From the sequence record MH595538.1: DNA of 64,000 nucleotides; one strand, given 5' to 3'. The notes under the pieces were generated by a model. It saw nothing but the letters and a program-made list of their open reading frames with translations, did not search any database and was not told the DNA's origin. Below, in pieces: positions 1 through 64,000 of the stretch. The position numbers and the translations under genes are program-made. Each line of letters begins with the position of its first letter. Positions within the stretch are counted from its first letter, which is position 1.

Positions 1-38
1 GCGTACTGAAATGCGTTTTCTACGCGACTAATAGTATC

Positions 39-66
39 TGTAACTGTGGCTTTTGTCACAGTTACA
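39..66 (+). terminator. Hairpin, probable terminator of upstream unit
   Basis: TGTAACTGTGGC-TTTT-GTCACAGTTACA inverted repeat just before the first ORF. Confidence 0.55.
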
Positions 67-85
67 ATAACTTACAGGAATAATT

Positions 86-1018
86 ATGTCTCAGCAGCAA
101 TCTTTCGATAAAAGAAAAAATTATCATCTCTACGCACCTTATTTCAAAATTATTAATTTCCGACAGTTTAAAAATGCGGCTGATCACGCTAAAACAAACA
201 GAGGCATATACCATGCCAAGCGAGTGGAAGGTCTTTTACCTCCTTATGCGGCCTGTATGCTAGACGTACATCCCGTTGTGTCTTTATATCGGGGCATCAA
301 GGTAGGTCCCTATATTTACGCCCAGCTATGGGACAAAGATCTAAACTTGTTTTACGCCAGAATAAAATGCGGAGTTAACGATGAGCCTTCTATATCTGAA
401 CGCAGTCGCAGGAATAGCCGCGACTGGGAACAGGTTCATTACGAGCGTCTATTCCACTATATGCGAACGGGCCGAATACTAGGCTATGGCGAAACTCTTA
501 CTCATACAGTCGGATTCCACAGCAATCGATACTATAACGAGGAAACATGGAAAACCATCTCTAAAGAAGAACGTAATTTCTTCCGTCGCAATGTCTATGC
601 AAATGAAACCGCTTTTCCTGTTAAACTCACCAATAGTTATTTTGAGCGCACGGAAGAATTGGTCTGGAGTAAATATCGTCGATATCGAGGTAAAGTTTGG
701 TTAACCCGAGGAATGATGCATCTCATCATTAATTGCTTCATGCTTCACATGCGGAGACTGAGGAAAACTTGTCCTCAGAAAAAAGCATTTGGCAGAATGA
801 TTGGCACTGCTATATCATGGGCGGCTTCCGGCTATAGCATGACTTACACTAATATGGAATTGGATGGTTCAGGTCGACTAAGTCATCTTCCTTACCTTTC
901 AAAAGAAGATAGGATTCACATATATTCATGCGTTGAAGATATTCCTGAAGGAACGTTCTTTCATGATAAAAAATACGACGAAGTACTCGGTCTATTAGAA
1001 AAGCAGTTAAGTAAATAA
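86..1018 (+). CDS. Hypothetical basic protein (310 aa)
   Basis: Long ORF, AGGA-type RBS, followed by a terminator; no motif recognised. Confidence 0.8.
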   Translation: MSQQQSFDKRKNYHLYAPYFKIINFRQFKNAADHAKTNRGIYHAKRVEGLLPPYAACMLDVHPVVSLYRGIKVGPYIYAQLWDKDLNLFYARIKCGVNDEPSISERSRRNSRDWEQVHYERLFHYMRTGRILGYGETLTHTVGFHSNRYYNEETWKTISKEERNFFRRNVYANETAFPVKLTNSYFERTEELVWSKYRRYRGKVWLTRGMMHLIINCFMLHMRRLRKTCPQKKAFGRMIGTAISWAASGYSMTYTNMELDGSGRLSHLPYLSKEDRIHIYSCVEDIPEGTFFHDKKYDEVLGLLEKQLSK

Positions 1019-1022
1019 CCAT

Positions 1023-1048
1023 TGCCTGTGTCCATATGGACACAGGCA
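1023..1048 (+). terminator. Intrinsic terminator
   Basis: Perfect palindrome TGCCTGTGTCCATATGGACACAGGCA after the stop, T-rich tract downstream. Confidence 0.7.
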
Positions 1049-1118
1049 TAGGAGTCCTTTTTTATTTTTTAGGAAATCCTTTAGGCCTGGCCTATATCCC
1101 TAGAGAAAGGAATTAACT

Positions 1119-2954
1119 ATGTATGATAATCTCATCACTCGCCTACTGCTTAAATCAGACGGCGGAGAAACATTGTTGCCTTGGTTATTAACTGCCGGTA
1201 ACACGATCACACAAGAGCGCATCTTGCCTTGGGATCAAACAAATGCTTATGCTGAAAATGAACTGGTTATTAACCCGTCTGACAATCACGTTTACCATGC
1301 TAATGCCGCTATCGTTGCCAATACCGCATGGAACGCTGCAGACTGGACACAGGTCGATACTCACGTAGGTTACGTTCAGCCTTATGATGAAAACCGTCAA
1401 TATGAACCTGATGATCTTGTTCACTTCAATGACAAACTGTTCGTAAGTAACAAAGCAACTACTGGCACGTTTGTTGTTGCGGACTGGGTTGAACTATCTA
1501 ATGACGGACAGATGCAAGACATCTTCGTTTACGATGACGACTCGGAAACAGGTACACGCAATGTTACCGACATCTATTTTGTAACTGCTGTTCCTGCTCC
1601 GTATGTACACATCCTTTACGATACAATCGTAGGTGTCGGTTCATCTTTAATGTCATCTATCGTGAAACTCAACAGTGTTTGGATTGATGCCGATGACAGC
1701 CCATTCCCATTCCGTGGTGTTGATATCCTAGGTCAAGCAAACCCTGGCGTCACACTACAGAATGTAAAAGACCGCATCGCGGATGACATCGCTCTAGCCA
1801 ACGGCAATACGCTATTCATAGTCATGGCAGGTACTAGTGACTGTAACACTTATCTAGCACCAGGCGGCATTGATGATAGCGACACAGGCGATATTCTGTC
1901 ATGGGAATCAATGACTACCGAACAGAAAACGACTGCTGAAGGTTTAATGCGTGACATCGTCACTGCGCTACAGCCTCATGGCGACGTAGCTATCGCATCA
2001 ATCCCTTATGTGGATCCACGTAGTGCTTTGTCCATTATGGCCGATAAAGGCCGTAACTTGCATGCAGGTTCATGGAATGACAATCTAGTTAGTCCGCTAT
2101 GTGAAGAACTAACACCTAACTGGTATGATGCAGGTAACGGAGCTCCCGTATTCGACTTCTACTCTGTAGGCTATGCAGACCCATCTATTCTAGATGACGA
2201 TAACCTGCACTACTATATGGATTACGATTACGACGCGACTGAGATCGGCTATGCCGATGGCGACGGTACGTTCTCAATGCGTGAATACATGATCAAGCGA
2301 CTTGCTGATATGGGTAACATTCCTGCTGCTCCGTTCGATACTGATAAGTATGAGAACCGTATCATTATCAACCTGGCTGATGATCCTACGTATACGCAGC
2401 GTCCAGCGATCCGTCGCAAGGCAAACAACATTGCTGTAGACAAAGACGCAGGCAACCAAGAAAACCTCACTGTGGGTTTCCTAGAAGGCGGTACGGTACC
2501 TGCTGGCTTAGCATTGGCTATCGAGTTCACTAGCCCTGGCGTTATTCGCCGAGGCATTACTGCCGATTCGATGCACTATGATGAAGGCATTCGTGATCCG
2601 AATATCCTAAATACCAGCATTAACATTATCAACAGTCGCACAATGACGATCAAGATTGCTAATGCAGGTAAAGGCCGTATTCAGATGGCTGGCCTATATC
2701 AGTCTACTGCTGAAAACGGAATGGAGACCGAAGTCACTTTCACTGATGACAATGGCGCTAAAACCATTACGTACAAGAACACACTAGACAACTCTGGCAG
2801 CTACACAGTAGAAGACTACTTTGGTGAAGCAGAGTATGACGTGCGTGTTGCTGGCGAGCTGGTATTGTCGTTTAACGGCATTGGCACCGATAATGCTTCT
2901 GACGACAGCAAATATTCTGGTGTTTCTGGCATCCTATTGGACATCGAAAAATAA
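1119..2954 (+). CDS. SGNH/GDSL-family hydrolase (esterase/deacetylase) with two N-terminal CBM5/12-like modules and a C-terminal beta domain; probable virion appendage
   Basis: SGNH blocks IVGVGSS (I), GQANPG (II), IVMAGTSD (III), DDDNLH (V); N-terminal repeats Y..D.V...LY.A.......W shared with the chitinase at 10541. Confidence 0.7.
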   Translation: MYDNLITRLLLKSDGGETLLPWLLTAGNTITQERILPWDQTNAYAENELVINPSDNHVYHANAAIVANTAWNAADWTQVDTHVGYVQPYDENRQYEPDDLVHFNDKLFVSNKATTGTFVVADWVELSNDGQMQDIFVYDDDSETGTRNVTDIYFVTAVPAPYVHILYDTIVGVGSSLMSSIVKLNSVWIDADDSPFPFRGVDILGQANPGVTLQNVKDRIADDIALANGNTLFIVMAGTSDCNTYLAPGGIDDSDTGDILSWESMTTEQKTTAEGLMRDIVTALQPHGDVAIASIPYVDPRSALSIMADKGRNLHAGSWNDNLVSPLCEELTPNWYDAGNGAPVFDFYSVGYADPSILDDDNLHYYMDYDYDATEIGYADGDGTFSMREYMIKRLADMGNIPAAPFDTDKYENRIIINLADDPTYTQRPAIRRKANNIAVDKDAGNQENLTVGFLEGGTVPAGLALAIEFTSPGVIRRGITADSMHYDEGIRDPNILNTSINIINSRTMTIKIANAGKGRIQMAGLYQSTAENGMETEVTFTDDNGAKTITYKNTLDNSGSYTVEDYFGEAEYDVRVAGELVLSFNGIGTDNASDDSKYSGVSGILLDIEK

Positions 2955-2958
2955 TACC

Positions 2959-2986
2959 TATACCTGGGGCAATTGCCCCAGGTATA
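2959..2986. terminator. Bidirectional terminator between convergent genes
   Basis: Perfect 28-nt palindrome TATACCTGGGGCAATTGCCCCAGGTATA. Confidence 0.75.
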
Positions 2987-2989
2987 TAT

Positions 2990-3724
2990 TTATGTTACTC
3001 TGACGATCAAGAAACCTTTCTCATCCACGATCATGTCAGTGCCCGGCAAGAACTCCTGGCTGGATGTAAAGACCAGTTCACCATTATCATTAACTGAAAA
3101 AGAAGAAGGACTATCTATCGGAACCGATAACTCTAGCTTACCTTCGGGACTAGATATTACATCAATTGAAAAGATAAGTTCATCAGGATTGATGTACTGA
3201 ATAACATCAGGAGATGACACATCTGCTCTTAGATTGTTATCATTAAGCTCGATAACTACAGCTTCTTCAATCTGTACATATTCTTGATCGCCATCAACTT
3301 GCTTATACCAGATCTCAGTAATTAAGTCACCAGTCTCTAGTTCAATCCAGTCATCCGCATTAAACTCCTGTACAGCCCCTGCGGCGGTTTTAACGTAAAT
3401 CTTATCCTCTTCTACCACCACATCTTCTTTTGCGTAACCACGGCTGAATACGGGCTTCGAAACAGTAGCATCAGGAACTGTGATTATTTCAGTATCGCTA
3501 GGTTGATGGACAACCGATATTGAACCGTCATCATCAAGATAAAGCGTTCCTGTTTTCACTCCTGTTGTAGAGTCTGATATCATCGGTACCAGTTCGCCAT
3601 GTTCTGTAAACATAGAACTGCGAATAGCAAGATAAGAGTCCTTGTCAATTAAGAACAAGTTAGTGGGGATTTTCGTTTCGCTAACCAGGGATATAATCCT
3701 GGCAAAAAAGGATGGCTTATCCAT
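2990..3724 (-). CDS. Hypothetical acidic beta-rich protein with C-terminal (D/N)xxGxL repeats; probable virion adaptor
   Basis: Start reassigned to 3724 (AGGAG RBS, MDKPSFF); C-terminus VNDNGELVF..IVDEKGFLIV resembles the C-terminus of 19930..20424. Confidence 0.7.
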   Translation of the reverse strand: MDKPSFFARIISLVSETKIPTNLFLIDKDSYLAIRSSMFTEHGELVPMISDSTTGVKTGTLYLDDDGSISVVHQPSDTEIITVPDATVSKPVFSRGYAKEDVVVEEDKIYVKTAAGAVQEFNADDWIELETGDLITEIWYKQVDGDQEYVQIEEAVVIELNDNNLRADVSSPDVIQYINPDELIFSIDVISSPEGKLELSVPIDSPSSFSVNDNGELVFTSSQEFLPGTDMIVDEKGFLIVRVT

Positions 3725-3828
3725 AGTTACTCCTAAGTACATCTTAACATAAGATTTCATCTAACTTAAATATGACAGGGATGATTCATGATGTAGGTAA
3801 AACTGCCATTGATCAAAAGAGAACGGAA

Positions 3829-4491
3829 ATGACAACCAAATTTATTGCCATCGAAGGCGTTGATTCAGTCGGTAAGGAAACCCAGACAAAACTACTCAAA
3901 GAGTGGCTTGGTACTTTCCTTGATTCTAAAAACATACATACTTATAGTTATCCTGATTATTCAAGTAAAACAGGCAAGCTAGTTAGATCTTATCTAAACG
4001 GTGAATTCGGAGATGCCGTTACAATGGATCCTCGTTTATCTGGGGCTCTATATTCCCTAGATCGTGTTAAAGCAAAAGGTGAATTTGATAACCTTATTGG
4101 CGCAGGCGATCAGGTCGTGCTACTGGATCGTTATGTCCACAGTAATTGTGCTCTGCAAGGCGCTAAAATAGAAGAAGCTGCAGAGCGTGAAGCGTTCTAT
4201 CGTCACTGTGAATCTCTGGAGTTCTTAGATCTAGGATTACCTCGTCCAGATATGATTATCTTCCTAGATGCCGACCCAGAAACCGCACAAGAACTCATGA
4301 AGAAGCGTACTGGCCAAGATAGAGATCAGCATGAGTCTAACTTGCCATTCTTAAAAGCAGCGCATCGCAATTACAAAGAGTTAGCCACTGATGATTCATG
4401 GGTAACGATTCCTTGTATAGCAGGCGGTGAAATGCGCTCTATTGAAGCAATCTCACTGAATATAAGAGCAGCTGTAAAACAACTATTCTAA
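3829..4491 (+). CDS. tmk: Thymidylate (dTMP) kinase
   Basis: P-loop IAIEGVDSVGKETQ, LLDRY motif, PDMIIFLD; start reassigned to MTTKFIAIEG. Confidence 0.92.
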   Translation: MTTKFIAIEGVDSVGKETQTKLLKEWLGTFLDSKNIHTYSYPDYSSKTGKLVRSYLNGEFGDAVTMDPRLSGALYSLDRVKAKGEFDNLIGAGDQVVLLDRYVHSNCALQGAKIEEAAEREAFYRHCESLEFLDLGLPRPDMIIFLDADPETAQELMKKRTGQDRDQHESNLPFLKAAHRNYKELATDDSWVTIPCIAGGEMRSIEAISLNIRAAVKQLF

Positions 4492-4567
4492 ATTAGTCTA
4501 TTGGATAGAAATAGGCAATAACCAATATTATACCTAGAGTAAAAATGTCATTAAGAGGAAAGATAAA

Positions 4568-5461
4568 ATGACGCAAACATTAGATGATATTCGAGTACTT
4601 AAACGCAATGGTAAATTGGAACCAGTAGACCTGGATAAGATTCACCGCGTATTACATTGGGCTGCTGAAGGCCTAGCCGGTATCTCAATATCCGACGTCG
4701 AATTAAAAGCTCACGTACAGTTCTTTGACGGCATCGAGACTAAAGACATCCATGATCTGTTAGTCAAAGCGGCAGCTGAGCTCATTACCGCAGAAGAACC
4801 AGACTATCAGTACTTCGCTGCACGCCTAAAGCTATTCTCATTGCGCAAAGAAGCATACGGTCAGTTTGAACCACCCAAACTGGTTGACCACATTAAAAAC
4901 ATGATTGACATTGGCAAGTATGACATGGAAATACTTGGCATGTATACGCCAGAAGATTTTGAATACTATGAAGGCATCATCAATCACTGGAATGACATGA
5001 ATTATGCTTACGCAGCCATGGAACAATTCTCTGGTAAATACTTAGTCAAGAACCGTGATACTGGCCGTATATATGAGACCCCTCAATTTATCAATATCAT
5101 GGCCCCTTTGACCATGTTTGGTAAATATCCAGAGCCTCAGCGTCGTGAACTTGTAACGGATTTCTATCAAGCTTTGGTTGACGGTAAGTTATCTCTACCA
5201 ACACCTATTATGTCAGGTGTGCGAACACCTACTCGCCAATTCAGCAGCTGTACTCTTATCGATTGTGATGATACTCTAGAGTCTATTATTGCGACCACTG
5301 GCGCTATTGTCCGCTATGCGGCTAAGCGAGCAGGCATTGGTATCAACGCAGGTCGTATTCGCGGTATTGGCTCTCCTATCCGTGATGGAGAAGCAGTATC
5401 GACAGGGGAAGTTGGTTTCCTTAAATTGTTTAACTCGGCAGTGGGATGCTGCTCACAGGGT
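4568..5461 (+). CDS. nrdA: Ribonucleotide reductase class Ia alpha subunit, exon 1 (with ATP cone)
   Basis: ATP cone VLKRNGKLEPVDLDKI; PTPIMSGVRTPTRQFSSC; ends CSQG at the U of the splice site. Confidence 0.95.
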
Positions 5462-5915
5462 GAATATTGCCCCGCATAGAGGTAACTCTATGTTGTAAAC
5501 TCCTTTAATTGCTGGGACTCCCTAAAGCTTGCTTGCCTCTTTGAGGAGCCGAAAGGCAGAAACAAGTAGCAAGATGGGCTAAGACGATAGTAAGTCTAAG
5601 GTCTTGATAATGGGACATCAGCCTTCGCATCAAGTAATGTGATTCAACGACTATCGAAAGCTTAACCTGAGAAGAAATATCTCGGGGGATGATAAGCTTA
5701 CCTGTGGGTAAGTGAAGCGAGTAGAGTACGGCCCAAGCGGGTGGGTTCCCAATCCCTTAAATGGAAACAAGGAGGGTCCTTGATTTGGTAACAGAATCAA
5801 GGATCGTGATATAGTCTCGTCAGTCAAACTTATCCCTTTCGGTTTGACATTCTATGGAAACATAGAGCTGCAGGTAATGCTGCGGACTGGTCTAGCGAAC
5901 CAGTTGAAGATTACG
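5462..5915 (+). mobile_element. Group I intron (IA-like, no ORF, 454 nt) in nrdA
   Basis: Removal restores CSQG|GVRKGSAT and a 762-aa NrdA; 5' exon ends in U, intron ends in G; P1 GGGU/GCCC with U.G pair; core elements AATTGCTGGGA (P), CAACGACTA (R), GATATAGTCT (S). Confidence 0.93.
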
Positions 5916-7310
5916 GGTGTAAGAAAGGGATCAGCAACTACCTTTTTCCCGATATGGCACATCGAAGCCCGTCAATTAATGGAACTTAAAAACAACCGTG
6001 GTGTTGAAGAAAACCGTGTTCGTACTATGGACTATGGTTTCCAGATTAACCGTTTCTTCTACGAGCGCCTACAGCGTGGTAAGACTATTCGTTTATTCTG
6101 TCCTTCAGAAGTTCCTGGGCTATACGAAGCATTCTTCCAAGATCAAGCTGAGTTTGCAAGACTGTATGAAAAGTATGAAAAGATGCCTCACTTGCGTCAT
6201 CATGATGTTGCCGCTAAAGATCTATTCGGTACATTGATGCAGGAGCGCGCTGGTACAGGCCGTATCTATATACAGCACGTCGACCATACAAACATGTACG
6301 GTAATTTCATTGAAGAAGAAGCGCCAACGTTCATGTCTAACCTGTGTGTAGAAATCACACTGCCTACTAAGCCACTCAAGTTTGATAACGACCCAGAAGG
6401 TGAAATTGCTCTATGTACTTTAGCGGCATTTAACCTTGGCGTGATTACACTCGAAGAGTTCCCTCGTTTGGCTGAACTGGTTGTGCGTTTCCTAGATGCG
6501 CTATTAGACTATCAAGATTATCCTTCTGAAGCAGCACGTAATTCATCGATGAAGCGCCGTACTTTAGGGGTTGGCATCATCAACTATGCATACTGGATCG
6601 CTAAGAATGGATTTAAGTATTCAGACGGCAGTGCAAACAACATGACTCACCTTTGGATTGAGAACATGCAGTACAGCCTAATGAAAGCATCAGTTCAGTT
6701 GGCAAAAGAGAAAGGTGCTTGTCCTGCGTTCAATCAAACTAAGATGGCCAAAGGTATTCTCCCGATTGATAATTACAAGCGTGAAGTCGATGAACTGCAT
6801 ACCCAAGAACTAACTTGCGATTGGGAAGGTCTGCGTGCCGATATCGCTAAGTATGGTATGCGTAACTCTACTATGTCTGCGTTCATGCCTTCTGAAACAT
6901 CATCTCAGATTGCTAATGCAACAAACGGCATTGAGCCACCTAACAAGCTTATGACTCGTAAGGCATCTAAAGACGGTATTCTTTCCCAGGTTGTACCTGA
7001 CGTCGAGAACTTACGTGACTCTTATGAGCTTCGTTGGAACATGCCAGACAACATTGGTTATATTCACCTAGTTGGCATTATGCAGAAGTTCGTATGTCAG
7101 GCAATATCTGCGAATACGAACTACGATCCTGCTAAGTTCCCAGGCGGAAAAGTGCCAATGAACGTTATGCTTAAAGAACTCATGACGTGTTATAAATATG
7201 GTGTTAAAACTCTGTACTATCATAACACGGAAGACGGTAGCAACGACCCAGTAGCTAACGCTATTGAGAAAGAAGACGAAAGCTGCGGCGGTGGTGGCTG
7301 TAAGATTTAA
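5916..7310 (+). CDS. nrdA: Ribonucleotide reductase class Ia alpha subunit, exon 2
   Basis: SNLCVEI (thiyl-radical Cys), LCTL, PSETSSQ, KTLYY, C-terminal CGGGGCKI redox tail. Confidence 0.95.
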   Translation, partial: GVRKGSATTFFPIWHIEARQLMELKNNRGVEENRVRTMDYGFQINRFFYERLQRGKTIRLFCPSEVPGLYEAFFQDQAEFARLYEKYEKMPHLRHHDVAAKDLFGTLMQERAGTGRIYIQHVDHTNMYGNFIEEEAPTFMSNLCVEITLPTKPLKFDNDPEGEIALCTLAAFNLGVITLEEFPRLAELVVRFLDALLDYQDYPSEAARNSSMKRRTLGVGIINYAYWIAKNGFKYSDGSANNMTHLWIENMQYSLMKASVQLAKEKGACPAFNQTKMAKGILPIDNYKREVDELHTQELTCDWEGLRADIAKYGMRNSTMSAFMPSETSSQIANATNGIEPPNKLMTRKASKDGILSQVVPDVENLRDSYELRWNMPDNIGYIHLVGIMQKFVCQAISANTNYDPAKFPGGKVPMNVMLKELMTCYKYGVKTLYYHNTEDGSNDPVANAIEKEDESCGGGGCKI

Positions 7311-7321
7311 TCCGGCACCAT

Positions 7322-7350
7322 AAGGGGAGGTGTGAATACTTCCCCTTTTT
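7322..7350 (+). terminator. Intrinsic terminator after nrdA
   Basis: AAGGGGAG...CTTCCCCTT hairpin plus T run. Confidence 0.7.
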
Positions 7351-7387
7351 TTAACTTATTAAAAATTGAATTTATCAGGAGACTAAA

Positions 7388-8092
7388 GTGTCTAAACAGG
7401 TTATCTTCAAAGCAGGTCCAACAAACTACCTTAATCAACCAATGTTCTTCGGCGACTCTGTATCAACCGCTCGCTATGATCAGCAGACATATCCGTTCTT
7501 TGAAAAGCTTATCGAAAAGCAGCTTTCATTCTTTTGGCGACCTGAAGAAGTAGATGTCTCTGCAGACCGTCGCGATTGGCAAGGACTCTCTAAAGCGGAG
7601 AAACATATCTTTATCTCTAATCTTCAGTATCAGACACTGCTAGATTCTATCCAAGGCCGTAGCCCCAATATCGCATTCTTGCCAATCACCTCAGTACCTG
7701 AAGTAGAGACATGGATTGAAACCTGGTCATTCTCAGAAACGATTCACTCTCGTTCGTACACGCATATTATGCGTAACATCCTCACAGGTGAAGAAATGGA
7801 CGAGGTGTTTAATGGCATTACTACCATTCCTGAAATCATTGCTCGCGCCGAGCGTTTTGGCCGTGCTTACGAAGAACTGATTGAATGCAACAATGCTCTG
7901 CTGCAGTCTAAAGTAGACGTACCTAACCGAGCTGAATTGGAGCGTGAACAAAAACGTAAGTTCCTGCGTGCCCTTGTAACAGTAAACGGTTTAGAAGCTT
8001 TAGCATTCTACGTATCATTTGCATGCTCATGGGCATTTGCCGAACGTTCTATCATGGAAGGTAACGCTAAGATCATTAGACTCATCGCCCGT
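7388..8092 (+). CDS. nrdB: Ribonucleotide reductase class Ia beta subunit, exon 1
   Basis: [45 protein letters not shown]. Confidence 0.95.
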
Positions 8093-9230
8093 TAATATGG
8101 CGGCTTCATGGAGTGATCCATGAATGCACACCTCGTGAAATCAGGGGACTCCGGTAACAGGAAATCCTGAGGTTGCTCTATATCAAATCACCTCCATATA
8201 AAACGTTTTGGTTTTATAGCGAGAGGTTTTATATGAAATGATTTGTTATGGTGAAATATGGATGGATCATAAAGAAAGACCTGATGATTATATTGTCAGT
8301 AATTTTGGCAGGGTCTTTTCCAGAAAAAGTTGTATGATGTTAAAGCAGTCACTAACCAAGGCAGGATATCTAACTTATGGGAGTAGGTTAGGATCGGTCC
8401 ATCGTTTGATTGTGACGCATTATTTAGGACCCATTCCCAAAGGAATGGTAGTTAATCATAAAAATGGAATTAAGACAGATAACTGGATTGATAACCTAGA
8501 GATAACTACTCATTCTGCTAATACCCAACATGCTTACGATACGGGTTTAGCCAAAGGGAAAAAGGGCGCTGCTAACTCACAGGCTAAAGTAACAGAAGAA
8601 ATCATTCTTGATATTTATAAGATGTTCGAAGCTGGCTTTAGTAACCAAGACATTAGTAAAAGATACGGACTGCATGACCGCTACGTATCTCTCATAAGAC
8701 ATGGAAAAAGATGGAAGTATCTGTATGTAAGATACGGTAAGACTTTCCCACGATCGTATGAATTTGTCTTTCGAAAAGAACAGATTCTTATGGCAAGGGA
8801 ACTATTACTCAAGGGCCATAACAATTTAACTATTGCAATGGCAACCGGAATAGAGAAGTCTAACATATCCAGATTCCGACATGGAAAAATGAATGCTTGG
8901 TGTGAGTGGATGGCAATATACGACAGAGCAACCGCAACGACTATCGAAAGCTTAACTTGAGAAGAAATCTCTCGAGGGATGATAAGCTTACCCGCGGGTA
9001 AGTGAAGCGAGTAGAGTACAGCCACAAGCTTATGGTGGTCCTGAAAGGGATAGCGGAGAAATCCGTAATGGAAGCGCGAGGGGTCTCTTATCTGGTAACA
9101 GGGTAAGAGATCATGATATAGTCTGGCCCGGCCTTAACGGCCTATCTGTGAATACACAGGTATCCTAGGTAATGCTAGGAGCAGTATATGAAACTATACG
9201 GGTGTGTTTTGCGAACACACTGAACATACG
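8093..9230 (+). mobile_element. Group I intron (1138 nt) in nrdB carrying a homing endonuclease
   Basis: Removal restores IAR|DETLHL and a 374-aa NrdB; exon ends in U, intron ends in G; P1 CCGU/GCGG; R (CAACGACTA) and S (GATATAGTCT) elements. Confidence 0.93.
8238..8960 (+). CDS. Intron-encoded HNH homing endonuclease (NUMOD4-HNH plus C-terminal HTH-like DNA-binding region)
   Basis: YIVSNFGRV (NUMOD4), VHRLIVTHY, VNHKNGIKTDNWIDNLE (HNH), HSANTQHA. Confidence 0.9.
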   Translation: MICYGEIWMDHKERPDDYIVSNFGRVFSRKSCMMLKQSLTKAGYLTYGSRLGSVHRLIVTHYLGPIPKGMVVNHKNGIKTDNWIDNLEITTHSANTQHAYDTGLAKGKKGAANSQAKVTEEIILDIYKMFEAGFSNQDISKRYGLHDRYVSLIRHGKRWKYLYVRYGKTFPRSYEFVFRKEQILMARELLLKGHNNLTIAMATGIEKSNISRFRHGKMNAWCEWMAIYDRATATTIESLT

Positions 9231-9650
9231 GATGAAACTTTACATTTAGCCGGCACACAGTACATGATCAATGAACTGGCTAAAGGCGCTCAAGGAGCTG
9301 AATGGAAAGAGCTCTTTGAAGAAATGCGTGATGAGCTAGGTGAGATCATGCTAGCTATTGCCATGCAGGAAAAAGAGTGGGGTCGCTACCTGTTTAAAGA
9401 CGGTACGATGATCGGCCTTAACTCAAACATTATAGACCAGCTTATCGAGTACTTCTGTAATATCCGTTGTGCGGCTATTAAACTAGATAAGCCTTTTGCA
9501 GAACAGAAAAAGAATCCAATTGGATGGTTTAACTCTTGGATTCAATCCGCCGGTGTTCAAGTAGCACCGCAAGAAACAGAGCAGTCTTCTTACCTTGTCG
9601 GTCAAGTAGATTCTACTATTGATGAAGACGCTCTAGACATGGATCTTTAA
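9231..9650 (+). CDS. nrdB: Ribonucleotide reductase class Ia beta subunit, exon 2
   Basis: DETLH iron ligands, EKEWGRYLF, VAPQETEQSSYLVGQ with the conserved Tyr. Confidence 0.95.
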   Translation, partial: DETLHLAGTQYMINELAKGAQGAEWKELFEEMRDELGEIMLAIAMQEKEWGRYLFKDGTMIGLNSNIIDQLIEYFCNIRCAAIKLDKPFAEQKKNPIGWFNSWIQSAGVQVAPQETEQSSYLVGQVDSTIDEDALDMDL

Positions 9651-9671
9651 CCGCACATAAGTGCACAACCC

Positions 9672-9698
9672 GAGTAGCTTTGTTAGACAGAGCTACTC
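9672..9698 (+). terminator. Hairpin/terminator after nrdB
   Basis: GAGTAGCTTTG-TTAGA-CAGAGCTACTC. Confidence 0.55.
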
Positions 9699-9720
9699 AA
9701 CTATTCTTTAGGAGAATATT

Positions 9721-10458
9721 ATGAAATACGAACCAATCTATGTAACCCCGTTAGTCGCTTTATTCTTTCGCCAACTCGTAGACCAGAAGTCTAATTTTAA
9801 GGCATATGCCCATGTTGAAGAAAATACTTATCTTTCTTTCACAATCTCTGACATGGAATGGAGAAATGGTCCCCGATGTTATCTGGCGGATAAGTTTGTC
9901 AAAGTCCATATGAAAAATTCCTCTGTTAATGAACTTCAACATGCCGAAGATAAGCTCTTAGGGAAAGGTTATTGCAACGGACCTATTATCGATGATATTT
10001 ATGAATCCAATGTTATTCCTGCTCTTAAAACAGATGTTGAAGGAAGATATTATCTTGACTCTCCATGTATAAAAGGGTCCCTCACCGATCTTTCATTTAA
10101 GTTTCTTAACGATCGCTCATCCGAAGTTGATGCTGCATGGGCGAGTAAGTTTTCTCCGCTAGTGGAAGCGATGGCCAAAGCTGACATCAATGATCTGGTC
10201 ATGTCTACAGTCTATTATCGCATAGACATACATGGAAACATTGAGATATGCGCTGGATTAAAAGATCTTATTCCAGTACATCGTTATGACTGGGCCTTAA
10301 ATCGATTTGTCGTCTATGAACATCCGCGGGCTGCTCAGGCAACTAAGTACCATATTCCCAGTCAGAACTTAAACTTCATTCTAGGCAAAGGGCCGGATGG
10401 CGAACGAGATATAAGTACGAAATGGTACTTTGACAAGTTTGACCGCATCGAGGATTAA
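9721..10458 (+). CDS. Hypothetical protein (245 aa)
   Basis: AGGAG RBS, long ORF, terminator at 10471-10493. Confidence 0.8.
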   Translation: MKYEPIYVTPLVALFFRQLVDQKSNFKAYAHVEENTYLSFTISDMEWRNGPRCYLADKFVKVHMKNSSVNELQHAEDKLLGKGYCNGPIIDDIYESNVIPALKTDVEGRYYLDSPCIKGSLTDLSFKFLNDRSSEVDAAWASKFSPLVEAMAKADINDLVMSTVYYRIDIHGNIEICAGLKDLIPVHRYDWALNRFVVYEHPRAAQATKYHIPSQNLNFILGKGPDGERDISTKWYFDKFDRIED

Positions 10459-10540
10459 AAAAATAGATACTGCACCGGCTTTTTGCCGGTGCATGTTATT
10501 TTATTGAATCTGATGACTATAAAAACCCAAGGAGTTGATT

Positions 10541-12265
10541 ATGTCACTTATTCGCTTAGTTAAGCTAGTAGACGGCGTTGCAACAGGACTGGGCACTGTC
10601 ATTAGAACACAAGACAGTCCATATCCTGTACAAGCTAGTTATAACGAATTTAGACCCACAGAGAACTATCTTAAAGATCATGTCACTTTCTATAACGGAG
10701 AGTTATATCAGGCCAAGGCAGACATTGCCGCTGGTCAATGGAATATCGATCACTGGACAGCGGTCAACGAGTACGTAGGTTATATACAGGAATATCAAGC
10801 AGGAGAAACTTACAATCTTGATGAGTTTGTTATCCATAATGATCGTCTTTACAAAACCAAAGAGGATGGAATTACAGGCACATGGGATGTAAGTCGATGG
10901 GAAGAACTAACGGCTAATACGACTGTCGAAACCATCAATGCCTACTTAATCGACAACCACCAATTAAATAAACCTTTATCTAGTGCGGTACTAAAAGGGA
11001 ATGTAAGAAAGCTGTACTTAGCAGACGGTTCTATTCCTGGAGAAACTAGTGGAGTAACGGCTAAAATAAAAACACTTATTGGCTATTACCCTACATGGCG
11101 TACAGAGTTCTTTGGCTCAGGTAATACCGACCTAACGATTCGTAAGCCGTCTAATAGTCCTAGTGCTTTTAGCCACGTTAAACTATCCTTTGCTCACACT
11201 AAGCCTGTGTTTGATCCTACTAGTCCCGATTTGACCGGGATTGGTTTTAATACTCAATCTGGATTAGAAGCTGCCTTTAAAGAAGACATCGGTAAACTAA
11301 GAGCTCGTGGTACAAAAGTCTATCTGTCTGTAGGAGGAGCCACTTACGGAAGACCTGACGTTGCTGATGCGTGGACTGGACTTATTGATGAATCCGACAT
11401 TATTGATGCTGGCAGCAATGACTATCCTGCACAGACTCCTTACACTAAAGCTTTAGTTGATGTGATCGAGTACTTAGACTTGGATGGGATTGATCTGGAC
11501 TTTGAAGATGATATGGCCTGGCATACTAACGTTCGAACAACATGGCTAGACAATCAATATAAGCTACTGCGTCTATTTAGGTTCATCGCTGATACAGCAG
11601 GCACTGCTTTAGGAAGACCTATTGCGACAGCTACTGCATGTTGGTCAACCGGATGGGATAGCAGCGCAGGGAGCGTTGCAGACATTGCTACTCCAGACTA
11701 CGATGGAAACAAGGTTTCTTACTTTGGAGGATCGGCTGGTCGAGACAGAAGTCTGTACGGAGGTTACACATCCGTAGACTTAGGTGGCGTGATGAACGCA
11801 TCCAGCTTTGTTGATGTCTTTGTCAATATGACCTATGATGCAATATTTTCAGATTTTGCAGGTAATGAAGATCCTGCTGGGCCTTTCGATTCTAACTACG
11901 ATCCCGTTAAAGCTTATGAGCAGTGCCGCAGCATCATTACCGATCCAAATAAAATCTGTACCATAGGGGTTACTAACAATCCAGGGTTTGGAGATCATGA
12001 ACTTATGGTCTACAGTAACCAGTGTGCTCCCTCAGGGCCTCATCCTACGGTTTTAGACAAGGATCAATACGGTAACGTCATTGACGCTCCTTTCTCTGTT
12101 CAGAGAGTCACTGAGGCGATTGAAGCAAATCTCACCCAGTATCCTAATGACGGAATTATTCAATGGTCGATTTATGCGATTGATCCGACAACGTCATATG
12201 TCCATGAGGGGAATGCCGAAGCATCCTGGAAAGACATCGTGGATTATGTAGCAACTAAAATGTAA
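10541..12265 (+). CDS. GH18 chitinase with two N-terminal CBM5/12-like modules
   Basis: Intact DGIDLDFE (DxxDxDxE), LSVGG (SxGG), NMTYD and GIIQWSI motifs; ATG at 10541 after an AGGAG RBS. Confidence 0.88.
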   Translation: MSLIRLVKLVDGVATGLGTVIRTQDSPYPVQASYNEFRPTENYLKDHVTFYNGELYQAKADIAAGQWNIDHWTAVNEYVGYIQEYQAGETYNLDEFVIHNDRLYKTKEDGITGTWDVSRWEELTANTTVETINAYLIDNHQLNKPLSSAVLKGNVRKLYLADGSIPGETSGVTAKIKTLIGYYPTWRTEFFGSGNTDLTIRKPSNSPSAFSHVKLSFAHTKPVFDPTSPDLTGIGFNTQSGLEAAFKEDIGKLRARGTKVYLSVGGATYGRPDVADAWTGLIDESDIIDAGSNDYPAQTPYTKALVDVIEYLDLDGIDLDFEDDMAWHTNVRTTWLDNQYKLLRLFRFIADTAGTALGRPIATATACWSTGWDSSAGSVADIATPDYDGNKVSYFGGSAGRDRSLYGGYTSVDLGGVMNASSFVDVFVNMTYDAIFSDFAGNEDPAGPFDSNYDPVKAYEQCRSIITDPNKICTIGVTNNPGFGDHELMVYSNQCAPSGPHPTVLDKDQYGNVIDAPFSVQRVTEAIEANLTQYPNDGIIQWSIYAIDPTTSYVHEGNAEASWKDIVDYVATKM

Positions 12266-12293
12266 TATAAGGGCCGGATGTCCGGCCCTTATA
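12266..12293 (+). terminator. Intrinsic terminator
   Basis: TATAAGGGCCGGA-TG-TCCGGCCCTTATA. Confidence 0.7.
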
Positions 12294-12316
12294 TGTATCT
12301 CAATTTCTTTTTATAC

Positions 12317-12335
12317 CTATATAACCATGGTGTAA
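12317..12335 (+). promoter_or_regulatory. Putative phage early-type promoter motif CTATAT-N-A-Y-C-A-T
   Basis: CTATATAACCATGGTGTAA; same motif upstream of several transcription units; resembles the phiKZ early TATATTAC core. Confidence 0.5.
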
Positions 12336-12364
12336 TACATCACTTTAAAAACGAGGAAAGGCTA

Positions 12365-12718
12365 ATGGAATATCTTATTCAAGACTGGCCAGTTGTGTTA
12401 ATGCTAATCGGACTATTCTCAATTCCTTTTATGCTTCCTGGCGGCCCAGTTGACAATTATCAGAAAAAGAAGGCAGCACTTAAGAAATGGGAAACCATTG
12501 AAAAGCAGATTCAGATATTTGAATCTAAGTCTTTATCAATAGACCCGATAGACTTTCTACATGCTAAAGCAAATTACCTTATCTCTTTGCATCGAGCTTC
12601 AATATGCGATCATCCGCTAATTGGGCAAAAGATCATGGAGCGAATAAACGAAGTGGAGCGTGAAGTACGTGAAACACAAATGTTCTTAAAATCAACACCT
12701 AAACAAGGAGTCCAATGA
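12365..12718 (+). CDS. Small membrane-anchored protein
   Basis: Start reassigned to MEYLIQDWP (GAGG RBS); N-terminal hydrophobic helix followed by basic residues. Confidence 0.7.
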   Translation: MEYLIQDWPVVLMLIGLFSIPFMLPGGPVDNYQKKKAALKKWETIEKQIQIFESKSLSIDPIDFLHAKANYLISLHRASICDHPLIGQKIMERINEVEREVRETQMFLKSTPKQGVQ

Positions 12719-13020
12719 TGGACAACATAATGGCTATTATTCTAGTTATTGCAATTACGGTTACTATCACTGTAACCGTAATGAGAAAGTCAGATCGTTC
12801 TAAGGCACATCTATGGAAAAGGAAATACGGGGATGCTTGCGTATATGCCGCGCAGTTAAGTCCTGTTGAAGAAGCACGTTTCCAAGTACATATGTTAGGC
12901 CATGCCCACACTAGTCTGTTGTTTAACGACATTGAGACCTATGACTTCATTTTTGAAAAACTAGACTATTGGACAGCACGGTTAAACGAACTAGAGTCAA
13001 AAGAGGACGCTTCTACCTAA
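12715..13020 (+). CDS. Small membrane-anchored protein
   Basis: N-terminal TM (IMAIILVIAITVTITVTVM), AGGAG RBS, ATGA overlap. Confidence 0.75.
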   Translation: MMDNIMAIILVIAITVTITVTVMRKSDRSKAHLWKRKYGDACVYAAQLSPVEEARFQVHMLGHAHTSLLFNDIETYDFIFEKLDYWTARLNELESKEDAST

Positions 13021-13026
13021 TAGTAT

Positions 13027-13148
13027 AGTAGAACGACCACTGCTTATCGTCTACTTGACATAATTGTCAACTCCTGTATTTAGTCATGGAAGACTTAATC
13101 TGCCGCAAGGATGAGTAGGCACCGAAGCGGAGTTTGGATTAAAGCAGT
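13027..13148 (+). ncRNA. Candidate structured non-coding RNA
   Basis: ~150-nt ORF-free gap before its own terminator, with several complementary segments (ACTGCTT/AAGCAGT, TTGACA/TGTCAA, AACTCC/GGAGTT, TTAATC/GATTAA). Confidence 0.35.
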
Positions 13149-13167
13149 AAATGACATTTTTCATTAT

Positions 13168-13199
13168 TTGAGTCCTCCTTCGGGAGGGCTCAATTTTTT
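13168..13199 (+). terminator. Intrinsic terminator
   Basis: TTGAGTCCTCC-TTCG-GGAGGGCTCAA plus T run. Confidence 0.8.
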
Positions 13200-13217
13200 A
13201 TGTTTTAAGGAAAAGAT

Positions 13218-13673
13218 ATGACTACTGAAGGCTTCCCTTTCATCGACCATGGCAAGATGATTGAAGATGTAGAACGCATAGCAATTACCTATGATGAATC
13301 TACAATAAGAGGAGGGATTAACATGCTAGTCCCTTCAGAAGATGGAAATGAAAACATCCTTGTCTCTATAAATCCGGATGTGGTGAAAGAAGGCCCTGGA
13401 ACTGATCTTCTGTATCGGCGACATAAAAATAAAGGAGAGTATTATTTCGACTATCAGCCAGGTCCTGAAGCATGCAAGGACACTGACATTGGAGCGGTTT
13501 CCCCATTAGCGCTCAGTAGGCAAGCAGAAATTTTTGACTGGAATCACAGAAGGGCAAAAGAACAGGAAGTTAAGCTTCTTACAGAAGCCGACATTATTAA
13601 GCAGATTGCTGAGCATAGCGAGCAAATAAAAGCGCTTACGGAAACTTTAACGAACATGAAAAAGGAAAAGTAA
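13218..13673 (+). CDS. Hypothetical protein with C-terminal coiled coil
   Basis: AAGGA RBS; heptad-like C-terminus. Confidence 0.75.
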   Translation: MTTEGFPFIDHGKMIEDVERIAITYDESTIRGGINMLVPSEDGNENILVSINPDVVKEGPGTDLLYRRHKNKGEYYFDYQPGPEACKDTDIGAVSPLALSRQAEIFDWNHRRAKEQEVKLLTEADIIKQIAEHSEQIKALTETLTNMKKEK

Positions 13674-14138
13674 ATGTGGGAAGAACTACATAGATTTAGT
13701 CCATTAGAAGGACTATTGATAGCCAATGTTATTGCGATGACGCTGACCTTAACTATTGCTCATTTAAAGAAACGACATGGCAAAGACCATAAGTTCCTTC
13801 GGATGCAGTCAATCATTAACGAGGAGCTACCTAAAGAGGCTGAACACCTCCATAACAACGGTCTTAACTTTAACGATGCATGTTGCCTCTCCAGAATCAA
13901 GGTGATCAATTCGGTCTGGGCTGCTTATTGTGATTCATATACTTGTACGGAATACTTGCTTGAAGATCTCGCTAAGGAAGCCTATGATCTGCGCAGACTT
14001 TATGATAACGCACGAAAGGCCGGCAATCAAGATTTCTATTGCAAAGCAGTAATCGAGGCAGTAGATTTTTCAAGAGCAGCGTGTTATTACGCAGAAGAAA
14101 TCCACGGTATACATAAGGAGTCATTAGGATGGCTATAA
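13674..14138 (+). CDS. Membrane-anchored helical protein
   Basis: N-terminal TM (GLLIANVIAMTLTLTIAHL) then KKRHGK; abuts the upstream stop. Confidence 0.7.
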   Translation: MWEELHRFSPLEGLLIANVIAMTLTLTIAHLKKRHGKDHKFLRMQSIINEELPKEAEHLHNNGLNFNDACCLSRIKVINSVWAAYCDSYTCTEYLLEDLAKEAYDLRRLYDNARKAGNQDFYCKAVIEAVDFSRAACYYAEEIHGIHKESLGWL

Positions 14139-14476
14139 CACTTTCATTATTAGACTTTTCCGTACTTGTATTTTTCAATCTAATACTTACGCTGAAGGTC
14201 ATTGGAGACTGGAGAACGAAACGACGCGGCAGTAAATTATGGACAGGGCTTACTTCTCACCTGCAATATGTACGTAACCAGATTCACATTACGTACTTAT
14301 TGAAAATGCCAGTGCATGAGCGTAATCGACATTTGGCTCAAAACATCCGTAAAGTCATCGAGCTAAACACCGTTACTAAAGACCCTTTGTTTAATGTTTT
14401 CGTAGCTAAAGAACTGGCTTACGCAAACAGACTAGAACGCACACTTGATGATCCGTATGGACCAGAGAAATTATAG
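14129..14476 (+). CDS. Small membrane-anchored protein
   Basis: N-terminal TM then RTKRRG; overlaps the previous ORF. Confidence 0.7.
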   Translation: MAITLSLLDFSVLVFFNLILTLKVIGDWRTKRRGSKLWTGLTSHLQYVRNQIHITYLLKMPVHERNRHLAQNIRKVIELNTVTKDPLFNVFVAKELAYANRLERTLDDPYGPEKL

Positions 14477-14485
14477 GAGACTACC

Positions 14486-15073
14486 ATGGGTTCTTTTGCA
14501 GGAATTGCATTTAACTTTAAACTTAAGCCTTGGGATAAACTCAATCCTAAAATGACCGCAGTCGCGGCCTTTATGTCGCACTGTAATGACGGCGTGCCAA
14601 CGAAACCATTCAAGGCAATGCTGGAGTCTCATAAACTCGATGCCAGAATGTTTAATGGCTTCTCAGGCGATCATCTATTTAACTGGGATGCGACAGGCCA
14701 TATGGTTAAAGACGACGAAGATGCCATTACGATATGCAGCGTGGTCTCTTGTCGGTCAGGATATGTTGGTCAATGGCAGAAGTTCTTAGATGAATGCAGC
14801 TGGAGCAGTCAATTTGAATTGCCTGATGAGCCAACGGTAATCATGGTAGCCATTCATGAAACACCTACGTCCCATGCTTACACTAGGCTGACTCTATTGC
14901 CGTGCGGTTTTATAACAACCGAGACACATCCTTTGTCTGCAGAACTTGCAACCAGAGCGATCTGTCCAAGCGAACCATTTAAACCACTAAGGGTTAGTGA
15001 GCTATGGGTCCCGTCCATGCTGACTGTTCCTCGCAAAGAAACACTGGTCAGTAAATCTTGCCAGCTTTCTTAA
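14486..15073 (+). CDS. Hypothetical protein
   Basis: AGGAG RBS, 195 aa, in operon. Confidence 0.75.
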   Translation: MGSFAGIAFNFKLKPWDKLNPKMTAVAAFMSHCNDGVPTKPFKAMLESHKLDARMFNGFSGDHLFNWDATGHMVKDDEDAITICSVVSCRSGYVGQWQKFLDECSWSSQFELPDEPTVIMVAIHETPTSHAYTRLTLLPCGFITTETHPLSAELATRAICPSEPFKPLRVSELWVPSMLTVPRKETLVSKSCQLS

Positions 15074-15120
15074 TGCGTAATTTTACAAAGCATAAACTTT
15101 AACAACAGAGAGTAACAATC

Positions 15121-15462
15121 ATGAAAAAAGAAGTTCTAGATCTACTAGCAAAAGAAGGCGACGTTCTTAAATTCAAAATCCTGGGCTTTCCAGCACAGGG
15201 TAAGATGCGTATCAGTCTTGCGGCCAATAATAGCCTGGGTGCTGAAGACGTGACCGTTGCTCGTCCTAGCGATTTAAACGAAGCGAAGGTTGGCCAGATG
15301 GTTAAGATCATCGATGCCTATGGTGATGCGACCTACGTAACACTAGCCGACAAGAAAACTGCTAAGCCTGCAAAACCTGAAAGAACAGATTCTCGTAAAA
15401 ACGAACGCACTCCTAACTTTAAGCAGGTATCCGGTGTAGCTCGTGAAAAGCGTGAATGGTAA
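15121..15462 (+). CDS. Hypothetical basic protein
   Basis: GAG RBS, 113 aa, followed by palindrome at 15473-15497. Confidence 0.75.
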   Translation: MKKEVLDLLAKEGDVLKFKILGFPAQGKMRISLAANNSLGAEDVTVARPSDLNEAKVGQMVKIIDAYGDATYVTLADKKTAKPAKPERTDSRKNERTPNFKQVSGVAREKREW

Positions 15463-15525
15463 ACTGAACTTATAGAGACTGGCATTGCCAGTCTCTAATC
15501 AATATTTTATTTAAAGGATGATAGT

Positions 15526-16140
15526 ATGACTACAATCGTACTGGCTAGAGGAAACCTTGCATCAGATCGCATGTGCGTTGAATATACGAACCACTTCATG
15601 CATCTACGCAAGAAATCAGCGGTTGGAACAAATGGCACTGTGGGTATCGCTATTGGCGGTAAGGCACGCACTAATGAAATACTAGTTAAATTAGCTGACA
15701 TGTGTGAAGCCTTAGACTGGATTGATATTCATATCGAAGAAAATGAAGAAAAGTATAAATATCTTCGCGACGACGCACTGGCACTTTCTAAATCACTCGC
15801 TGAGTTACTAGATGAAGATTCACTCTTCGTTGTATATCGAAGTCGCGGTAAGGTCAAGATGTGTTATGCCGAAGGACATGTCGGTAATTCGGGAGATCTA
15901 GATCTAAAGTCATTGTTCGATGATTCATATCAGACATATGGGACCGGTGCAGCTATGGCGGAGTTTGAAATACGCCATCAGTACAGTAAAGGCATTGAAG
16001 ACTATGCTGTGCTGTTTGAAGTAGTAAGCTCTATTGAAGAATGCACCAGCAAAGAACACGATGTCATTTATGGCGAAGATCTTAAGGACATTGCCGAAGT
16101 TAAAGAAGTGGATATCAAGATCAAGGAGCTGTTGAAATGA
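15526..16140 (+). CDS. N-terminal-threonine (Ntn) protease, HslV/proteasome-beta-like
   Basis: Starts MTTIV; LASDR (Asp17 equivalent), RKK (Lys33 equivalent), AIGG, YGTGAAMA (GSG-equivalent loop), ECTS. Confidence 0.72.
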   Translation: MTTIVLARGNLASDRMCVEYTNHFMHLRKKSAVGTNGTVGIAIGGKARTNEILVKLADMCEALDWIDIHIEENEEKYKYLRDDALALSKSLAELLDEDSLFVVYRSRGKVKMCYAEGHVGNSGDLDLKSLFDDSYQTYGTGAAMAEFEIRHQYSKGIEDYAVLFEVVSSIEECTSKEHDVIYGEDLKDIAEVKEVDIKIKELLK

Positions 16141-16688
16141 ACAAACCGATTATCTTAAACGGCGATTACATTACGTATCCTACATCGACACTAGCGTATG
16201 GCAATACCGCTATACATGATGGTTACTGTCGAATGACGGAATACGGGATGTTGTTTGCAGATAGCGCAGCAGATCTTACCTACTTTAATGTCCTGCGTAA
16301 AGGTTATCCTATTGAAAACTATTTGACTCTAGCAGGACAGTATGATAAGCGCCGCTTTATACTGATCAATGATCAAGGAGACATCATTGTCCGTACGTTG
16401 ACTACCGGACCTAAGAAAAATAGTTTCAATGAAATAGTCAATGTACACTGCTCTGATATGAAGATGAAGATTGGCTTTTCTGAAAATGCACGCACCGTAG
16501 ATTTTATCTTAACTGGCCTGCATAAAGGAATGGACGGCCCTGAAATCGTAGATTTCCTCAAAGAGCATTCATGTATCGCTACTGACTTTAAAACCGAAAA
16601 GGTCAGTGCTATTGTCAAAAGACTCAAAAAGAAAAAGCTGGGTAACAAACATTTACCTGGCGCTAAATCACTTTTCTCTAATGAATAA
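16137..16688 (+). CDS. Partner of the Ntn protease; possible inactive Ntn-fold subunit
   Basis: ATGA overlap with the upstream gene; strand/helix order resembles Ntn fold but N-terminal Thr and GSG are absent. Confidence 0.5.
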   Translation: MNKPIILNGDYITYPTSTLAYGNTAIHDGYCRMTEYGMLFADSAADLTYFNVLRKGYPIENYLTLAGQYDKRRFILINDQGDIIVRTLTTGPKKNSFNEIVNVHCSDMKMKIGFSENARTVDFILTGLHKGMDGPEIVDFLKEHSCIATDFKTEKVSAIVKRLKKKKLGNKHLPGAKSLFSNE

Positions 16689-16715
16689 CTTCCGCATAAT
16701 TTAAGGAGACGGAAA

Positions 16716-17633
16716 ATGTCAAACACTAAAGAATCTATCATCACTTACAAAACTGGTCCAGCTACAGGTACTTTTGTTCTACTGAACAACTCATTTGCCT
16801 TTCAGGTATTCGCCGCCTTCTGTGAAGAATGGACGGATGCCGACACAGGCATTGCGGCCATCCCAAAAGGCAATATCCATAAAGTCACACGGGATGATAA
16901 ACAGGGGCCGCTGACTGTCAATGACCTTAAAAATCCTAATGGGATCGACTCCTGTGTCTATATCAAGCCAACTCGTCGTGCTGATGGATCGCACTCCCTT
17001 GAAGTACAATTGCCAAATAGCGATAAAGGAATCATAGGCGGTAGTACTTGCTGTCGTGAAAATAACTGGGTTGGTTTCATATCTGTGACTTATGAAGCAG
17101 AATGGTCCAAGCATCGTGCCTTGTACAGTGCTGCTGATCAATGGGTTCTTAGTAATGCTCGTCGACATAAATTGACAGCGCCTAAGTCAAAAGCGATCTA
17201 TATGCGAAAGATCACGAATCCGGCACTGGCGCTACTGACGGCAGCTAAAGATAATCCTGTGTTCGTTACTGGCGATGGCCGTAACTACCAGGCATATACT
17301 TCGGAAAACGTCGCTATGTTGGCTAACGTCCAAGGCATCACTACTAGCAAGCTAGACTATTATAGTATCAGCTATTACGATAAAGGTATGTCGTATACTG
17401 GTGAGCAGCTTGCTCTTGTCAAAGCCATTGCTGATAAACCTCGTTTTGTAGAGTTGGCTGCTTTCACTCCTTATCAGGATAAGTTAGGCCATCCTAACTA
17501 TACTCTGATGCTGCCTAATGCAGAAAGCATTAAAGTAGAGGCGCACAGTGATGTAAGAATGGTCTATGCGACTAAGGAAGGCAAGCTACTTTACGTTGAT
17601 GTCCCAGCTGGCAATCTGTCTTTAATTAAATAA
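16716..17633 (+). CDS. Hypothetical protein (305 aa)
   Basis: AAGGAG RBS, long ORF. Confidence 0.8.
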   Translation: MSNTKESIITYKTGPATGTFVLLNNSFAFQVFAAFCEEWTDADTGIAAIPKGNIHKVTRDDKQGPLTVNDLKNPNGIDSCVYIKPTRRADGSHSLEVQLPNSDKGIIGGSTCCRENNWVGFISVTYEAEWSKHRALYSAADQWVLSNARRHKLTAPKSKAIYMRKITNPALALLTAAKDNPVFVTGDGRNYQAYTSENVAMLANVQGITTSKLDYYSISYYDKGMSYTGEQLALVKAIADKPRFVELAAFTPYQDKLGHPNYTLMLPNAESIKVEAHSDVRMVYATKEGKLLYVDVPAGNLSLIK

Positions 17634-17638
17634 AATAT

Positions 17639-17662
17639 AAAGGAGGGCAAATGCCCTCCTTT
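17639..17662. terminator. Bidirectional terminator
   Basis: AAAGGAGGGCA-AA-TGCCCTCCTTT between convergent genes. Confidence 0.75.
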
Positions 17663-17684
17663 ACTTATTTACTTTTTTATTTTG

Positions 17685-19919
17685 TTAAGTAAGTACAGTA
17701 ACGCCTAGAGCCGCTGTATCGATGTCTGCGTTATCGGAACGTGAAAGCGCAGTATGTCCCTTAGCATAGTTACTATGGCACATATGACTCAATATACGAG
17801 CTCCTGAAGGCACATAAATAGGTCGCCCTGACGTAGTACCGGTATGATCCCATATGTCATTGCCTTTAACCTTCAAGGTACCATTCTCACCTGGTTGTCC
17901 TTCTGCAATGGACGGGTTACCACAGGTTACTGAAATGTGGTTAGAGCCATCATCGCCATTTGGATAAGCCAGTTCGTTATCCGCAACAACTACATGCATT
18001 GCAAAGCCCATATCATCACGGCCTACAACGATGCCTGCCTGGTTTAAGTTAGGTAAGATGTTGTTTCTTACTTCCACTCGCTCAATAGGCCAGCTGTCAG
18101 TAGGCAAAGTCAAACTAACGCCCTTAGTGCACTTGTTGGCGTAGTTATTCTTGATATGTAGCTCAGGAGAGCCGATAGTAGAGTCTGGATCTACTTCATG
18201 CGTCCAATCGATGAAGGTACCTTCATAATCTAAGACCTTATTATCTTCGATGAAGACCGCACTATCACCATGGATGTTACAGTTGTTACGCATCCAGTGA
18301 TCGCCGCCTTTGAAAGTATTGTTCTTGATTACACAGGTCCTAACGATGCTTGCGCGTTGCTTAACAGAGTTCTCACCAGTATATGTATGCGAGAAGAAGC
18401 GAATTGCTTCAGCAGGGTAACTGGCAGGCTGTCCTTCAGCAGCTGAGTTATGTGCTTCATAGTAATTGTCATACATGAACAGATCACCAGGAATCGGATT
18501 AGAGTCCATGTCATTGAGATCCATGCCTCGGTTCTGCAAGAACAAGAATCGTTCACGACCGCCTAAGATAATGTTACCATAGATCTTGATCACTCCATAT
18601 TTAGTAATCGTAGGATAGGTATCGGTAGTACCATCCGTGTTTGACGATAACATGAACGAGATGCCTACATCTCTGATAACATTACCAGCGATAATCATTT
18701 CTTTACCGCCTTGCACCTGGAATGCTTCGCCTTCTTCATAACCAAGGACGATGTTATTGGCAATGATTGCACCCCACGCATCCTCACCCATTCGAGAAGC
18801 TGTTTTAATAGCTGCGCCGTTAGAATCGATAAAGACATTATCTGTCCAGATTTGACGGTTAGTACCACCAGGCGTCATCGTATTCTGATAACAGTACCGG
18901 AAGTAACAGGCGGTCACGCGCACGTCAAATGAAGAAACCGCATCAGGAACTGTAGCGCTATCATAACCGCCTGAGTGAGCACGCAGTCCGGCATCCCCGA
19001 ATGACTCTAGGAAACAGCCATCAGCCACAGGACTCGTACAGGCACGGAAGTAAAGGCCCTGCTCACCCCAGTTATTATTCTTACTGGTTCCGTTAAGTCC
19101 TTTAAGACCAGTGTTCGATAACATCGGAGACACACAGCTATCAAAGCGCACTAGATATTCGCCGCTCCACAATAGGGTGTCTTTAAACAAACGACCATAG
19201 GCCATGCGGAAGTTAGACTTGTTTTCAATTAAGAAGGTAGACTTGCATGCATAGTCGCCATCGATGAATACGGTTGAGCCATCAGGCATAAACTTATTGA
19301 TGCGAATACAAGCATCCTCTACTGACTGAGGATCACCCATTTTAGCGCCAAAGTCAGATAGCTTCACTACGAGGCCATATTCTACATCCATATCCAGAGG
19401 CTTAGACGGCAAGAAGTCATTGGCTGTTAATTCAGCTATTGTTGGACGTTCGGTTTCACCTGCCCATGAGAAACTGACTACTAATGTCTCTGATTCGTCA
19501 ATGACAGTAACCGGAGCCATAACGCCAGATGCGTTAATTGTGATTCCGTTATGGATTGCAGGATCTATTGTAACATCTGTCTGCAAGAAGGTTTTGATCT
19601 CAAGTAGCGCACTGCTATCATAAAAGAGTGCCCGGAAACGAGGAATGGTCAGTACGCCTGTCGATGAGTTATATGACAGATTACCGCCTAGTCTGGAAAT
19701 ACCTTTACTGGAAATCGCCGGTACTGCTTTTGTATCCGATACGGTTTTCACCCAGTACTCAGGGTCCGTGGGAGCTGTACCTAAAGGTACATCTTTTAAT
19801 GCACGATATACGCCGTCGCCGGACACTCGTACTTCGTCAAGGAAACTGTAGACCTCGCTAATGTCATATTCTTCCCTGAACTTACCAAAAACCCTGGCCA
19901 GCTTTTTTGTTTGTGCCAT
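17685..19919 (-). CDS. Tailspike/depolymerase with right-handed parallel beta-helix and an N-terminal CBM5/12-like module
   Basis: VKLSDFGAKMGD..V.DA (pectate-lyase-3-type entry motif); repeated II.NN/I.GN beta-helix rungs; N-terminal Y...DEV..GDGVYRALKD..DPEYW. Confidence 0.8.
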   Translation of the reverse strand: MAQTKKLARVFGKFREEYDISEVYSFLDEVRVSGDGVYRALKDVPLGTAPTDPEYWVKTVSDTKAVPAISSKGISRLGGNLSYNSSTGVLTIPRFRALFYDSSALLEIKTFLQTDVTIDPAIHNGITINASGVMAPVTVIDESETLVVSFSWAGETERPTIAELTANDFLPSKPLDMDVEYGLVVKLSDFGAKMGDPQSVEDACIRINKFMPDGSTVFIDGDYACKSTFLIENKSNFRMAYGRLFKDTLLWSGEYLVRFDSCVSPMLSNTGLKGLNGTSKNNNWGEQGLYFRACTSPVADGCFLESFGDAGLRAHSGGYDSATVPDAVSSFDVRVTACYFRYCYQNTMTPGGTNRQIWTDNVFIDSNGAAIKTASRMGEDAWGAIIANNIVLGYEEGEAFQVQGGKEMIIAGNVIRDVGISFMLSSNTDGTTDTYPTITKYGVIKIYGNIILGGRERFLFLQNRGMDLNDMDSNPIPGDLFMYDNYYEAHNSAAEGQPASYPAEAIRFFSHTYTGENSVKQRASIVRTCVIKNNTFKGGDHWMRNNCNIHGDSAVFIEDNKVLDYEGTFIDWTHEVDPDSTIGSPELHIKNNYANKCTKGVSLTLPTDSWPIERVEVRNNILPNLNQAGIVVGRDDMGFAMHVVVADNELAYPNGDDGSNHISVTCGNPSIAEGQPGENGTLKVKGNDIWDHTGTTSGRPIYVPSGARILSHMCHSNYAKGHTALSRSDNADIDTAALGVTVLT

Positions 19920-19929
19920 GTTAGTGTCC

Positions 19930-20424
19930 TTATAAAACTAAAGTCAAGTAGCCGTCTTCATCGACTATATATTTATCAATGTCTTCACCAGACGTGGTTA
20001 ATTCTAAATAGCCATCATCAGATACTTCGAGAATCCATAAACCTGTTTGAGGATCATAGAAATTCTCCCAGTAAGTGGGATCGGTTAATGCGGCATTAGA
20101 TGCACCAGGGACATCGCTCTTAGCGCGATAGAATCCTGATGCAAGGAATATTTCATCGCCCTTCTGATAGTCTTGTGTTGGATCATGAGACTTATAATAG
20201 GTTGCATCAGACACTGGACCGCCAGGACTGTTGCCGCCTGTCCATAACTGCTTCCAGTATTCTGTATCCGAAAGACTGACGTTACTATTTTCAGGTACGT
20301 CTTTGATGCAGCTATAAATCCCGTTACCGTCGATAAAGACCATGTCTATTTCTGTGTATGCCGCATTGACATCATGCGTGGTCAGTACATCACCTCTGAC
20401 ACGAGCCAAAATTTTATCTATCAT
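19930..20424 (-). CDS. Non-catalytic adaptor: two CBM5/12-like modules plus C-terminal DDGYL repeats
   Basis: Repeats IYSCIKDVP...DTEYW and FYRAKSDVP...DPTYW; VSDDGYL and IVDEDGYL. Confidence 0.72.
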   Translation of the reverse strand: MIDKILARVRGDVLTTHDVNAAYTEIDMVFIDGNGIYSCIKDVPENSNVSLSDTEYWKQLWTGGNSPGGPVSDATYYKSHDPTQDYQKGDEIFLASGFYRAKSDVPGASNAALTDPTYWENFYDPQTGLWILEVSDDGYLELTTSGEDIDKYIVDEDGYLTLVL

Positions 20425-20512
20425 ATACGTCTCGATATTTTAACGGATGGAATGAATCTTACGTAAGATAACTAAATTGCTAGTATCTAAAAGATTCAAT
20501 GTATCTTAATCT

Positions 20513-20529
20513 CTATATAACCATACTGA
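20513..20529 (+). promoter_or_regulatory. Putative early-type promoter motif
   Basis: CTATATAACCATACTGA at the start of a + strand operon. Confidence 0.5.
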
Positions 20530-20550
20530 CTTTAATCAAGGAATGTAACG

Positions 20551-21099
20551 ATGAAGTATGCAATAGGAACCGAATATAATTGTCTTTTAGTGAGAGTACC
20601 AACTCTAGATAGAAAGACAAACGGAGATCTGAAGGTATTGACTGCTCGACGATCGCTTGACTTACACAGTGTAGAAAAAGCTCGCTTTGAACTGATCGCA
20701 TGGCAAACCCGGCGCGGACAGGAAGAATGGGGACGTAACCGATGGGAGCGAATTAAAGAAAAAGGATGTCTGTTATATACCTCACAATGGTTTGGCGTAA
20801 GGGTTGTCCTGGACGATCGTAAGAACGGACCTAGATGGATGACTAAGATGATGATCAAGTCAGAGGGGCAAAGATCCTATCGTGGATTTGGCATTAAAAA
20901 ATACGGTGATGAAACTGCACGTAAGCTTGCTGAGTTTCAAGCTACTCTATGGCGTTGTCATTTATGTCAAACTGATCTGATTCTCCCTGAAGGAATTGTC
21001 AATGATTTAACTGATGGCCACATTGATCTATTCCCTGAGTTAGTTAAAATGACTAACGGCGATGCTATTTACTACGGTTATCTTGGAGATAAAGAATGA
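20551..21099 (+). CDS. AP2-like DNA-binding domain protein
   Basis: FGVRVV...RW...RGFGIKKYGDETARKLA matches the AP2 pattern (GV..W.A...F...KYG.E.A..LA); the N-terminal half looks like a second degenerate copy. Confidence 0.6.
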   Translation: MKYAIGTEYNCLLVRVPTLDRKTNGDLKVLTARRSLDLHSVEKARFELIAWQTRRGQEEWGRNRWERIKEKGCLLYTSQWFGVRVVLDDRKNGPRWMTKMMIKSEGQRSYRGFGIKKYGDETARKLAEFQATLWRCHLCQTDLILPEGIVNDLTDGHIDLFPELVKMTNGDAIYYGYLGDKE

Positions 21100-21410
21100 T
21101 TAAACTAAATACTGGCTTTGTAGAACAAAAAGCATTGATCGAATTTCTTGACACTGTCCTTGAATCGACACACATCCCTGGGCCAAAGACTCCAAGAGGA
21201 CGAATTGCCGAACGAGTAAAAGCAGCCGAAGCAGGAACAGTCGCTGTCTATACAGACAACAAACGAGATCCTATCGTTGTACTGCATCGAGAAAAGGGAC
21301 TGTGTGTCCATGCTGACATGCAGCTTAATTTAACCCATGAACGCATGTTGAGAAAGATAATGATCAAACATGCCGATAAGGAACCATTAGTATGCTTACC
21401 GAAGTCTTAA
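21096..21410 (+). CDS. Hypothetical protein
   Basis: ATGA overlap, in operon. Confidence 0.7.
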   Translation: MIKLNTGFVEQKALIEFLDTVLESTHIPGPKTPRGRIAERVKAAEAGTVAVYTDNKRDPIVVLHREKGLCVHADMQLNLTHERMLRKIMIKHADKEPLVCLPKS

Positions 21411-22048
21411 TCCAGTTAGAACCTGGTATCTTAATTAAAGAACATGGCTATGGCACCACCATTGTCAGTCGTGTACTGGACTATCCTGTTAAAGACAGTA
21501 ACGGGAATGTCAAATTTAAAGCCAAGGTTGTTGATTCAGACAGAATTATTGACTATGTCGCTGGCGGGACATATGGACCTAATATAGAGGTCGTTAATCG
21601 CTTAAACTTTAAAGATGGCGATATCTTTAAATTCTATAATGAACATGACGTATTTATTCACCAAGCAAATTGTCAATGTCGAATTAAGTCTGGTGTTGCT
21701 AAGGGCGTAAGTATCCATATGCCGGAACTGGTAGAAGCTGACAACCTTACGATCAAGGGCGATCCTCGTAAGTTAGGGACTTTCTCTACAGCAACGATAA
21801 ATGATACGATTTGTATTAACTTGTATGGACAGTTCTATTACGGGACTGATGAAGTACAAACTGACTATGCGGCAATTAGTCGCGCATTAAAAGCCATAGG
21901 CATTATGTATCGCGGATTAAACATCTGCATGCCTAAAATAGGATCCGGTCTTGCAGGCGGCCATTGGCCAATTATTCAAGACCTTATTAATATTCACCTA
22001 AGACATTGCAGTGTAACAGTGTATTGTTATGAAGAGGAATCAGTATGA
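21392..22048 (+). CDS. Macrodomain ADP-ribosylhydrolase (T4 Tk.4/TARG1/DarG-like) with an extra N-terminal domain
   Basis: GDIF..FIHQANC...SGVAKG, INLYGQ, MPKIGSGLAGGHW. Confidence 0.88.
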   Translation: MLTEVLIQLEPGILIKEHGYGTTIVSRVLDYPVKDSNGNVKFKAKVVDSDRIIDYVAGGTYGPNIEVVNRLNFKDGDIFKFYNEHDVFIHQANCQCRIKSGVAKGVSIHMPELVEADNLTIKGDPRKLGTFSTATINDTICINLYGQFYYGTDEVQTDYAAISRALKAIGIMYRGLNICMPKIGSGLAGGHWPIIQDLINIHLRHCSVTVYCYEEESV

Positions 22049-22875
22049 CTTTAAGAATTGTAAGTGCGGATTTTGAAACCGACTGTTTTGACGGCCCTTA
22101 TGTATATGGCGATAAAGAATCGGGCTATCGTGTACAGACCGACATCACCGGAGGCGTGCTAACGGGAGCCCGTAATGGCCATATCTTAGAGGCGTCCTTT
22201 CGTCTATTAGACCGGGATATGAATTATCTTGATGACGTGAGTGTATTGATTCGCCATCCTAAATCCGTATGGAATGACATGAATGAAAGTGTGCGTGAAT
22301 TTCACTCTAAATGTCACGAAGGTAAAGAATACAGCTTCCAAGAACGTTACTTTAAGTTCGTTTACGGGACGGATACCTTTGTTGATCAAACAGAATATCC
22401 GGGCATTGAAATTCACGAAGATGAAAACGGCAATGAAGAGTGGGTAGCTGAATCAGTTGAGTGCTTAGAAAAAGCGATTATCCAGATGCTTAAGAATGAT
22501 AATCCGGATCTTGAACTCTATGATATGCGCTCTGAAGACCAGTTATTCCTGCTCGGTAAATCGGTTCGCTTTGACCGTAATTTCATGGATGCGCAGATGC
22601 CTATCGTATCTCGAATGCTCAATCATCAGATCCTAGATCCTTCGGTGCTCAAATTAGCAGGTCGTCTATGGGGACCAGCTTATGAAATTCAGCCGCGTCG
22701 TTCTACACACGATGCTTATGAAGATTGTTTGGCTGCGGAAAAAGACATGGAAGTTCTCATGACTTTCTATAAGTCATTACCTAAAGTCAAATATCAGAAA
22801 GATGCTTATCGTGCCGTGCGTAATCCACTTTACCGCACTTGGCTATGGATAAAGCGTCATTTAATAGGGGTGTAA
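22045..22875 (+). CDS. orn: Oligoribonuclease-like DEDDh exonuclease
   Basis: SADFET, ILEASFRLLD, GKSVRFDRNFM..QMP, HQILDPS, HDAYEDC. Confidence 0.75.
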   Translation: MTLRIVSADFETDCFDGPYVYGDKESGYRVQTDITGGVLTGARNGHILEASFRLLDRDMNYLDDVSVLIRHPKSVWNDMNESVREFHSKCHEGKEYSFQERYFKFVYGTDTFVDQTEYPGIEIHEDENGNEEWVAESVECLEKAIIQMLKNDNPDLELYDMRSEDQLFLLGKSVRFDRNFMDAQMPIVSRMLNHQILDPSVLKLAGRLWGPAYEIQPRRSTHDAYEDCLAAEKDMEVLMTFYKSLPKVKYQKDAYRAVRNPLYRTWLWIKRHLIGV

Positions 22876-22902
22876 TGCCCCTTCTTTTTTTGAGGAAAAA
22901 CC

Positions 22903-23586
22903 ATGCGTAATATGATTGTCCTTAATGGACCGCCTGGCTGTGGCAAGGATGAAGCAGCTAAGATGATCATGGAAATGTTTTCTGGCACCGATCATAATCT
23001 TGTTGCCAAGCAGCACATGAACAAGTCTTCCATCATTCGGATTGCTTGTAGTATTATCGGAATCACTGTTGAAGAATTCATGGATGGTTATTTTGATCTA
23101 ACTGAAGATCGTTCATTGAAAGAGCGTGAACATGCGATTCGAATGGAAAGCTTGACGGGTAAACGCTATCGTCGGTATAAAGAAGTGCCTTTATATCAGA
23201 TCGATAAGAACTGGTACTCTAAGCGCACATTACTGATTCATGTTTCAGAAATCGTTGTTAAACCATACTTTGGCGAAGATGCATTTGGCCATATCTTTGC
23301 AAACACGATTCCAGAATGTGACCTAGTGGTTGTGCCGGATAGCGGATTCCCTGATGAGCTTAAGCCATCCATTGAATTGCTAGGTGCGGAAAACATTGCT
23401 GTTGTCAAGATCTTCCGTGAAGGCTATGATTTTGAAGAAACTGAAGGTCAAGAAAAAGACAGTCGCCGTTACTTAGAGCGTGAAGACTTTGATTACAAGT
23501 TAATGTTCTGTGAAGTGCAAAACGTAGAGGGTGATCTGTCTGTACTGCGTGGGCAACTCGAGACAGTACTTGCCAATTTTCTTTAA
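22903..23586 (+). CDS. Deoxynucleoside monophosphate kinase (T4 gp1-like)
   Basis: IVLNGPPGCGKD P-loop, VVPDSGFPDE, VVKIFR. Confidence 0.8.
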   Translation: MRNMIVLNGPPGCGKDEAAKMIMEMFSGTDHNLVAKQHMNKSSIIRIACSIIGITVEEFMDGYFDLTEDRSLKEREHAIRMESLTGKRYRRYKEVPLYQIDKNWYSKRTLLIHVSEIVVKPYFGEDAFGHIFANTIPECDLVVVPDSGFPDELKPSIELLGAENIAVVKIFREGYDFEETEGQEKDSRRYLEREDFDYKLMFCEVQNVEGDLSVLRGQLETVLANFL

Positions 23587-23597
23587 AAGATAATATG

Positions 23598-23621
23598 CTC
23601 CTCTCCCTTGCGGGAGAGGAG
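23598..23621. terminator. Bidirectional terminator
   Basis: CTCCTCTCCC-TTGC-GGGAGAGGAG between convergent genes. Confidence 0.75.
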
Positions 23622-23640
23622 GTGTTTTTAGTTTTTATTT

Positions 23641-25512
23641 TTATCTACGCCAACGAACATTGCCGAATTCGTCTATCTTCATTGTCACAATAGTACGCTT
23701 GCCGTTATTGTAAATAAGCGTATGTGACCAAGACCATGAAGAAGGGCCTTTTGCATAATCAGGGTCTTTCTTACAGGTTATGCCTGATTGATAAACGCCT
23801 GACTTAATACCTGCCTTGTGTGAATGCCCGATACACATTTTGATACCTAGTTTCTTGAATGCAAGCAAGCCACCTCTAGCTCCATCCAATCCGGTATCGC
23901 CATGGTAGCCACATTCAACATCCACAACAGGAAATGACTCATCTTGCTTTAAGAAGATAGAACGAAGCTCTGGTCTGGACAAACGAATGTTCCACTCTAG
24001 AGGATCCACTTCTCTGTTTTCTTCGATGCCTTTATATATCTCTGCTTGCGTCTCTAAGAAGAATCTCGCGTTAATTGGATCACGATGCCAATCTTTGACT
24101 TGTTCAAGCATATAACGCATTGTAGCGCGATCATGATTAGAATTCACAACAACAGGAGTCACAAACTGATGTTGTTCAACGGCATGCAGTAAATTACCTA
24201 CATTATCAATCTCATCCCGTATAGACTCTTCCCCGTGGATAAACTGGCGATAGCGGAAATGAGGGTTATTGATATTGTGATGGTTTCTTGGTTTAAAGTC
24301 ACAGATATCGTGTCCCATTACAAAACAGGGCTTAAGATCTAACATTAAGGATTTAGCTTCAGAAGGACTAAAGCTCATTCGGCCATTGCCTAAATAGGCC
24401 ACATCGATACCTAGTGTTGCTCTTGCGATATCTGGATGGATTTGGTTCGTATGAATATCACCAGGAACCAATCCTGCAATGGTTTGGTTTTCAAATGCAC
24501 CATCAGCGGTATAGTAAGTATCATAATCAAAGAAATTACCGGTATCAGATTCTGCATTGACCTGTCTGACATGCACCATGCCTACTTCGTCAATTTCCAA
24601 TACGAGACCCCCGATGATATGATCGAACTCTGCCTTCTGCCCTGCTTTCTGTTGACGATAGTTAGGTAAACTGATTGTTCCTGTCGTATACATCATGACA
24701 GGCTCTTCGCCTTTAGGCTGTGCAATAGACTGCAGTTCTTGCTTAACATGCCCAAAGATAGCCGAGTGTCCACGACAGAAACCTTCCATGCCAGTAAGGG
24801 GATTAACTGCAGACGGAGAAATATTAAGGTTACCGCGCATGACCATTTCCTTAGAGAAACGAATCACGTCATCATTGATGTACGGCTTTATATCCCTGTC
24901 ATATTGTCCCTGTCCCTTCTGAGAGGGCTGTCCTGCCATTTTGGCATAGGTGAACGTCGTAGTGATAAAGTCGGCGTCATTGCGCTTACAGAACGTTTTA
25001 ATGGCATTTAAGAACCCTTTGTGGATATGGGTATTGTTTTGTGCTGAGGTAATGAATATTGTTCGCTTACCATTCCATGGCACTTCATGATCAGATGGCT
25101 GTCTAGGAGAACCGCCAATAGGATCCTTATCGAACTTTTCCCAAAACTCCTTATGGGTCTTTCTTGCAAATAACGAAATGATCGCAGATTTAGACACACC
25201 CAGTCTGTTTGCAATCTTTTCATGCGATAACTCTTCTACATTACGCAATCGTATTGCTTCACAGAATTGATCCCAGTCAATCTTTCGCCCGTTAACGGAT
25301 TCTTTAGTCACTAAAGTACCGTTTGCTTTCTTGTAATAGCCAACTATCTTCTCAATACAGTTCATAACCGTTACACGAGAAACGCCTAGTTCTTTACTGG
25401 CCTTTGTCGCGTTCTGACCATGACTGATGTATGCCTTAAGGACAACCCTTTGTCTTTCGGTTCGACATACGGAGAGATACTCAGGTCTACTTACATCGAT
25501 ATCCTTAATCAT
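23641..25512 (-). CDS. Calcineurin-like metallophosphoesterase/nuclease with two N-terminal HTH motifs (T5 A1-like)
   Basis: GDIH, GHDICD, NSNHD, YHGD, IGHSH metal-binding motifs; HTH motifs ASKELGVSRVTV and IANRLGVSKSAI; FITSAQNNT. Confidence 0.72.
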   Translation of the reverse strand: MIKDIDVSRPEYLSVCRTERQRVVLKAYISHGQNATKASKELGVSRVTVMNCIEKIVGYYKKANGTLVTKESVNGRKIDWDQFCEAIRLRNVEELSHEKIANRLGVSKSAIISLFARKTHKEFWEKFDKDPIGGSPRQPSDHEVPWNGKRTIFITSAQNNTHIHKGFLNAIKTFCKRNDADFITTTFTYAKMAGQPSQKGQGQYDRDIKPYINDDVIRFSKEMVMRGNLNISPSAVNPLTGMEGFCRGHSAIFGHVKQELQSIAQPKGEEPVMMYTTGTISLPNYRQQKAGQKAEFDHIIGGLVLEIDEVGMVHVRQVNAESDTGNFFDYDTYYTADGAFENQTIAGLVPGDIHTNQIHPDIARATLGIDVAYLGNGRMSFSPSEAKSLMLDLKPCFVMGHDICDFKPRNHHNINNPHFRYRQFIHGEESIRDEIDNVGNLLHAVEQHQFVTPVVVNSNHDRATMRYMLEQVKDWHRDPINARFFLETQAEIYKGIEENREVDPLEWNIRLSRPELRSIFLKQDESFPVVDVECGYHGDTGLDGARGGLLAFKKLGIKMCIGHSHKAGIKSGVYQSGITCKKDPDYAKGPSSWSWSHTLIYNNGKRTIVTMKIDEFGNVRWRR

Positions 25513-25516
25513 GTTA

Positions 25517-25960
25517 CTATCCTTGTTTTAAGGGATGGCCATCCGGTAGCCACACCTGGAGAACATCTATATCCAAACTACGCACATGCTCACATACTCG
25601 AGGATCATCATCGACCCATAACTGAATGTCTTCCTTGTTTTCAGCTATCCATTGTTTCTTGTATGCACTAGGACTTAGATCACAATCTAGAGGACGCTCA
25701 TAGATTGCATCAGGCTCCGGTATTCCGTTAATCTCTAACCACTTAGCCGTACCCATTGAAGAACTGGTTAAGATAATAACTCTTTGTCCAGAATTCAAAA
25801 GGGCTTTATAGATAGTGATCATTCTAGGAATAGCAGGTGAGCGTTCGGAAACGTACTTGGTCCACGGTATCCAATTTTCAGCGCGCGTCATGTCCTCTGG
25901 AACCATATGGCCAGAATCCGTATTGTCACGCAAGGTTTGGTCTAGATCAAACACATACAT
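25517..25960 (-). CDS. HAD-family phosphatase (PseT/Pnkp 3'-phosphatase-like)
   Basis: VFDLDQTL (DxDxT), ILTS, K, WVDDDP. Confidence 0.85.
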   Translation of the reverse strand: MYVFDLDQTLRDNTDSGHMVPEDMTRAENWIPWTKYVSERSPAIPRMITIYKALLNSGQRVIILTSSSMGTAKWLEINGIPEPDAIYERPLDCDLSPSAYKKQWIAENKEDIQLWVDDDPRVCEHVRSLDIDVLQVWLPDGHPLKQG

Positions 25961-26057
25961 TTTAAGACTCCCTATTATGTCTTTAATAAAAATGCTTCCA
26001 GCCTATTAATCCTGAGTATGTTCACTCTAATTCATGGCTTTCAAATTATCTATAGAT

Positions 26058-26075
26058 CTATATCACCATAATGAA
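26058..26075 (+). promoter_or_regulatory. Putative early-type promoter motif
   Basis: CTATATCACCATAATGAA upstream of the AAA+ genes. Confidence 0.5.
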
Positions 26076-26119
26076 TTCGTGCCTTTAAGGCAAACATTGA
26101 ACATAAAGGAAACATTAAT

Positions 26120-27625
26120 ATGAAAGACAGTAATGCAATTGATCGCTATAACCACAGCCTAGATATGCAATCACTTTTGCCAGATTCGCCACAGACAAAG
26201 ATATCGCTGATGAAATGGGCAGGTCCATCTGACTTTAGCTATGATTTAGGGTTCGCCTTTGCCTGCAAAAACCCTGACGTCAATGCGGTTACTGATAAGT
26301 TTCTTCAGAAACTATGTGCAATCTATGGCGAAGATAATGTACAGGTATGTGATCGCCGAGATACCGTGGTAGAAAAACACCCTAATCCTGAGTATAAGGA
26401 TCATGAAATGAAAATGATGTGGACATATGTGAAAACACCAAATGCTGTTTTTCGCTTCTCTGCTGAAAATCTAAGGGATGTAAGTCAAGAGCTCCATACC
26501 GCAGTTACGTGCGGTGCTGGCGGATGCAACATGCATGGCCGCGAACATATCTCCATGATCTGCGATGAGATGAATGAACATATCCAGGGCACGCAAATGA
26601 TGGACAATGAAGATAAGCCTATGCAGACGGTTAACTTTGTTACATTGACAATGGGCAATGACGGCAATATTCTTCCGATTACCGAGGTTATTAATAGCAA
26701 TGAGTTGATAGATTCTAAATCATACATGTATCCGTTTATCGACACCGAAATGATGTATGACTTATATCACGAAGGCACAGAAAATGTTCTTGTGTTATCT
26801 GGTAAATCCGGAACCGGGAAAACATCATTGGCAAGAAGAATCATTCTGGAGCTAGCGCGACGTGAGTCAAAGGGTATTGTTACGGACATGATGCATAACC
26901 AACCCTATCGTCCGGTAAGGAACGTAGTCTATATCAAGGACGAAAGTATCTTAAAGCTAGACGCTGTTTATGCACAGCTTCAGCAGCTCAAGCCTTTGGC
27001 TATCTTGCTTGACGACATGGATCAGGGACTGCAGCCCCGCTTCCTTGATGATATGTCTGAGGAGGTGAGAGAACTTGTCCTCAACGGTGCAAACAACGGA
27101 GTCAATAATTTTCAGGCAAACCATAATGAAACCATGAATAAGTTACTTTCTTATTCTGATGGCGCATTAAAGCATAAAACGCGCATTATCATTACAACGA
27201 ACCGAGGAGTAAAGAAAGGTAACATCGAACCAGCTTTAGTTCGTACTGGTCGTTGTTTTGAAGTACTGGATATTCCAGAGCTTACTTACGACGAGGCATT
27301 AGAGGTATGGACAGTACATCTCCAGAAGCCAACAGAAGGGTTTGTTGCTTTGTTTGGTGATGCTGAACAATCACCTACTATCTGCCAAGCTGAACTTAAG
27401 CGCGAGAGTGACTTATGGACCAAGGTCGGTAAGCGCGGGTTCCTGAAACGCAATGACATCTCTATTCGCAGCCACATCGGCGGCGATGCTGTTCGTCGCG
27501 CGCGACGTGATGAATACAACGAGGCGGTTGTCTTTGAAGATAAAAGCCAGGGCATGTCAAGACCAGGAGAACGACTTCCAATTGGCGGCGGATGGAACGC
27601 TATGAACGCCAAGCCTACTCACTAA
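26120..27625 (+). CDS. AAA+ ATPase (classical clade with SRH), paralog 1
   Basis: Walker A GKSGTGKT, Walker B ILLDD, sensor IIITTN, SRH ALVRTGRCF. Confidence 0.9.
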   Translation: MKDSNAIDRYNHSLDMQSLLPDSPQTKISLMKWAGPSDFSYDLGFAFACKNPDVNAVTDKFLQKLCAIYGEDNVQVCDRRDTVVEKHPNPEYKDHEMKMMWTYVKTPNAVFRFSAENLRDVSQELHTAVTCGAGGCNMHGREHISMICDEMNEHIQGTQMMDNEDKPMQTVNFVTLTMGNDGNILPITEVINSNELIDSKSYMYPFIDTEMMYDLYHEGTENVLVLSGKSGTGKTSLARRIILELARRESKGIVTDMMHNQPYRPVRNVVYIKDESILKLDAVYAQLQQLKPLAILLDDMDQGLQPRFLDDMSEEVRELVLNGANNGVNNFQANHNETMNKLLSYSDGALKHKTRIIITTNRGVKKGNIEPALVRTGRCFEVLDIPELTYDEALEVWTVHLQKPTEGFVALFGDAEQSPTICQAELKRESDLWTKVGKRGFLKRNDISIRSHIGGDAVRRARRDEYNEAVVFEDKSQGMSRPGERLPIGGGWNAMNAKPTH

Positions 27626-27632
27626 TTAAACC

Positions 27633-27654
27633 TACTGCCCCTGCAGGGGCAGTA
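27633..27654 (+). terminator. Hairpin between the AAA+ paralogs
   Basis: TACTGCCCCT-GC-AGGGGCAGTA. Confidence 0.6.
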
Positions 27655-27687
27655 ACTATTTATATTTAACCAAAAGAGAACATTAAT

Positions 27688-29001
27688 ATGTATATTAACG
27701 CAACACGCATTGAAGAAGTGATTGAAAAGCACAACAATCCCGAATCTTTAGAAATGATGAAAGAGATCATCTCTAACCCAGGCGATCTTCCTATGTTTCC
27801 TGTTTACTCGATGTTGGCGAGAAAGGCCTTGCCTGGAATGACATCACTCCCATTGCCGGATGTTACTATTAAAGGAACCCTAGGGGAAGTCCAGGAAAAG
27901 ATCGCGCGATACCTGGATATCGAGGACATGCCGGGTGCAGTAAATATAACGCCTGAATCAAGCAAGATGGGTGATTATAATGCCTATGGCTTTATCGACC
28001 ATCCATGGGGTACCGTGAGGCTAGAATGGGAAAACCATATAGTGGAAGGCATTCCATGCATCAAACTAGATATTAGCGCTGCTATTGGCTTTATTGAGTT
28101 CTCGGATCTTATGGTCGGAATGCTCAGAGATCTGCAGATGAAGCCAGCTAAAGCTAAGGAAGAAGTTGACCGTGACGGCGAAAAGAACTACAGGGTCGAT
28201 GTTATCTCTTTGAGTTATGAAAATAATGAACTAGGTGCAGAGCAATCTAAGCACATGACTGATGAGTTTAAAGACATTCGTTATGAGCTATATCCTCGTA
28301 TTAACGTTCCGTTAATGATGGATCAATATACGCATCCGGATTCAGCTAACGTACTGATTCTTGTCGGTCCCCCAGGTACAGGTAAGACATCACTGCTCCG
28401 ACGTGCTATCGCAGATGTTGCTGTTCGACGTGAACATGACATCACCGCGGTCTATATTAAGAACCCAGATATCCTTGTTAATGATGCCGTACTTAATAAG
28501 ATCGGTAAAGTTAACCCTGATTTCTTGATTCTAGATGACATGGATGAAGGCCTTAAATGCCGTGAAGTTCATGGCGAGAATCCTCTCATGAATAAACTGC
28601 TGTCATTCTCCAACGGTGCGATCAAAAACAATATCAAAATTATCATCACTACTAACCGCAGTATTGATAATAAAGGCGATATTGACGGTGCGCTGGTAAG
28701 ACGCGGTCGTTGTTTTAATGTGCTTAAACTACCTCGCTTAACTTATGGCGAAGCAATGAGTGCTTGGATTGACGCATTCAATCGTCCTGTCGAAGGCTTT
28801 CGTGAATTGTTCCGTGATGAAACGATAGAGATCGATCAAGCTACTTTGGCGGCTGAAGCTCTCCTCTACGGAGAATTCGGAGGATCAGATTACCTGCTGG
28901 ACCCTACTATTTCAGTACGTGAACAACTTGCCCCTGACACAGTTAATGTGGAGAAGGCGGCTCCTGCTATGATGGGAAAGCACCAGGCGACCCTGAACTA
29001 G
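27688..29001 (+). CDS. AAA+ ATPase, paralog 2 (0-frame product 437 aa)
   Basis: GPPGTGKT, LILDD, IIITTN, ALVRRGRCF. Confidence 0.9.
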   Translation: MYINATRIEEVIEKHNNPESLEMMKEIISNPGDLPMFPVYSMLARKALPGMTSLPLPDVTIKGTLGEVQEKIARYLDIEDMPGAVNITPESSKMGDYNAYGFIDHPWGTVRLEWENHIVEGIPCIKLDISAAIGFIEFSDLMVGMLRDLQMKPAKAKEEVDRDGEKNYRVDVISLSYENNELGAEQSKHMTDEFKDIRYELYPRINVPLMMDQYTHPDSANVLILVGPPGTGKTSLLRRAIADVAVRREHDITAVYIKNPDILVNDAVLNKIGKVNPDFLILDDMDEGLKCREVHGENPLMNKLLSFSNGAIKNNIKIIITTNRSIDNKGDIDGALVRRGRCFNVLKLPRLTYGEAMSAWIDAFNRPVEGFRELFRDETIEIDQATLAAEALLYGEFGGSDYLLDPTISVREQLAPDTVNVEKAAPAMMGKHQATLN

Positions 29002-29186
29002 AGGAGGACTCAGTAGACGGTATTGTAGCGGCGTTGAAGGAATCACTTCCCCAATATTTACTGAGTACTCCCACTGGGCCTGGACGTGGACTAAAAACAC
29101 GTATAATTCATGCCGAAGATGATCCCAGGCCATTAACGCCAGTAATAGCTGCTCATGTTCTCCATCGGTCTAAAAAGAAACACTAA
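28974..29186 (+). CDS. -1 frame extension of AAA+ paralog 2 via putative programmed frameshift
   Basis: G GGA AAG heptamer in phase at 28974-28980; the -1 frame stays open 70 codons to TAA at 29184, just before the terminator; no own start codon. Confidence 0.55.
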   Translation, partial: GKAPGDPELEEDSVDGIVAALKESLPQYLLSTPTGPGRGLKTRIIHAEDDPRPLTPVIAAHVLHRSKKKH

Positions 29187-29190
29187 CCAC

Positions 29191-29210
29191 ATGGCCTCTT
29201 CGGAGGCCAT
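29191..29210 (+). terminator. Intrinsic terminator
   Basis: ATGGCCTC-TTCG-GAGGCCAT plus T-rich tail. Confidence 0.8.
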
Positions 29211-29244
29211 TATCTTTTAATTTTATTTTTTAATTGGAGGTTAC

Positions 29245-29631
29245 ATGCCTGGCGCATATGAAGTATTTACTTGGCTATTAAGGGCACTAGTTTGCTTTGG
29301 CGCATTAACATGCTGGGGCCATATCGCAAGATCGGTCAACTATAGCTATATCGTATATTGCACGCCGAGCAATGTCAATTCACAAACCTTTTATGGCAAG
29401 GTATTGCTTAATCTGGGCGGCTATGGGGTTGCGCTATCGATGATATTAAGCACTCCGATGACAATGACATTGGAAATAATCATCGCCTTTCTAGTGCTCA
29501 TTCCTGTATGGAAGCCTAAACACAGGATACCTAAAAAGAAATGGATGGCTGCATATAACTCGACGGTTTTAATATTGTCAGTAATGCTTGCTTATAAAAC
29601 CTATATTGTAATTTCTTACTTATCGATCTGA
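29245..29631 (+). CDS. Multi-pass membrane protein
   Basis: GGAGG RBS; about four hydrophobic segments. Confidence 0.75.
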   Translation: MPGAYEVFTWLLRALVCFGALTCWGHIARSVNYSYIVYCTPSNVNSQTFYGKVLLNLGGYGVALSMILSTPMTMTLEIIIAFLVLIPVWKPKHRIPKKKWMAAYNSTVLILSVMLAYKTYIVISYLSI

Positions 29632-29664
29632 ATCTTATGACGATCCCTCTATAAGGAAAACTAC

Positions 29665-30660
29665 ATGGATGAAAATACTCCTGGCGTACACAAAGTAACC
29701 AAGGTTGATTTACTGAAAGAAGATTTACCTAGGGTAGATATACGAACGTTGTTTGGTCCTGATGACTATAACCTCAAGTGCATTGATGAATATCTCGGTA
29801 CCAGTTCGCACTATATTGACGGCACCGTTGTGTTCCAAGGTCCAACTAAGGAAGCAGCTAAACACGCTAAGAAAGCATTTTACGATATCTTGTTTCATTT
29901 GAAAGATCACAAGGATATCGATCAAGATACTTTAAAAGCGCTTGTATCCGCTTCTAAGAACAAGGAACATAAATTTGGTGCAACTACTCAAGTGCAGATA
30001 CTTGAAGGCACTCTGAAGCTTGTCAACAGCGAACAGCAGGCATTATGGGATGCGTTCCATAACAATGATATTATTATCGTCAATGGACCTGCTGGCACAG
30101 GCAAAACATTATTGTCAATCGGTTATGCGATAATGGGCCTTACTGAAGAAAGATTTAAGAAGATTATCTTTAGTAGACCAGCTGTTGAAACCAGTGAATC
30201 GATAGGTGCATTGCCAGGAGATGAATCTCAAAAGATCGCACCTTTCCTAAGACCAATTTATGACAACCTCAGTTTCTATGTCAGCGATCCTAAATGGGCA
30301 GTGCAGAATATCGACGACGGTAATCTGGAAACAAACCATGTCGGATATATGCGAGGACGTAGTCTGCGTGATACATTCATGTTCTTTGATGAAGTACAGA
30401 ATATGACCGTGTCCGAAGCGAAAATGGCGGTTACTCGCATCGCTAATGGGTCTAAGGTTGTTCTAGCAGGAGATCGAGCCCAATGTGACTTAGGGCGCAA
30501 CTACCGAGATCCCGAATCTGGATATACCAATGGCCTGGATTATCTTTATGATAAGCTGGTTAATGAACAATCCAAGATCAAAGGGGTTGCTGTCATAGAG
30601 CTTACTGAAAGCTCTGTCATGCGCCATCCTACAGTTAAAAACTTACTTCCTTATATTTAA
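29665..30660 (+). CDS. phoH: PhoH-family ATPase
   Basis: GPAGTGKT, SRPAVE, GALPGD, YMRGRSL, DEVQN, TRI..GSK.V..GD..QCD. Confidence 0.95.
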   Translation: MDENTPGVHKVTKVDLLKEDLPRVDIRTLFGPDDYNLKCIDEYLGTSSHYIDGTVVFQGPTKEAAKHAKKAFYDILFHLKDHKDIDQDTLKALVSASKNKEHKFGATTQVQILEGTLKLVNSEQQALWDAFHNNDIIIVNGPAGTGKTLLSIGYAIMGLTEERFKKIIFSRPAVETSESIGALPGDESQKIAPFLRPIYDNLSFYVSDPKWAVQNIDDGNLETNHVGYMRGRSLRDTFMFFDEVQNMTVSEAKMAVTRIANGSKVVLAGDRAQCDLGRNYRDPESGYTNGLDYLYDKLVNEQSKIKGVAVIELTESSVMRHPTVKNLLPYI

Positions 30661-30664
30661 AACA

Positions 30665-30697
30665 GTTATTCCCATGGCGTCTGCCATGGGAAATAAC
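30665..30697 (+). terminator. Intrinsic terminator
   Basis: TTCCCATGGC-GTCT-GCCATGGGAA. Confidence 0.7.
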
Positions 30698-30699
30698 AT

Positions 30700-30716
30700 C
30701 TATATCATATTGGTTA
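30700..30716 (+). promoter_or_regulatory. Putative early-type promoter motif
   Basis: CTATATCATATTGGTTA immediately after a terminator. Confidence 0.4.
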
Positions 30717-30729
30717 GCGGAGGCATGCT

Positions 30730-31089
30730 ATGAACCCAGTAATCAATCGAATCATCAAAAGAGGTCTAGATGACAAGTATCCGGAATTCGGAGATATTCT
30801 AGATCTATATAACTTGTATGGTACAAGGCTTACTGCCAACCATTATCTTATTGCTGCACTAGGACGTGGATCCAATGATCTTTATGGTGACGTATCCAAT
30901 ATTGAATACGGACTTCATAACTATACTAACAACCAATTGTTAGTGGTGAGCATCGGCTTAGGTTCTGAAGAGACCGTAAAGGACGTTAGTCATTTGAGTC
31001 CGCATACTAATTGCATTAACAATTTCCGTTCTGATGCTAATTTCAACAGCATCCCATTCCCAATGATACATGAATACATTAAGGATTAA
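30730..31089 (+). CDS. Hypothetical protein
   Basis: GGAGG RBS, 119 aa. Confidence 0.75.
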   Translation: MNPVINRIIKRGLDDKYPEFGDILDLYNLYGTRLTANHYLIAALGRGSNDLYGDVSNIEYGLHNYTNNQLLVVSIGLGSEETVKDVSHLSPHTNCINNFRSDANFNSIPFPMIHEYIKD

Positions 31090-31091
31090 CA

Positions 31092-32294
31092 ATGAGTGAT
31101 TTACACGATCGTTTAAACGCCCTTATCGCCCACGGTAAAGAATTTCAACTTGTTCTAGGTGATCTGCCTGTCGGCATTGCTAAGAAAGTATGTCGCGGTA
31201 ACTACGAAGGAGAATATGTCGTTGAAGTAGAGTCCAAAGAATTCTCACGCCCAATTGATGTTCGCATGAACCAATTCACAATGGCTTTGTTCGGTGCGAC
31301 TGAAGCTGAAATTGAACTAGTGGCTCCTAATGACTTCTTTGGTGATGAATTCCAAGAAGAAGCAGAGAATGCTAAAGGAATTCGCAACCAACATCTAGGC
31401 ATTATTGTGAAGGATGAAATGGGAGTTCATGTATCTTCAGACATGGATCTTATCCGAGCAGCTAATTTTGACGACTATGTTCTTTATGACATCAGCGGCG
31501 CTATCTGGCTTCACCATAAAGTAATGGATCTAGAATACATCGATCCTAACGTTAACACTATTGAGAAAATGGAAGAAGCGGATTCTGGCTGGAAGCTATT
31601 AGGCGCAGAGAACATCATTCGCTGGGATCATCCTACTGTCGATCCAGACAGTTATGCTGTACTGATTCCTAAAACAATGGTCCAAATGCCATGGGAGTAT
31701 ATTGATACAGAAGGCAATACACTTACTCATGACACCAAGGTATTCCAGTCTGAAGGCGGATTCTTTAAGATTGTTCTTTCGAAGCAAGTGCGTGAAAGCT
31801 TAGATGAGCAAACTGCGGCAATGGCAGAACAAAGCCTGGTACCTCACAGCATTCTACTGGGCAAAAAGGCTACCGGTCCAACCATGGATCAGTATACGGA
31901 TTTCCTTAAGCGTGTTGTTGAGTTTACATTCACTCCAGAAACCCTGAGTTCTATCCTAGGCGATAGTTTAAAAGAAGGCATTGATACTAATCAAGCTATT
32001 TCTGCGGTAAAGACCTGGGCAGTAACGCATCTGTCTCGAATCCATGCAGACTTCAAATACTCCGATAATGCAGAGTTTGAAGGATGGCTAAACGACTATA
32101 TCGACGATGCCATAAGTCCAGAAACTGACGTTCAGATTGCAGTTAATGAAAATGGTGGTGCTCGAGAAGACGAAGACCAATGGGATGCATACAAGCGAAT
32201 TCTTAAAGAAAAGATCTTCGAGTATCGTGAAAGCGACAATCCTCAAATCATGGTCTATCGCGCATCATCGATCGACCCAATCAAACCTGAATAA
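31092..32294 (+). CDS. Hypothetical acidic protein (400 aa)
   Basis: Long ORF, AAGGA RBS. Confidence 0.8.
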   Translation: MSDLHDRLNALIAHGKEFQLVLGDLPVGIAKKVCRGNYEGEYVVEVESKEFSRPIDVRMNQFTMALFGATEAEIELVAPNDFFGDEFQEEAENAKGIRNQHLGIIVKDEMGVHVSSDMDLIRAANFDDYVLYDISGAIWLHHKVMDLEYIDPNVNTIEKMEEADSGWKLLGAENIIRWDHPTVDPDSYAVLIPKTMVQMPWEYIDTEGNTLTHDTKVFQSEGGFFKIVLSKQVRESLDEQTAAMAEQSLVPHSILLGKKATGPTMDQYTDFLKRVVEFTFTPETLSSILGDSLKEGIDTNQAISAVKTWAVTHLSRIHADFKYSDNAEFEGWLNDYIDDAISPETDVQIAVNENGGAREDEDQWDAYKRILKEKIFEYRESDNPQIMVYRASSIDPIKPE

Positions 32295-32314
32295 ATTCAC
32301 AAAGAGATAATATT

Positions 32315-32740
32315 ATGTCAATAATTGTAAAGCAACAAAACGATAACGCTCTAGTATTAGATAAAGCAAAGTTCTTACTTACCATGGGTCCTGCCTTTTT
32401 ATCGATTGACTTTCCATTTGAAGTCGATTTAAAGGCGGATTCACGGTTCTTCACGGCAACGTTTGAAATTGGAATTGTTCCAGAAGCGACCACTCTGATT
32501 CCTGAAAATCATCCAATGGCCAGAAAGTTTGGCTTAAATGAAGATCAGTTACGAGCACTAGCAGTCGATGTTGTCGTCACTGGTACAAAGATCGACGAAG
32601 ACGATGCATGGGTATGTTCTGTTGCTGACTATTTGTTTACTTGCAGTGATCGTGAAATTGCGAATAAGTTCTCGCAAGAGCGTGGTGCACTTATTCAAAA
32701 TATCCTGAGTAATAACATCAAATTTACCTTAATGGACTAG
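32315..32740 (+). CDS. Hypothetical protein
   Basis: AGAG RBS, 141 aa. Confidence 0.75.
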   Translation: MSIIVKQQNDNALVLDKAKFLLTMGPAFLSIDFPFEVDLKADSRFFTATFEIGIVPEATTLIPENHPMARKFGLNEDQLRALAVDVVVTGTKIDEDDAWVCSVADYLFTCSDREIANKFSQERGALIQNILSNNIKFTLMD

Positions 32741-32889
32741 CAGTTTAATAAATCTGTTAGTTGGTAGATTTAAAAGCATTATGACCTAGGACCGTTAGCC
32801 GTTATGGCATTCTAGGAGAGGGGACTGGCCGAACCCTCGTCGCACTCGCTACCGCGACCATAGGCCAAATTTCTTATCAGGAGATAACA

Positions 32890-33303
32890 ATGGCACAATC
32901 TAAGATTTTTAGCGTGGAGACCAAAAAGTACGTCGGTCTGGGAATTGATTTCGATGAAGAATGGGATGCCTGGAAAGAGTATCGCGATAAACTGACAACA
33001 ACAGGAGCCAGCGTCGATGTTTATGAAGCAGATGGTACTCCAGTTACGGTTACGTTTACTTCTATAGCTCTCGTCCACAGTACGGCAGGTAAACATGTGT
33101 TACTAGAAGTCGCACCGGGCAGTGTCGCTGATGCTGACACCTACAGTGCTCAAATAGCGTCGATTACTCCCGTGATACATCAGACTGCCCAGAATACTTA
33201 TGATACGTTCCTATATACACGGAACGCAGAGTCACTAAGTAAAGATGGAAATGCGCCTATTAATCATATCTATCGTGCACTACAGCACTTGAACAAAATT
33301 TAA
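32890..33303 (+). CDS. Hypothetical protein
   Basis: AGGAG RBS; terminator at 33310-33329. Confidence 0.75.
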   Translation: MAQSKIFSVETKKYVGLGIDFDEEWDAWKEYRDKLTTTGASVDVYEADGTPVTVTFTSIALVHSTAGKHVLLEVAPGSVADADTYSAQIASITPVIHQTAQNTYDTFLYTRNAESLSKDGNAPINHIYRALQHLNKI

Positions 33304-33359
33304 TATCTAGTCTCTCCTTCGGGAGAGACCTTACTTTTTTATTTATTTGGAGAACTATT

Positions 33360-33629
33360 ATGTGGTTAACATACAGTGAACTCATGCGATGGCAACGTGC
33401 ATGGAACAAAACCTTTCCAGAGCAAAATATCTATATTTCCTCCAATAGAGATAAAAGCACTATTGTTGCAGCTAAATATGACGTCCATCATTACATCGGC
33501 GAGGACCTTGATAACACCCTTGCCTTTACAGGAAAGATCAGTTGCTGCATTTCTTATATGAAGGGCATGTTAGCACAAAAGACACCGGAACAACGCACTT
33601 GCTTCTATCTGGTTAAAACGGAACAGTAG
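33360..33629 (+). CDS. Hypothetical protein
   Basis: GGAG RBS, 89 aa. Confidence 0.65.
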   Translation: MWLTYSELMRWQRAWNKTFPEQNIYISSNRDKSTIVAAKYDVHHYIGEDLDNTLAFTGKISCCISYMKGMLAQKTPEQRTCFYLVKTEQ

Positions 33630-33639
33630 GAACTAAACT

Positions 33640-34614
33640 ATGTTTAAGTGGATAAAGAAATACATTTCTTTCAGCGGATGGAAGAATGATGGCGCGATCG
33701 TAGGCATGGTCCATCTTAGAGAATCCAGCAATCTATCGGCAAGACTAGGTCAATATAGCACAGACAGCATTGATCCATGGCGGTCAGTAGGTCTACTTTG
33801 GGACGTTAATCATGACGATGTAGGGCATCGACTTGAAATCAGCCTCTGGAAATTCTTCCTAGAAATAGAAATCAATGTACGATGGATCAATGCACTGACG
33901 TATAAGCTTACTCGAAGCAGCAGACGCCTAGGTTTAGAGATTTCCAAATCTCGCTTTGAATTGTCTCTGTTTAACATCGACAATGATTATGCGGATGAAT
34001 ACAGCTGGCTAAAACGAAAAGGGATGAATACCGACAATAGGGGTAAATGGTGGTTTAAGTTATTTTGGCGAGTGCGTCGCGGATATAACTATAGCTTCTG
34101 GTGGGATAGATTACAAGGAGATACGGTATATCAGCCCAAGAAGATAGTCGGTCATGAAATTGAAGCCTGTTATGAATTAGAACATGCCGGAAAGACCCAT
34201 AGTTATCGTCTGCCATTTACAGTAGATTTAGAAATAGGTCAATATACTCGAACCAGTATCTTTGGTTTTGTTAAAGAAGACAAGCAATGCCACAAGATGA
34301 GCATTCAGATAAATAGGAATGAACTGGACAGTCGACGGTTCTTCCATATCCCAACTCGCTACGGTAAAGGAGAGAACTCATGGGACTGTGATGACTGTCC
34401 GATTCTCTATGCTGGAACCGGATTGCTATTTGGGGATTTGCCCAAGCCTTTAACTAGACATGGAACACTGGCGAAATGCGATCTCGTTAAAGAGACTCCA
34501 GAGTTCAGACAGGCTGTTCGTTACATGGTTGAGCAATACGCTGAACATGTCTTGCATGAATGGAAAAAGTATGGTCGTGCCAACGATACTGATTCCAGTA
34601 AAATGAACTTTTAA
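33640..34614 (+). CDS. Hypothetical Trp/Tyr-rich protein (324 aa)
   Basis: AGGA RBS; terminator at 34624-34648. Confidence 0.8.
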   Translation: MFKWIKKYISFSGWKNDGAIVGMVHLRESSNLSARLGQYSTDSIDPWRSVGLLWDVNHDDVGHRLEISLWKFFLEIEINVRWINALTYKLTRSSRRLGLEISKSRFELSLFNIDNDYADEYSWLKRKGMNTDNRGKWWFKLFWRVRRGYNYSFWWDRLQGDTVYQPKKIVGHEIEACYELEHAGKTHSYRLPFTVDLEIGQYTRTSIFGFVKEDKQCHKMSIQINRNELDSRRFFHIPTRYGKGENSWDCDDCPILYAGTGLLFGDLPKPLTRHGTLAKCDLVKETPEFRQAVRYMVEQYAEHVLHEWKKYGRANDTDSSKMNF

Positions 34615-34674
34615 GTTCCGCTTATAAGAGGGGTTTTACCCCTCTTATTTTTTTGTTTCAAGCAAGTTGAAAAC

Positions 34675-34692
34675 CTATATCACCATAGTGTA
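34675..34692 (+). promoter_or_regulatory. Putative early-type promoter motif
   Basis: CTATATCACCATAGTGTA after a terminator, before an operon. Confidence 0.5.
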
Positions 34693-34720
34693 TTGAGACT
34701 ATAAAGAAAGGAGCATTATT

Positions 34721-35119
34721 ATGCAAATCATCGATTATTCTAAAAAAGGATGGATGGAATCTCGCAAAAACGAGATCATTATTCCAGTCATTGTGGACAT
34801 GCCAATGGAGATCAAAATTAATGGACTTAGCCGTGACACTGCAGGCTATTATCTTGAAGCACCTGGAAGCGCACAGCTTATCAATGAGGATTCAGCAATG
34901 TATGCTCATGGGAATAAACGCATCTATGATGGAATCATGGACGGCGTTAAGGCTTACTGCACACATCATGGCTATGGACTTAATGAAAAAGAACTCGAGG
35001 AAATAACTGAAATTGTCAACAAGGGGTTTATTCTATGTGACAGCACTTATGGCAGTGAAACTAAAAACTGGGCAGAGCATGAATGCGATGCTTACATTCT
35101 AATCAAAGGATCAAATTAA
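34721..35119 (+). CDS. Hypothetical protein
   Basis: AAGGAG RBS, 132 aa. Confidence 0.75.
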   Translation: MQIIDYSKKGWMESRKNEIIIPVIVDMPMEIKINGLSRDTAGYYLEAPGSAQLINEDSAMYAHGNKRIYDGIMDGVKAYCTHHGYGLNEKELEEITEIVNKGFILCDSTYGSETKNWAEHECDAYILIKGSN

Positions 35120-35658
35120 TGAAAACTGATTTTATTGATGTACCTACCGTAACCGGACCGCGAGATATTTCGCTTAAAATAATTCGCGGTGCTAAAACCC
35201 TGATGACCTTCGGCACAAAAGACTTATGGGCTTTTGACCGTAAAGGGAATTTCTTTATTCCTCCGTCAGATCATTTGTTTAAGTTCAAAGCAAAGCATTA
35301 TGCGACGCTGACCATGGTGTCTGCGGCGACTCTTAAAGTTAGAGTAGATAAAATGCTTGCTGCTAATTCCGCTCAAATAATGTCTGTAGAATCACAAGGA
35401 GAGCAGTGGAGTGCATCATACATTGCAAAAGAACAGGCGATTGTTTTCACCTGCTTAAATTCTGAGCTCCCTACGTTCTACACTAAGATGACTGGCGATA
35501 AATCATTGAGCATGGGCTTTCAGCGAGAAGCGGGAATTACCTTCCCTGTGTTCTTTAAGGTTCATGTCGATGAATGGAAAATCATCGCTAAACATATCCA
35601 AGAATTTGCTGACCAAGGGACGTTTTTTAATAACGCCCCTGAGTCATCTTCTGAATAA
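35119..35658 (+). CDS. Hypothetical protein
   Basis: Start reassigned to MKTDFIDV (TAATG overlap, AAGGA RBS). Confidence 0.75.
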   Translation: MKTDFIDVPTVTGPRDISLKIIRGAKTLMTFGTKDLWAFDRKGNFFIPPSDHLFKFKAKHYATLTMVSAATLKVRVDKMLAANSAQIMSVESQGEQWSASYIAKEQAIVFTCLNSELPTFYTKMTGDKSLSMGFQREAGITFPVFFKVHVDEWKIIAKHIQEFADQGTFFNNAPESSSE

Positions 35659-35685
35659 GCCACCTAACAAAAAGAGTAACAGTAA

Positions 35686-37128
35686 ATGTTAAATGAATTA
35701 AAAATCCACGTTCTTGATTGTCGCGATATTGAATACTTCATGCGCCATGGCGAGATGGCCAAAGAGCCTTCTCATCTGGGCTATGTTGACGCATTGACCC
35801 CTGCAATGATGGGTGCCCTCAAATCACGCAGTGCAGCTGGCATCATGGAAGATCTTAAGAAGATCCGTGATAAAGGCGCTGACCATATCATCGGTCAGTT
35901 CTTCAAGAAGTACGGTCATGCATCCATTGGCCAAAACTCTGGCATCGTACAGATCTACATCGAAGGCTGTTCTATGCAGGCAGCAAAAGCCATACAGGAC
36001 TTTGTCTTCTATAACGGCCAAGAGTGTAGCACTCGTTATATCGACTTCACTGAATTCACTGGTGTCTATCCTCAGACAATGACGGATGAAATCAAAGAAG
36101 CGTTTGATGCTGCTTATGGTTATGCGAAGAACTTTTATACTGACGCACTAGAGTGGAAGAAAGAGGAACTAAAGAAGGAGATTCCTAACTATCCTTCTGT
36201 CTTTGGTAATGCCAGTGATGCTAAACGAGATAACATCATCAATGCAAAGGCATTCGATGTATGTCGCTCACTATTACCTACTGGTGCTCGCACCATGGTT
36301 GCATGGCATTCGCTGATTGAAACATTGACGTATCGCCTACCAGAACTAATGGCACATGAGCTTGAAGAAGTCGTCTATATTGCAGCGGCGCTTCATAAAG
36401 AACTCAGAAATAAATATCCTGATGCGATCAGTCAAGTTAACCCTGAAGTGCTTCTATACAACCAGGACAATCGTCAAGAACGAGAGTCTGCAGAAATCCA
36501 ACCTATCGAAGATTGCATTCTGGATACGTCTTTGCTAACTCCAAATGCACTAGGTAAACTGGCATTAGCGCGCAAGATGTCTAAACAGCGTTTATCCAAT
36601 CATTTAAAGTTGGAAGGCGTTGTTCGTTGGTCAATGAACATAGATTACGGCAGCTGGCGTGATCTGCAGAGACATCGCGAGATCTATACAAGCGAACCAA
36701 TCTTGACAGCTACGAATGGCTTCCATGAATGGTACTATGATGAACTCAAAGACATGCCTGGCTTTGATGCACGAATGAAAACAATGCGTCATCATATCAA
36801 CACTGTGAACAAGCTGGTTGGCCGCAATACCCGCACTGCTGCTTATGTCATTCCAATGGGCTTCAAAGTCAGTGCGACCATCGTATGTACGCTACCTCAG
36901 CTGGTTTATATCGGTGAATTGCGCAGTGGGCACACTGTACATCCTACGGCACGTAAAGCAGTGCTTGACATGATCGATCAGTTAACTGAAAAGACCAAGG
37001 AGACATTCCGCGAATTAGATCCTAGTTTTAATTTCAATGCATTCCTTCAGTTCAATTTTACTACAGACGCCCCTCGCTTATTCTACGCTAAGCGCGGCGA
37101 TCAAAACTTTGATGAAATACTCAAGTAA
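35686..37128 (+). CDS. thyX: Flavin-dependent thymidylate synthase, tandem two-domain form
   Basis: YGHASI, QECSTRY, RSLLP, WRDLQRHR, YVIPMG, ELRS..TVHP. Confidence 0.88.
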   Translation: MLNELKIHVLDCRDIEYFMRHGEMAKEPSHLGYVDALTPAMMGALKSRSAAGIMEDLKKIRDKGADHIIGQFFKKYGHASIGQNSGIVQIYIEGCSMQAAKAIQDFVFYNGQECSTRYIDFTEFTGVYPQTMTDEIKEAFDAAYGYAKNFYTDALEWKKEELKKEIPNYPSVFGNASDAKRDNIINAKAFDVCRSLLPTGARTMVAWHSLIETLTYRLPELMAHELEEVVYIAAALHKELRNKYPDAISQVNPEVLLYNQDNRQERESAEIQPIEDCILDTSLLTPNALGKLALARKMSKQRLSNHLKLEGVVRWSMNIDYGSWRDLQRHREIYTSEPILTATNGFHEWYYDELKDMPGFDARMKTMRHHINTVNKLVGRNTRTAAYVIPMGFKVSATIVCTLPQLVYIGELRSGHTVHPTARKAVLDMIDQLTEKTKETFRELDPSFNFNAFLQFNFTTDAPRLFYAKRGDQNFDEILK

Positions 37129-37189
37129 CCTAAACCAGGAGGGGTAAAACCCTCCTTTACTTTTATCTTATTTTAAAGAGAGCAATATT

Positions 37190-37540
37190 ATGCATGAAGA
37201 TTTTGAAATCATAGATTTAAGAGATGAACAAATTGCAAGTCATATCGACTTCCCCGATTTAGAAAATGTCAAGTTCACTTACGACAGTAACGACGACCTT
37301 TACTTTATCATCGGCGATGAGTGCATCAAATTCTATCTAAGCGAAGATCCTAATACAGACCCGCTAGGTCATTGCGAAGACGATTTAGACGCACTAGAAG
37401 TCATTTCTCAGTCATGGGGACTGGAAGGCGCACAAGAGTTCGCCATTGAATTCGAAAACACTGGCATCTTTGACTTAGCTAAACACGACGGAATTATTAT
37501 TCATTACCGTGATGAACATATGACACAGGAGTTATTCTAA
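37190..37540 (+). CDS. Hypothetical acidic protein
   Basis: After terminator at 37137-37156; 116 aa. Confidence 0.75.
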   Translation: MHEDFEIIDLRDEQIASHIDFPDLENVKFTYDSNDDLYFIIGDECIKFYLSEDPNTDPLGHCEDDLDALEVISQSWGLEGAQEFAIEFENTGIFDLAKHDGIIIHYRDEHMTQELF

Positions 37541-38226
37541 TGATCGGTACTTTAATTATTGCAGGCTGCCTACTAGTTTGCGCATTCATTGTTTTTCAAG
37601 GCATTAAATCCAATCGTCCTGAACTAACTGAAGATGAACTAGCTCAGAAAAGATGGCAGAAGATGGTTGAAGAGTCAGATGCTGAACTCGAAGAAGTCAT
37701 GGACAAACTAGACCGCGTCATTCATCATCGCACTGAGGAAGAGGGCTATTCGGACGGTGACTTCGATAAACAGGAACTTATGGGTCAGTATTTAGTTGAC
37801 CATCCCGATTCTGCTAAAGAAGAACCTGGCGATAAATCCTTGCAGATAGAGGTCAGTGACATAGAAGTTGTCTTCCACACGTTTAGCAATCAGTACGAAT
37901 CGGTAACGGTGAAAGGAGCTTTCAATGAGCCTATTGAAGGAGCGGAGCTAATCGAAAACGTATTCCCTGATCTACATAAGCATATCGTAAACGGCATGCG
38001 CATAAACAAACTAGCTCCTGGCGAAGATCCCAATGCTTACTTTGCTGGACCTGGCGCTCGAGGAAAAACCGTCTATCGCTATACGGTTATTAAGAAAGAA
38101 AATCCTCGTTTAATCAAACGTGACGATTACTATTATGGGCTACAGAGCTTTAGCACAAAACCAGTGAGTAAAGACAGTCCATTGATGAGTGCTGAAATCG
38201 TTATTGAGCTCACTCCTTATAATTAA
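37540..38226 (+). CDS. Membrane-anchored protein
   Basis: N-terminal TM (IGTLIIAGCLLVCAFIVF); TAATG overlap. Confidence 0.75.
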   Translation: MIGTLIIAGCLLVCAFIVFQGIKSNRPELTEDELAQKRWQKMVEESDAELEEVMDKLDRVIHHRTEEEGYSDGDFDKQELMGQYLVDHPDSAKEEPGDKSLQIEVSDIEVVFHTFSNQYESVTVKGAFNEPIEGAELIENVFPDLHKHIVNGMRINKLAPGEDPNAYFAGPGARGKTVYRYTVIKKENPRLIKRDDYYYGLQSFSTKPVSKDSPLMSAEIVIELTPYN

Positions 38227-38237
38227 AGGGTTTACTT

Positions 38238-38756
38238 ATGTTCCTTCCTCAAACAGAAGGCGTTGATCATATCAATATCTATACAAAGAGCAATACGGAA
38301 TTAGGTCGTATACTCACTAACATGTACTGGATGGACCCTCCAGTGAGGATGGGACATCATGGTTTATTTAGAACAATAGAAGGATGGTGGTACTATGTGA
38401 AGATAACGCAGTTGCTAGGAGATAAATATTGGAATGATAAAAGAGAGGTCTTATTTGACATGCAGGTCGGAAAAGGATTTGAAGTTAAAAAGATTGCTCG
38501 AAAGATTATCTCCAATATAGATCCAAAGAAACTTAAGCGATGGGATCATCATAAACATAAGAGCATGATGCTCATGGCTTTTCAAGCGAAGCTAAACGCA
38601 CTTCCTGAATTACAAAGACTACTAAAAGAGTCGACGTTACCCTTTGATCATTATTATGTCTATGGGACAGGAGAGAAAGCTATTCGTCGAGAAGCAGATG
38701 AACGCCATGCATGGCAAATTGCTGCTTGGACAAAACTCAGAGAGGGGCTTCAATAG
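38238..38756 (+). CDS. NADAR-superfamily protein
   Basis: ILTNMY...G..FRTIEGWWYYVK resembles LSNFY..F.S.EH.Y...K; MMLMAFQAKL..LPELQRLL resembles M..AL.AKF.Q...L...L. Confidence 0.65.
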   Translation: MFLPQTEGVDHINIYTKSNTELGRILTNMYWMDPPVRMGHHGLFRTIEGWWYYVKITQLLGDKYWNDKREVLFDMQVGKGFEVKKIARKIISNIDPKKLKRWDHHKHKSMMLMAFQAKLNALPELQRLLKESTLPFDHYYVYGTGEKAIRREADERHAWQIAAWTKLREGLQ

Positions 38757-38787
38757 TCCCTTTTATTAATGCACTAAAGGAAATATC

Positions 38788-39657
38788 ATGAAAACTATTC
38801 TTACGGTACTGCTTGCAACACTGACTTTGGTTGGTTGCGGGGATGCAATCAATCTGCCTGCTAACTATAAGGCTATCGTAATCGATAAAGATACAGGTCC
38901 TGACTTCAACAGGACATACAGCGGTACCAGTCTATACATTCCATATGGATTCCTTGAACGAGATCGTGCGCTATCAGTTGAAACATCACAAGGGGCTTAT
39001 TCGTTCAGTGCCGATGTTCCGATCAATGCATCTAATGGCCTGCCGGTTACGTTTAAATTCAACCTGGTTTTCCGTTTGCGCGAAGATATGGCATCATATC
39101 AAAAGGCAGTGGCGGGATATCGTTCTCAGCCATCTAAACTTAGCAGCTACTTGCGCTACATAAGCACTGAGAATATGGCACGTATTACACTAGCGCCTAT
39201 TGCAGTAGATACGGCAAGCAATGTCATTAACGGCCTAAACATGAGCATTGAAGATATCATGCTTAACATGCCAGCTGTGCGCGACTCCGTGCGTACTCAG
39301 TTTGATCAGATTGTTGCTGAATCACCTATTGAGATCATGCACCTGACCATGGATAATCCAATCTGGCCAGAGTCTGTTATTTCTCGCAAGCAAGATTTAC
39401 AAAAGATCAAGGATGATGAAAAGATTCAGCTTGATCGCCTAGCTATGGAAAAACGCCAGTTGGATAAAGAACATGCATTTGCTCTTGTCAAGGCAACTAA
39501 ACAGCTAGAACTGGATGAGAAATATGCAACTCGTTACGACGGTCCTAATGGCGAAATGTTATTGAAACAGCAGGTCGTTAAAGTCATGGAAACCTGCGCT
39601 GAAAAAGAGACAGGCTGCAACATTGTCATCACTGAAGGACTTGCTCCATGGAAGTAA
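38788..39657 (+). CDS. SPFH/band-7 family lipoprotein
   Basis: Lipobox LVGC after a hydrophobic signal; SPFH-like core and C-terminal coiled coil (NPIWPESVISRK...). Confidence 0.75.
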   Translation: MKTILTVLLATLTLVGCGDAINLPANYKAIVIDKDTGPDFNRTYSGTSLYIPYGFLERDRALSVETSQGAYSFSADVPINASNGLPVTFKFNLVFRLREDMASYQKAVAGYRSQPSKLSSYLRYISTENMARITLAPIAVDTASNVINGLNMSIEDIMLNMPAVRDSVRTQFDQIVAESPIEIMHLTMDNPIWPESVISRKQDLQKIKDDEKIQLDRLAMEKRQLDKEHAFALVKATKQLELDEKYATRYDGPNGEMLLKQQVVKVMETCAEKETGCNIVITEGLAPWK

Positions 39658-39944
39658 AGAAGAAGTACGCCCCTTGGTTTATCATCTTCTGTGCAGCAAT
39701 TGCAATGGGTCCTATTGGGGCTCTTTACATGTACGCTGCCGGACATATCTTTGCAGACAAGATTGTCAATCCTACGGTTGATTTTGTTGCCGGTGAAGAA
39801 GAACAGGTCATCGTCATTGATCATAATGAGAAACCAGATCTAACGCAGATCAAAACCGATACTACTAATTTTGTTCGCAAAGAAGAAAGGAACTTAGACG
39901 ATGAATTCAAGAAAAGCCTTGTCGAGTATACCGAAAGCCAATAA
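39648..39944 (+). CDS. Small membrane protein
   Basis: N-terminal TM; overlaps the SPFH gene. Confidence 0.65.
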   Translation: MEVKKKYAPWFIIFCAAIAMGPIGALYMYAAGHIFADKIVNPTVDFVAGEEEQVIVIDHNEKPDLTQIKTDTTNFVRKEERNLDDEFKKSLVEYTESQ

Positions 39945-40314
39945 GGAAGGACTCGGACAAATAAAGTTCGTAGCCGCTGTTATCATTATGGTTGTCTTAC
40001 TTGGAGTATTTGCAGGATTTGCTAAAGCACATACCTTGGAAGATAACCTGCCTGATTTCTATAGCTGTGACATTCTTATGAACGACCATCGTTATACGCC
40101 CGAAAAGGTTTATCAGGTCATGGATGTATTTAACTTAGAAACTGAAAAGTCGATGCACAATTTCATCAGAGATTGTGACATGTTAAATACCGGCAAGGGA
40201 TACTGGGATCAGTACATGGAAGATACCCGATATTATCATCGCCTCATGGAAGGACTGAGAGACTGGCGTGGTAACAAAGAACCAATCACAATTATCATTA
40301 AACCACCACTATAA
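39901..40314 (+). CDS. Membrane-anchored/exported protein
   Basis: Hydrophobic segment FVAAVIIMVVLLGVFAGFAKA; terminator at 40317-40339. Confidence 0.65.
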   Translation: MNSRKALSSIPKANKEGLGQIKFVAAVIIMVVLLGVFAGFAKAHTLEDNLPDFYSCDILMNDHRYTPEKVYQVMDVFNLETEKSMHNFIRDCDMLNTGKGYWDQYMEDTRYYHRLMEGLRDWRGNKEPITIIIKPPL

Positions 40315-40356
40315 TAATGAGGGGCGTGAAGCCCCTCATGCAAAGGACTTATTATT

Positions 40357-41343
40357 ATGAGACAAGAAAAACTAACTCTATTATCTGATATTCGATTCAC
40401 AGCAGCATGGCTTGCTATTGTTCCAGGCCGCGATGTCAATAGCCGTATTGTATTATCCTCTACGGGCATTCTAGATGGCCGTTATTCATTAAAGGATGTC
40501 TATAATGGCCTTTTCCATGGGAACGCTACATGGGCTTTAGAGCGCGATTTAAAGAACTTGCAAGATATCTATTGCCGTGAAGAAAAAGGTAATAAAATCA
40601 CTACGCTTGTATTTAAGAGACAACAGCCTAAAGCAGGTGAAGTAGTCATGGAAGTCGATTGCTGTCATGTTGACGATACTCTAAAGATAACCGAAACCTG
40701 GAAATCAGGCACTCACCAGAAACTGATCATGAGTGACGGTATATGCAAACAGAAACGTTTCTTTAATGCTGCAGGTACAATTGTCAAAGCAGAGAATCGC
40801 TGGTACGGCCTTAATGAACTCGGCGACGTCAGAGTGCGTGATGACAAAACCTATGATCCGGAAACTGGAGAAATGGTTCATTTTGGCAAGTCAATGAAAG
40901 TCATCGAACGCGACGATAAGAACCGTCCTATCTGTGTAGACATCATCTCTGATGAAAACTACAGGCAGAAGGAAACTAAGCGGTTTAAGGTATCTTACGT
41001 TAGCAATGGCAATGGCCTGACTGTGCAGCGCATGAAACACATTGACGAGCACGGTAAGAAAACCAGTATGGCATTCTATGTCGAAACATCACAGCTTATC
41101 TTCAATAACACAGATATGATGGCGGACGTGAAGATCAAATTCAAGCGCTTGCCAGACGGCAGTAATGTAATTGAAGAAAAAGTCAATGGTAACGGATCAG
41201 TTGAAACTTACCGTTATATTCTGGGTCGAAATAATGAGATTGCTAAGATCAAGAAAAAGCTAGTAACTCATCATGGCTCTGTTAATGAATTCCTGTTATT
41301 CAAACTAAAGAATACAAAGGGAGTGAATTCTGTAAGTAAGTAA
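40357..41343 (+). CDS. Beta-rich protein with degenerate YD/RHS-like strands
   Basis: KTYDPETGE, ERDDKNRP, TYRYILGRNNEI patterns. Confidence 0.6.
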   Translation: MRQEKLTLLSDIRFTAAWLAIVPGRDVNSRIVLSSTGILDGRYSLKDVYNGLFHGNATWALERDLKNLQDIYCREEKGNKITTLVFKRQQPKAGEVVMEVDCCHVDDTLKITETWKSGTHQKLIMSDGICKQKRFFNAAGTIVKAENRWYGLNELGDVRVRDDKTYDPETGEMVHFGKSMKVIERDDKNRPICVDIISDENYRQKETKRFKVSYVSNGNGLTVQRMKHIDEHGKKTSMAFYVETSQLIFNNTDMMADVKIKFKRLPDGSNVIEEKVNGNGSVETYRYILGRNNEIAKIKKKLVTHHGSVNEFLLFKLKNTKGVNSVSK

Positions 41344-41363
41344 AATAATAACTGGAGTAGACT

Positions 41364-41873
41364 ATGACAGCTTTGTATGAATATAACCTCATAAGGGCTG
41401 CGATGAGGCAATCTAAATATGTAGATGAGTCCATACGGGAAATTTATGCCTCGCATCTGATGGAAGGTTTTCACTCAGTCAAGTTTAAGTTCTTGGTGCG
41501 ATATACAGAAGGAAATCAATGGAAGGATATTGCTGACGGACTCGTATACTCAGACAACATGCTGATGATTCATAATGCGATCTATCAGACGGTTGACGTA
41601 GAATTAGGTTATAAAGGCTACTTGCCTAATTTCCTTGTCGAACGCAACGACATGTATTTCATGGATGTTGTCATAGATGACGAGCTAATGTTCTCTGCGC
41701 CCTTGAATTACGTGCTGACTATGTCATTTATCTATCGGGACCAAAGAGAACCACTAGTTTATGAGATGATCCCTAGACCATTCATCCTTGCTAATCGATC
41801 AGGAGGGACAATGAATATTCCTCAGTGTCTAGAATTGATAACTCATCCAGAGACTAACGAGAACATGCACTAA
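41364..41873 (+). CDS. Hypothetical protein
   Basis: GGAG RBS; bidirectional hairpin at 41875-41906. Confidence 0.75.
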   Translation: MTALYEYNLIRAAMRQSKYVDESIREIYASHLMEGFHSVKFKFLVRYTEGNQWKDIADGLVYSDNMLMIHNAIYQTVDVELGYKGYLPNFLVERNDMYFMDVVIDDELMFSAPLNYVLTMSFIYRDQREPLVYEMIPRPFILANRSGGTMNIPQCLELITHPETNENMH

Positions 41874-41929
41874 ATATACTCTGTAGCCTTTCGGCTACAG
41901 AGTATAAGTTTTAACGCTAAAAATGAATC

Positions 41930-42148
41930 CTACAGGACACAGCCGCCGCTTTCACAGCCGCCTAAATCTAGATCAGACAAATCTAGCTCGTCAAGCTCTT
42001 TCTTATTCTCCAAGACATCTTTTGCCTCGGTATAAAGACTCAGTACTGGCGAGTCTTCTTCTAGAAAGACACTGGCATCTTTGGCAATATGGCCGCAGAT
42101 AGCCTCTAGTTCATCGACAGAAAAATCTGCAAAGCGTCCGTTACTCAT
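41930..42148 (-). CDS. Small acidic protein ending in an NrdA-like CX4C tail
   Basis: GGAG RBS on the minus strand; ends LDLSDLDLGGCESGGCVL; own terminator. Confidence 0.75.
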   Translation of the reverse strand: MSNGRFADFSVDELEAICGHIAKDASVFLEEDSPVLSLYTEAKDVLENKKELDELDLSDLDLGGCESGGCVL

Positions 42149-42234
42149 TTCGTTTACTCCGGTTATTCAGTTTTAATTTTTAAGTTCTGGCAAAAGATTT
42201 ATATGACAGAACATCACACTAATGGAGATAGTTT

Positions 42235-42762
42235 ATGACCACATTGGTTGTTACAAAAGAAGCAGTCTATATAGACCATCGTGCAACCCGAGGACCTATG
42301 ATGGAAGACGGGCATGTCAAGTATGTTCGCTGGCCTAAAAAGGATCAGATTTTCTTCATCGTAGGCAAAGCTCAAACATCCAGGGACGCCATCAATTTCC
42401 TGATTACCGGGGAATGGAGGGATGAGGAAACCAAAAATAAATTCGTCGGTATGGAACATGGCTGCGAAGTCATCGTTTTAGACAGTGAAGGATTCGTTAA
42501 ATTTTCCGAACTGGAATGGAACGATGAAAAACAGACCGTAGTAGTTAAATCTATCGGAGATGTCTTTACTCCCGAAATGGAAAGCATTTATTGCTTAGGG
42601 TCTGGATCCCCATTTGCATACGGGGCTTATCATGCGAGCAATGGAAACATGGACATTGTGTATCGCACTATAAATATGATTAGTGGCTGTACCAGCGCAA
42701 GCTACGATCGAGTATGTCGCGCAACACGCAAAATTAAAACACATAAGGGTATCGCATGTTAA
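42235..42762 (+). CDS. Second N-terminal-threonine protease, HslV/proteasome-beta-like
   Basis: MTTLV, YIDHR, HVK, IVGK, LGSGSPFAYGA, GCTS. Confidence 0.75.
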   Translation: MTTLVVTKEAVYIDHRATRGPMMEDGHVKYVRWPKKDQIFFIVGKAQTSRDAINFLITGEWRDEETKNKFVGMEHGCEVIVLDSEGFVKFSELEWNDEKQTVVVKSIGDVFTPEMESIYCLGSGSPFAYGAYHASNGNMDIVYRTINMISGCTSASYDRVCRATRKIKTHKGIAC

Positions 42763-43352
42763 TTCTACTAGATCAAACGGTTTATGTCTTCGCCAATAAA
42801 AAGAATAACCCTCTAGATAAAGACAATGTCCTTTCGGTAAATGAAAGCGATAACTTCATTATGATTACTGAAGCTCCTAAGAAAATACAGGAACATACAA
42901 GACTACTGGATCAGCATGGCTTCAAGATAGAAGGAGAGATACGAAGAGAGCGTCGTGAAAATAAAAGGCGTCCCTTTAGTGATGAAGACATCGCATTTAC
43001 TGATGACTCAGACACCATTGTTTTCTGCTTAAATAAAAACCAAGACTTTCGTCATGGACTGCAGTTTCACGGAATTCTATTTTCTAAAGGAACCATTGCG
43101 TGCGCTAAGATAGCGGCAGGTGACACCAGTGCACAGTCGGCATTTGTAGACCGTTTCTTTAAAGGATGGGCTGTTGCTAAACTAATGGACAGCAAAGGCA
43201 AATTAAGGGATCTGGATGCCGATAAGATCATGACCGAGTTCTCTGAAGTGGCTAATAGTCAGTTGAAAGAACCTGCAAGGCTGATCGGCAAATATGTCTT
43301 TACTATCGACAAAGAAGGCAAGCCTAAATACGAGTTTGTGGAGATCAAGTAA
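42756..43352 (+). CDS. Partner of the second Ntn protease; possible inactive Ntn-fold subunit
   Basis: Overlapping start; similar size and secondary-structure order, no catalytic Thr. Confidence 0.5.
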   Translation: MLILLDQTVYVFANKKNNPLDKDNVLSVNESDNFIMITEAPKKIQEHTRLLDQHGFKIEGEIRRERRENKRRPFSDEDIAFTDDSDTIVFCLNKNQDFRHGLQFHGILFSKGTIACAKIAAGDTSAQSAFVDRFFKGWAVAKLMDSKGKLRDLDADKIMTEFSEVANSQLKEPARLIGKYVFTIDKEGKPKYEFVEIK

Positions 43353-43978
43353 TGTGGACACCAAACCCTATTCGTATCACTAATGGAAAGGTTTTTACTG
43401 AGCAAGTAATCAATAATCAAAAGCTCACACTCAATGGTGTTGACCAAGGTATATTCCTGGGTGCTCTTGCAGATTTTATAATAGATTACTTTCGTATAGA
43501 AGGGACAGTAGAGCATAATTCAGCTGAAGAGATGTTCGAATGCATACGACAGTTCTATCTTGGCGCAATGCGATGGAAGGATGAAGGTCTTGCGACGCCT
43601 AAGCACAAGGTCCTGTATGTGCGCGATTCTGATGACAGATTAAGCTTTAGAGTAAAACCAAAAACCATGCTAGATTTGACCTTTCATGAACTTGGCTTTA
43701 TCAATAACAAATTTGGTCTCAGTTTCGATTATCCTCCTGTCCTTCAAAAAGAAGAGGAGTATATCATTAGTGACAATCGAAATAATAACCCGTTTGTAAT
43801 CAAGGCCCTTGTAAAATGCTACTTGCCAGATGGAGCTTATGTTGAATTTACTGATCATCCTGAAAGCAAAGATAAATGGCTAGCCGAAAACAAACATCTT
43901 ATTATAGAAGTTAAAAAGCACCATATTGTACATTCCGGCTATTTCCACAGCATTCAAGCAACTGCTAAATCCATGTAA
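43352..43978 (+). CDS. Hypothetical protein
   Basis: TAATG overlap; terminator at 43984-44006. Confidence 0.75.
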   Translation: MWTPNPIRITNGKVFTEQVINNQKLTLNGVDQGIFLGALADFIIDYFRIEGTVEHNSAEEMFECIRQFYLGAMRWKDEGLATPKHKVLYVRDSDDRLSFRVKPKTMLDLTFHELGFINNKFGLSFDYPPVLQKEEEYIISDNRNNNPFVIKALVKCYLPDGAYVEFTDHPESKDKWLAENKHLIIEVKKHHIVHSGYFHSIQATAKSM

Positions 43979-44021
43979 CTAATAAGGGTCTCCTTCGGGA
44001 GACCTTAACTTATTTTTAAAT

Positions 44022-44040
44022 CTATATTATCTGAGTGTAA
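44022..44040 (+). promoter_or_regulatory. Putative early-type promoter motif
   Basis: CTATATTATCTGAGTGTAA after a terminator. Confidence 0.5.
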
Positions 44041-44060
44041 TAAACCAAGGAGACAATAGT

Positions 44061-44561
44061 ATGTCTAAGTTAAATGTAATTCAATTCTGTATCACACGAT
44101 GCCTGGATGTCAAGCCAATGACACTTAACCAGCTTCACTCTATTCTGACTCTATTCAATGATATCTGGAGTAAACAAACCATTCGTCAATGGCTAAATAA
44201 AACATCGGACGTGGAATGCAACGAGTCTTATGCCAAAGCTAGTCCAACGTATTACTATAAGCACGGCAATGTTGCTATAGGCAATGTTCCGGAAGATCTA
44301 CCTATCGACATGGCATTACTGCTTTGTACAAGATATGAACTGGATCGAATGTATACCGGAATGACGGTTAAGACCAATCAGCTCAGATCAAAGATTATGA
44401 GCATTGCTCCTGCAAGTGCCATCGAAAGTCGATTGACTGAATTAAAGGTCAGTCAACTAATCGCCAATCAAGAAAAAATAATCTCAGTCTATCGTGAAAT
44501 GAACAAAGAAGATGAAGCTTTCTTCCTAGCAAGGAAACTGCTTGAAGACCATAATTTTTAA
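44061..44561 (+). CDS. Hypothetical protein, possible winged-helix N-terminus
   Basis: AAGGAG RBS; helix-helix-strand pattern (weak). Confidence 0.7.
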   Translation: MSKLNVIQFCITRCLDVKPMTLNQLHSILTLFNDIWSKQTIRQWLNKTSDVECNESYAKASPTYYYKHGNVAIGNVPEDLPIDMALLLCTRYELDRMYTGMTVKTNQLRSKIMSIAPASAIESRLTELKVSQLIANQEKIISVYREMNKEDEAFFLARKLLEDHNF

Positions 44562-45083
44562 ATGTACTTAATATCCGAGGAGACGATGATGCGTCAATTA
44601 AGAATGGATAAACAACCGAAAGATTCTTCCTATTGTATGGCCAGTTGTGTCGCTGCTATCATAGGACAGGACATCAATATCACTTGTCGCGAAATAGGTG
44701 ATAAGTATTTAGAAATTGCTAACTATGATCATCACAAGGCATTGATGGCAGTTACGGCATATGCGCAAGCTAAAAACTGTGAGCTTCAGCCTACGACAGA
44801 AATACTGCTCAATAAGACCGGATACTGGATAATCTCAGTGCCTTCTATTAACGTGCCTAATGCACGTCATGCGGTAGTCGTCCAGGTCGAAGTACATTAC
44901 GGACATATGACAATGATTGTTCATGACCCTCAGCGAAACACGGGCAAGTTCTATTATGGCAATGAACTACAAGCTGACTTTGATCCAGGCATGTGTCGTC
45001 GCTTAGACCTGCGAGAATCGTCTCCTCTACTGTACATCAGTCACAAAGATTTTAACAAAGGCCCATTTAATCCGGGCAAATAA
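44562..45083 (+). CDS. C39-like papain-fold cysteine peptidase
   Basis: QPKDSSYCMASC (Q..C), HAVVV, VHDP catalytic triad pattern. Confidence 0.75.
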   Translation: MYLISEETMMRQLRMDKQPKDSSYCMASCVAAIIGQDINITCREIGDKYLEIANYDHHKALMAVTAYAQAKNCELQPTTEILLNKTGYWIISVPSINVPNARHAVVVQVEVHYGHMTMIVHDPQRNTGKFYYGNELQADFDPGMCRRLDLRESSPLLYISHKDFNKGPFNPGK

Positions 45084-45099
45084 CCAAGGGAACATTAAT

Positions 45100-45438
45100 A
45101 TGCGAAACGAAGTATCACGCGCTCCAGCGAACAACCCAAACGAAATGACAGTGATTCTAAAAACGAATCATTATCGTATCGATAAACGCACTGGCAATAA
45201 AGAAATTATCAGTACTGAGTTTACCGGACCTTATTATCCAGATTTCCTAGAAGACTGGATTATGCGCGTTACAGAGCGTTCTGGCCAGGTATACGTCGGC
45301 TATGAAATTATGGATGTTAAAAGTGTACGTAAGACTGCACTAAACAATGGTCTGATTCAACGCCCTTATGACCGCTGGCTTGTCACTTACGATGATGGCA
45401 GTACTGGCTTTGCTTACACAATCCCTAAGCGAGGATAA
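45100..45438 (+). CDS. Hypothetical protein
   Basis: AAGG RBS, 112 aa. Confidence 0.72.
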   Translation: MRNEVSRAPANNPNEMTVILKTNHYRIDKRTGNKEIISTEFTGPYYPDFLEDWIMRVTERSGQVYVGYEIMDVKSVRKTALNNGLIQRPYDRWLVTYDDGSTGFAYTIPKRG

Positions 45439-45441
45439 GTT

Positions 45442-45813
45442 ATGACCTTAGAAGAAATGTTTGATTTCCTGTGTGAAAATGTAAACAGCGCTAGCGTTGT
45501 ATATCTTCCAGATTCTGGAATTGCCGACGAAGAATTCTTTGAAGAGTTTGTTCGCCATCAGAACACGATGGATGACGCCTCTTGCATTACTCTCATTCCA
45601 TGCACTAAGACCGCCTGTACTGGCCGTGCGCTTGCAGAGTATGCACAGACAACTGCAAAGAACAGCCTCTTTGTAGTTTACTATGACAAACTCTATGGAG
45701 TCATGCCTCGCATAAGAGATGATCAATTTGATCCTTATGAGATCGACGGCGTATTCAAGTCTTTCGTCTATCATGATAAAGAACGCAAAGTCATTAGCTG
45801 GCCAAACGCTTAA
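45442..45813 (+). CDS. Hypothetical protein
   Basis: GAGG RBS, in operon. Confidence 0.72.
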   Translation: MTLEEMFDFLCENVNSASVVYLPDSGIADEEFFEEFVRHQNTMDDASCITLIPCTKTACTGRALAEYAQTTAKNSLFVVYYDKLYGVMPRIRDDQFDPYEIDGVFKSFVYHDKERKVISWPNA

Positions 45814-45878
45814 CATAAAACGTCCATGAGTAATCGCTTGTGGACGTTACCATTTAACTAAACAAAGGACACGTAAAA

Positions 45879-46589
45879 ATGAATAACGGAGTTTACGACC
45901 ATAAGAAAAACCTAGCATCGGTTTCTCTATTCAATCGCATCGCCTACAACTGGCCAATCAAGCACGATGAAGCTGACTATGATGACTTCATGGCAGTTGT
46001 CAATAAGCAAGCTGGTCTTCTAGAAAGCGAGATCGCGGAACTAGATAAGAACCTGGCTGATGGTAAATGCTGCCGAGACGATTATGCTGACATTCTATAT
46101 GTTGCTTACGGTCTAGCTTATCGCGTTAACGGTAACCGTCAATTGCTTCAGAAGCTTGAAGTATGCGAATGCGGTAAAGATAAAAACCTTACTAGCGGTA
46201 ACATCGTCCATACTCTGCGCACTGAACTAAGCCATGCAGTGACTGCTTTCGAAGATCGCCGTTACAATTCAGCAATTAGCAGCATCACATGCCTAATCAA
46301 CATTGTGGAAATCTACGTCATGAACGAAGACGAAGAAACACCACAAGCGGATATTGAGCTTGTCTGTGCGGCTAACCTAGCTAAGTTCGATGACAACCTT
46401 GCAGATGCTGAACTTACTGTAGATGCTTATAAAGCGAAAGGTATTGAAACTGAATATCGCATCAACACTGTCGATGCAGTACAGTACTTCATCAACGTCT
46501 CTAGTAAAGATCAATGGATCGGTAAGAAGGACTTCCCTAAAGACAAAGTTCTTAAGAGCCACAAGTGGTCTGAACCTGTCTTTAATTAA
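45879..46589 (+). CDS. MazG-like (PRA-PH family) nucleoside triphosphate pyrophosphohydrolase
   Basis: ESEIAEL...DDYADILYVAYG and VCAANLAKF motifs. Confidence 0.75.
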   Translation: MNNGVYDHKKNLASVSLFNRIAYNWPIKHDEADYDDFMAVVNKQAGLLESEIAELDKNLADGKCCRDDYADILYVAYGLAYRVNGNRQLLQKLEVCECGKDKNLTSGNIVHTLRTELSHAVTAFEDRRYNSAISSITCLINIVEIYVMNEDEETPQADIELVCAANLAKFDDNLADAELTVDAYKAKGIETEYRINTVDAVQYFINVSSKDQWIGKKDFPKDKVLKSHKWSEPVFN

Positions 46590-46594
46590 TCGCC

Positions 46595-47152
46595 ATGGAC
46601 AGACCAATACTCCTCGCTACAGAGGATCCCGGTGCGATATTCTGGGAAGACTATGCGAATACCAACAGACTCTGTCAGTTACTTGACTTCATCAGAGTGG
46701 TTACAGAGCCAGCTCGATTTAACTCTATCACTCATACCTTGGTAGAAGAAAAGAAGGTGAGTTTTTACGGGGCGGTTAAATATTCCGGTCCTAAGGGTCG
46801 CGGCATTCGCATAATCAAACACCCTAGAAATTTTCAAGAGACTTGTTTTTACGCATCGCCTCGTTACGCCACAATGGATAATGGGACTGAAGTACCATGG
46901 AAAAACTGGACGGGCATTGAAGACGAATTAGACTTTCATGCCTTTCATGTCACTATTCAAGGAATGCACTATACCGAAGCTTTCTTATGTAAAGAGTCCA
47001 TGTCCGAGTCTCTAATCAATCTTGTCTATGAATATGGAATGCAGGACTATACATTGAGTCATCTGCATTCTCTGTCCGTATACAAGAAAATCGAATATGT
47101 TAAATCAGTCGTTGATTACAACGATGAACTTGAAGATCTAATTATTGCATAG
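46595..47152 (+). CDS. Hypothetical protein
   Basis: 185 aa, in operon. Confidence 0.7.
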   Translation: MDRPILLATEDPGAIFWEDYANTNRLCQLLDFIRVVTEPARFNSITHTLVEEKKVSFYGAVKYSGPKGRGIRIIKHPRNFQETCFYASPRYATMDNGTEVPWKNWTGIEDELDFHAFHVTIQGMHYTEAFLCKESMSESLINLVYEYGMQDYTLSHLHSLSVYKKIEYVKSVVDYNDELEDLIIA

Positions 47153-47161
47153 GAGCATAAA

Positions 47162-48040
47162 ATGAAGATCACTGAAACTACTCTCCGTCTTGCTGGTATT
47201 ACACCAATGGTTCTTGACCTATTAAAACGAGACGGTATCCTGCCCTTTGAACTAGCAGACTTACCACTGCTCAATATTCATGACTTGAATATGTTGCGCC
47301 CAGTACTTGAAAAAGCTAAGTACGATGAAGATGGCAATATTCTTGAGTTTACTGCGGGAGGCGGTGATGCCGAGACAGTAACTCGATTTACACACAATGC
47401 CGAAAACATCGTAAGTAAAATGGAGTTTAACCATGGCGTTGTGATCACCTGTGTCTATCGCCCGAACGGACTGCTGTTGCATGAATCGGTAATCGACTCT
47501 AAAGGCAATCGTACTCTGCGCGGTGAGTTTATTTACCATCAAACACATCGCGATACATTGGCCAAGGTCATCCAGTATCCCGTAGAGCAAGAAGTAGAAG
47601 AACTAGGCAAAGACGAACAGGGTAAGCCTCAATATAGCATAACTATGAAAGCTTCTGAGGAGAACAAGCCTACGATTCAAACTTCAGTCATTAACGAAGA
47701 AGGACTGGTTATCTCCACTTCGGATATCGATGGCATTAAACATTACGAATACGAACCAGGTACAACAATGTTTAAGAAGATCATTGAACAAATGACTTCT
47801 GGCTTCGATGAAAATGAAACTCTGCGCCGTGTCACGGAAAATGAATTTGATGAACATGGCCTGATGACTGCATCTAAGATGTACATCGATCCAAATAATC
47901 CAATTCAGAAAGCTACATTCCGTAATGAATACGATGCGAAAGGTCGTTTCGTTGCAATGTATCGAACCGATGGTGATCTCCAAGCAGAAGAGAAAACCAT
48001 TGACTTCAGCAAGTACTGGGAAAAGGTTGATGCTGCTTAA
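47162..48040 (+). CDS. YD/RHS-repeat-like protein
   Basis: KYDEDGNI, RFTHNAEN, YEYEPGT, EFDEHGL, EYDAKGR repeats. Confidence 0.7.
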   Translation: MKITETTLRLAGITPMVLDLLKRDGILPFELADLPLLNIHDLNMLRPVLEKAKYDEDGNILEFTAGGGDAETVTRFTHNAENIVSKMEFNHGVVITCVYRPNGLLLHESVIDSKGNRTLRGEFIYHQTHRDTLAKVIQYPVEQEVEELGKDEQGKPQYSITMKASEENKPTIQTSVINEEGLVISTSDIDGIKHYEYEPGTTMFKKIIEQMTSGFDENETLRRVTENEFDEHGLMTASKMYIDPNNPIQKATFRNEYDAKGRFVAMYRTDGDLQAEEKTIDFSKYWEKVDAA

Positions 48041-48091
48041 TTAACATTCCTGTACAGTTTCAGGTAATATATTGAAGTAAGGATACTTTTT

Positions 48092-48111
48092 GAGCTCCCG
48101 CCAGGGGGCTC
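48092..48111 (+). terminator. Intrinsic terminator
   Basis: GAGCTCCC-GCCA-GGGGGCTC plus long T run. Confidence 0.7.
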
Positions 48112-48209
48112 TATATTTTTTTTTACTTCAGCAATTACAAAACATGTTATTTACTCCGAGATAACATGCACGTAAATATAACCATTTAAACTATATAGGA
48201 CAAGCAATT

Positions 48210-48950
48210 ATGATCAAGCAATTCACTGCTTTTATTTTACTGGCATTTATGTCACTAACCGTATCAGCAGTTACACTAGAACACACTGTGCATCACGGCA
48301 CATCTCAAGCAGTAACCCAAGTAAACAAGATCGCTGAAATTGAAGGTGAAAGCCATGCGTTCAAATTCGTAAAAGATCGAGATGTGTTTGCAGGTGACAA
48401 TACTGGTGGCGCTGCTGATGTCGATAACTATGTTGTATCAGCCGGCATGACTCTATCGCATTCTGTCATGGATCTCACTCAAGAAAGCACGGGAGTGAGT
48501 AAACAGAACACGTATACTAACTATACCGCTATCTCAGCTGGTGACCTGACAGCAGTGGAAGGTACGCGTAACGTAACTGGGAAGTCTAACATCAATACGG
48601 TTAACGAGGGTTATACGCTAACAACGACTGCAGAGTATGAAGTTAGTACTTCTGCCGATAAAGAGTATACACACGGTGGTTCTAAACCAGGCAACGATGT
48701 TGTTGTGAAAATTAACGACTTCCAGTTTGGTACTGAAGACAGTCAGATCGATATTTCCAAGGCGTTTGACCAGGCACTGGCACACGTTGATCCAGAAGAT
48801 ATCTCTGTCATTGGACAGGATCTTAACCACGCCGATGAAAACGGCATTGAACTTAATTGGGCCTACAGGGAAGCGGGCGTAACAGATGAGTCTAGTACAC
48901 GTACTAAGGCGAACTCTAATACGTATACGATCTTCTCTTCAATAGAATAA
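48210..48950 (+). CDS. Secreted beta-strand-rich protein
   Basis: Sec signal peptide ending VSA; Thr/Ser-rich strands; terminator at 48971-48994. Confidence 0.75.
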   Translation: MIKQFTAFILLAFMSLTVSAVTLEHTVHHGTSQAVTQVNKIAEIEGESHAFKFVKDRDVFAGDNTGGAADVDNYVVSAGMTLSHSVMDLTQESTGVSKQNTYTNYTAISAGDLTAVEGTRNVTGKSNINTVNEGYTLTTTAEYEVSTSADKEYTHGGSKPGNDVVVKINDFQFGTEDSQIDISKAFDQALAHVDPEDISVIGQDLNHADENGIELNWAYREAGVTDESSTRTKANSNTYTIFSSIE

Positions 48951-49029
48951 TAAATATTTGAAAAGATCGTGATGTCGGCCGAAAGGCCGGCATCTATATT
49001 ACTGTTTTATTTTTTAGAGGATCAGGACA

Positions 49030-49698
49030 ATGATAAGCAGATTGTTAACAATAACTCTATTACTCTATACTGGCTCAATTTTTGCAAATACCAGTGTGGT
49101 CAATAACTCTACAAACGAATCTTCCATTAGCCAATCTCCGGTATTGTCATTGGGAGGCAGTGCAACGAACACCATCATAGATAATGAAACCGTGGCATCC
49201 ACCAGGTTCGACTACCGTAAAAAAGACGGAACGATGGTTTCTTATGCCGGTACCTGTCCAAGTGCTACTCTTTACTTTACAGGTTCTTATGGGCAAAACG
49301 ATATTGAAACTAGACCAACATGGTCCGAGTCAAGAGGGGATAGTGCCGCTGTCGTTGCTGGCGTTGCAATACCTTTTGGTCCTGTTGTCAATAGCTGTGA
49401 AGAAATGATTGATCTAGGCTCTCGTTCCGCATCTATTAGTTTTAGTCAATTGTTGATCGATAGCTGTATTGCCATGGCTAAATCTGGATTAAGCTATGAG
49501 GTCATTGCAATGATGAATGATGAATTCAAACAGTGCGAAAGAATCTATCAAGAAGCTGCAGAAGGCTTCCATGGTCCAGAGCGTCAGACTATCGTATTGC
49601 AGTCTAAGGCAATTGAAAACTTAGAAAAGAAAAACGAGGAACTAAAACATAAGAATGACCATTATCGTAACCAGCTTGCAGCATTCATGGTCAAATAG
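49030..49698 (+). CDS. Secreted Cys-containing protein with C-terminal coiled coil
   Basis: Signal peptide ending IFA; four Cys; coiled-coil tail. Confidence 0.75.
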   Translation: MISRLLTITLLLYTGSIFANTSVVNNSTNESSISQSPVLSLGGSATNTIIDNETVASTRFDYRKKDGTMVSYAGTCPSATLYFTGSYGQNDIETRPTWSESRGDSAAVVAGVAIPFGPVVNSCEEMIDLGSRSASISFSQLLIDSCIAMAKSGLSYEVIAMMNDEFKQCERIYQEAAEGFHGPERQTIVLQSKAIENLEKKNEELKHKNDHYRNQLAAFMVK

Positions 49699-49722
49699 AC
49701 GTTGCTCAAGACAATTTCAGAT

Positions 49723-49739
49723 CTATATTATCTAGGTGA
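49723..49739 (+). promoter_or_regulatory. Putative early-type promoter motif
   Basis: CTATATTATCTAGGTGA. Confidence 0.45.
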
Positions 49740-49843
49740 GTGTACTTAATGAAGTACAAATCTAGGTCATGCCAGAACCTATTATCCCTGGCCAAATGGC
49801 CAGGGATATATACTGAATTTTTATTTTGCAAGGAATCAATATT

Positions 49844-49996
49844 ATGATTAAATATCTTATCACTAAAAACGGTAAACCAACTAACGGCCTATTTTCAATC
49901 ATCATTGCGATGTCACTGGCAGTAGCTGTGAACGTAGCAACTACAGGCGATGATGAAAAACACGATGCTCAAATCCAGCAAGTTCAAGTTAAATAA
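49844..49996 (+). CDS. 50-aa single-TM protein missing from the ORF track
   Basis: AAGGA RBS; MIKYLITKNGKPTNGLFSIIIAMSLAVAVNVATTGDDEKHDAQIQQVQVK; stop overlaps the next RBS. Confidence 0.7.
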   Translation: MIKYLITKNGKPTNGLFSIIIAMSLAVAVNVATTGDDEKHDAQIQQVQVK

Positions 49997-50006
49997 GGAG
50001 ATTTTC

Positions 50007-50390
50007 ATGAACGCTAAACTATTTACATTGACTACCGTATCAATCACTGCTGTATGTTTCGCTATCTGGACTGTTGGATTAACTATCGCTCCATGGTTAA
50101 CGACAGAAGATATCCTAGACAACATGATCATGGGTTCTCCATTCTGTGCCGTGATCGGAGTTATCTTAACTCTATTCATTATCGAAACTGGAATCAATCG
50201 ACTGAACGTTGTGATCTACATGATGGTCGCCGGTAGCCCTATTGTTTATATAGGGATACTACCTTCTCGCATTGGCGTATTCAGAGATCCTATCATTGAG
50301 CTTGCTGAATACACTGCAATGCTAGGATTCGGTCTCATCATCACGACGCTGGTGCTGCTTGCATTCAATTTCAAGAAAGAGAATCTTTAA
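50007..50390 (+). CDS. Four-TM membrane protein
   Basis: Start reassigned to MNAKLF (AAGGAG RBS); hairpin at 50401-50427. Confidence 0.75.
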   Translation: MNAKLFTLTTVSITAVCFAIWTVGLTIAPWLTTEDILDNMIMGSPFCAVIGVILTLFIIETGINRLNVVIYMMVAGSPIVYIGILPSRIGVFRDPIIELAEYTAMLGFGLIITTLVLLAFNFKKENL

Positions 50391-50444
50391 CTATATGAAT
50401 TATATCTGCCCCAGTCGGGGCAGATATAATTATTTTTTTTCTTT

Positions 50445-50879
50445 TTAAAGTTCTTCAATCGGAACAAGATGTTGTGCATGATCATTAAAATCTTGTTCCA
50501 TGATGAATGACTTCATTTCATCAATAAACCAATCTTCGCTATAAGGATTCTCATCCAGTGCCTTACGAAGGTCTGAGACGCATTCTAAGGACATCCAATC
50601 GTACTCGGAGTACATTGGTCCATCTTCATCGCCATTGCTCTCAGAAACGGCTTCAGCAACGATTCTGTTAAACTCTGCACATGCTGTTTCTGGATCAGTT
50701 ACAACACGCATATAAGTAAGCAGCATACCTATTCTGATATTTTGTCTACCTACCCATTCGACGCCAATTTCGTTGTGTAAATTTTCGCTGTAATGGCTAG
50801 CTATGTGAATTGAAAGTTCATCGGCTTGAAAAATGTTAATAAGTATACTTGTTATTATCATAGGGTCATCCTTACCCAA
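50445..50879 (-). CDS. Hypothetical acidic protein
   Basis: AAGGA RBS on the minus strand, 144 aa. Confidence 0.7.
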   Translation of the reverse strand: MGKDDPMIITSILINIFQADELSIHIASHYSENLHNEIGVEWVGRQNIRIGMLLTYMRVVTDPETACAEFNRIVAEAVSESNGDEDGPMYSEYDWMSLECVSDLRKALDENPYSEDWFIDEMKSFIMEQDFNDHAQHLVPIEEL

Positions 50880-50894
50880 TAAGACTAATTCCTT

Positions 50895-51359
50895 TTAGTC
50901 TTTAGCAGAAAGAAGCATATACATTTCCGCCATGATACGAAGCTCATGCGGAGCACATAACTTAGGCCACTTCAAGCGATGACCTGTTGCTTCTTCAAAT
51001 ACACCACGGCCAATCTCACTACAGAAGAATGCATCATCATTCTGCACTTTTCGACCCACGAAGAAACCTAGGATAGCCGTGAAGTCATACTTCTTATTCT
51101 GGTTACTACGGATGTATTTTAATGCTTTTTCATATCCTTCATTTGTGACCCATACTTCTACGGAATCTACAGATGCGTGGCTTTTTAGATAGTTTCTATC
51201 CGAGATGACGCCAGTTGTAAATGTGCTGTGCCAAAACTCATCATCTTCGAACTCCATGCCCACGTGCGAAACAGTACTGCCAAGACGCCACTTAATTAAA
51301 GAGCCGCCTATGCCAGGGTTGTCGAAGAAATGAAACTTTATTAATCGCCGGTTTGTCAT
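50895..51359 (-). CDS. Permuted papain-like NlpC/P60 (YiiX-like) enzyme
   Basis: SHVGM (His first), YDFTAILG, FFCSE (Cys last). Confidence 0.8.
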   Translation of the reverse strand: MTNRRLIKFHFFDNPGIGGSLIKWRLGSTVSHVGMEFEDDEFWHSTFTTGVISDRNYLKSHASVDSVEVWVTNEGYEKALKYIRSNQNKKYDFTAILGFFVGRKVQNDDAFFCSEIGRGVFEEATGHRLKWPKLCAPHELRIMAEMYMLLSAKD

Positions 51360-51401
51360 AGTTAAAATCCCTTATGCCTAACTAACACTCACAAATGGCG
51401 G

Positions 51402-52403
51402 TTAGAGTGCCGCCAACACTTTTGCTTTCACCGTACCTGCCAATTGACAAGTACAGCTAATTCTTAACATCGTGCCTACTCGGGTCGCTGTAATTTCAGT
51501 AACCGGTGCATTCGCAGTAATCAGTCTTGATGAATACGTAATCTTAGGCAGTGCATCGCTGCGACAGATTACATTAAAATCCATCGCCTCAGTTGCGGTC
51601 GCTCCTTGGAAAGCAGCAAAACCTTTTACTGCTGTGACCTTAGTAAGATCATATTCAACAATCAAAGTAGAAGCACCTGCGGTGGCCGCAACTTCCGCTG
51701 TCGCTACCGTTTCAATATTATCCAGTGCATCTAAAAGATCCTGAATCTCAGTAGCCGAACCTTGTACTGCAACCACTTGGTTTACAGAGGAACGGATACT
51801 ACCTATGATACCCAAGATGCGATCTATTTGCTGCTGGAGATTATTAGCAGAATGCTGCATTGGTATGCGGTTAATCAATGCGTTGTGTACATCACGCAGT
51901 GCCTGGTTCAATAGGTCGATTTGCTCCATAGACTCTAACGGGTGACCATGAGGCTCCGGCGGAAAAGCAATCGGCAAATTGATTATGTCTGTGCGGAAAT
52001 CTAAGGCTGGGTTTGCAGTCGCTGCATTAATCGCATCTAGCAAGTCACTGACCATGCCAATAGGCTGTCCTTCTGCACCACCCACTGCTTGGTATGTAAC
52101 TAAGAACGTACCTGTGTCTGCTTTATCAACAATATTGATAACCGCTGCGTTTTCTTTACCGGTTAATGAATGCACCCAGGTATCCAGGCCATCAAATGTA
52201 TAATCGGTGCCAACAACTAACGGCGTTGGATCACCTTGTTTTGTCACAACGACTCCTTCGGTATAAAAGAGTCCTTCGTTCACAGGGAACGGTAAATGCC
52301 CTGATGAATTTAATTCATGAGGCTCTTCAGTGATGAGGTTGGATGTTTTAGCACCCGTCTCATCGAACTGATACTTCCATGGCGATACAAATCTGCTAGT
52401 CAT
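51402..52403 (-). CDS. phiKZ-like virion structural protein (baseplate/fibre paralog family)
   Basis: YQFDETG...NLITEEPH, GLFY, YQAVGG and FPPEPHGH shared with 60753 and 61681; resembles a phiKZ-family virion protein group recalled from memory. Confidence 0.7.
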   Translation of the reverse strand: MTSRFVSPWKYQFDETGAKTSNLITEEPHELNSSGHLPFPVNEGLFYTEGVVVTKQGDPTPLVVGTDYTFDGLDTWVHSLTGKENAAVINIVDKADTGTFLVTYQAVGGAEGQPIGMVSDLLDAINAATANPALDFRTDIINLPIAFPPEPHGHPLESMEQIDLLNQALRDVHNALINRIPMQHSANNLQQQIDRILGIIGSIRSSVNQVVAVQGSATEIQDLLDALDNIETVATAEVAATAGASTLIVEYDLTKVTAVKGFAAFQGATATEAMDFNVICRSDALPKITYSSRLITANAPVTEITATRVGTMLRISCTCQLAGTVKAKVLAAL

Positions 52404-52450
52404 TGGAATACCTTTATAAAATAGTTAATGCGCGCTCATTAGATTCGTAA

Positions 52451-52481
52451 TATACCTAACGCCCATTGGGCGTTAGGTATA
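52451..52481 (-). terminator. Hairpin/terminator after the tail-fibre operon
   Basis: TATACCTAACGCCCA-T-TGGGCGTTAGGTATA. Confidence 0.65.
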
Positions 52482-52483
52482 AG

Positions 52484-53188
52484 TTAGTTAGCACGATATT
52501 CAAAGTTAGCGATCTTTTTGATCTGGTTGGCCAATGAAGTCTCTAGCTTAGCAGTAGTAAAACCACCTGCTTCTAATAAAGCATCCAGCTTCTCAAAGGC
52601 ATCGGCTTGTTTATTTTCAAGCTCTAGCTGATAAGTAAAACCTAGCTTACTAAGGACATTTGCATCTTCCTTTGTACTGAGCTTCACATATCGTCCATTG
52701 CCGATGTGATATAGATGGCTTTCTATCTCTCCTGATTCCAGAGCATCTCCAATAAGACCTATACGCGTGCGATCAATATCGGTGAGTCTAAAGCCTCGGT
52801 GATCAGGATCAGCGAGCTCCTCTCCTTGGCGACTATAGAGTTTGCCAGGCCAAATACATCCGTCGGCTAAAGCATTATTCATTTCAGTTGCGACCAAAGA
52901 CTTCGCTTTCGCAATAGCCTCAGTTGGCGGCATTGCCTTTATAAGATATTGAGGAGTTAACGTCATGTCCTCCTTATCCATTATTGGCGTTGATTCCTCG
53001 AAAACTTGAAATCGTTCTACCTTTGGAATATCTGCCGACTTAAGAACAAAGAGGCCTATATCGCGTCTCTCTTCAACACTCAATAAAGAGGCATCCGAAA
53101 TACGTCGACCATCCTTAGCTCTATAGTTCTTAGGACTTACTCTAACTAGCGTACCCTTGTCAGGGTCAACATGCATATAAGTACTCAT
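52484..53188 (-). CDS. Probable tail-fibre assembly/chaperone protein
   Basis: Directly downstream of the large fibre; IGLF-type N-terminus and helical C-terminus like DUF4376-type chaperones. Confidence 0.55.
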   Translation of the reverse strand: MSTYMHVDPDKGTLVRVSPKNYRAKDGRRISDASLLSVEERRDIGLFVLKSADIPKVERFQVFEESTPIMDKEDMTLTPQYLIKAMPPTEAIAKAKSLVATEMNNALADGCIWPGKLYSRQGEELADPDHRGFRLTDIDRTRIGLIGDALESGEIESHLYHIGNGRYVKLSTKEDANVLSKLGFTYQLELENKQADAFEKLDALLEAGGFTTAKLETSLANQIKKIANFEYRAN

Positions 53189-53227
53189 TCCTTTATCCTG
53201 TGTTCAAAGGGACCGAAGCCCCTTATA

Positions 53228-56200
53228 TTAAGCTTTTCTTCCGTAAGCAAGACCCCATGCGGCATCTGCCCAAGCCCATACCATACCAGTGTCGTAATAT
53301 GCCCCACCAGATTCATACGTGGTTTTCAGTCCATATCCCTTTGTATGATATTCTAGTGGATCACTCGCAGCCTGTAGCGTATATGGATCTTTAGCAAAGA
53401 AGCATTTCGCTGAGGTGTTACCACGGCGATGCAAGTTACCTATCATCGCACTATACTGCTGATCTGCCATATGGAATGCAACTTCTGGTTTAAATGACAT
53501 CGGAGTAAAGGCCCCTCTGTTTCCGGTAACCAGGTGGTTATTTACGCCATAATGACTAAATCCGAATACCGACTTAAAGGCAATCAAGGTATACTCTTTT
53601 CCAAACACATTGTGGTCAATACCAGTCTGTGACTTAAGGGTAATCTTGTTTTCTGCCCATTCGATGACATCCGCAGTTCCTTGAGATTCATTCTTAGAGC
53701 GATAGACCTGTTGTCCGCCGTTGCCATTCATGATTCGCGTAAAGAACTGTGCTGGCTTAGAGCCGTCATGATGAATGATCATTGCTGCATCAGGGATGCC
53801 GCCAACATCAACATCGAGAACCAACTCTTCTTCTTTAACCGAAGTAAATATATCGGTTTCTTCAGTGAACGTATAGCCGGAGCTGCCGCCAGTGCCAACA
53901 CGATAACTAGGAACAATTAGCGTCTTATCAGGCTCATCATAGAAATCCTCAAAGATAGAGAGTCCGATTAACTGCTTGTTCTTGGTCCGGGTGTATACTA
54001 CATCACTCAACTTATTCTTAACATCGATGTTACGTATAACGTAATCCTTTCCTGCTATTGGCGTGTTAGGAATAAAGGCAATGAACTGCTGCCCATTTGC
54101 TTTAAAGGCCTTTACATATCCGCATCGAGCCGCTGAAAACGCCTGATGGGCAACCAAGGTCTCTGTTGCCGGATCGAACTTATAGATTTCGATGGTATCC
54201 GAATAAGTACTATCGGCCTTAGCTTCCCCTGTCGCTACGACATATATATTGCCTTCGACTTCAAACATGTCCATTGAGTCAATTGCCAAATCGCTGTCCG
54301 TAGTGGCAGCGGCAGTGATTTCATGCGTTGATTCATCCAATGTAAATATTTGAACATGATGATGGTCGACGGATCTTCCAGCGGCTAAATACACCTTATC
54401 GTTATACTCAAACCATACGGATCCTTTAAATGCCTTAGACGTACCGATTGTCTGCGTTGAAACAGAATCGCCGTTAGCATGGTCGATATGCACCAGGTAA
54501 CTATTAAAGACAATAGACCCTGAACCACACCCGAAGAAGAGATAAGAATGGTCTCCTTTACGATAATGCGAAACAGATCCAAGCTGTCCAACGCTGGTTA
54601 TGTGACTTACATGTATGTCGTAACTGTTATTGTAAGCACCAGAAGGTGTCTTCTCAATCTCAATGCCCTGATTACCACTTTGCATATAGCGAGCAATATA
54701 AATATATCCGCCATAGCCAAACATCGTCAATTTACCATAGATGTTTGAAGGACCAGAGTTAAAATCTTGCTGTGCAGTAATTATGCTGAAGCGATTATCC
54801 GGTATTGACCATGTCTTAATGGGAATGACCTTGGTTGCGTTCACATAGTTCTCTGCTTCCGCAATATAAAACGCACCATTATAAGAAAGACTCGCTGATG
54901 CATTGCAGTTAGTTTTACCATCTACCACAATAGGACTGACTGCGATATCCAGGGCATTAGCACGTTCATCATTCTCAGATGTTGTATCAAACACCAGGCC
55001 TTCAGAAACTAACTCTGTCGGTCTCTTGACGCCGAAGAAATGAGCATCGCTGTAAGCACCTTCTAGAGGAATAAGGTCCGTATTCGTCGCCGGGTCTATA
55101 AGGACCTCCTTGGGTCCTAAAGCATCCGTGATGTATTCCATAGTGAACGGCTTAAGGTCTACTTTATGGATGTATGCTTTCGTATCTGTTCCTGAAGAAA
55201 CATCCTGACTCAGGTTATATGTATCTCCCATATATAGATATTGAGAACCATCTTTGCCTTTAAAGAATTCTGTATGTCCAGAGCCTTGGGCAGGTAGAGA
55301 ATAGTCATACTCTATTTCTTCCGTATCCATATTAAGGGTCACAATCCAGTGGGTAGACGTATATGCATTTCGATCCGGATAGTTAGAACCCGGCATTCTT
55401 CCTGCATAACTGATCACCATGCGATTGCCAATCTTGACAGAATCTAAAGCATTGATTGAGATGTTAACTCGGGTGAAGCTGTTTCCATAAACCAGTTCTT
55501 GATGGATCAATTCTGGGGTTACTGTTCCAGAGACATGCATTTTATATATTCTCAGACTGCCCATTCGTCGATCAGCATTCGAATCTACATTACAGTGTAT
55601 GGCAAAGAAGATATGGCTTCCGTATCTAACAACAGTGGCCGCGTTAGCATACGGAGCTTGGACTGTTTGCAGGCCGGTTACGTCCAGGCCAGTGTCATTG
55701 TCTCCTCTGCCGCTGAAACGAGCAATAAATACATCTCTCGGATCAGTTGCATCTGCTCCAGTAGGAGCGTTACGATCAGGTTCTCTTGGGAATACGCCGA
55801 TGAACTCCTGAGAGTAAGTCGTATCCTCGATCTCAACAAACGCAGCATGACCTAGTTTATCGTCGCTGCTTGTACGGTCATCGACGATGTTTGTCAGTGT
55901 CTGGTTAACCGGGTCCCAGTAATCTACCATAATGTTACCTACGATAAAATCACGATAAGCCTGACCAGACCAGAAAATCCAAAATCCCCCGGCCTTAGAT
56001 CTAAATGCTGTTGACCCCATGTATCCATAGTCTGTCGCTCCTGTATGGACATTGTTCAACGCCCCTGTAGACATATCATAACGCCAAATGCCTCTGGGTT
56101 GCTGTGCATCCAAACTAGCCGCAGGAATAGCCAAGTCTACATAAGACTCTCCGTCTACTTGCATGGCAGAGACATCACCGATCGTCCTATAGTTCATCGT

Positions 56201-59200
56201 AGTCAACTGTGTAATTTGCTTGTTATCTTCCTCTAACTCGAACAGTCTTGAATCAGGAGCGGGGTCTGTAGAACCTGATTGCAAGCTCTCCGCTACCATG
56301 AACTGTATTGCACCAGTTTGATAATGGGACCAACTAGCAAAGCCACTACAGCCTTCAGCTTGAAATACGTTAACCAATTCAAACTGAGGAGAACCTGGAC
56401 TGAGATCAAACACGACCGATTTGTGACGGTATTTTACAAGCAGTCGGTCCTTACCTAGTCGTCTAAACGGAATTGCCCCTCCAGGCACTGGATCCCCATA
56501 GCGGTTGATAAACTCATCAAGAGCAAAGGGAGCTTCGAAAATACCTTCGTGGGTCGGTACAGTAATCTGGAATTTACCCATGTCTTGACCGGGACCGTCT
56601 CCTTCCGTGCTGTCGGTATTTAGATCCCCGTATATCAAAACATAGTCTTTAGAATCATTCGCCAATTGAAAGCTTCTCAAAGACTGAACCACATGTTTAT
56701 AATGAGTAACGGGATACAAGAACTCCTTGTCTGTGAAACTCTCTTGGAGCACATACGTGACGTTATACTCGTTTTCAGTAGGTGCTGGAAGAGCATTCTC
56801 GTTATATCCATGATGACAAATTACCAGAGTGGTAACAGCCCCGCGCTTGAAACTATTCACATAGACATTCTTGCCTTTAGGAACAACGCCCATGAAGCCA
56901 TAAAGTTCTTTGTTCTTAATGATAGAACCAGAGTTAGAAGCAATGCGATACTCGTTTAGGTATTGCTGATAAGTACCTGTGGCGCTACCTAGATGACCTG
57001 TGACCAGATAATCTTCATTAAAGGAATCTACGAGATGGATCGTACCGTCGAAATGATCGTCTACTACACTGAGGGCTTCGTTAGTGAAGGTACCCGTAGT
57101 AGAGAACGTATATGTCGATATACGATAATCGCCGATGACGCCGCCCATGATAAGAATCTCGCCGTCTCTAGCGATCGCAGAACAGCGGAAGTCTTTGGGA
57201 ACTTCCTCAGTAGAAGTAGCAATCAGATCGACATTGCCGTTGGCAGGATTATTCTTATACAGGCTAAAGTGCTTATGGACATGAACGATGTATTCATCTC
57301 CGTAAAGCGTCATTGTAAATACCTGGTCTAAATATTCCTGTTCTGCCTCACCAGTACCATAAGCGTAATTATCAGTGATGTCATAAGACGTCGTTAGCTT
57401 CCTTGAGCCTACGTAACGGTTAACGTCGATGCCGGAACACTCAGATTGCTTAAGTGCGAGAAACACATCTCGATGACTACTGGTATTGAAACCATCATCT
57501 CGAACAGAGTTGGTAAAACGCAAACCATTTTCCGTCCATTCGAACATAGTGTCAGCGGAAGAGTCATAAACTAACCATCCGTCTTCATCGAAGTCTGCTT
57601 TGAGATCATAGAGCGTGTCATCGCCCCATTGGCGAAGCATCAAGCGCATACCGTTCCATTTTGTGGAACCTGCAAAGACGATATCCGGAGAAAACCCAAA
57701 ATCTATCTCAGCGCCATTAACTCCGTTGTTGATCTGGTTCTTAACCGCGACATAATCAGAAGGACGCAATACATTATAGAAATCTATGAGGTCAGACGCC
57801 ATGAATGTATTTGCATCGCTAGGAGCATGCACAAATGGCTTATGTCCAAAGTTCCAATCCAGGATTTGATCATAATCGCTGGCACCTAATCCCAATGTCA
57901 CACATAGAGTCAAATCCCCCACTGCTTCCGATAAAGGAAGATTAACGGCAGTAGTGTCCAAGCTGCCATTAATTGATAGCGACCATGTATTAGCATCATA
58001 GTCAAAAAGGAATCCCAGGTAATATCCATTTCTATAATGTCCGGTATTTGAACCACCTGTTGCGTTACGAGTCAAGTTAACGCGAGACTGCTGACGACTA
58101 TCTAAGAAAGAAATAATTGGATATATAGACCCTGTTACGTTGGTTGTGATGTCGGTAGTGAACTTAGCCTCAAAATAATAGCGTCCTTTACTGCGATTAT
58201 TAGGAGCAGGAATCTTACAATCCAGAGTATAATATTGAACCCCAGGATCGCCGATTACTCGGACTAATTTACGGCCTCCTCTGCGCATTCTCGTCTTGGC
58301 GACCGTCTGGTTAGTATCTCCATTAGGCTCATGTACCTTTTCGGCAATAAAACGAGGGGCGATATTCAAAGGCGACATATACATGAGGACTTCGTCGTCG
58401 TCATGGTTAGAAGCCCAGTTGTTGATAGTGAAATTATCGGCGTTGTTAGCCCAGTTAACCCCAAAGGTATCGGCCCCTTCATTGTTACGTCCCGCTATGA
58501 CAAAGCTAGGTCCTGTAAAACCAGAGTAATCAGGAATTTGCAAGATATACTGGTCATTGAGCGTATCCCAGAATCCGAAGTGTAGAACATCATCGATAGC
58601 TTGGTCATGAATACAAATAGCACCATACATAGTGCCGTCAAACGACAATGCACTTGATCCTCCGTTGTATCCGATGTAAGAATATTTACCTTGTCCAAAA
58701 AGGGCTCTTGCTTCTTTGGCAGCTATCGAGCCTGGGTCCACTGATGTGTCACTCACATATTCTGTTTGGAAGCCGTTGATATATACTTTGATCGCTCGCT
58801 CAGACGTAGCCTCGTCCATGTCTATAACTACTTGAAGGTTAGTGACCGCGCCGGCATCACCAACACCCTCTGATCTAAAAAAGTGTCGATACAGCTTGGT
58901 GTCAGATCCTTCTTTAAAAGCACAGACTTCGATGAGGAGACTGTCGGTATCGTAATCGTTTCGAATATATACACCTTCAGCCAAAGATCCTTCAGCAGAA
59001 CCGGATCTTTCTCCTGCGAGCAATGGCATTGAAGCACGAGTGTCTGTAGGATTCAATTCGAAACAGAACCAATATGTTCTTTGGTTATTGATTTGTGTTG
59101 CTGTGTTATTGCGATAGAGGAAATAGACGGTATCGCGAATGTTGATTCCGTGAGTTATCTGATAACCTTTTTTAAGAGCGTGAGTAGTAGGGACCGTACG

Positions 59201-59254
59201 GCCCCCACAGCGTTCCTCTTTACCGCCCGGATTGGTTCTGATAAAAGGATACAT
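53228..59254 (-). CDS. Giant tail fibre/receptor-binding protein: LamG-like, SPRY, split marine-phage fibre domain, and beta-propeller insertion
   Basis: VVIDMDE...IKVYING..YIG..FDG (LamG); YYFEAKF..GFLFD..DWNFGHKPF (SPRY); GFSPDIV..GIDVNRYVG / GGIPDAAMI..FKPEVAF; EPTP-like blades in between. Confidence 0.8.
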   Translation of the reverse strand: MYPFIRTNPGGKEERCGGRTVPTTHALKKGYQITHGINIRDTVYFLYRNNTATQINNQRTYWFCFELNPTDTRASMPLLAGERSGSAEGSLAEGVYIRNDYDTDSLLIEVCAFKEGSDTKLYRHFFRSEGVGDAGAVTNLQVVIDMDEATSERAIKVYINGFQTEYVSDTSVDPGSIAAKEARALFGQGKYSYIGYNGGSSALSFDGTMYGAICIHDQAIDDVLHFGFWDTLNDQYILQIPDYSGFTGPSFVIAGRNNEGADTFGVNWANNADNFTINNWASNHDDDEVLMYMSPLNIAPRFIAEKVHEPNGDTNQTVAKTRMRRGGRKLVRVIGDPGVQYYTLDCKIPAPNNRSKGRYYFEAKFTTDITTNVTGSIYPIISFLDSRQQSRVNLTRNATGGSNTGHYRNGYYLGFLFDYDANTWSLSINGSLDTTAVNLPLSEAVGDLTLCVTLGLGASDYDQILDWNFGHKPFVHAPSDANTFMASDLIDFYNVLRPSDYVAVKNQINNGVNGAEIDFGFSPDIVFAGSTKWNGMRLMLRQWGDDTLYDLKADFDEDGWLVYDSSADTMFEWTENGLRFTNSVRDDGFNTSSHRDVFLALKQSECSGIDVNRYVGSRKLTTSYDITDNYAYGTGEAEQEYLDQVFTMTLYGDEYIVHVHKHFSLYKNNPANGNVDLIATSTEEVPKDFRCSAIARDGEILIMGGVIGDYRISTYTFSTTGTFTNEALSVVDDHFDGTIHLVDSFNEDYLVTGHLGSATGTYQQYLNEYRIASNSGSIIKNKELYGFMGVVPKGKNVYVNSFKRGAVTTLVICHHGYNENALPAPTENEYNVTYVLQESFTDKEFLYPVTHYKHVVQSLRSFQLANDSKDYVLIYGDLNTDSTEGDGPGQDMGKFQITVPTHEGIFEAPFALDEFINRYGDPVPGGAIPFRRLGKDRLLVKYRHKSVVFDLSPGSPQFELVNVFQAEGCSGFASWSHYQTGAIQFMVAESLQSGSTDPAPDSRLFELEEDNKQITQLTTMNYRTIGDVSAMQVDGESYVDLAIPAASLDAQQPRGIWRYDMSTGALNNVHTGATDYGYMGSTAFRSKAGGFWIFWSGQAYRDFIVGNIMVDYWDPVNQTLTNIVDDRTSSDDKLGHAAFVEIEDTTYSQEFIGVFPREPDRNAPTGADATDPRDVFIARFSGRGDNDTGLDVTGLQTVQAPYANAATVVRYGSHIFFAIHCNVDSNADRRMGSLRIYKMHVSGTVTPELIHQELVYGNSFTRVNISINALDSVKIGNRMVISYAGRMPGSNYPDRNAYTSTHWIVTLNMDTEEIEYDYSLPAQGSGHTEFFKGKDGSQYLYMGDTYNLSQDVSSGTDTKAYIHKVDLKPFTMEYITDALGPKEVLIDPATNTDLIPLEGAYSDAHFFGVKRPTELVSEGLVFDTTSENDERANALDIAVSPIVVDGKTNCNASASLSYNGAFYIAEAENYVNATKVIPIKTWSIPDNRFSIITAQQDFNSGPSNIYGKLTMFGYGGYIYIARYMQSGNQGIEIEKTPSGAYNNSYDIHVSHITSVGQLGSVSHYRKGDHSYLFFGCGSGSIVFNSYLVHIDHANGDSVSTQTIGTSKAFKGSVWFEYNDKVYLAAGRSVDHHHVQIFTLDESTHEITAAATTDSDLAIDSMDMFEVEGNIYVVATGEAKADSTYSDTIEIYKFDPATETLVAHQAFSAARCGYVKAFKANGQQFIAFIPNTPIAGKDYVIRNIDVKNKLSDVVYTRTKNKQLIGLSIFEDFYDEPDKTLIVPSYRVGTGGSSGYTFTEETDIFTSVKEEELVLDVDVGGIPDAAMIIHHDGSKPAQFFTRIMNGNGGQQVYRSKNESQGTADVIEWAENKITLKSQTGIDHNVFGKEYTLIAFKSVFGFSHYGVNNHLVTGNRGAFTPMSFKPEVAFHMADQQYSAMIGNLHRRGNTSAKCFFAKDPYTLQAASDPLEYHTKGYGLKTTYESGGAYYDTGMVWAWADAAWGLAYGRKA

Positions 59255-59272
59255 ATCCTCTCCTTTATAAAT

Positions 59273-60739
59273 CTAGTTATAGGCTGTGATACTGTAGTAG
59301 GTTTTACCATTAAGTATCAGGCCCTGCACAACGGTTGTTCCATTGGGAGAACTATTTACTTCTCCGCTGCCCTCTGCAAGTAGCCATCCTGCCGGGAACG
59401 TAATTGAATGCCCGCCAGTGCTATCTTGTATGAATACCACATAGAAAGTGACGGCTTGGTCTTCTTGAACAAGAGGGTCCAGGAGATTAACATTGCCCGT
59501 CATGATAAACTCATGGGACTTTACATCTCCAGTAAAGTCTGGAGTCACATTACCTGAGCCGGTATCTAGGTATTGACTTACATGCCCCCACATTCTACTT
59601 TCAGCACTGAATACCCAGCCTGGATTATCAGCGCCAGACCATGTGATAAGAACCGCCATGCCTCTGCGTCTAAGTACATAAGTACCCACGTTCTTACCAT
59701 CGAAGTAATGAGCGGAATCTCCACGGATCAGCGTTAATGGCTTGCTGTCAAAAGTATGGGCTTTATCAATAATCCAAATACTATCGCCTACTTTAGGGTT
59801 AGACGGCAGAGTAGCGGAAGACTGAGCAGCAGATGTATCGATCATATACGAGTTGCCGGCTTTCAGTACATTGCCGCTGCCGTTAAGATCGACTTCTGAC
59901 CAGTTATCAAGTGCACTGCCTGGGTCCGAACCGACGTTACCGCCTGTGATGACCCAATCAACTCGAGAGGTTACAATCGCAGTAAGTTCAATAGCACTTC
60001 CGTTCTTTATAAGATCGACGTCGGCATTCTTAAGATTAATCGTGGAGCCGCCATTGGCGATCTTAATAGGTTTACTATCTAGATTACCGGCATAATCCGC
60101 GAAGAAAATTTTCTGTCCTGTTCTGACTCCATTAACATCACTAGGTAGATTAATTGTCATGTTATCGGTAGTGACGCTGGATGTATCGCAGAAATAGAAC
60201 GTATCTATCGTTACATTGTGCGTATTACCGGTAAGGAATGCCCAGCGATTATACTGTCCTCTTGCTGTAGCAATGCCATTGATATCGACCCATCCTACGT
60301 CATCGAACCAGATGAACTCAGCAGCAGATCCTGATTTAGAAAGCAGGATATCATTAGCATACCCGTTAATATTGTCAGGAGACGTAACCGTACAGCGATT
60401 GGAATGCCATGCGCCATGTGCGTCAAAGATGATGATTCTGTCACCATTGGCATGGATGTTAGGCAGAGTGACAGTGATTCCCCCTGAGCGGGTATCGACC
60501 GGATATATCTTACCTGTTTCTGCTGTAAAGCCAGTCGCCTGCATCCCTGCAATTGTTAGGCCTGACCGGCCGATTTGAACCCAACTGCCGTCAATAAAGA
60601 AGTCAACAGTGTTTGTCTGATTATTAGAAAACGCTTGACCGTTCTTAGGGCTAGATGGTCTGTCTGAAGTATTCCCTGATGGTATCTGAAGATCGTTTCC
60701 TTCGATAATCAGTCCAGGAACGCGATTTGATTCAGTCAT
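59273..60739 (-). CDS. Tail-fibre protein with three T4 gp34 N-terminal-like repeats
   Basis: Three repeats of Y..DT....T..LP....GD.I...D..G......I; N-terminal PSGNTSDRP..P..G..F.N. Confidence 0.75.
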   Translation of the reverse strand: MTESNRVPGLIIEGNDLQIPSGNTSDRPSSPKNGQAFSNNQTNTVDFFIDGSWVQIGRSGLTIAGMQATGFTAETGKIYPVDTRSGGITVTLPNIHANGDRIIIFDAHGAWHSNRCTVTSPDNINGYANDILLSKSGSAAEFIWFDDVGWVDINGIATARGQYNRWAFLTGNTHNVTIDTFYFCDTSSVTTDNMTINLPSDVNGVRTGQKIFFADYAGNLDSKPIKIANGGSTINLKNADVDLIKNGSAIELTAIVTSRVDWVITGGNVGSDPGSALDNWSEVDLNGSGNVLKAGNSYMIDTSAAQSSATLPSNPKVGDSIWIIDKAHTFDSKPLTLIRGDSAHYFDGKNVGTYVLRRRGMAVLITWSGADNPGWVFSAESRMWGHVSQYLDTGSGNVTPDFTGDVKSHEFIMTGNVNLLDPLVQEDQAVTFYVVFIQDSTGGHSITFPAGWLLAEGSGEVNSSPNGTTVVQGLILNGKTYYSITAYN

Positions 60740-60752
60740 TATTTAGTCCTTT

Positions 60753-61670
60753 TTAAAATTGCGACAGTAGCTTAAATTTAACCGTTCCTGCAAGAGGCGA
60801 ATAAACGCGCATGCGAAGGTTAGGTCCAGAGATATCCCCAGACACGACAATGTCTTCCGAGTCATCTGTAGAGGCGTAAGGCCCTGTGCTTATCTTGATG
60901 ATACCATTAATGTAACTCAAGAGAATCATTTTTGTTTCTTGACGCAAGCCATCATCAGATACAAAACTCATCACGCCTGATATGGAATTGGTTGACGCAA
61001 AAGGCGCATCCATTAAAGTAGTAATGCTGGTTGCCGGCAGGACAATGCTATAAGTTGGTTCTGCAACCATCGCTCTGAATTCGGCAAGAGTTGGAATGGC
61101 ATTGACGGCTACCTCTAATTGAGATACCAGCGGACCCAGATTGATGCTGGCGCTATAAGGATCAGCGATGGCCTCCTTAATCCCAGTGCACTGATCCACT
61201 AAGATTTCTAGCATACTAGAGGAAGCAAGCGCTGGGTTTCTTGTGATTGCACCCCAGTTAACCGCATCACCTTTAAGTCGCATCCATTCAAAGATTTTCG
61301 TGCGATCTAGTCCTGATTCAACAATCTCGGCTAGTAATTTGGAGTCTTCATACTTACCAAGTACATGATATGAGTAGCGTACTTGCTGAGGGTTAGAACT
61401 TGGCGTTAAGATAAAGAAGGTTGTGATTTCTTGGCCTGTGGCTGCCGAAGCGCCCATGTAGCTAGGGCCAAATAAATAATCGGTGCCTGGATTCAACTCA
61501 GTCCAAGTTGCACCGTCGAATCCTTCGACAGTAAGGCTGTCTAGAAAGAATGGACCATGCTGGGGAAAGACGGAGATGTCCACGGCTTTATTGATCGTTA
61601 TAACTTCACCGGTAATTTGGTTGGCGGCAAGTTCTCGTTTAGGATCGTAATCGTAATCAATAGCTGGCAT
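60753..61670 (-). CDS. phiKZ-like virion structural protein (paralog)
   Basis: YDYDP...ANQITGE, GPFF, YHVLG. Confidence 0.72.
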   Translation of the reverse strand: MPAIDYDYDPKRELAANQITGEVITINKAVDISVFPQHGPFFLDSLTVEGFDGATWTELNPGTDYLFGPSYMGASAATGQEITTFFILTPSSNPQQVRYSYHVLGKYEDSKLLAEIVESGLDRTKIFEWMRLKGDAVNWGAITRNPALASSSMLEILVDQCTGIKEAIADPYSASINLGPLVSQLEVAVNAIPTLAEFRAMVAEPTYSIVLPATSITTLMDAPFASTNSISGVMSFVSDDGLRQETKMILLSYINGIIKISTGPYASTDDSEDIVVSGDISGPNLRMRVYSPLAGTVKFKLLSQF

Positions 61671-61680
61671 TGTTTTTCTC

Positions 61681-62664
61681 CTACAAGCCTATTCTTAGAC
61701 ATTGCAAAATTGTTGGTGTTTTGTAACGAGAGAGGTAGAAGTTCGACGAGTTACCTGAGAGTACTCGTGCTTGAAGCTTGACTACCTGTCCCTGAGCTAG
61801 TGCTCTGGCGCTGTTGTTCTTATAGCCGTCGTCTATTTCGACATCATCGACCATAAAACGCCATTGTGTTTTTAGGTCTTCGTCAATGACTGTTGACGGA
61901 TGAGACCACGAAGTCAGATAAGTTCCGTTAGAAGGAATGACGACAGACAGGCCTGTATCAAACCAAGTGCCGGCAACTTGTGCGCCGAGATCCGAATCAT
62001 CTTTACCGCTATCAGTACGAACAACAGGTAAAGTTACTGCGGTGTCGCGAGCTTGTATCGATGCTTTGATATCATTGAGTACGGTAAGAAGAGGGGTAAT
62101 GAAAACCGTATTAAGGTCAGTGACGTCATCCAGAGTAAAGCTGTTATTAGGATCAACCACGCCTTCTTCAATCTGGTTCATTACATCCAGGAACTGCTGG
62201 ACACCAAGAATATCCGTTACGGGCTGTGTATGCGCAGTTACCGGGAATTCAGGAGGAACGCCCACTAAGTCTGCCCAGTCCGCAGTTCTCAATGCAGCTA
62301 GCGTAGCCATGCCGTTTGCAATTACCTGTGTAAGGTTAGTAACAAAGTCTCCGCCTAGTGTCTGATACTCTATCTTAAACGTACCAGTGCGGTTAGCGTC
62401 TAAAAGAGTAATAGAGCCATAGACCTTACGAGCTAAGGCATCATCACCTGCTGAGAAATGGTGCGTACATTCAAATTCATCATCTTCTAAAAACTCGCCA
62501 GTAGCGGTATCGATGATAGAAATAGATTCTTTAAAGAACGGAGCATTTTTAGGAACAATATAGTTATGGTCGCTACCGTTAATTGTATTGATCACGTGTT
62601 CTTCATTCGTGATCTTGTTTGCCGGGTTAAACCCCGTTTGATCAAACGGATATAAGGTTGACAT
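61681..62664 (-). CDS. phiKZ-like virion structural protein (paralog)
   Basis: YPFDQTG..PANKITNEEH, APFF, YQTLGG, FPVTAHTQ. Confidence 0.75.
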   Translation of the reverse strand: MSTLYPFDQTGFNPANKITNEEHVINTINGSDHNYIVPKNAPFFKESISIIDTATGEFLEDDEFECTHHFSAGDDALARKVYGSITLLDANRTGTFKIEYQTLGGDFVTNLTQVIANGMATLAALRTADWADLVGVPPEFPVTAHTQPVTDILGVQQFLDVMNQIEEGVVDPNNSFTLDDVTDLNTVFITPLLTVLNDIKASIQARDTAVTLPVVRTDSGKDDSDLGAQVAGTWFDTGLSVVIPSNGTYLTSWSHPSTVIDEDLKTQWRFMVDDVEIDDGYKNNSARALAQGQVVKLQARVLSGNSSNFYLSRYKTPTILQCLRIGL

Positions 62665-62758
62665 TTTCAGTTCCTTATTTAAGGTTAAAAATTAGAGTAC
62701 TCAATGGATTTGCTGAGGTTAATCAAGTAGCACATGCTTCCTGACTAAAGGTTTTATC

Positions 62759-64000
62759 ATGTATCAATTCAAGAAAAGCTATTTCCAACAGGCCAAACAA
62801 TGGCACGAAGTAGACGTCAAGTCCCAAACCCTAGCAGTGCTTTTAACTGCGTACCAAAATGTCTATTTCGTTTTATCAAACAATGAAGATTCTTTCCTGT
62901 ATCTTTATGATCTGAAAGAACAGCGTAGCCATATTGAACCGGATGACCAATCCAAAACTTTAGAAACATGGCTAGGGGAATTCACAACCAATGTACTTAC
63001 TCCTAGTTCTGATCTAATCTATCCTTCTGCTTCAAAAACGGTTTTAATGCGTGATGCTTCTCACTATAAGTTTAAGACTGAAAAGGGCAATGCCGGCTAC
63101 GGCGTAGGCGTACCTGTCCCTAAAGGACTAGATAAGGATCTCATCATTACATCTCCGACACTCAATGACTCGGATAGTCGCCATGTTAAGAATTTGGCTG
63201 TTAATGGATTGTTTGTTATCAATGGTCAAATCTGTAAGCATGCCTATCTTAATGACCAAATTTACATTATTGATGGCGTTGCTAAGTTCGGTGATTCGGT
63301 AGACAATGTTATTTCTGTTATTGACTTTACAAACGTAGGCGGTTTTGATCTTGTTAACTTTACTGAAGACAATATCGTAATAGCCCCTCAAGATGCCTCA
63401 GATCTCTCCAGAGAAAGAACGCGTGTAAGTGTTGCCATCAATGGCAATGTGAATGATTACACGCCTATCGTCGTTATTGACGGCCATATCCATATCATGG
63501 ATGAAACTTACGAGGTCATCTCTTCAGATCGCCTTAAAATAAATCTTGATCATAAATCAATCATTCGTAAAGCTATTCGTTATCCTTTCAATGCTTTGGA
63601 CTATCTTGAGCCTGCTAACGTAAGAGATGAGGGATATCGAAGAGACAGCATTAAGGTAGAAGAGCTATTGACTCAGACCGATAGTTTTGTTTTGTTAGTA
63701 AAGAACAAAAAGCTAGCGATACACCGAGAGTTAATGACTCGCTCCAGCATGCCTGGCTGCTATACTCATTACCGCATGCCAAAAGGCATTATGTTGTTTG
63801 AGGATAAAACAATAGCGCCTTATTATACTGACGGATACAATCAATACCGTGTATCTATTCGGACGATTGATAACCGTAAGCCTAACTATGCGATTGATAA
63901 TCAAGACATAGGTAGTGTAAATGCACCAACGTCCTCTCATACCAGAAGAGGTCCTAATCATTTACTTGAAGCTCACGTCATCGACATCTATGAATTTTAA
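62759..64000 (+). CDS. phiKZ-like virion structural protein
   Basis: Divergent from the paralog cluster; LFVING..C, IDFT.VG and PIVVIDG.IH motifs of phiKZ-like structural proteins (recalled, not searched); complete at the window end. Confidence 0.6.
   Translation: MYQFKKSYFQQAKQWHEVDVKSQTLAVLLTAYQNVYFVLSNNEDSFLYLYDLKEQRSHIEPDDQSKTLETWLGEFTTNVLTPSSDLIYPSASKTVLMRDASHYKFKTEKGNAGYGVGVPVPKGLDKDLIITSPTLNDSDSRHVKNLAVNGLFVINGQICKHAYLNDQIYIIDGVAKFGDSVDNVISVIDFTNVGGFDLVNFTEDNIVIAPQDASDLSRERTRVSVAINGNVNDYTPIVVIDGHIHIMDETYEVISSDRLKINLDHKSIIRKAIRYPFNALDYLEPANVRDEGYRRDSIKVEELLTQTDSFVLLVKNKKLAIHRELMTRSSMPGCYTHYRMPKGIMLFEDKTIAPYYTDGYNQYRVSIRTIDNRKPNYAIDNQDIGSVNAPTSSHTRRGPNHLLEAHVIDIYEF

Follow-up and report, generated by a model that had tools for sequence, protein, structure and literature searches.

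ORF278c of Vibrio phage BONAISHI encodes an orphan protein of 72 amino acids whose C-terminal tail matches the redox tails of class I RNR alpha subunits far beyond chance. Only the tail is RNR-like, and the remaining protein resembles nothing found in the searches described below. We tentatively propose that ORF278c is a detached RNR-alpha-type dithiol tail that might act in trans on RNR or on host redoxins. The more far-reaching idea that a diffusible, separate alpha redox tail, as a shuttle or a mimic, tunes dNTP synthesis during infection via RNR or host thioredoxin/glutaredoxin (Trx/Grx) is a doubtful one. To our knowledge no free-standing RNR alpha tail protein is known, and literature searches found no description of such a protein.

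RNR is the bottleneck for DNA precursors. Its re-reduction, for which it depends on the flexible alpha tail, proceeds slowly and has been visualised only poorly. If the proposal is correct, it would show that the alpha tail can function as a module on its own, or be mimicked in that form, and ORF278c would provide a small handle on the structures of the tail–redoxin and tail–active-site encounters. Its importance is limited in that the protein is found in one genome only and may be an idiosyncrasy, and in that the proposed link to RNR comes from its sequence. Phage NrdAB activity has recently been reported to raise dNTP levels and in this way to trigger several defence reverse transcriptases (bioRxiv 10.64898/2026.10.27.754916), and therefore phage factors that tune RNR turnover would bear on the phage–host arms race.

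The gene and its genomic setting

BONAISHI (MH595538.1) is a jumbo phage of 288,967 bp whose host is Vibrio coralliilyticus. Its genes include multisubunit RNA polymerases and a tubulin-like protein, and on this basis it groups with the phiKZ-like jumbo phages. The record was analysed piecewise. The window, i.e. the whole stretch of DNA analysed here, is 64,000 nucleotides long, is 100% identical to the BONAISHI record and begins at record position 224,968, which is window position 1. Features are listed in Table 1 by their window positions.

Table 1. Features of the ORF278c locus and of the phage RNR genes (window positions)
Feature	Position	Strand	Basis
nrdA (class Ia alpha), with a group-I-intron-like insert at 5452-5850; tail ...ESCGGGGCKI	4568..7310	+	Sequence comparison
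nrdB (beta), with an insert carrying an HNH/NUMOD4 endonuclease at 8238-8960; tail ...IDEDALDMDL	7388..9650	+	Sequence comparison
Hairpin of 14 bp with a 4-nt loop, between convergent ORF277 (+) and ORF278c (-)	41875..41906		Folding against shuffles
ORF278c (AXH71019.1, hypothetical protein), 72 aa	41930..42148	-	ORF, annotation, codon usage
Two 15-nt units, GGCGGCTGTGAAAGC and GGCGGCTGTGTCCTG, encoding (GGCES)(GGCVL)	41933..41962	-	Repeat inspection
Predicted disordered acidic/leucine linker and RNR-alpha-type tail, residues 54-72, ...DLDLGGCESGGCVL-COOH	41933..41989	-	AF2, geometry, profile
CX4C pair, Cys65-Glu-Ser-Gly-Gly-Cys70, then Val-Leu and the stop codon	41939..41956	-	Sequence
Acidic head, residues 1-53, predicted helical hairpin, containing Cys18 and His20	41990..42148	-	AF2
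AT-rich divergent intergenic region of 86 bp, common to ORF278c and ORF279	42149..42234		Motif scan
Shine-Dalgarno GGAG, 8 nt 5' of the ORF278c ATG	42157..42160	-	Sequence read directly
ORF279, HslV-family (proteasome-like Ntn) peptidase homologue of 175 aa, starting Met-Thr-Thr	42235..42762	+	PHROG 1040, HslV chains

ORF278c is the sole minus-strand gene within a run of about twenty plus-strand genes. The original prediction had picked out this reading frame, with the C-terminal end ...LDELDLSDLDLGGCESGGCVL, and it is present as described. The product is strongly acidic, with a pI of 4.05 and a net charge of about -13, and contains three cysteines (residues 18, 65 and 70) and one histidine (residue 20). 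By codon usage, the per-codon log-likelihood of ORF278c is 0.23, whereas long ORFs average 0.17 (sd 0.05) and none of 39 spurious nested ORFs exceeds 0.126. Each of the five alternative frames of ORF278c gives a negative value. ORF278c is a real, coding gene.

The gene also has a ribosome-binding site and a likely terminator, both of which had been ascribed to it. The GGAG stands 8 nt before the ATG, and the hairpin between ORF277 and ORF278c folds with -28.1 and -24.0 kcal/mol on the two strands (z = -5.8 and -6.3), with none of 200 shuffles folding as well. This hairpin is likely a bidirectional terminator common to both genes. It was left uncalled by a simple terminator scan because its T-run is short, and scans of this kind, as well as those for sigma-70 promoters, are uninformative here since the phage has its own multisubunit RNA polymerases. 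The motif TCTATAT recurs upstream of genes in this phage, and in the 86-bp intergenic region its variant TTTATAT faces ORF279. There is no motif of this promoter-like type facing ORF278c in the same region, and a search for a shared promoter motif for ORF278c found none.

The distance from ORF278c to nrdA is about 34.6 kb, in agreement with the 35 kb separation from nrdAB given originally. The genes AXH71010-71029 have no matches in the table of the paper on vB_VhaM_pir03, the closest relative, and thus the whole accessory block is specific to BONAISHI.

ORF278c is a true orphan, with one occurrence in one genome. A word-indexed search of 5.8 billion proteins returned only ORF278c itself. Exhaustive phmmer analysis of 1.84 billion representative proteins returned ORF278c and three long PAS-repeat or tandem-repeat proteins, which are artefacts because their scores sum many weak stretches. 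Only the query was detected, again, when 50,697 phage records were searched by tblastn and when a sequence pattern combined with tblastn was run over IMG/VR, GTDB genomes and JGI metagenomes. There is no match in Pfam, PHROGs, NCBIfam, PADLOC or the PDB sequences, nor to models of known defence and anti-defence systems. Flanking ORF277 is an orphan also, and ORF279 likewise has no retrievable relatives.

ORF279 is a divergent neighbour that the original prediction overlooked. It matches PHROG 1040 with E = 1.1e-10, and its residues 14-145 match solved HslV chains with E = 7e-4 to 6e-3. Its AF2 model has a pLDDT of 38 and is unusable. Searches (tblastn) with bacterial HslV retrieved only bacterial contigs filed as phages.

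The sequence ...DLGG|C... at the start of the tail suggested the double-glycine leader of a RiPP or bacteriocin precursor. This candidate was rejected, as no leader model of NCBIfam or Pfam matches, and a processing peptidase, transporter or modifying enzyme is absent among the neighbours and in the whole window.

The dithiol tail and the acidic head

The C-terminal half of the phage NrdA was used to retrieve 120 NrdA relatives. All 120 have a CX4C-X2-COOH end in which spacer position 3 is Gly, position 4 is Gly or Ala and the final residue is aliphatic, and ORF278c has every one of these properties. Spacers observed in alpha tails are AGGA, AGGG, EGGA, GGGG, GSGA, ESGA, EGGG, VGGA, ADGG, QDGG, TSGG and DSGG; that of ORF278c is ESGG. 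All alpha tails compared end in I, V or L, and ORF278c in L. A PDB sequence search gives the solved E. coli NrdA end, ...DDGCESGACKI, with 6/10 identities to the ORF278c tail. The G-C-E-S-G-x-C of ORF278c is nearer to this E. coli tail than to the phage's own ESCGGGGCKI.

A position-specific profile was built from 22 distinct 12-residue NrdA tails. The ORF278c end scores +7.6 bits on this profile, within the range of true GGC-type alpha tails (7.0-15.8), whereas background ORF C-termini average -23 (sd 5.6). A score of 7.6 bits was reached by 8 of 200,000 random 12-mers (about 4e-5). In the genome, 282 ORFs are coding-like, and CX4C-X2 ends are found only in NrdA and ORF278c. Profile scores over these 282 ORFs are 38.4 for NrdA and 10.1 for ORF278c, with the next best at -5.0.

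Two properties common to the 120 close relatives are missing from ORF278c. All 120 have a Lys-Ile end and acidic residues directly before the first Cys, as is typical of tails of the E. coli/Vibrio/Neisseria type, e.g. the Vibrio NrdA ends DDDCAGGGCKI and DDCAGGACKI, whereas ORF278c has GG before this Cys and ends in VL. A second group of RNR alpha proteins bears on this difference. IMG/VR was scanned for G-G-C-x-x-G-G-C-x-x-stop, with 141 DNA matches, most of which are tiny chance ORFs in GC-rich DNA. Nineteen are in-frame ORFs of at least 60 residues, and among these the only recurrent family is RNR alpha, with four proteins (L022, L041, L046 and L017; PF02867, E = 4e-32 to 6e-83). The other carriers of the motif include an Fe-S carrier protein and ORFs of unrelated kinds.

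The four viral alphas end in ...ELNLGGCADGGCSV, ...EQQIGGCQDGGCSV, ...ETEMGGGCTSGGCSI and ...VEEVGGCDSGGCKL. They represent three lineages with mutual identities of 27-31%, are about 30-32% identical to BONAISHI NrdA, and each adjoins the gene of an RNR small subunit, within a nucleotide-metabolism module of the ordinary kind. The best match to ORF278c is the L022 tail (...VEEVGGCDSGGCKL), with 8/10 identities over the last ten residues. Their tails end in SV, SV, SI and KL, and because these also lack the Lys-Ile end and acidic flank, the latter define a subtype and not the motif. A GG ahead of the first Cys, with a hydrophobic residue preceding the GG, and an end other than Lys-Ile are hallmarks of an RNR alpha tail subtype that is genuine and recurrent. 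ORF278c has every tail-motif feature tested except those that define the Lys-Ile subtype. The NrdA-type tail seen originally is not only confirmed but strengthened, by the geometry common to 120/120 relatives, the +7.6-bit profile score, the uniqueness in the genome and the viral (GGCxx)2 alpha tails.

The same does not apply to the NrdB-tail-like DLSDLDL that was said to stand directly before the NrdA-like tail. Residues 30-62 of ORF278c were set against the C-terminal 40 residues of the phage NrdB, and the alignment was compared with those of composition-preserving shuffles. The score is at chance (z = 0.2), with 850 of 2000 shuffles doing equally well, and the stretch is internal, not C-terminal. 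An NrdB docking peptide is therefore rejected, the resemblance being an effect of acidic/leucine composition only. Acidic and hydrophobic residues ahead of GGC belong to the alpha-type tail itself, as ELNLGGC, EQQIGGC and VEEVGGC occur in GGC-type alpha tails.

Outside the tail there is little to compare. The catalytic ten-stranded barrel, PF02867, has no Pfam match in ORF278c, and because this domain is missing, ORF278c falls outside the NrdA family and carries the tail motif only. Residues 1-55 have no similarity to the C-terminal regions of RNR alpha. A single-sequence AF2 model, with a mean pLDDT of 65, predicts helices at residues 11-25 and 34-53 (pLDDT 70-80). From about residue 54 the same model, a weak guide here, has a pLDDT of 41-52 and no secondary structure; the predicted disorder of the tail weakly suggests a flexible segment of RNR alpha type. 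Foldseek comparison with the PDB gave nothing significant, only generic helical hairpins, and the sole significant match in BFVD is the protein's own entry.

The two 15-nt units that encode (GGCES)(GGCVL) have in common an exact 10-nt repeat, GGCGGCTGTG. The chance of such identical codon choice, estimated from codon frequencies, is about 0.05, and true (GGCxx)2 RNR alpha tails have differing codons. Perhaps the ORF278c tail was born by local tandem duplication. At the DNA level it is identical to the four viral alpha tails at 19-22 of 33 nucleotides, as expected from the common residues. This is no sign of a recent capture of an alpha tail, and such an origin was rejected. A decayed nrdA stump is ruled out because the 4 kb to the left and to the right of ORF278c hold no remnants of RNR alpha.

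A tail in trans and other readings

The phage RNR is complete. The two nrdA ORFs align to residues 5-295 and 295-761 of E. coli NrdA and abut exactly, and thus the spliced alpha keeps its own tail. The insert between them, of about 400 nt, gives a full-length, sub-threshold group I intron match (32 bits, E = 1.3e-5). Both subunit ends quoted in the original prediction, ESCGGGGCKI for NrdA and EDALDMDL for NrdB, are in place. No member of the thioredoxin/glutaredoxin family is found among the window proteins or among the small CxxC-containing ORFs elsewhere in the genome, of which there are only four, and none is reported in the BONAISHI genome paper. Therefore host redoxins are presumably the available partners of the phage RNR.

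The alpha tail is flexible and shuttles electrons to the active site. With its two cysteines it reduces the disulfide formed there in every turnover, whereupon thioredoxin or glutaredoxin restores the cysteines to the reduced state; the disorder of the tail is important for redoxin binding (PMC5704485). A second reductant that acts on the active site while the oxidised tail is away leads to higher RNR activity in vitro (PMC4078304). Passage of electrons between RNR subunits has also been described in the literature.

With this background, ORF278c can be looked at as a two-part protein in which an orphan head, acidic and helical, bears a tail that copies the form of the class I alpha redox tail and would offer a dithiol/disulfide module in trans. 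Host redoxins might recognise and reduce the tail, the tail might enter the RNR alpha active site, and the acidic head would supply any docking specificity. Slightly favoured is an auxiliary electron route that would aid the turnover of RNR at times when its own tail is away for re-reduction. The opposite direction, in which ORF278c would be a competitor or a brake on RNR, is less favoured. Redox activity, redoxin recognition, entry into RNR and whether the protein helps or hinders the enzyme are what we infer.

A tail acting in trans is favoured by the geometry, the genome-wide uniqueness, the profile score, the IMG/VR census and the predicted disorder, together with the literature on alpha tails, the lack of a phage redoxin and the reality of the gene. 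Several points argue against it. No homologue was found in protein, phage, genome or metagenome searches, and nrdAB lies 35 kb away from the gene, whose accessory block lacks a counterpart in pir03. The phage alpha has its own tail in cis, which should have a large local-concentration advantage. The penultimate Lys and the acidic flank that are invariant in the 120 NrdA relatives are missing. The (GGCxx)2 motif is shared by an Fe-S carrier and by unrelated ORFs, the exact 10-nt repeat permits a simple duplication origin, and the head gives no clue to a binding partner.

Several of these points suit a different reading, in which ORF278c is an acidic host-takeover or counter-defence protein with a target other than RNR, e.g. 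by mimicking a nucleic acid or inhibiting a basic host protein. The tail would then be a convergent feature, perhaps a redox switch or a product of the 15-nt duplication. This is the strongest of the alternatives, although still an unlikely one. The charge, the pI, the very small size and the orphan status fit such a protein, as do its location in a jumbo-phage accessory block that is hypervariable, the lone reverse-strand gene with its own signals, the 10-nt repeat that suggests a tail formed by local duplication, and the lack of linkage to nrdAB. However, the match of the tail to RNR alpha is specific in register, in spacer composition and in the terminal residue, and is unique in the genome besides NrdA. 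Moreover, defence and anti-defence models are unmatched, and there is no positive evidence for another target.

Proximity raises the question of whether ORF278c docks on a proteasome-like ring that ORF279 would form, as an activator, regulator or substrate, in the manner of HslU tails or ATP-independent proteasome activators. This is improbable, although the arrangement invites it. The HslV-family homologue is divergently transcribed only 86 bp away, HslU is not recognised within the window, and HslV without HslU is found in other jumbo phages (PMC7823757; Erwinia phage RAY gp116). C-terminal 8-12-mers of HslU suffice to activate HslV (PMC6429459), and ORF278c has a helical head, a predicted disordered tail and a hydrophobic end. 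But the resemblance to an HslU tail (...ADEDLSRFIL, taken from an annotated Salmonella locus, L003) is one of composition only, with z = 0.1 and 858 of 2000 shuffles equal. The DLS...L stretch is internal in ORF278c, and the critical antepenultimate aromatic residue of the C-terminal hexapeptide (PMC6429459) is missing, as the protein ends in GGCVL. An HslU-tail mimic was rejected, the resemblance being a composition effect. In addition, neither of the two HslV-like genes of pSal-SNUABM-04 (MT710307) has a Cys-tailed small neighbour, the promoter-like TTTATAT motif is present at ORF279 and absent at ORF278c, and with no relatives of ORF279 retrieved the linkage is a single instance. Docking on ORF279 also leaves the cysteines unexplained.

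Cysteines are central to a reading of similarly low probability, that of a metal or Fe-S binder. In this reading the ligands of a Cys3His site would be Cys18, His20, Cys65 and Cys70, with the tail folded onto helix 1, in a carrier, a sensor or a structural zinc protein. The 72 residues include three Cys and one His, and a pair of the cysteines is on a Gly-rich flexible tail, which is compatible with such a site, and a viral A-type Fe-S carrier (L029; PF01521) bears an extended (GGCxx)n tail. On the other hand, ORF278c has no likeness in fold or sequence to any metal-binding family, the AF2 model keeps the tail apart from helix 1, and the CX4C-X2 end geometry is better explained by an RNR tail than by a generic metal site.

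Least probable, and by some way improbable, is a relic or non-functional ORF, either the captured 3' tip of some nrdA or a chance ORF: the orphan status, and a tail subtype that is unlike the phage's own and the Vibrio NrdA tails and like those of other viral RNR alphas, would fit, but codon usage is above the gene average across the ORF with all alternative frames negative, there is a good ribosome-binding site and a terminator, alpha remnants are absent within 4 kb on both sides, and there is no DNA-level alpha-tail similarity beyond that implied by common residues.

Comparison with known systems

Some of the known systems resemble ORF278c in anatomy or composition only. HslU tails and ATP-independent proteasome activators have a helical body with a flexible C-terminal tail, and ORF278c, similar in this respect, adjoins an HslV-family gene; however, its similarity to the HslU tail is at chance level, the aromatic residue is missing, and cysteines are no part of the HslU mechanism. 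The A-type Fe-S carriers (PF01521), e.g. L029, have a Cys-Gly-rich flexible C-terminus and three cysteines, as does ORF278c, but differ in fold and family (ORF278c has no PF01521 match), in Cys spacing and in repeat number. With the NrdB docking peptide ORF278c has in common an acidic, leucine-rich composition, whereas the SSYLVGQ-type segment of the phage and E. coli NrdB has no counterpart in it.

The nearest functional analogies may be the small eukaryotic regulators of RNR such as yeast Sml1. Sml1, along with Spd1, Hug1 and Dif1, regulates RNR via the large subunit. These proteins are small and partly disordered; ORF278c is likewise, and an action on RNR is proposed for it here. The title of a paper on Sml1 reportedly ties its inhibition to the alpha C-terminus and to regeneration of the enzyme. 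Sml1 is eukaryotic and not viral, no sequence relation between this group and ORF278c was found in any search, and we know of no copy of the RNR redox tail in Sml1.

The closest parallel is the redox tail of the RNR alpha subunit itself. In ORF278c the tail is placed on an unrelated acidic helical head of 53 residues and not on a catalytic barrel, and compared with the alpha tails of the E. coli/Vibrio type it has no invariant Lys-Ile end. With the (GGCxx)2 subtype of class I alpha tails (L022, L041, L046 and L017), on the other hand, it has in common the CX4C-X2 end, the spacer and an aliphatic last residue, and in these tails, as in ORF278c, hydrophobic and acidic residues stand before GGC in a segment predicted to be disordered.

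Split ribonucleotide reductase genes

Both nrd genes are interrupted in the BONAISHI window. An insert of ~400 nt divides nrdA into two ORFs, which the MH595538.1 annotation treats as two separate alpha subunits. The insert matches the group I intron model over its full length, at a sub-threshold score of 32 bits (E = 1.3e-5; the gathering score of the model is 50), and the two ORFs meet precisely at the position of residue 295 in E. coli NrdA. In view of the exact junction and the group I match, the insert probably represents a self-splicing intron that lacks an endonuclease gene. The nrdB gene is also split, and its insert encodes an HNH_3 + NUMOD4 homing-endonuclease-like gene; the group I signal in this region is very weak (9030–9144, E = 0.74).

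Features and their coordinates (positions in the window unless the record or an L-numbered viral contig is named)
Feature	Location	Remarks
nrdA	4568–7310	insert 5452–5850
nrdB	7388–9650	endonuclease 8238–8960 inside insert
ORF238	10541–12265	
TCTATAT	20512, 26057, 30699, 44021, 48110, 48993, 49722	+ strand
TCTATAT variant	42198	
Tandem classic AAA (PF00004) ATPases	26120–27622, 27688–28998	
ORF269–ORF288	~35686–48037	
ORF279	42235–42762	annotated hypothetical; HslV-family peptidase homologue
Two ClpP-like genes	record 87276–88339	
RNR alpha, (GGCxx)2 tail	L041:8696–10903, L046:9606–11816, L017:5464–7020, L022:2027–2887	
A-type Fe-S carrier (PF01521), viral	L029:10277–10648	extended C-terminal run GGCSSGGCGSGGGGCGSGGCSA
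Small viral protein, 124 aa	L008:1259–1633	ends ...ITLGGCVDGGCNY

Proteolysis, accessory genes and a recurrent motif

ORF279 is a homologue of the HslV-family (proteasome-like) peptidases with an N-terminal Met-Thr-Thr, and is an orphan at the BLAST/phmmer level. No HslU was recognized in the window. Two tandem AAA ATPases are encoded 13–16 kb from the HslV-like gene, and the C-termini of both show no resemblance to HslU tails. Ordinary bacterial hslVU loci are present in several records filed as phages (among matches H6–H23 in the phage collection); these are short contigs labelled 'Escherichia/Salmonella/Listeria phage', together with two Salmonella WGS contigs, and they look like bacterial DNA.

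None of the 20 proteins of ORF269–ORF288 appears as a best match in the gene table of vB_VhaM_pir03, the closest relative of BONAISHI; the region is a BONAISHI-specific accessory block consisting almost entirely of orphans. The matches of ORF238 to glycoside hydrolase family 18 and to a CBM5/12 module are weak and fall short of the cut-off; on this basis the protein may be termed chitinase-like, which is of interest because the phage host is a chitin-associated marine Vibrio. The TCTATAT sequence recurs ~25–45 nt 5′ of start codons, frequently right behind terminator-like hairpins, and is a candidate promoter element for the phage's own RNA polymerase.

(GGCxx)2 tails in other viral proteins

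The tail subtype of ORF278c, the acidic 72-aa orphan, recurs among IMG/VR viral contigs. The 124-aa protein of L008 is a second free-standing small viral protein with such a tail; it has no Pfam match. Its gene is part of a helicase/nuclease replication module, and the examined part of the locus, its initial 6 kb, contains no RNR. Unlike ORF278c, the protein is not acidic.

Three divergent viral RNR alpha lineages, from four loci, have the (GGCxx)2 C-terminal tail in common, a subtype of which we know of no description. The L022 gene is likewise split, and the pooled ORFs of the four loci include an HNH_3 match, not attributable to any one locus. These viral tails differ from E. coli-type NrdA in that they do not carry its Lys-Ile end.
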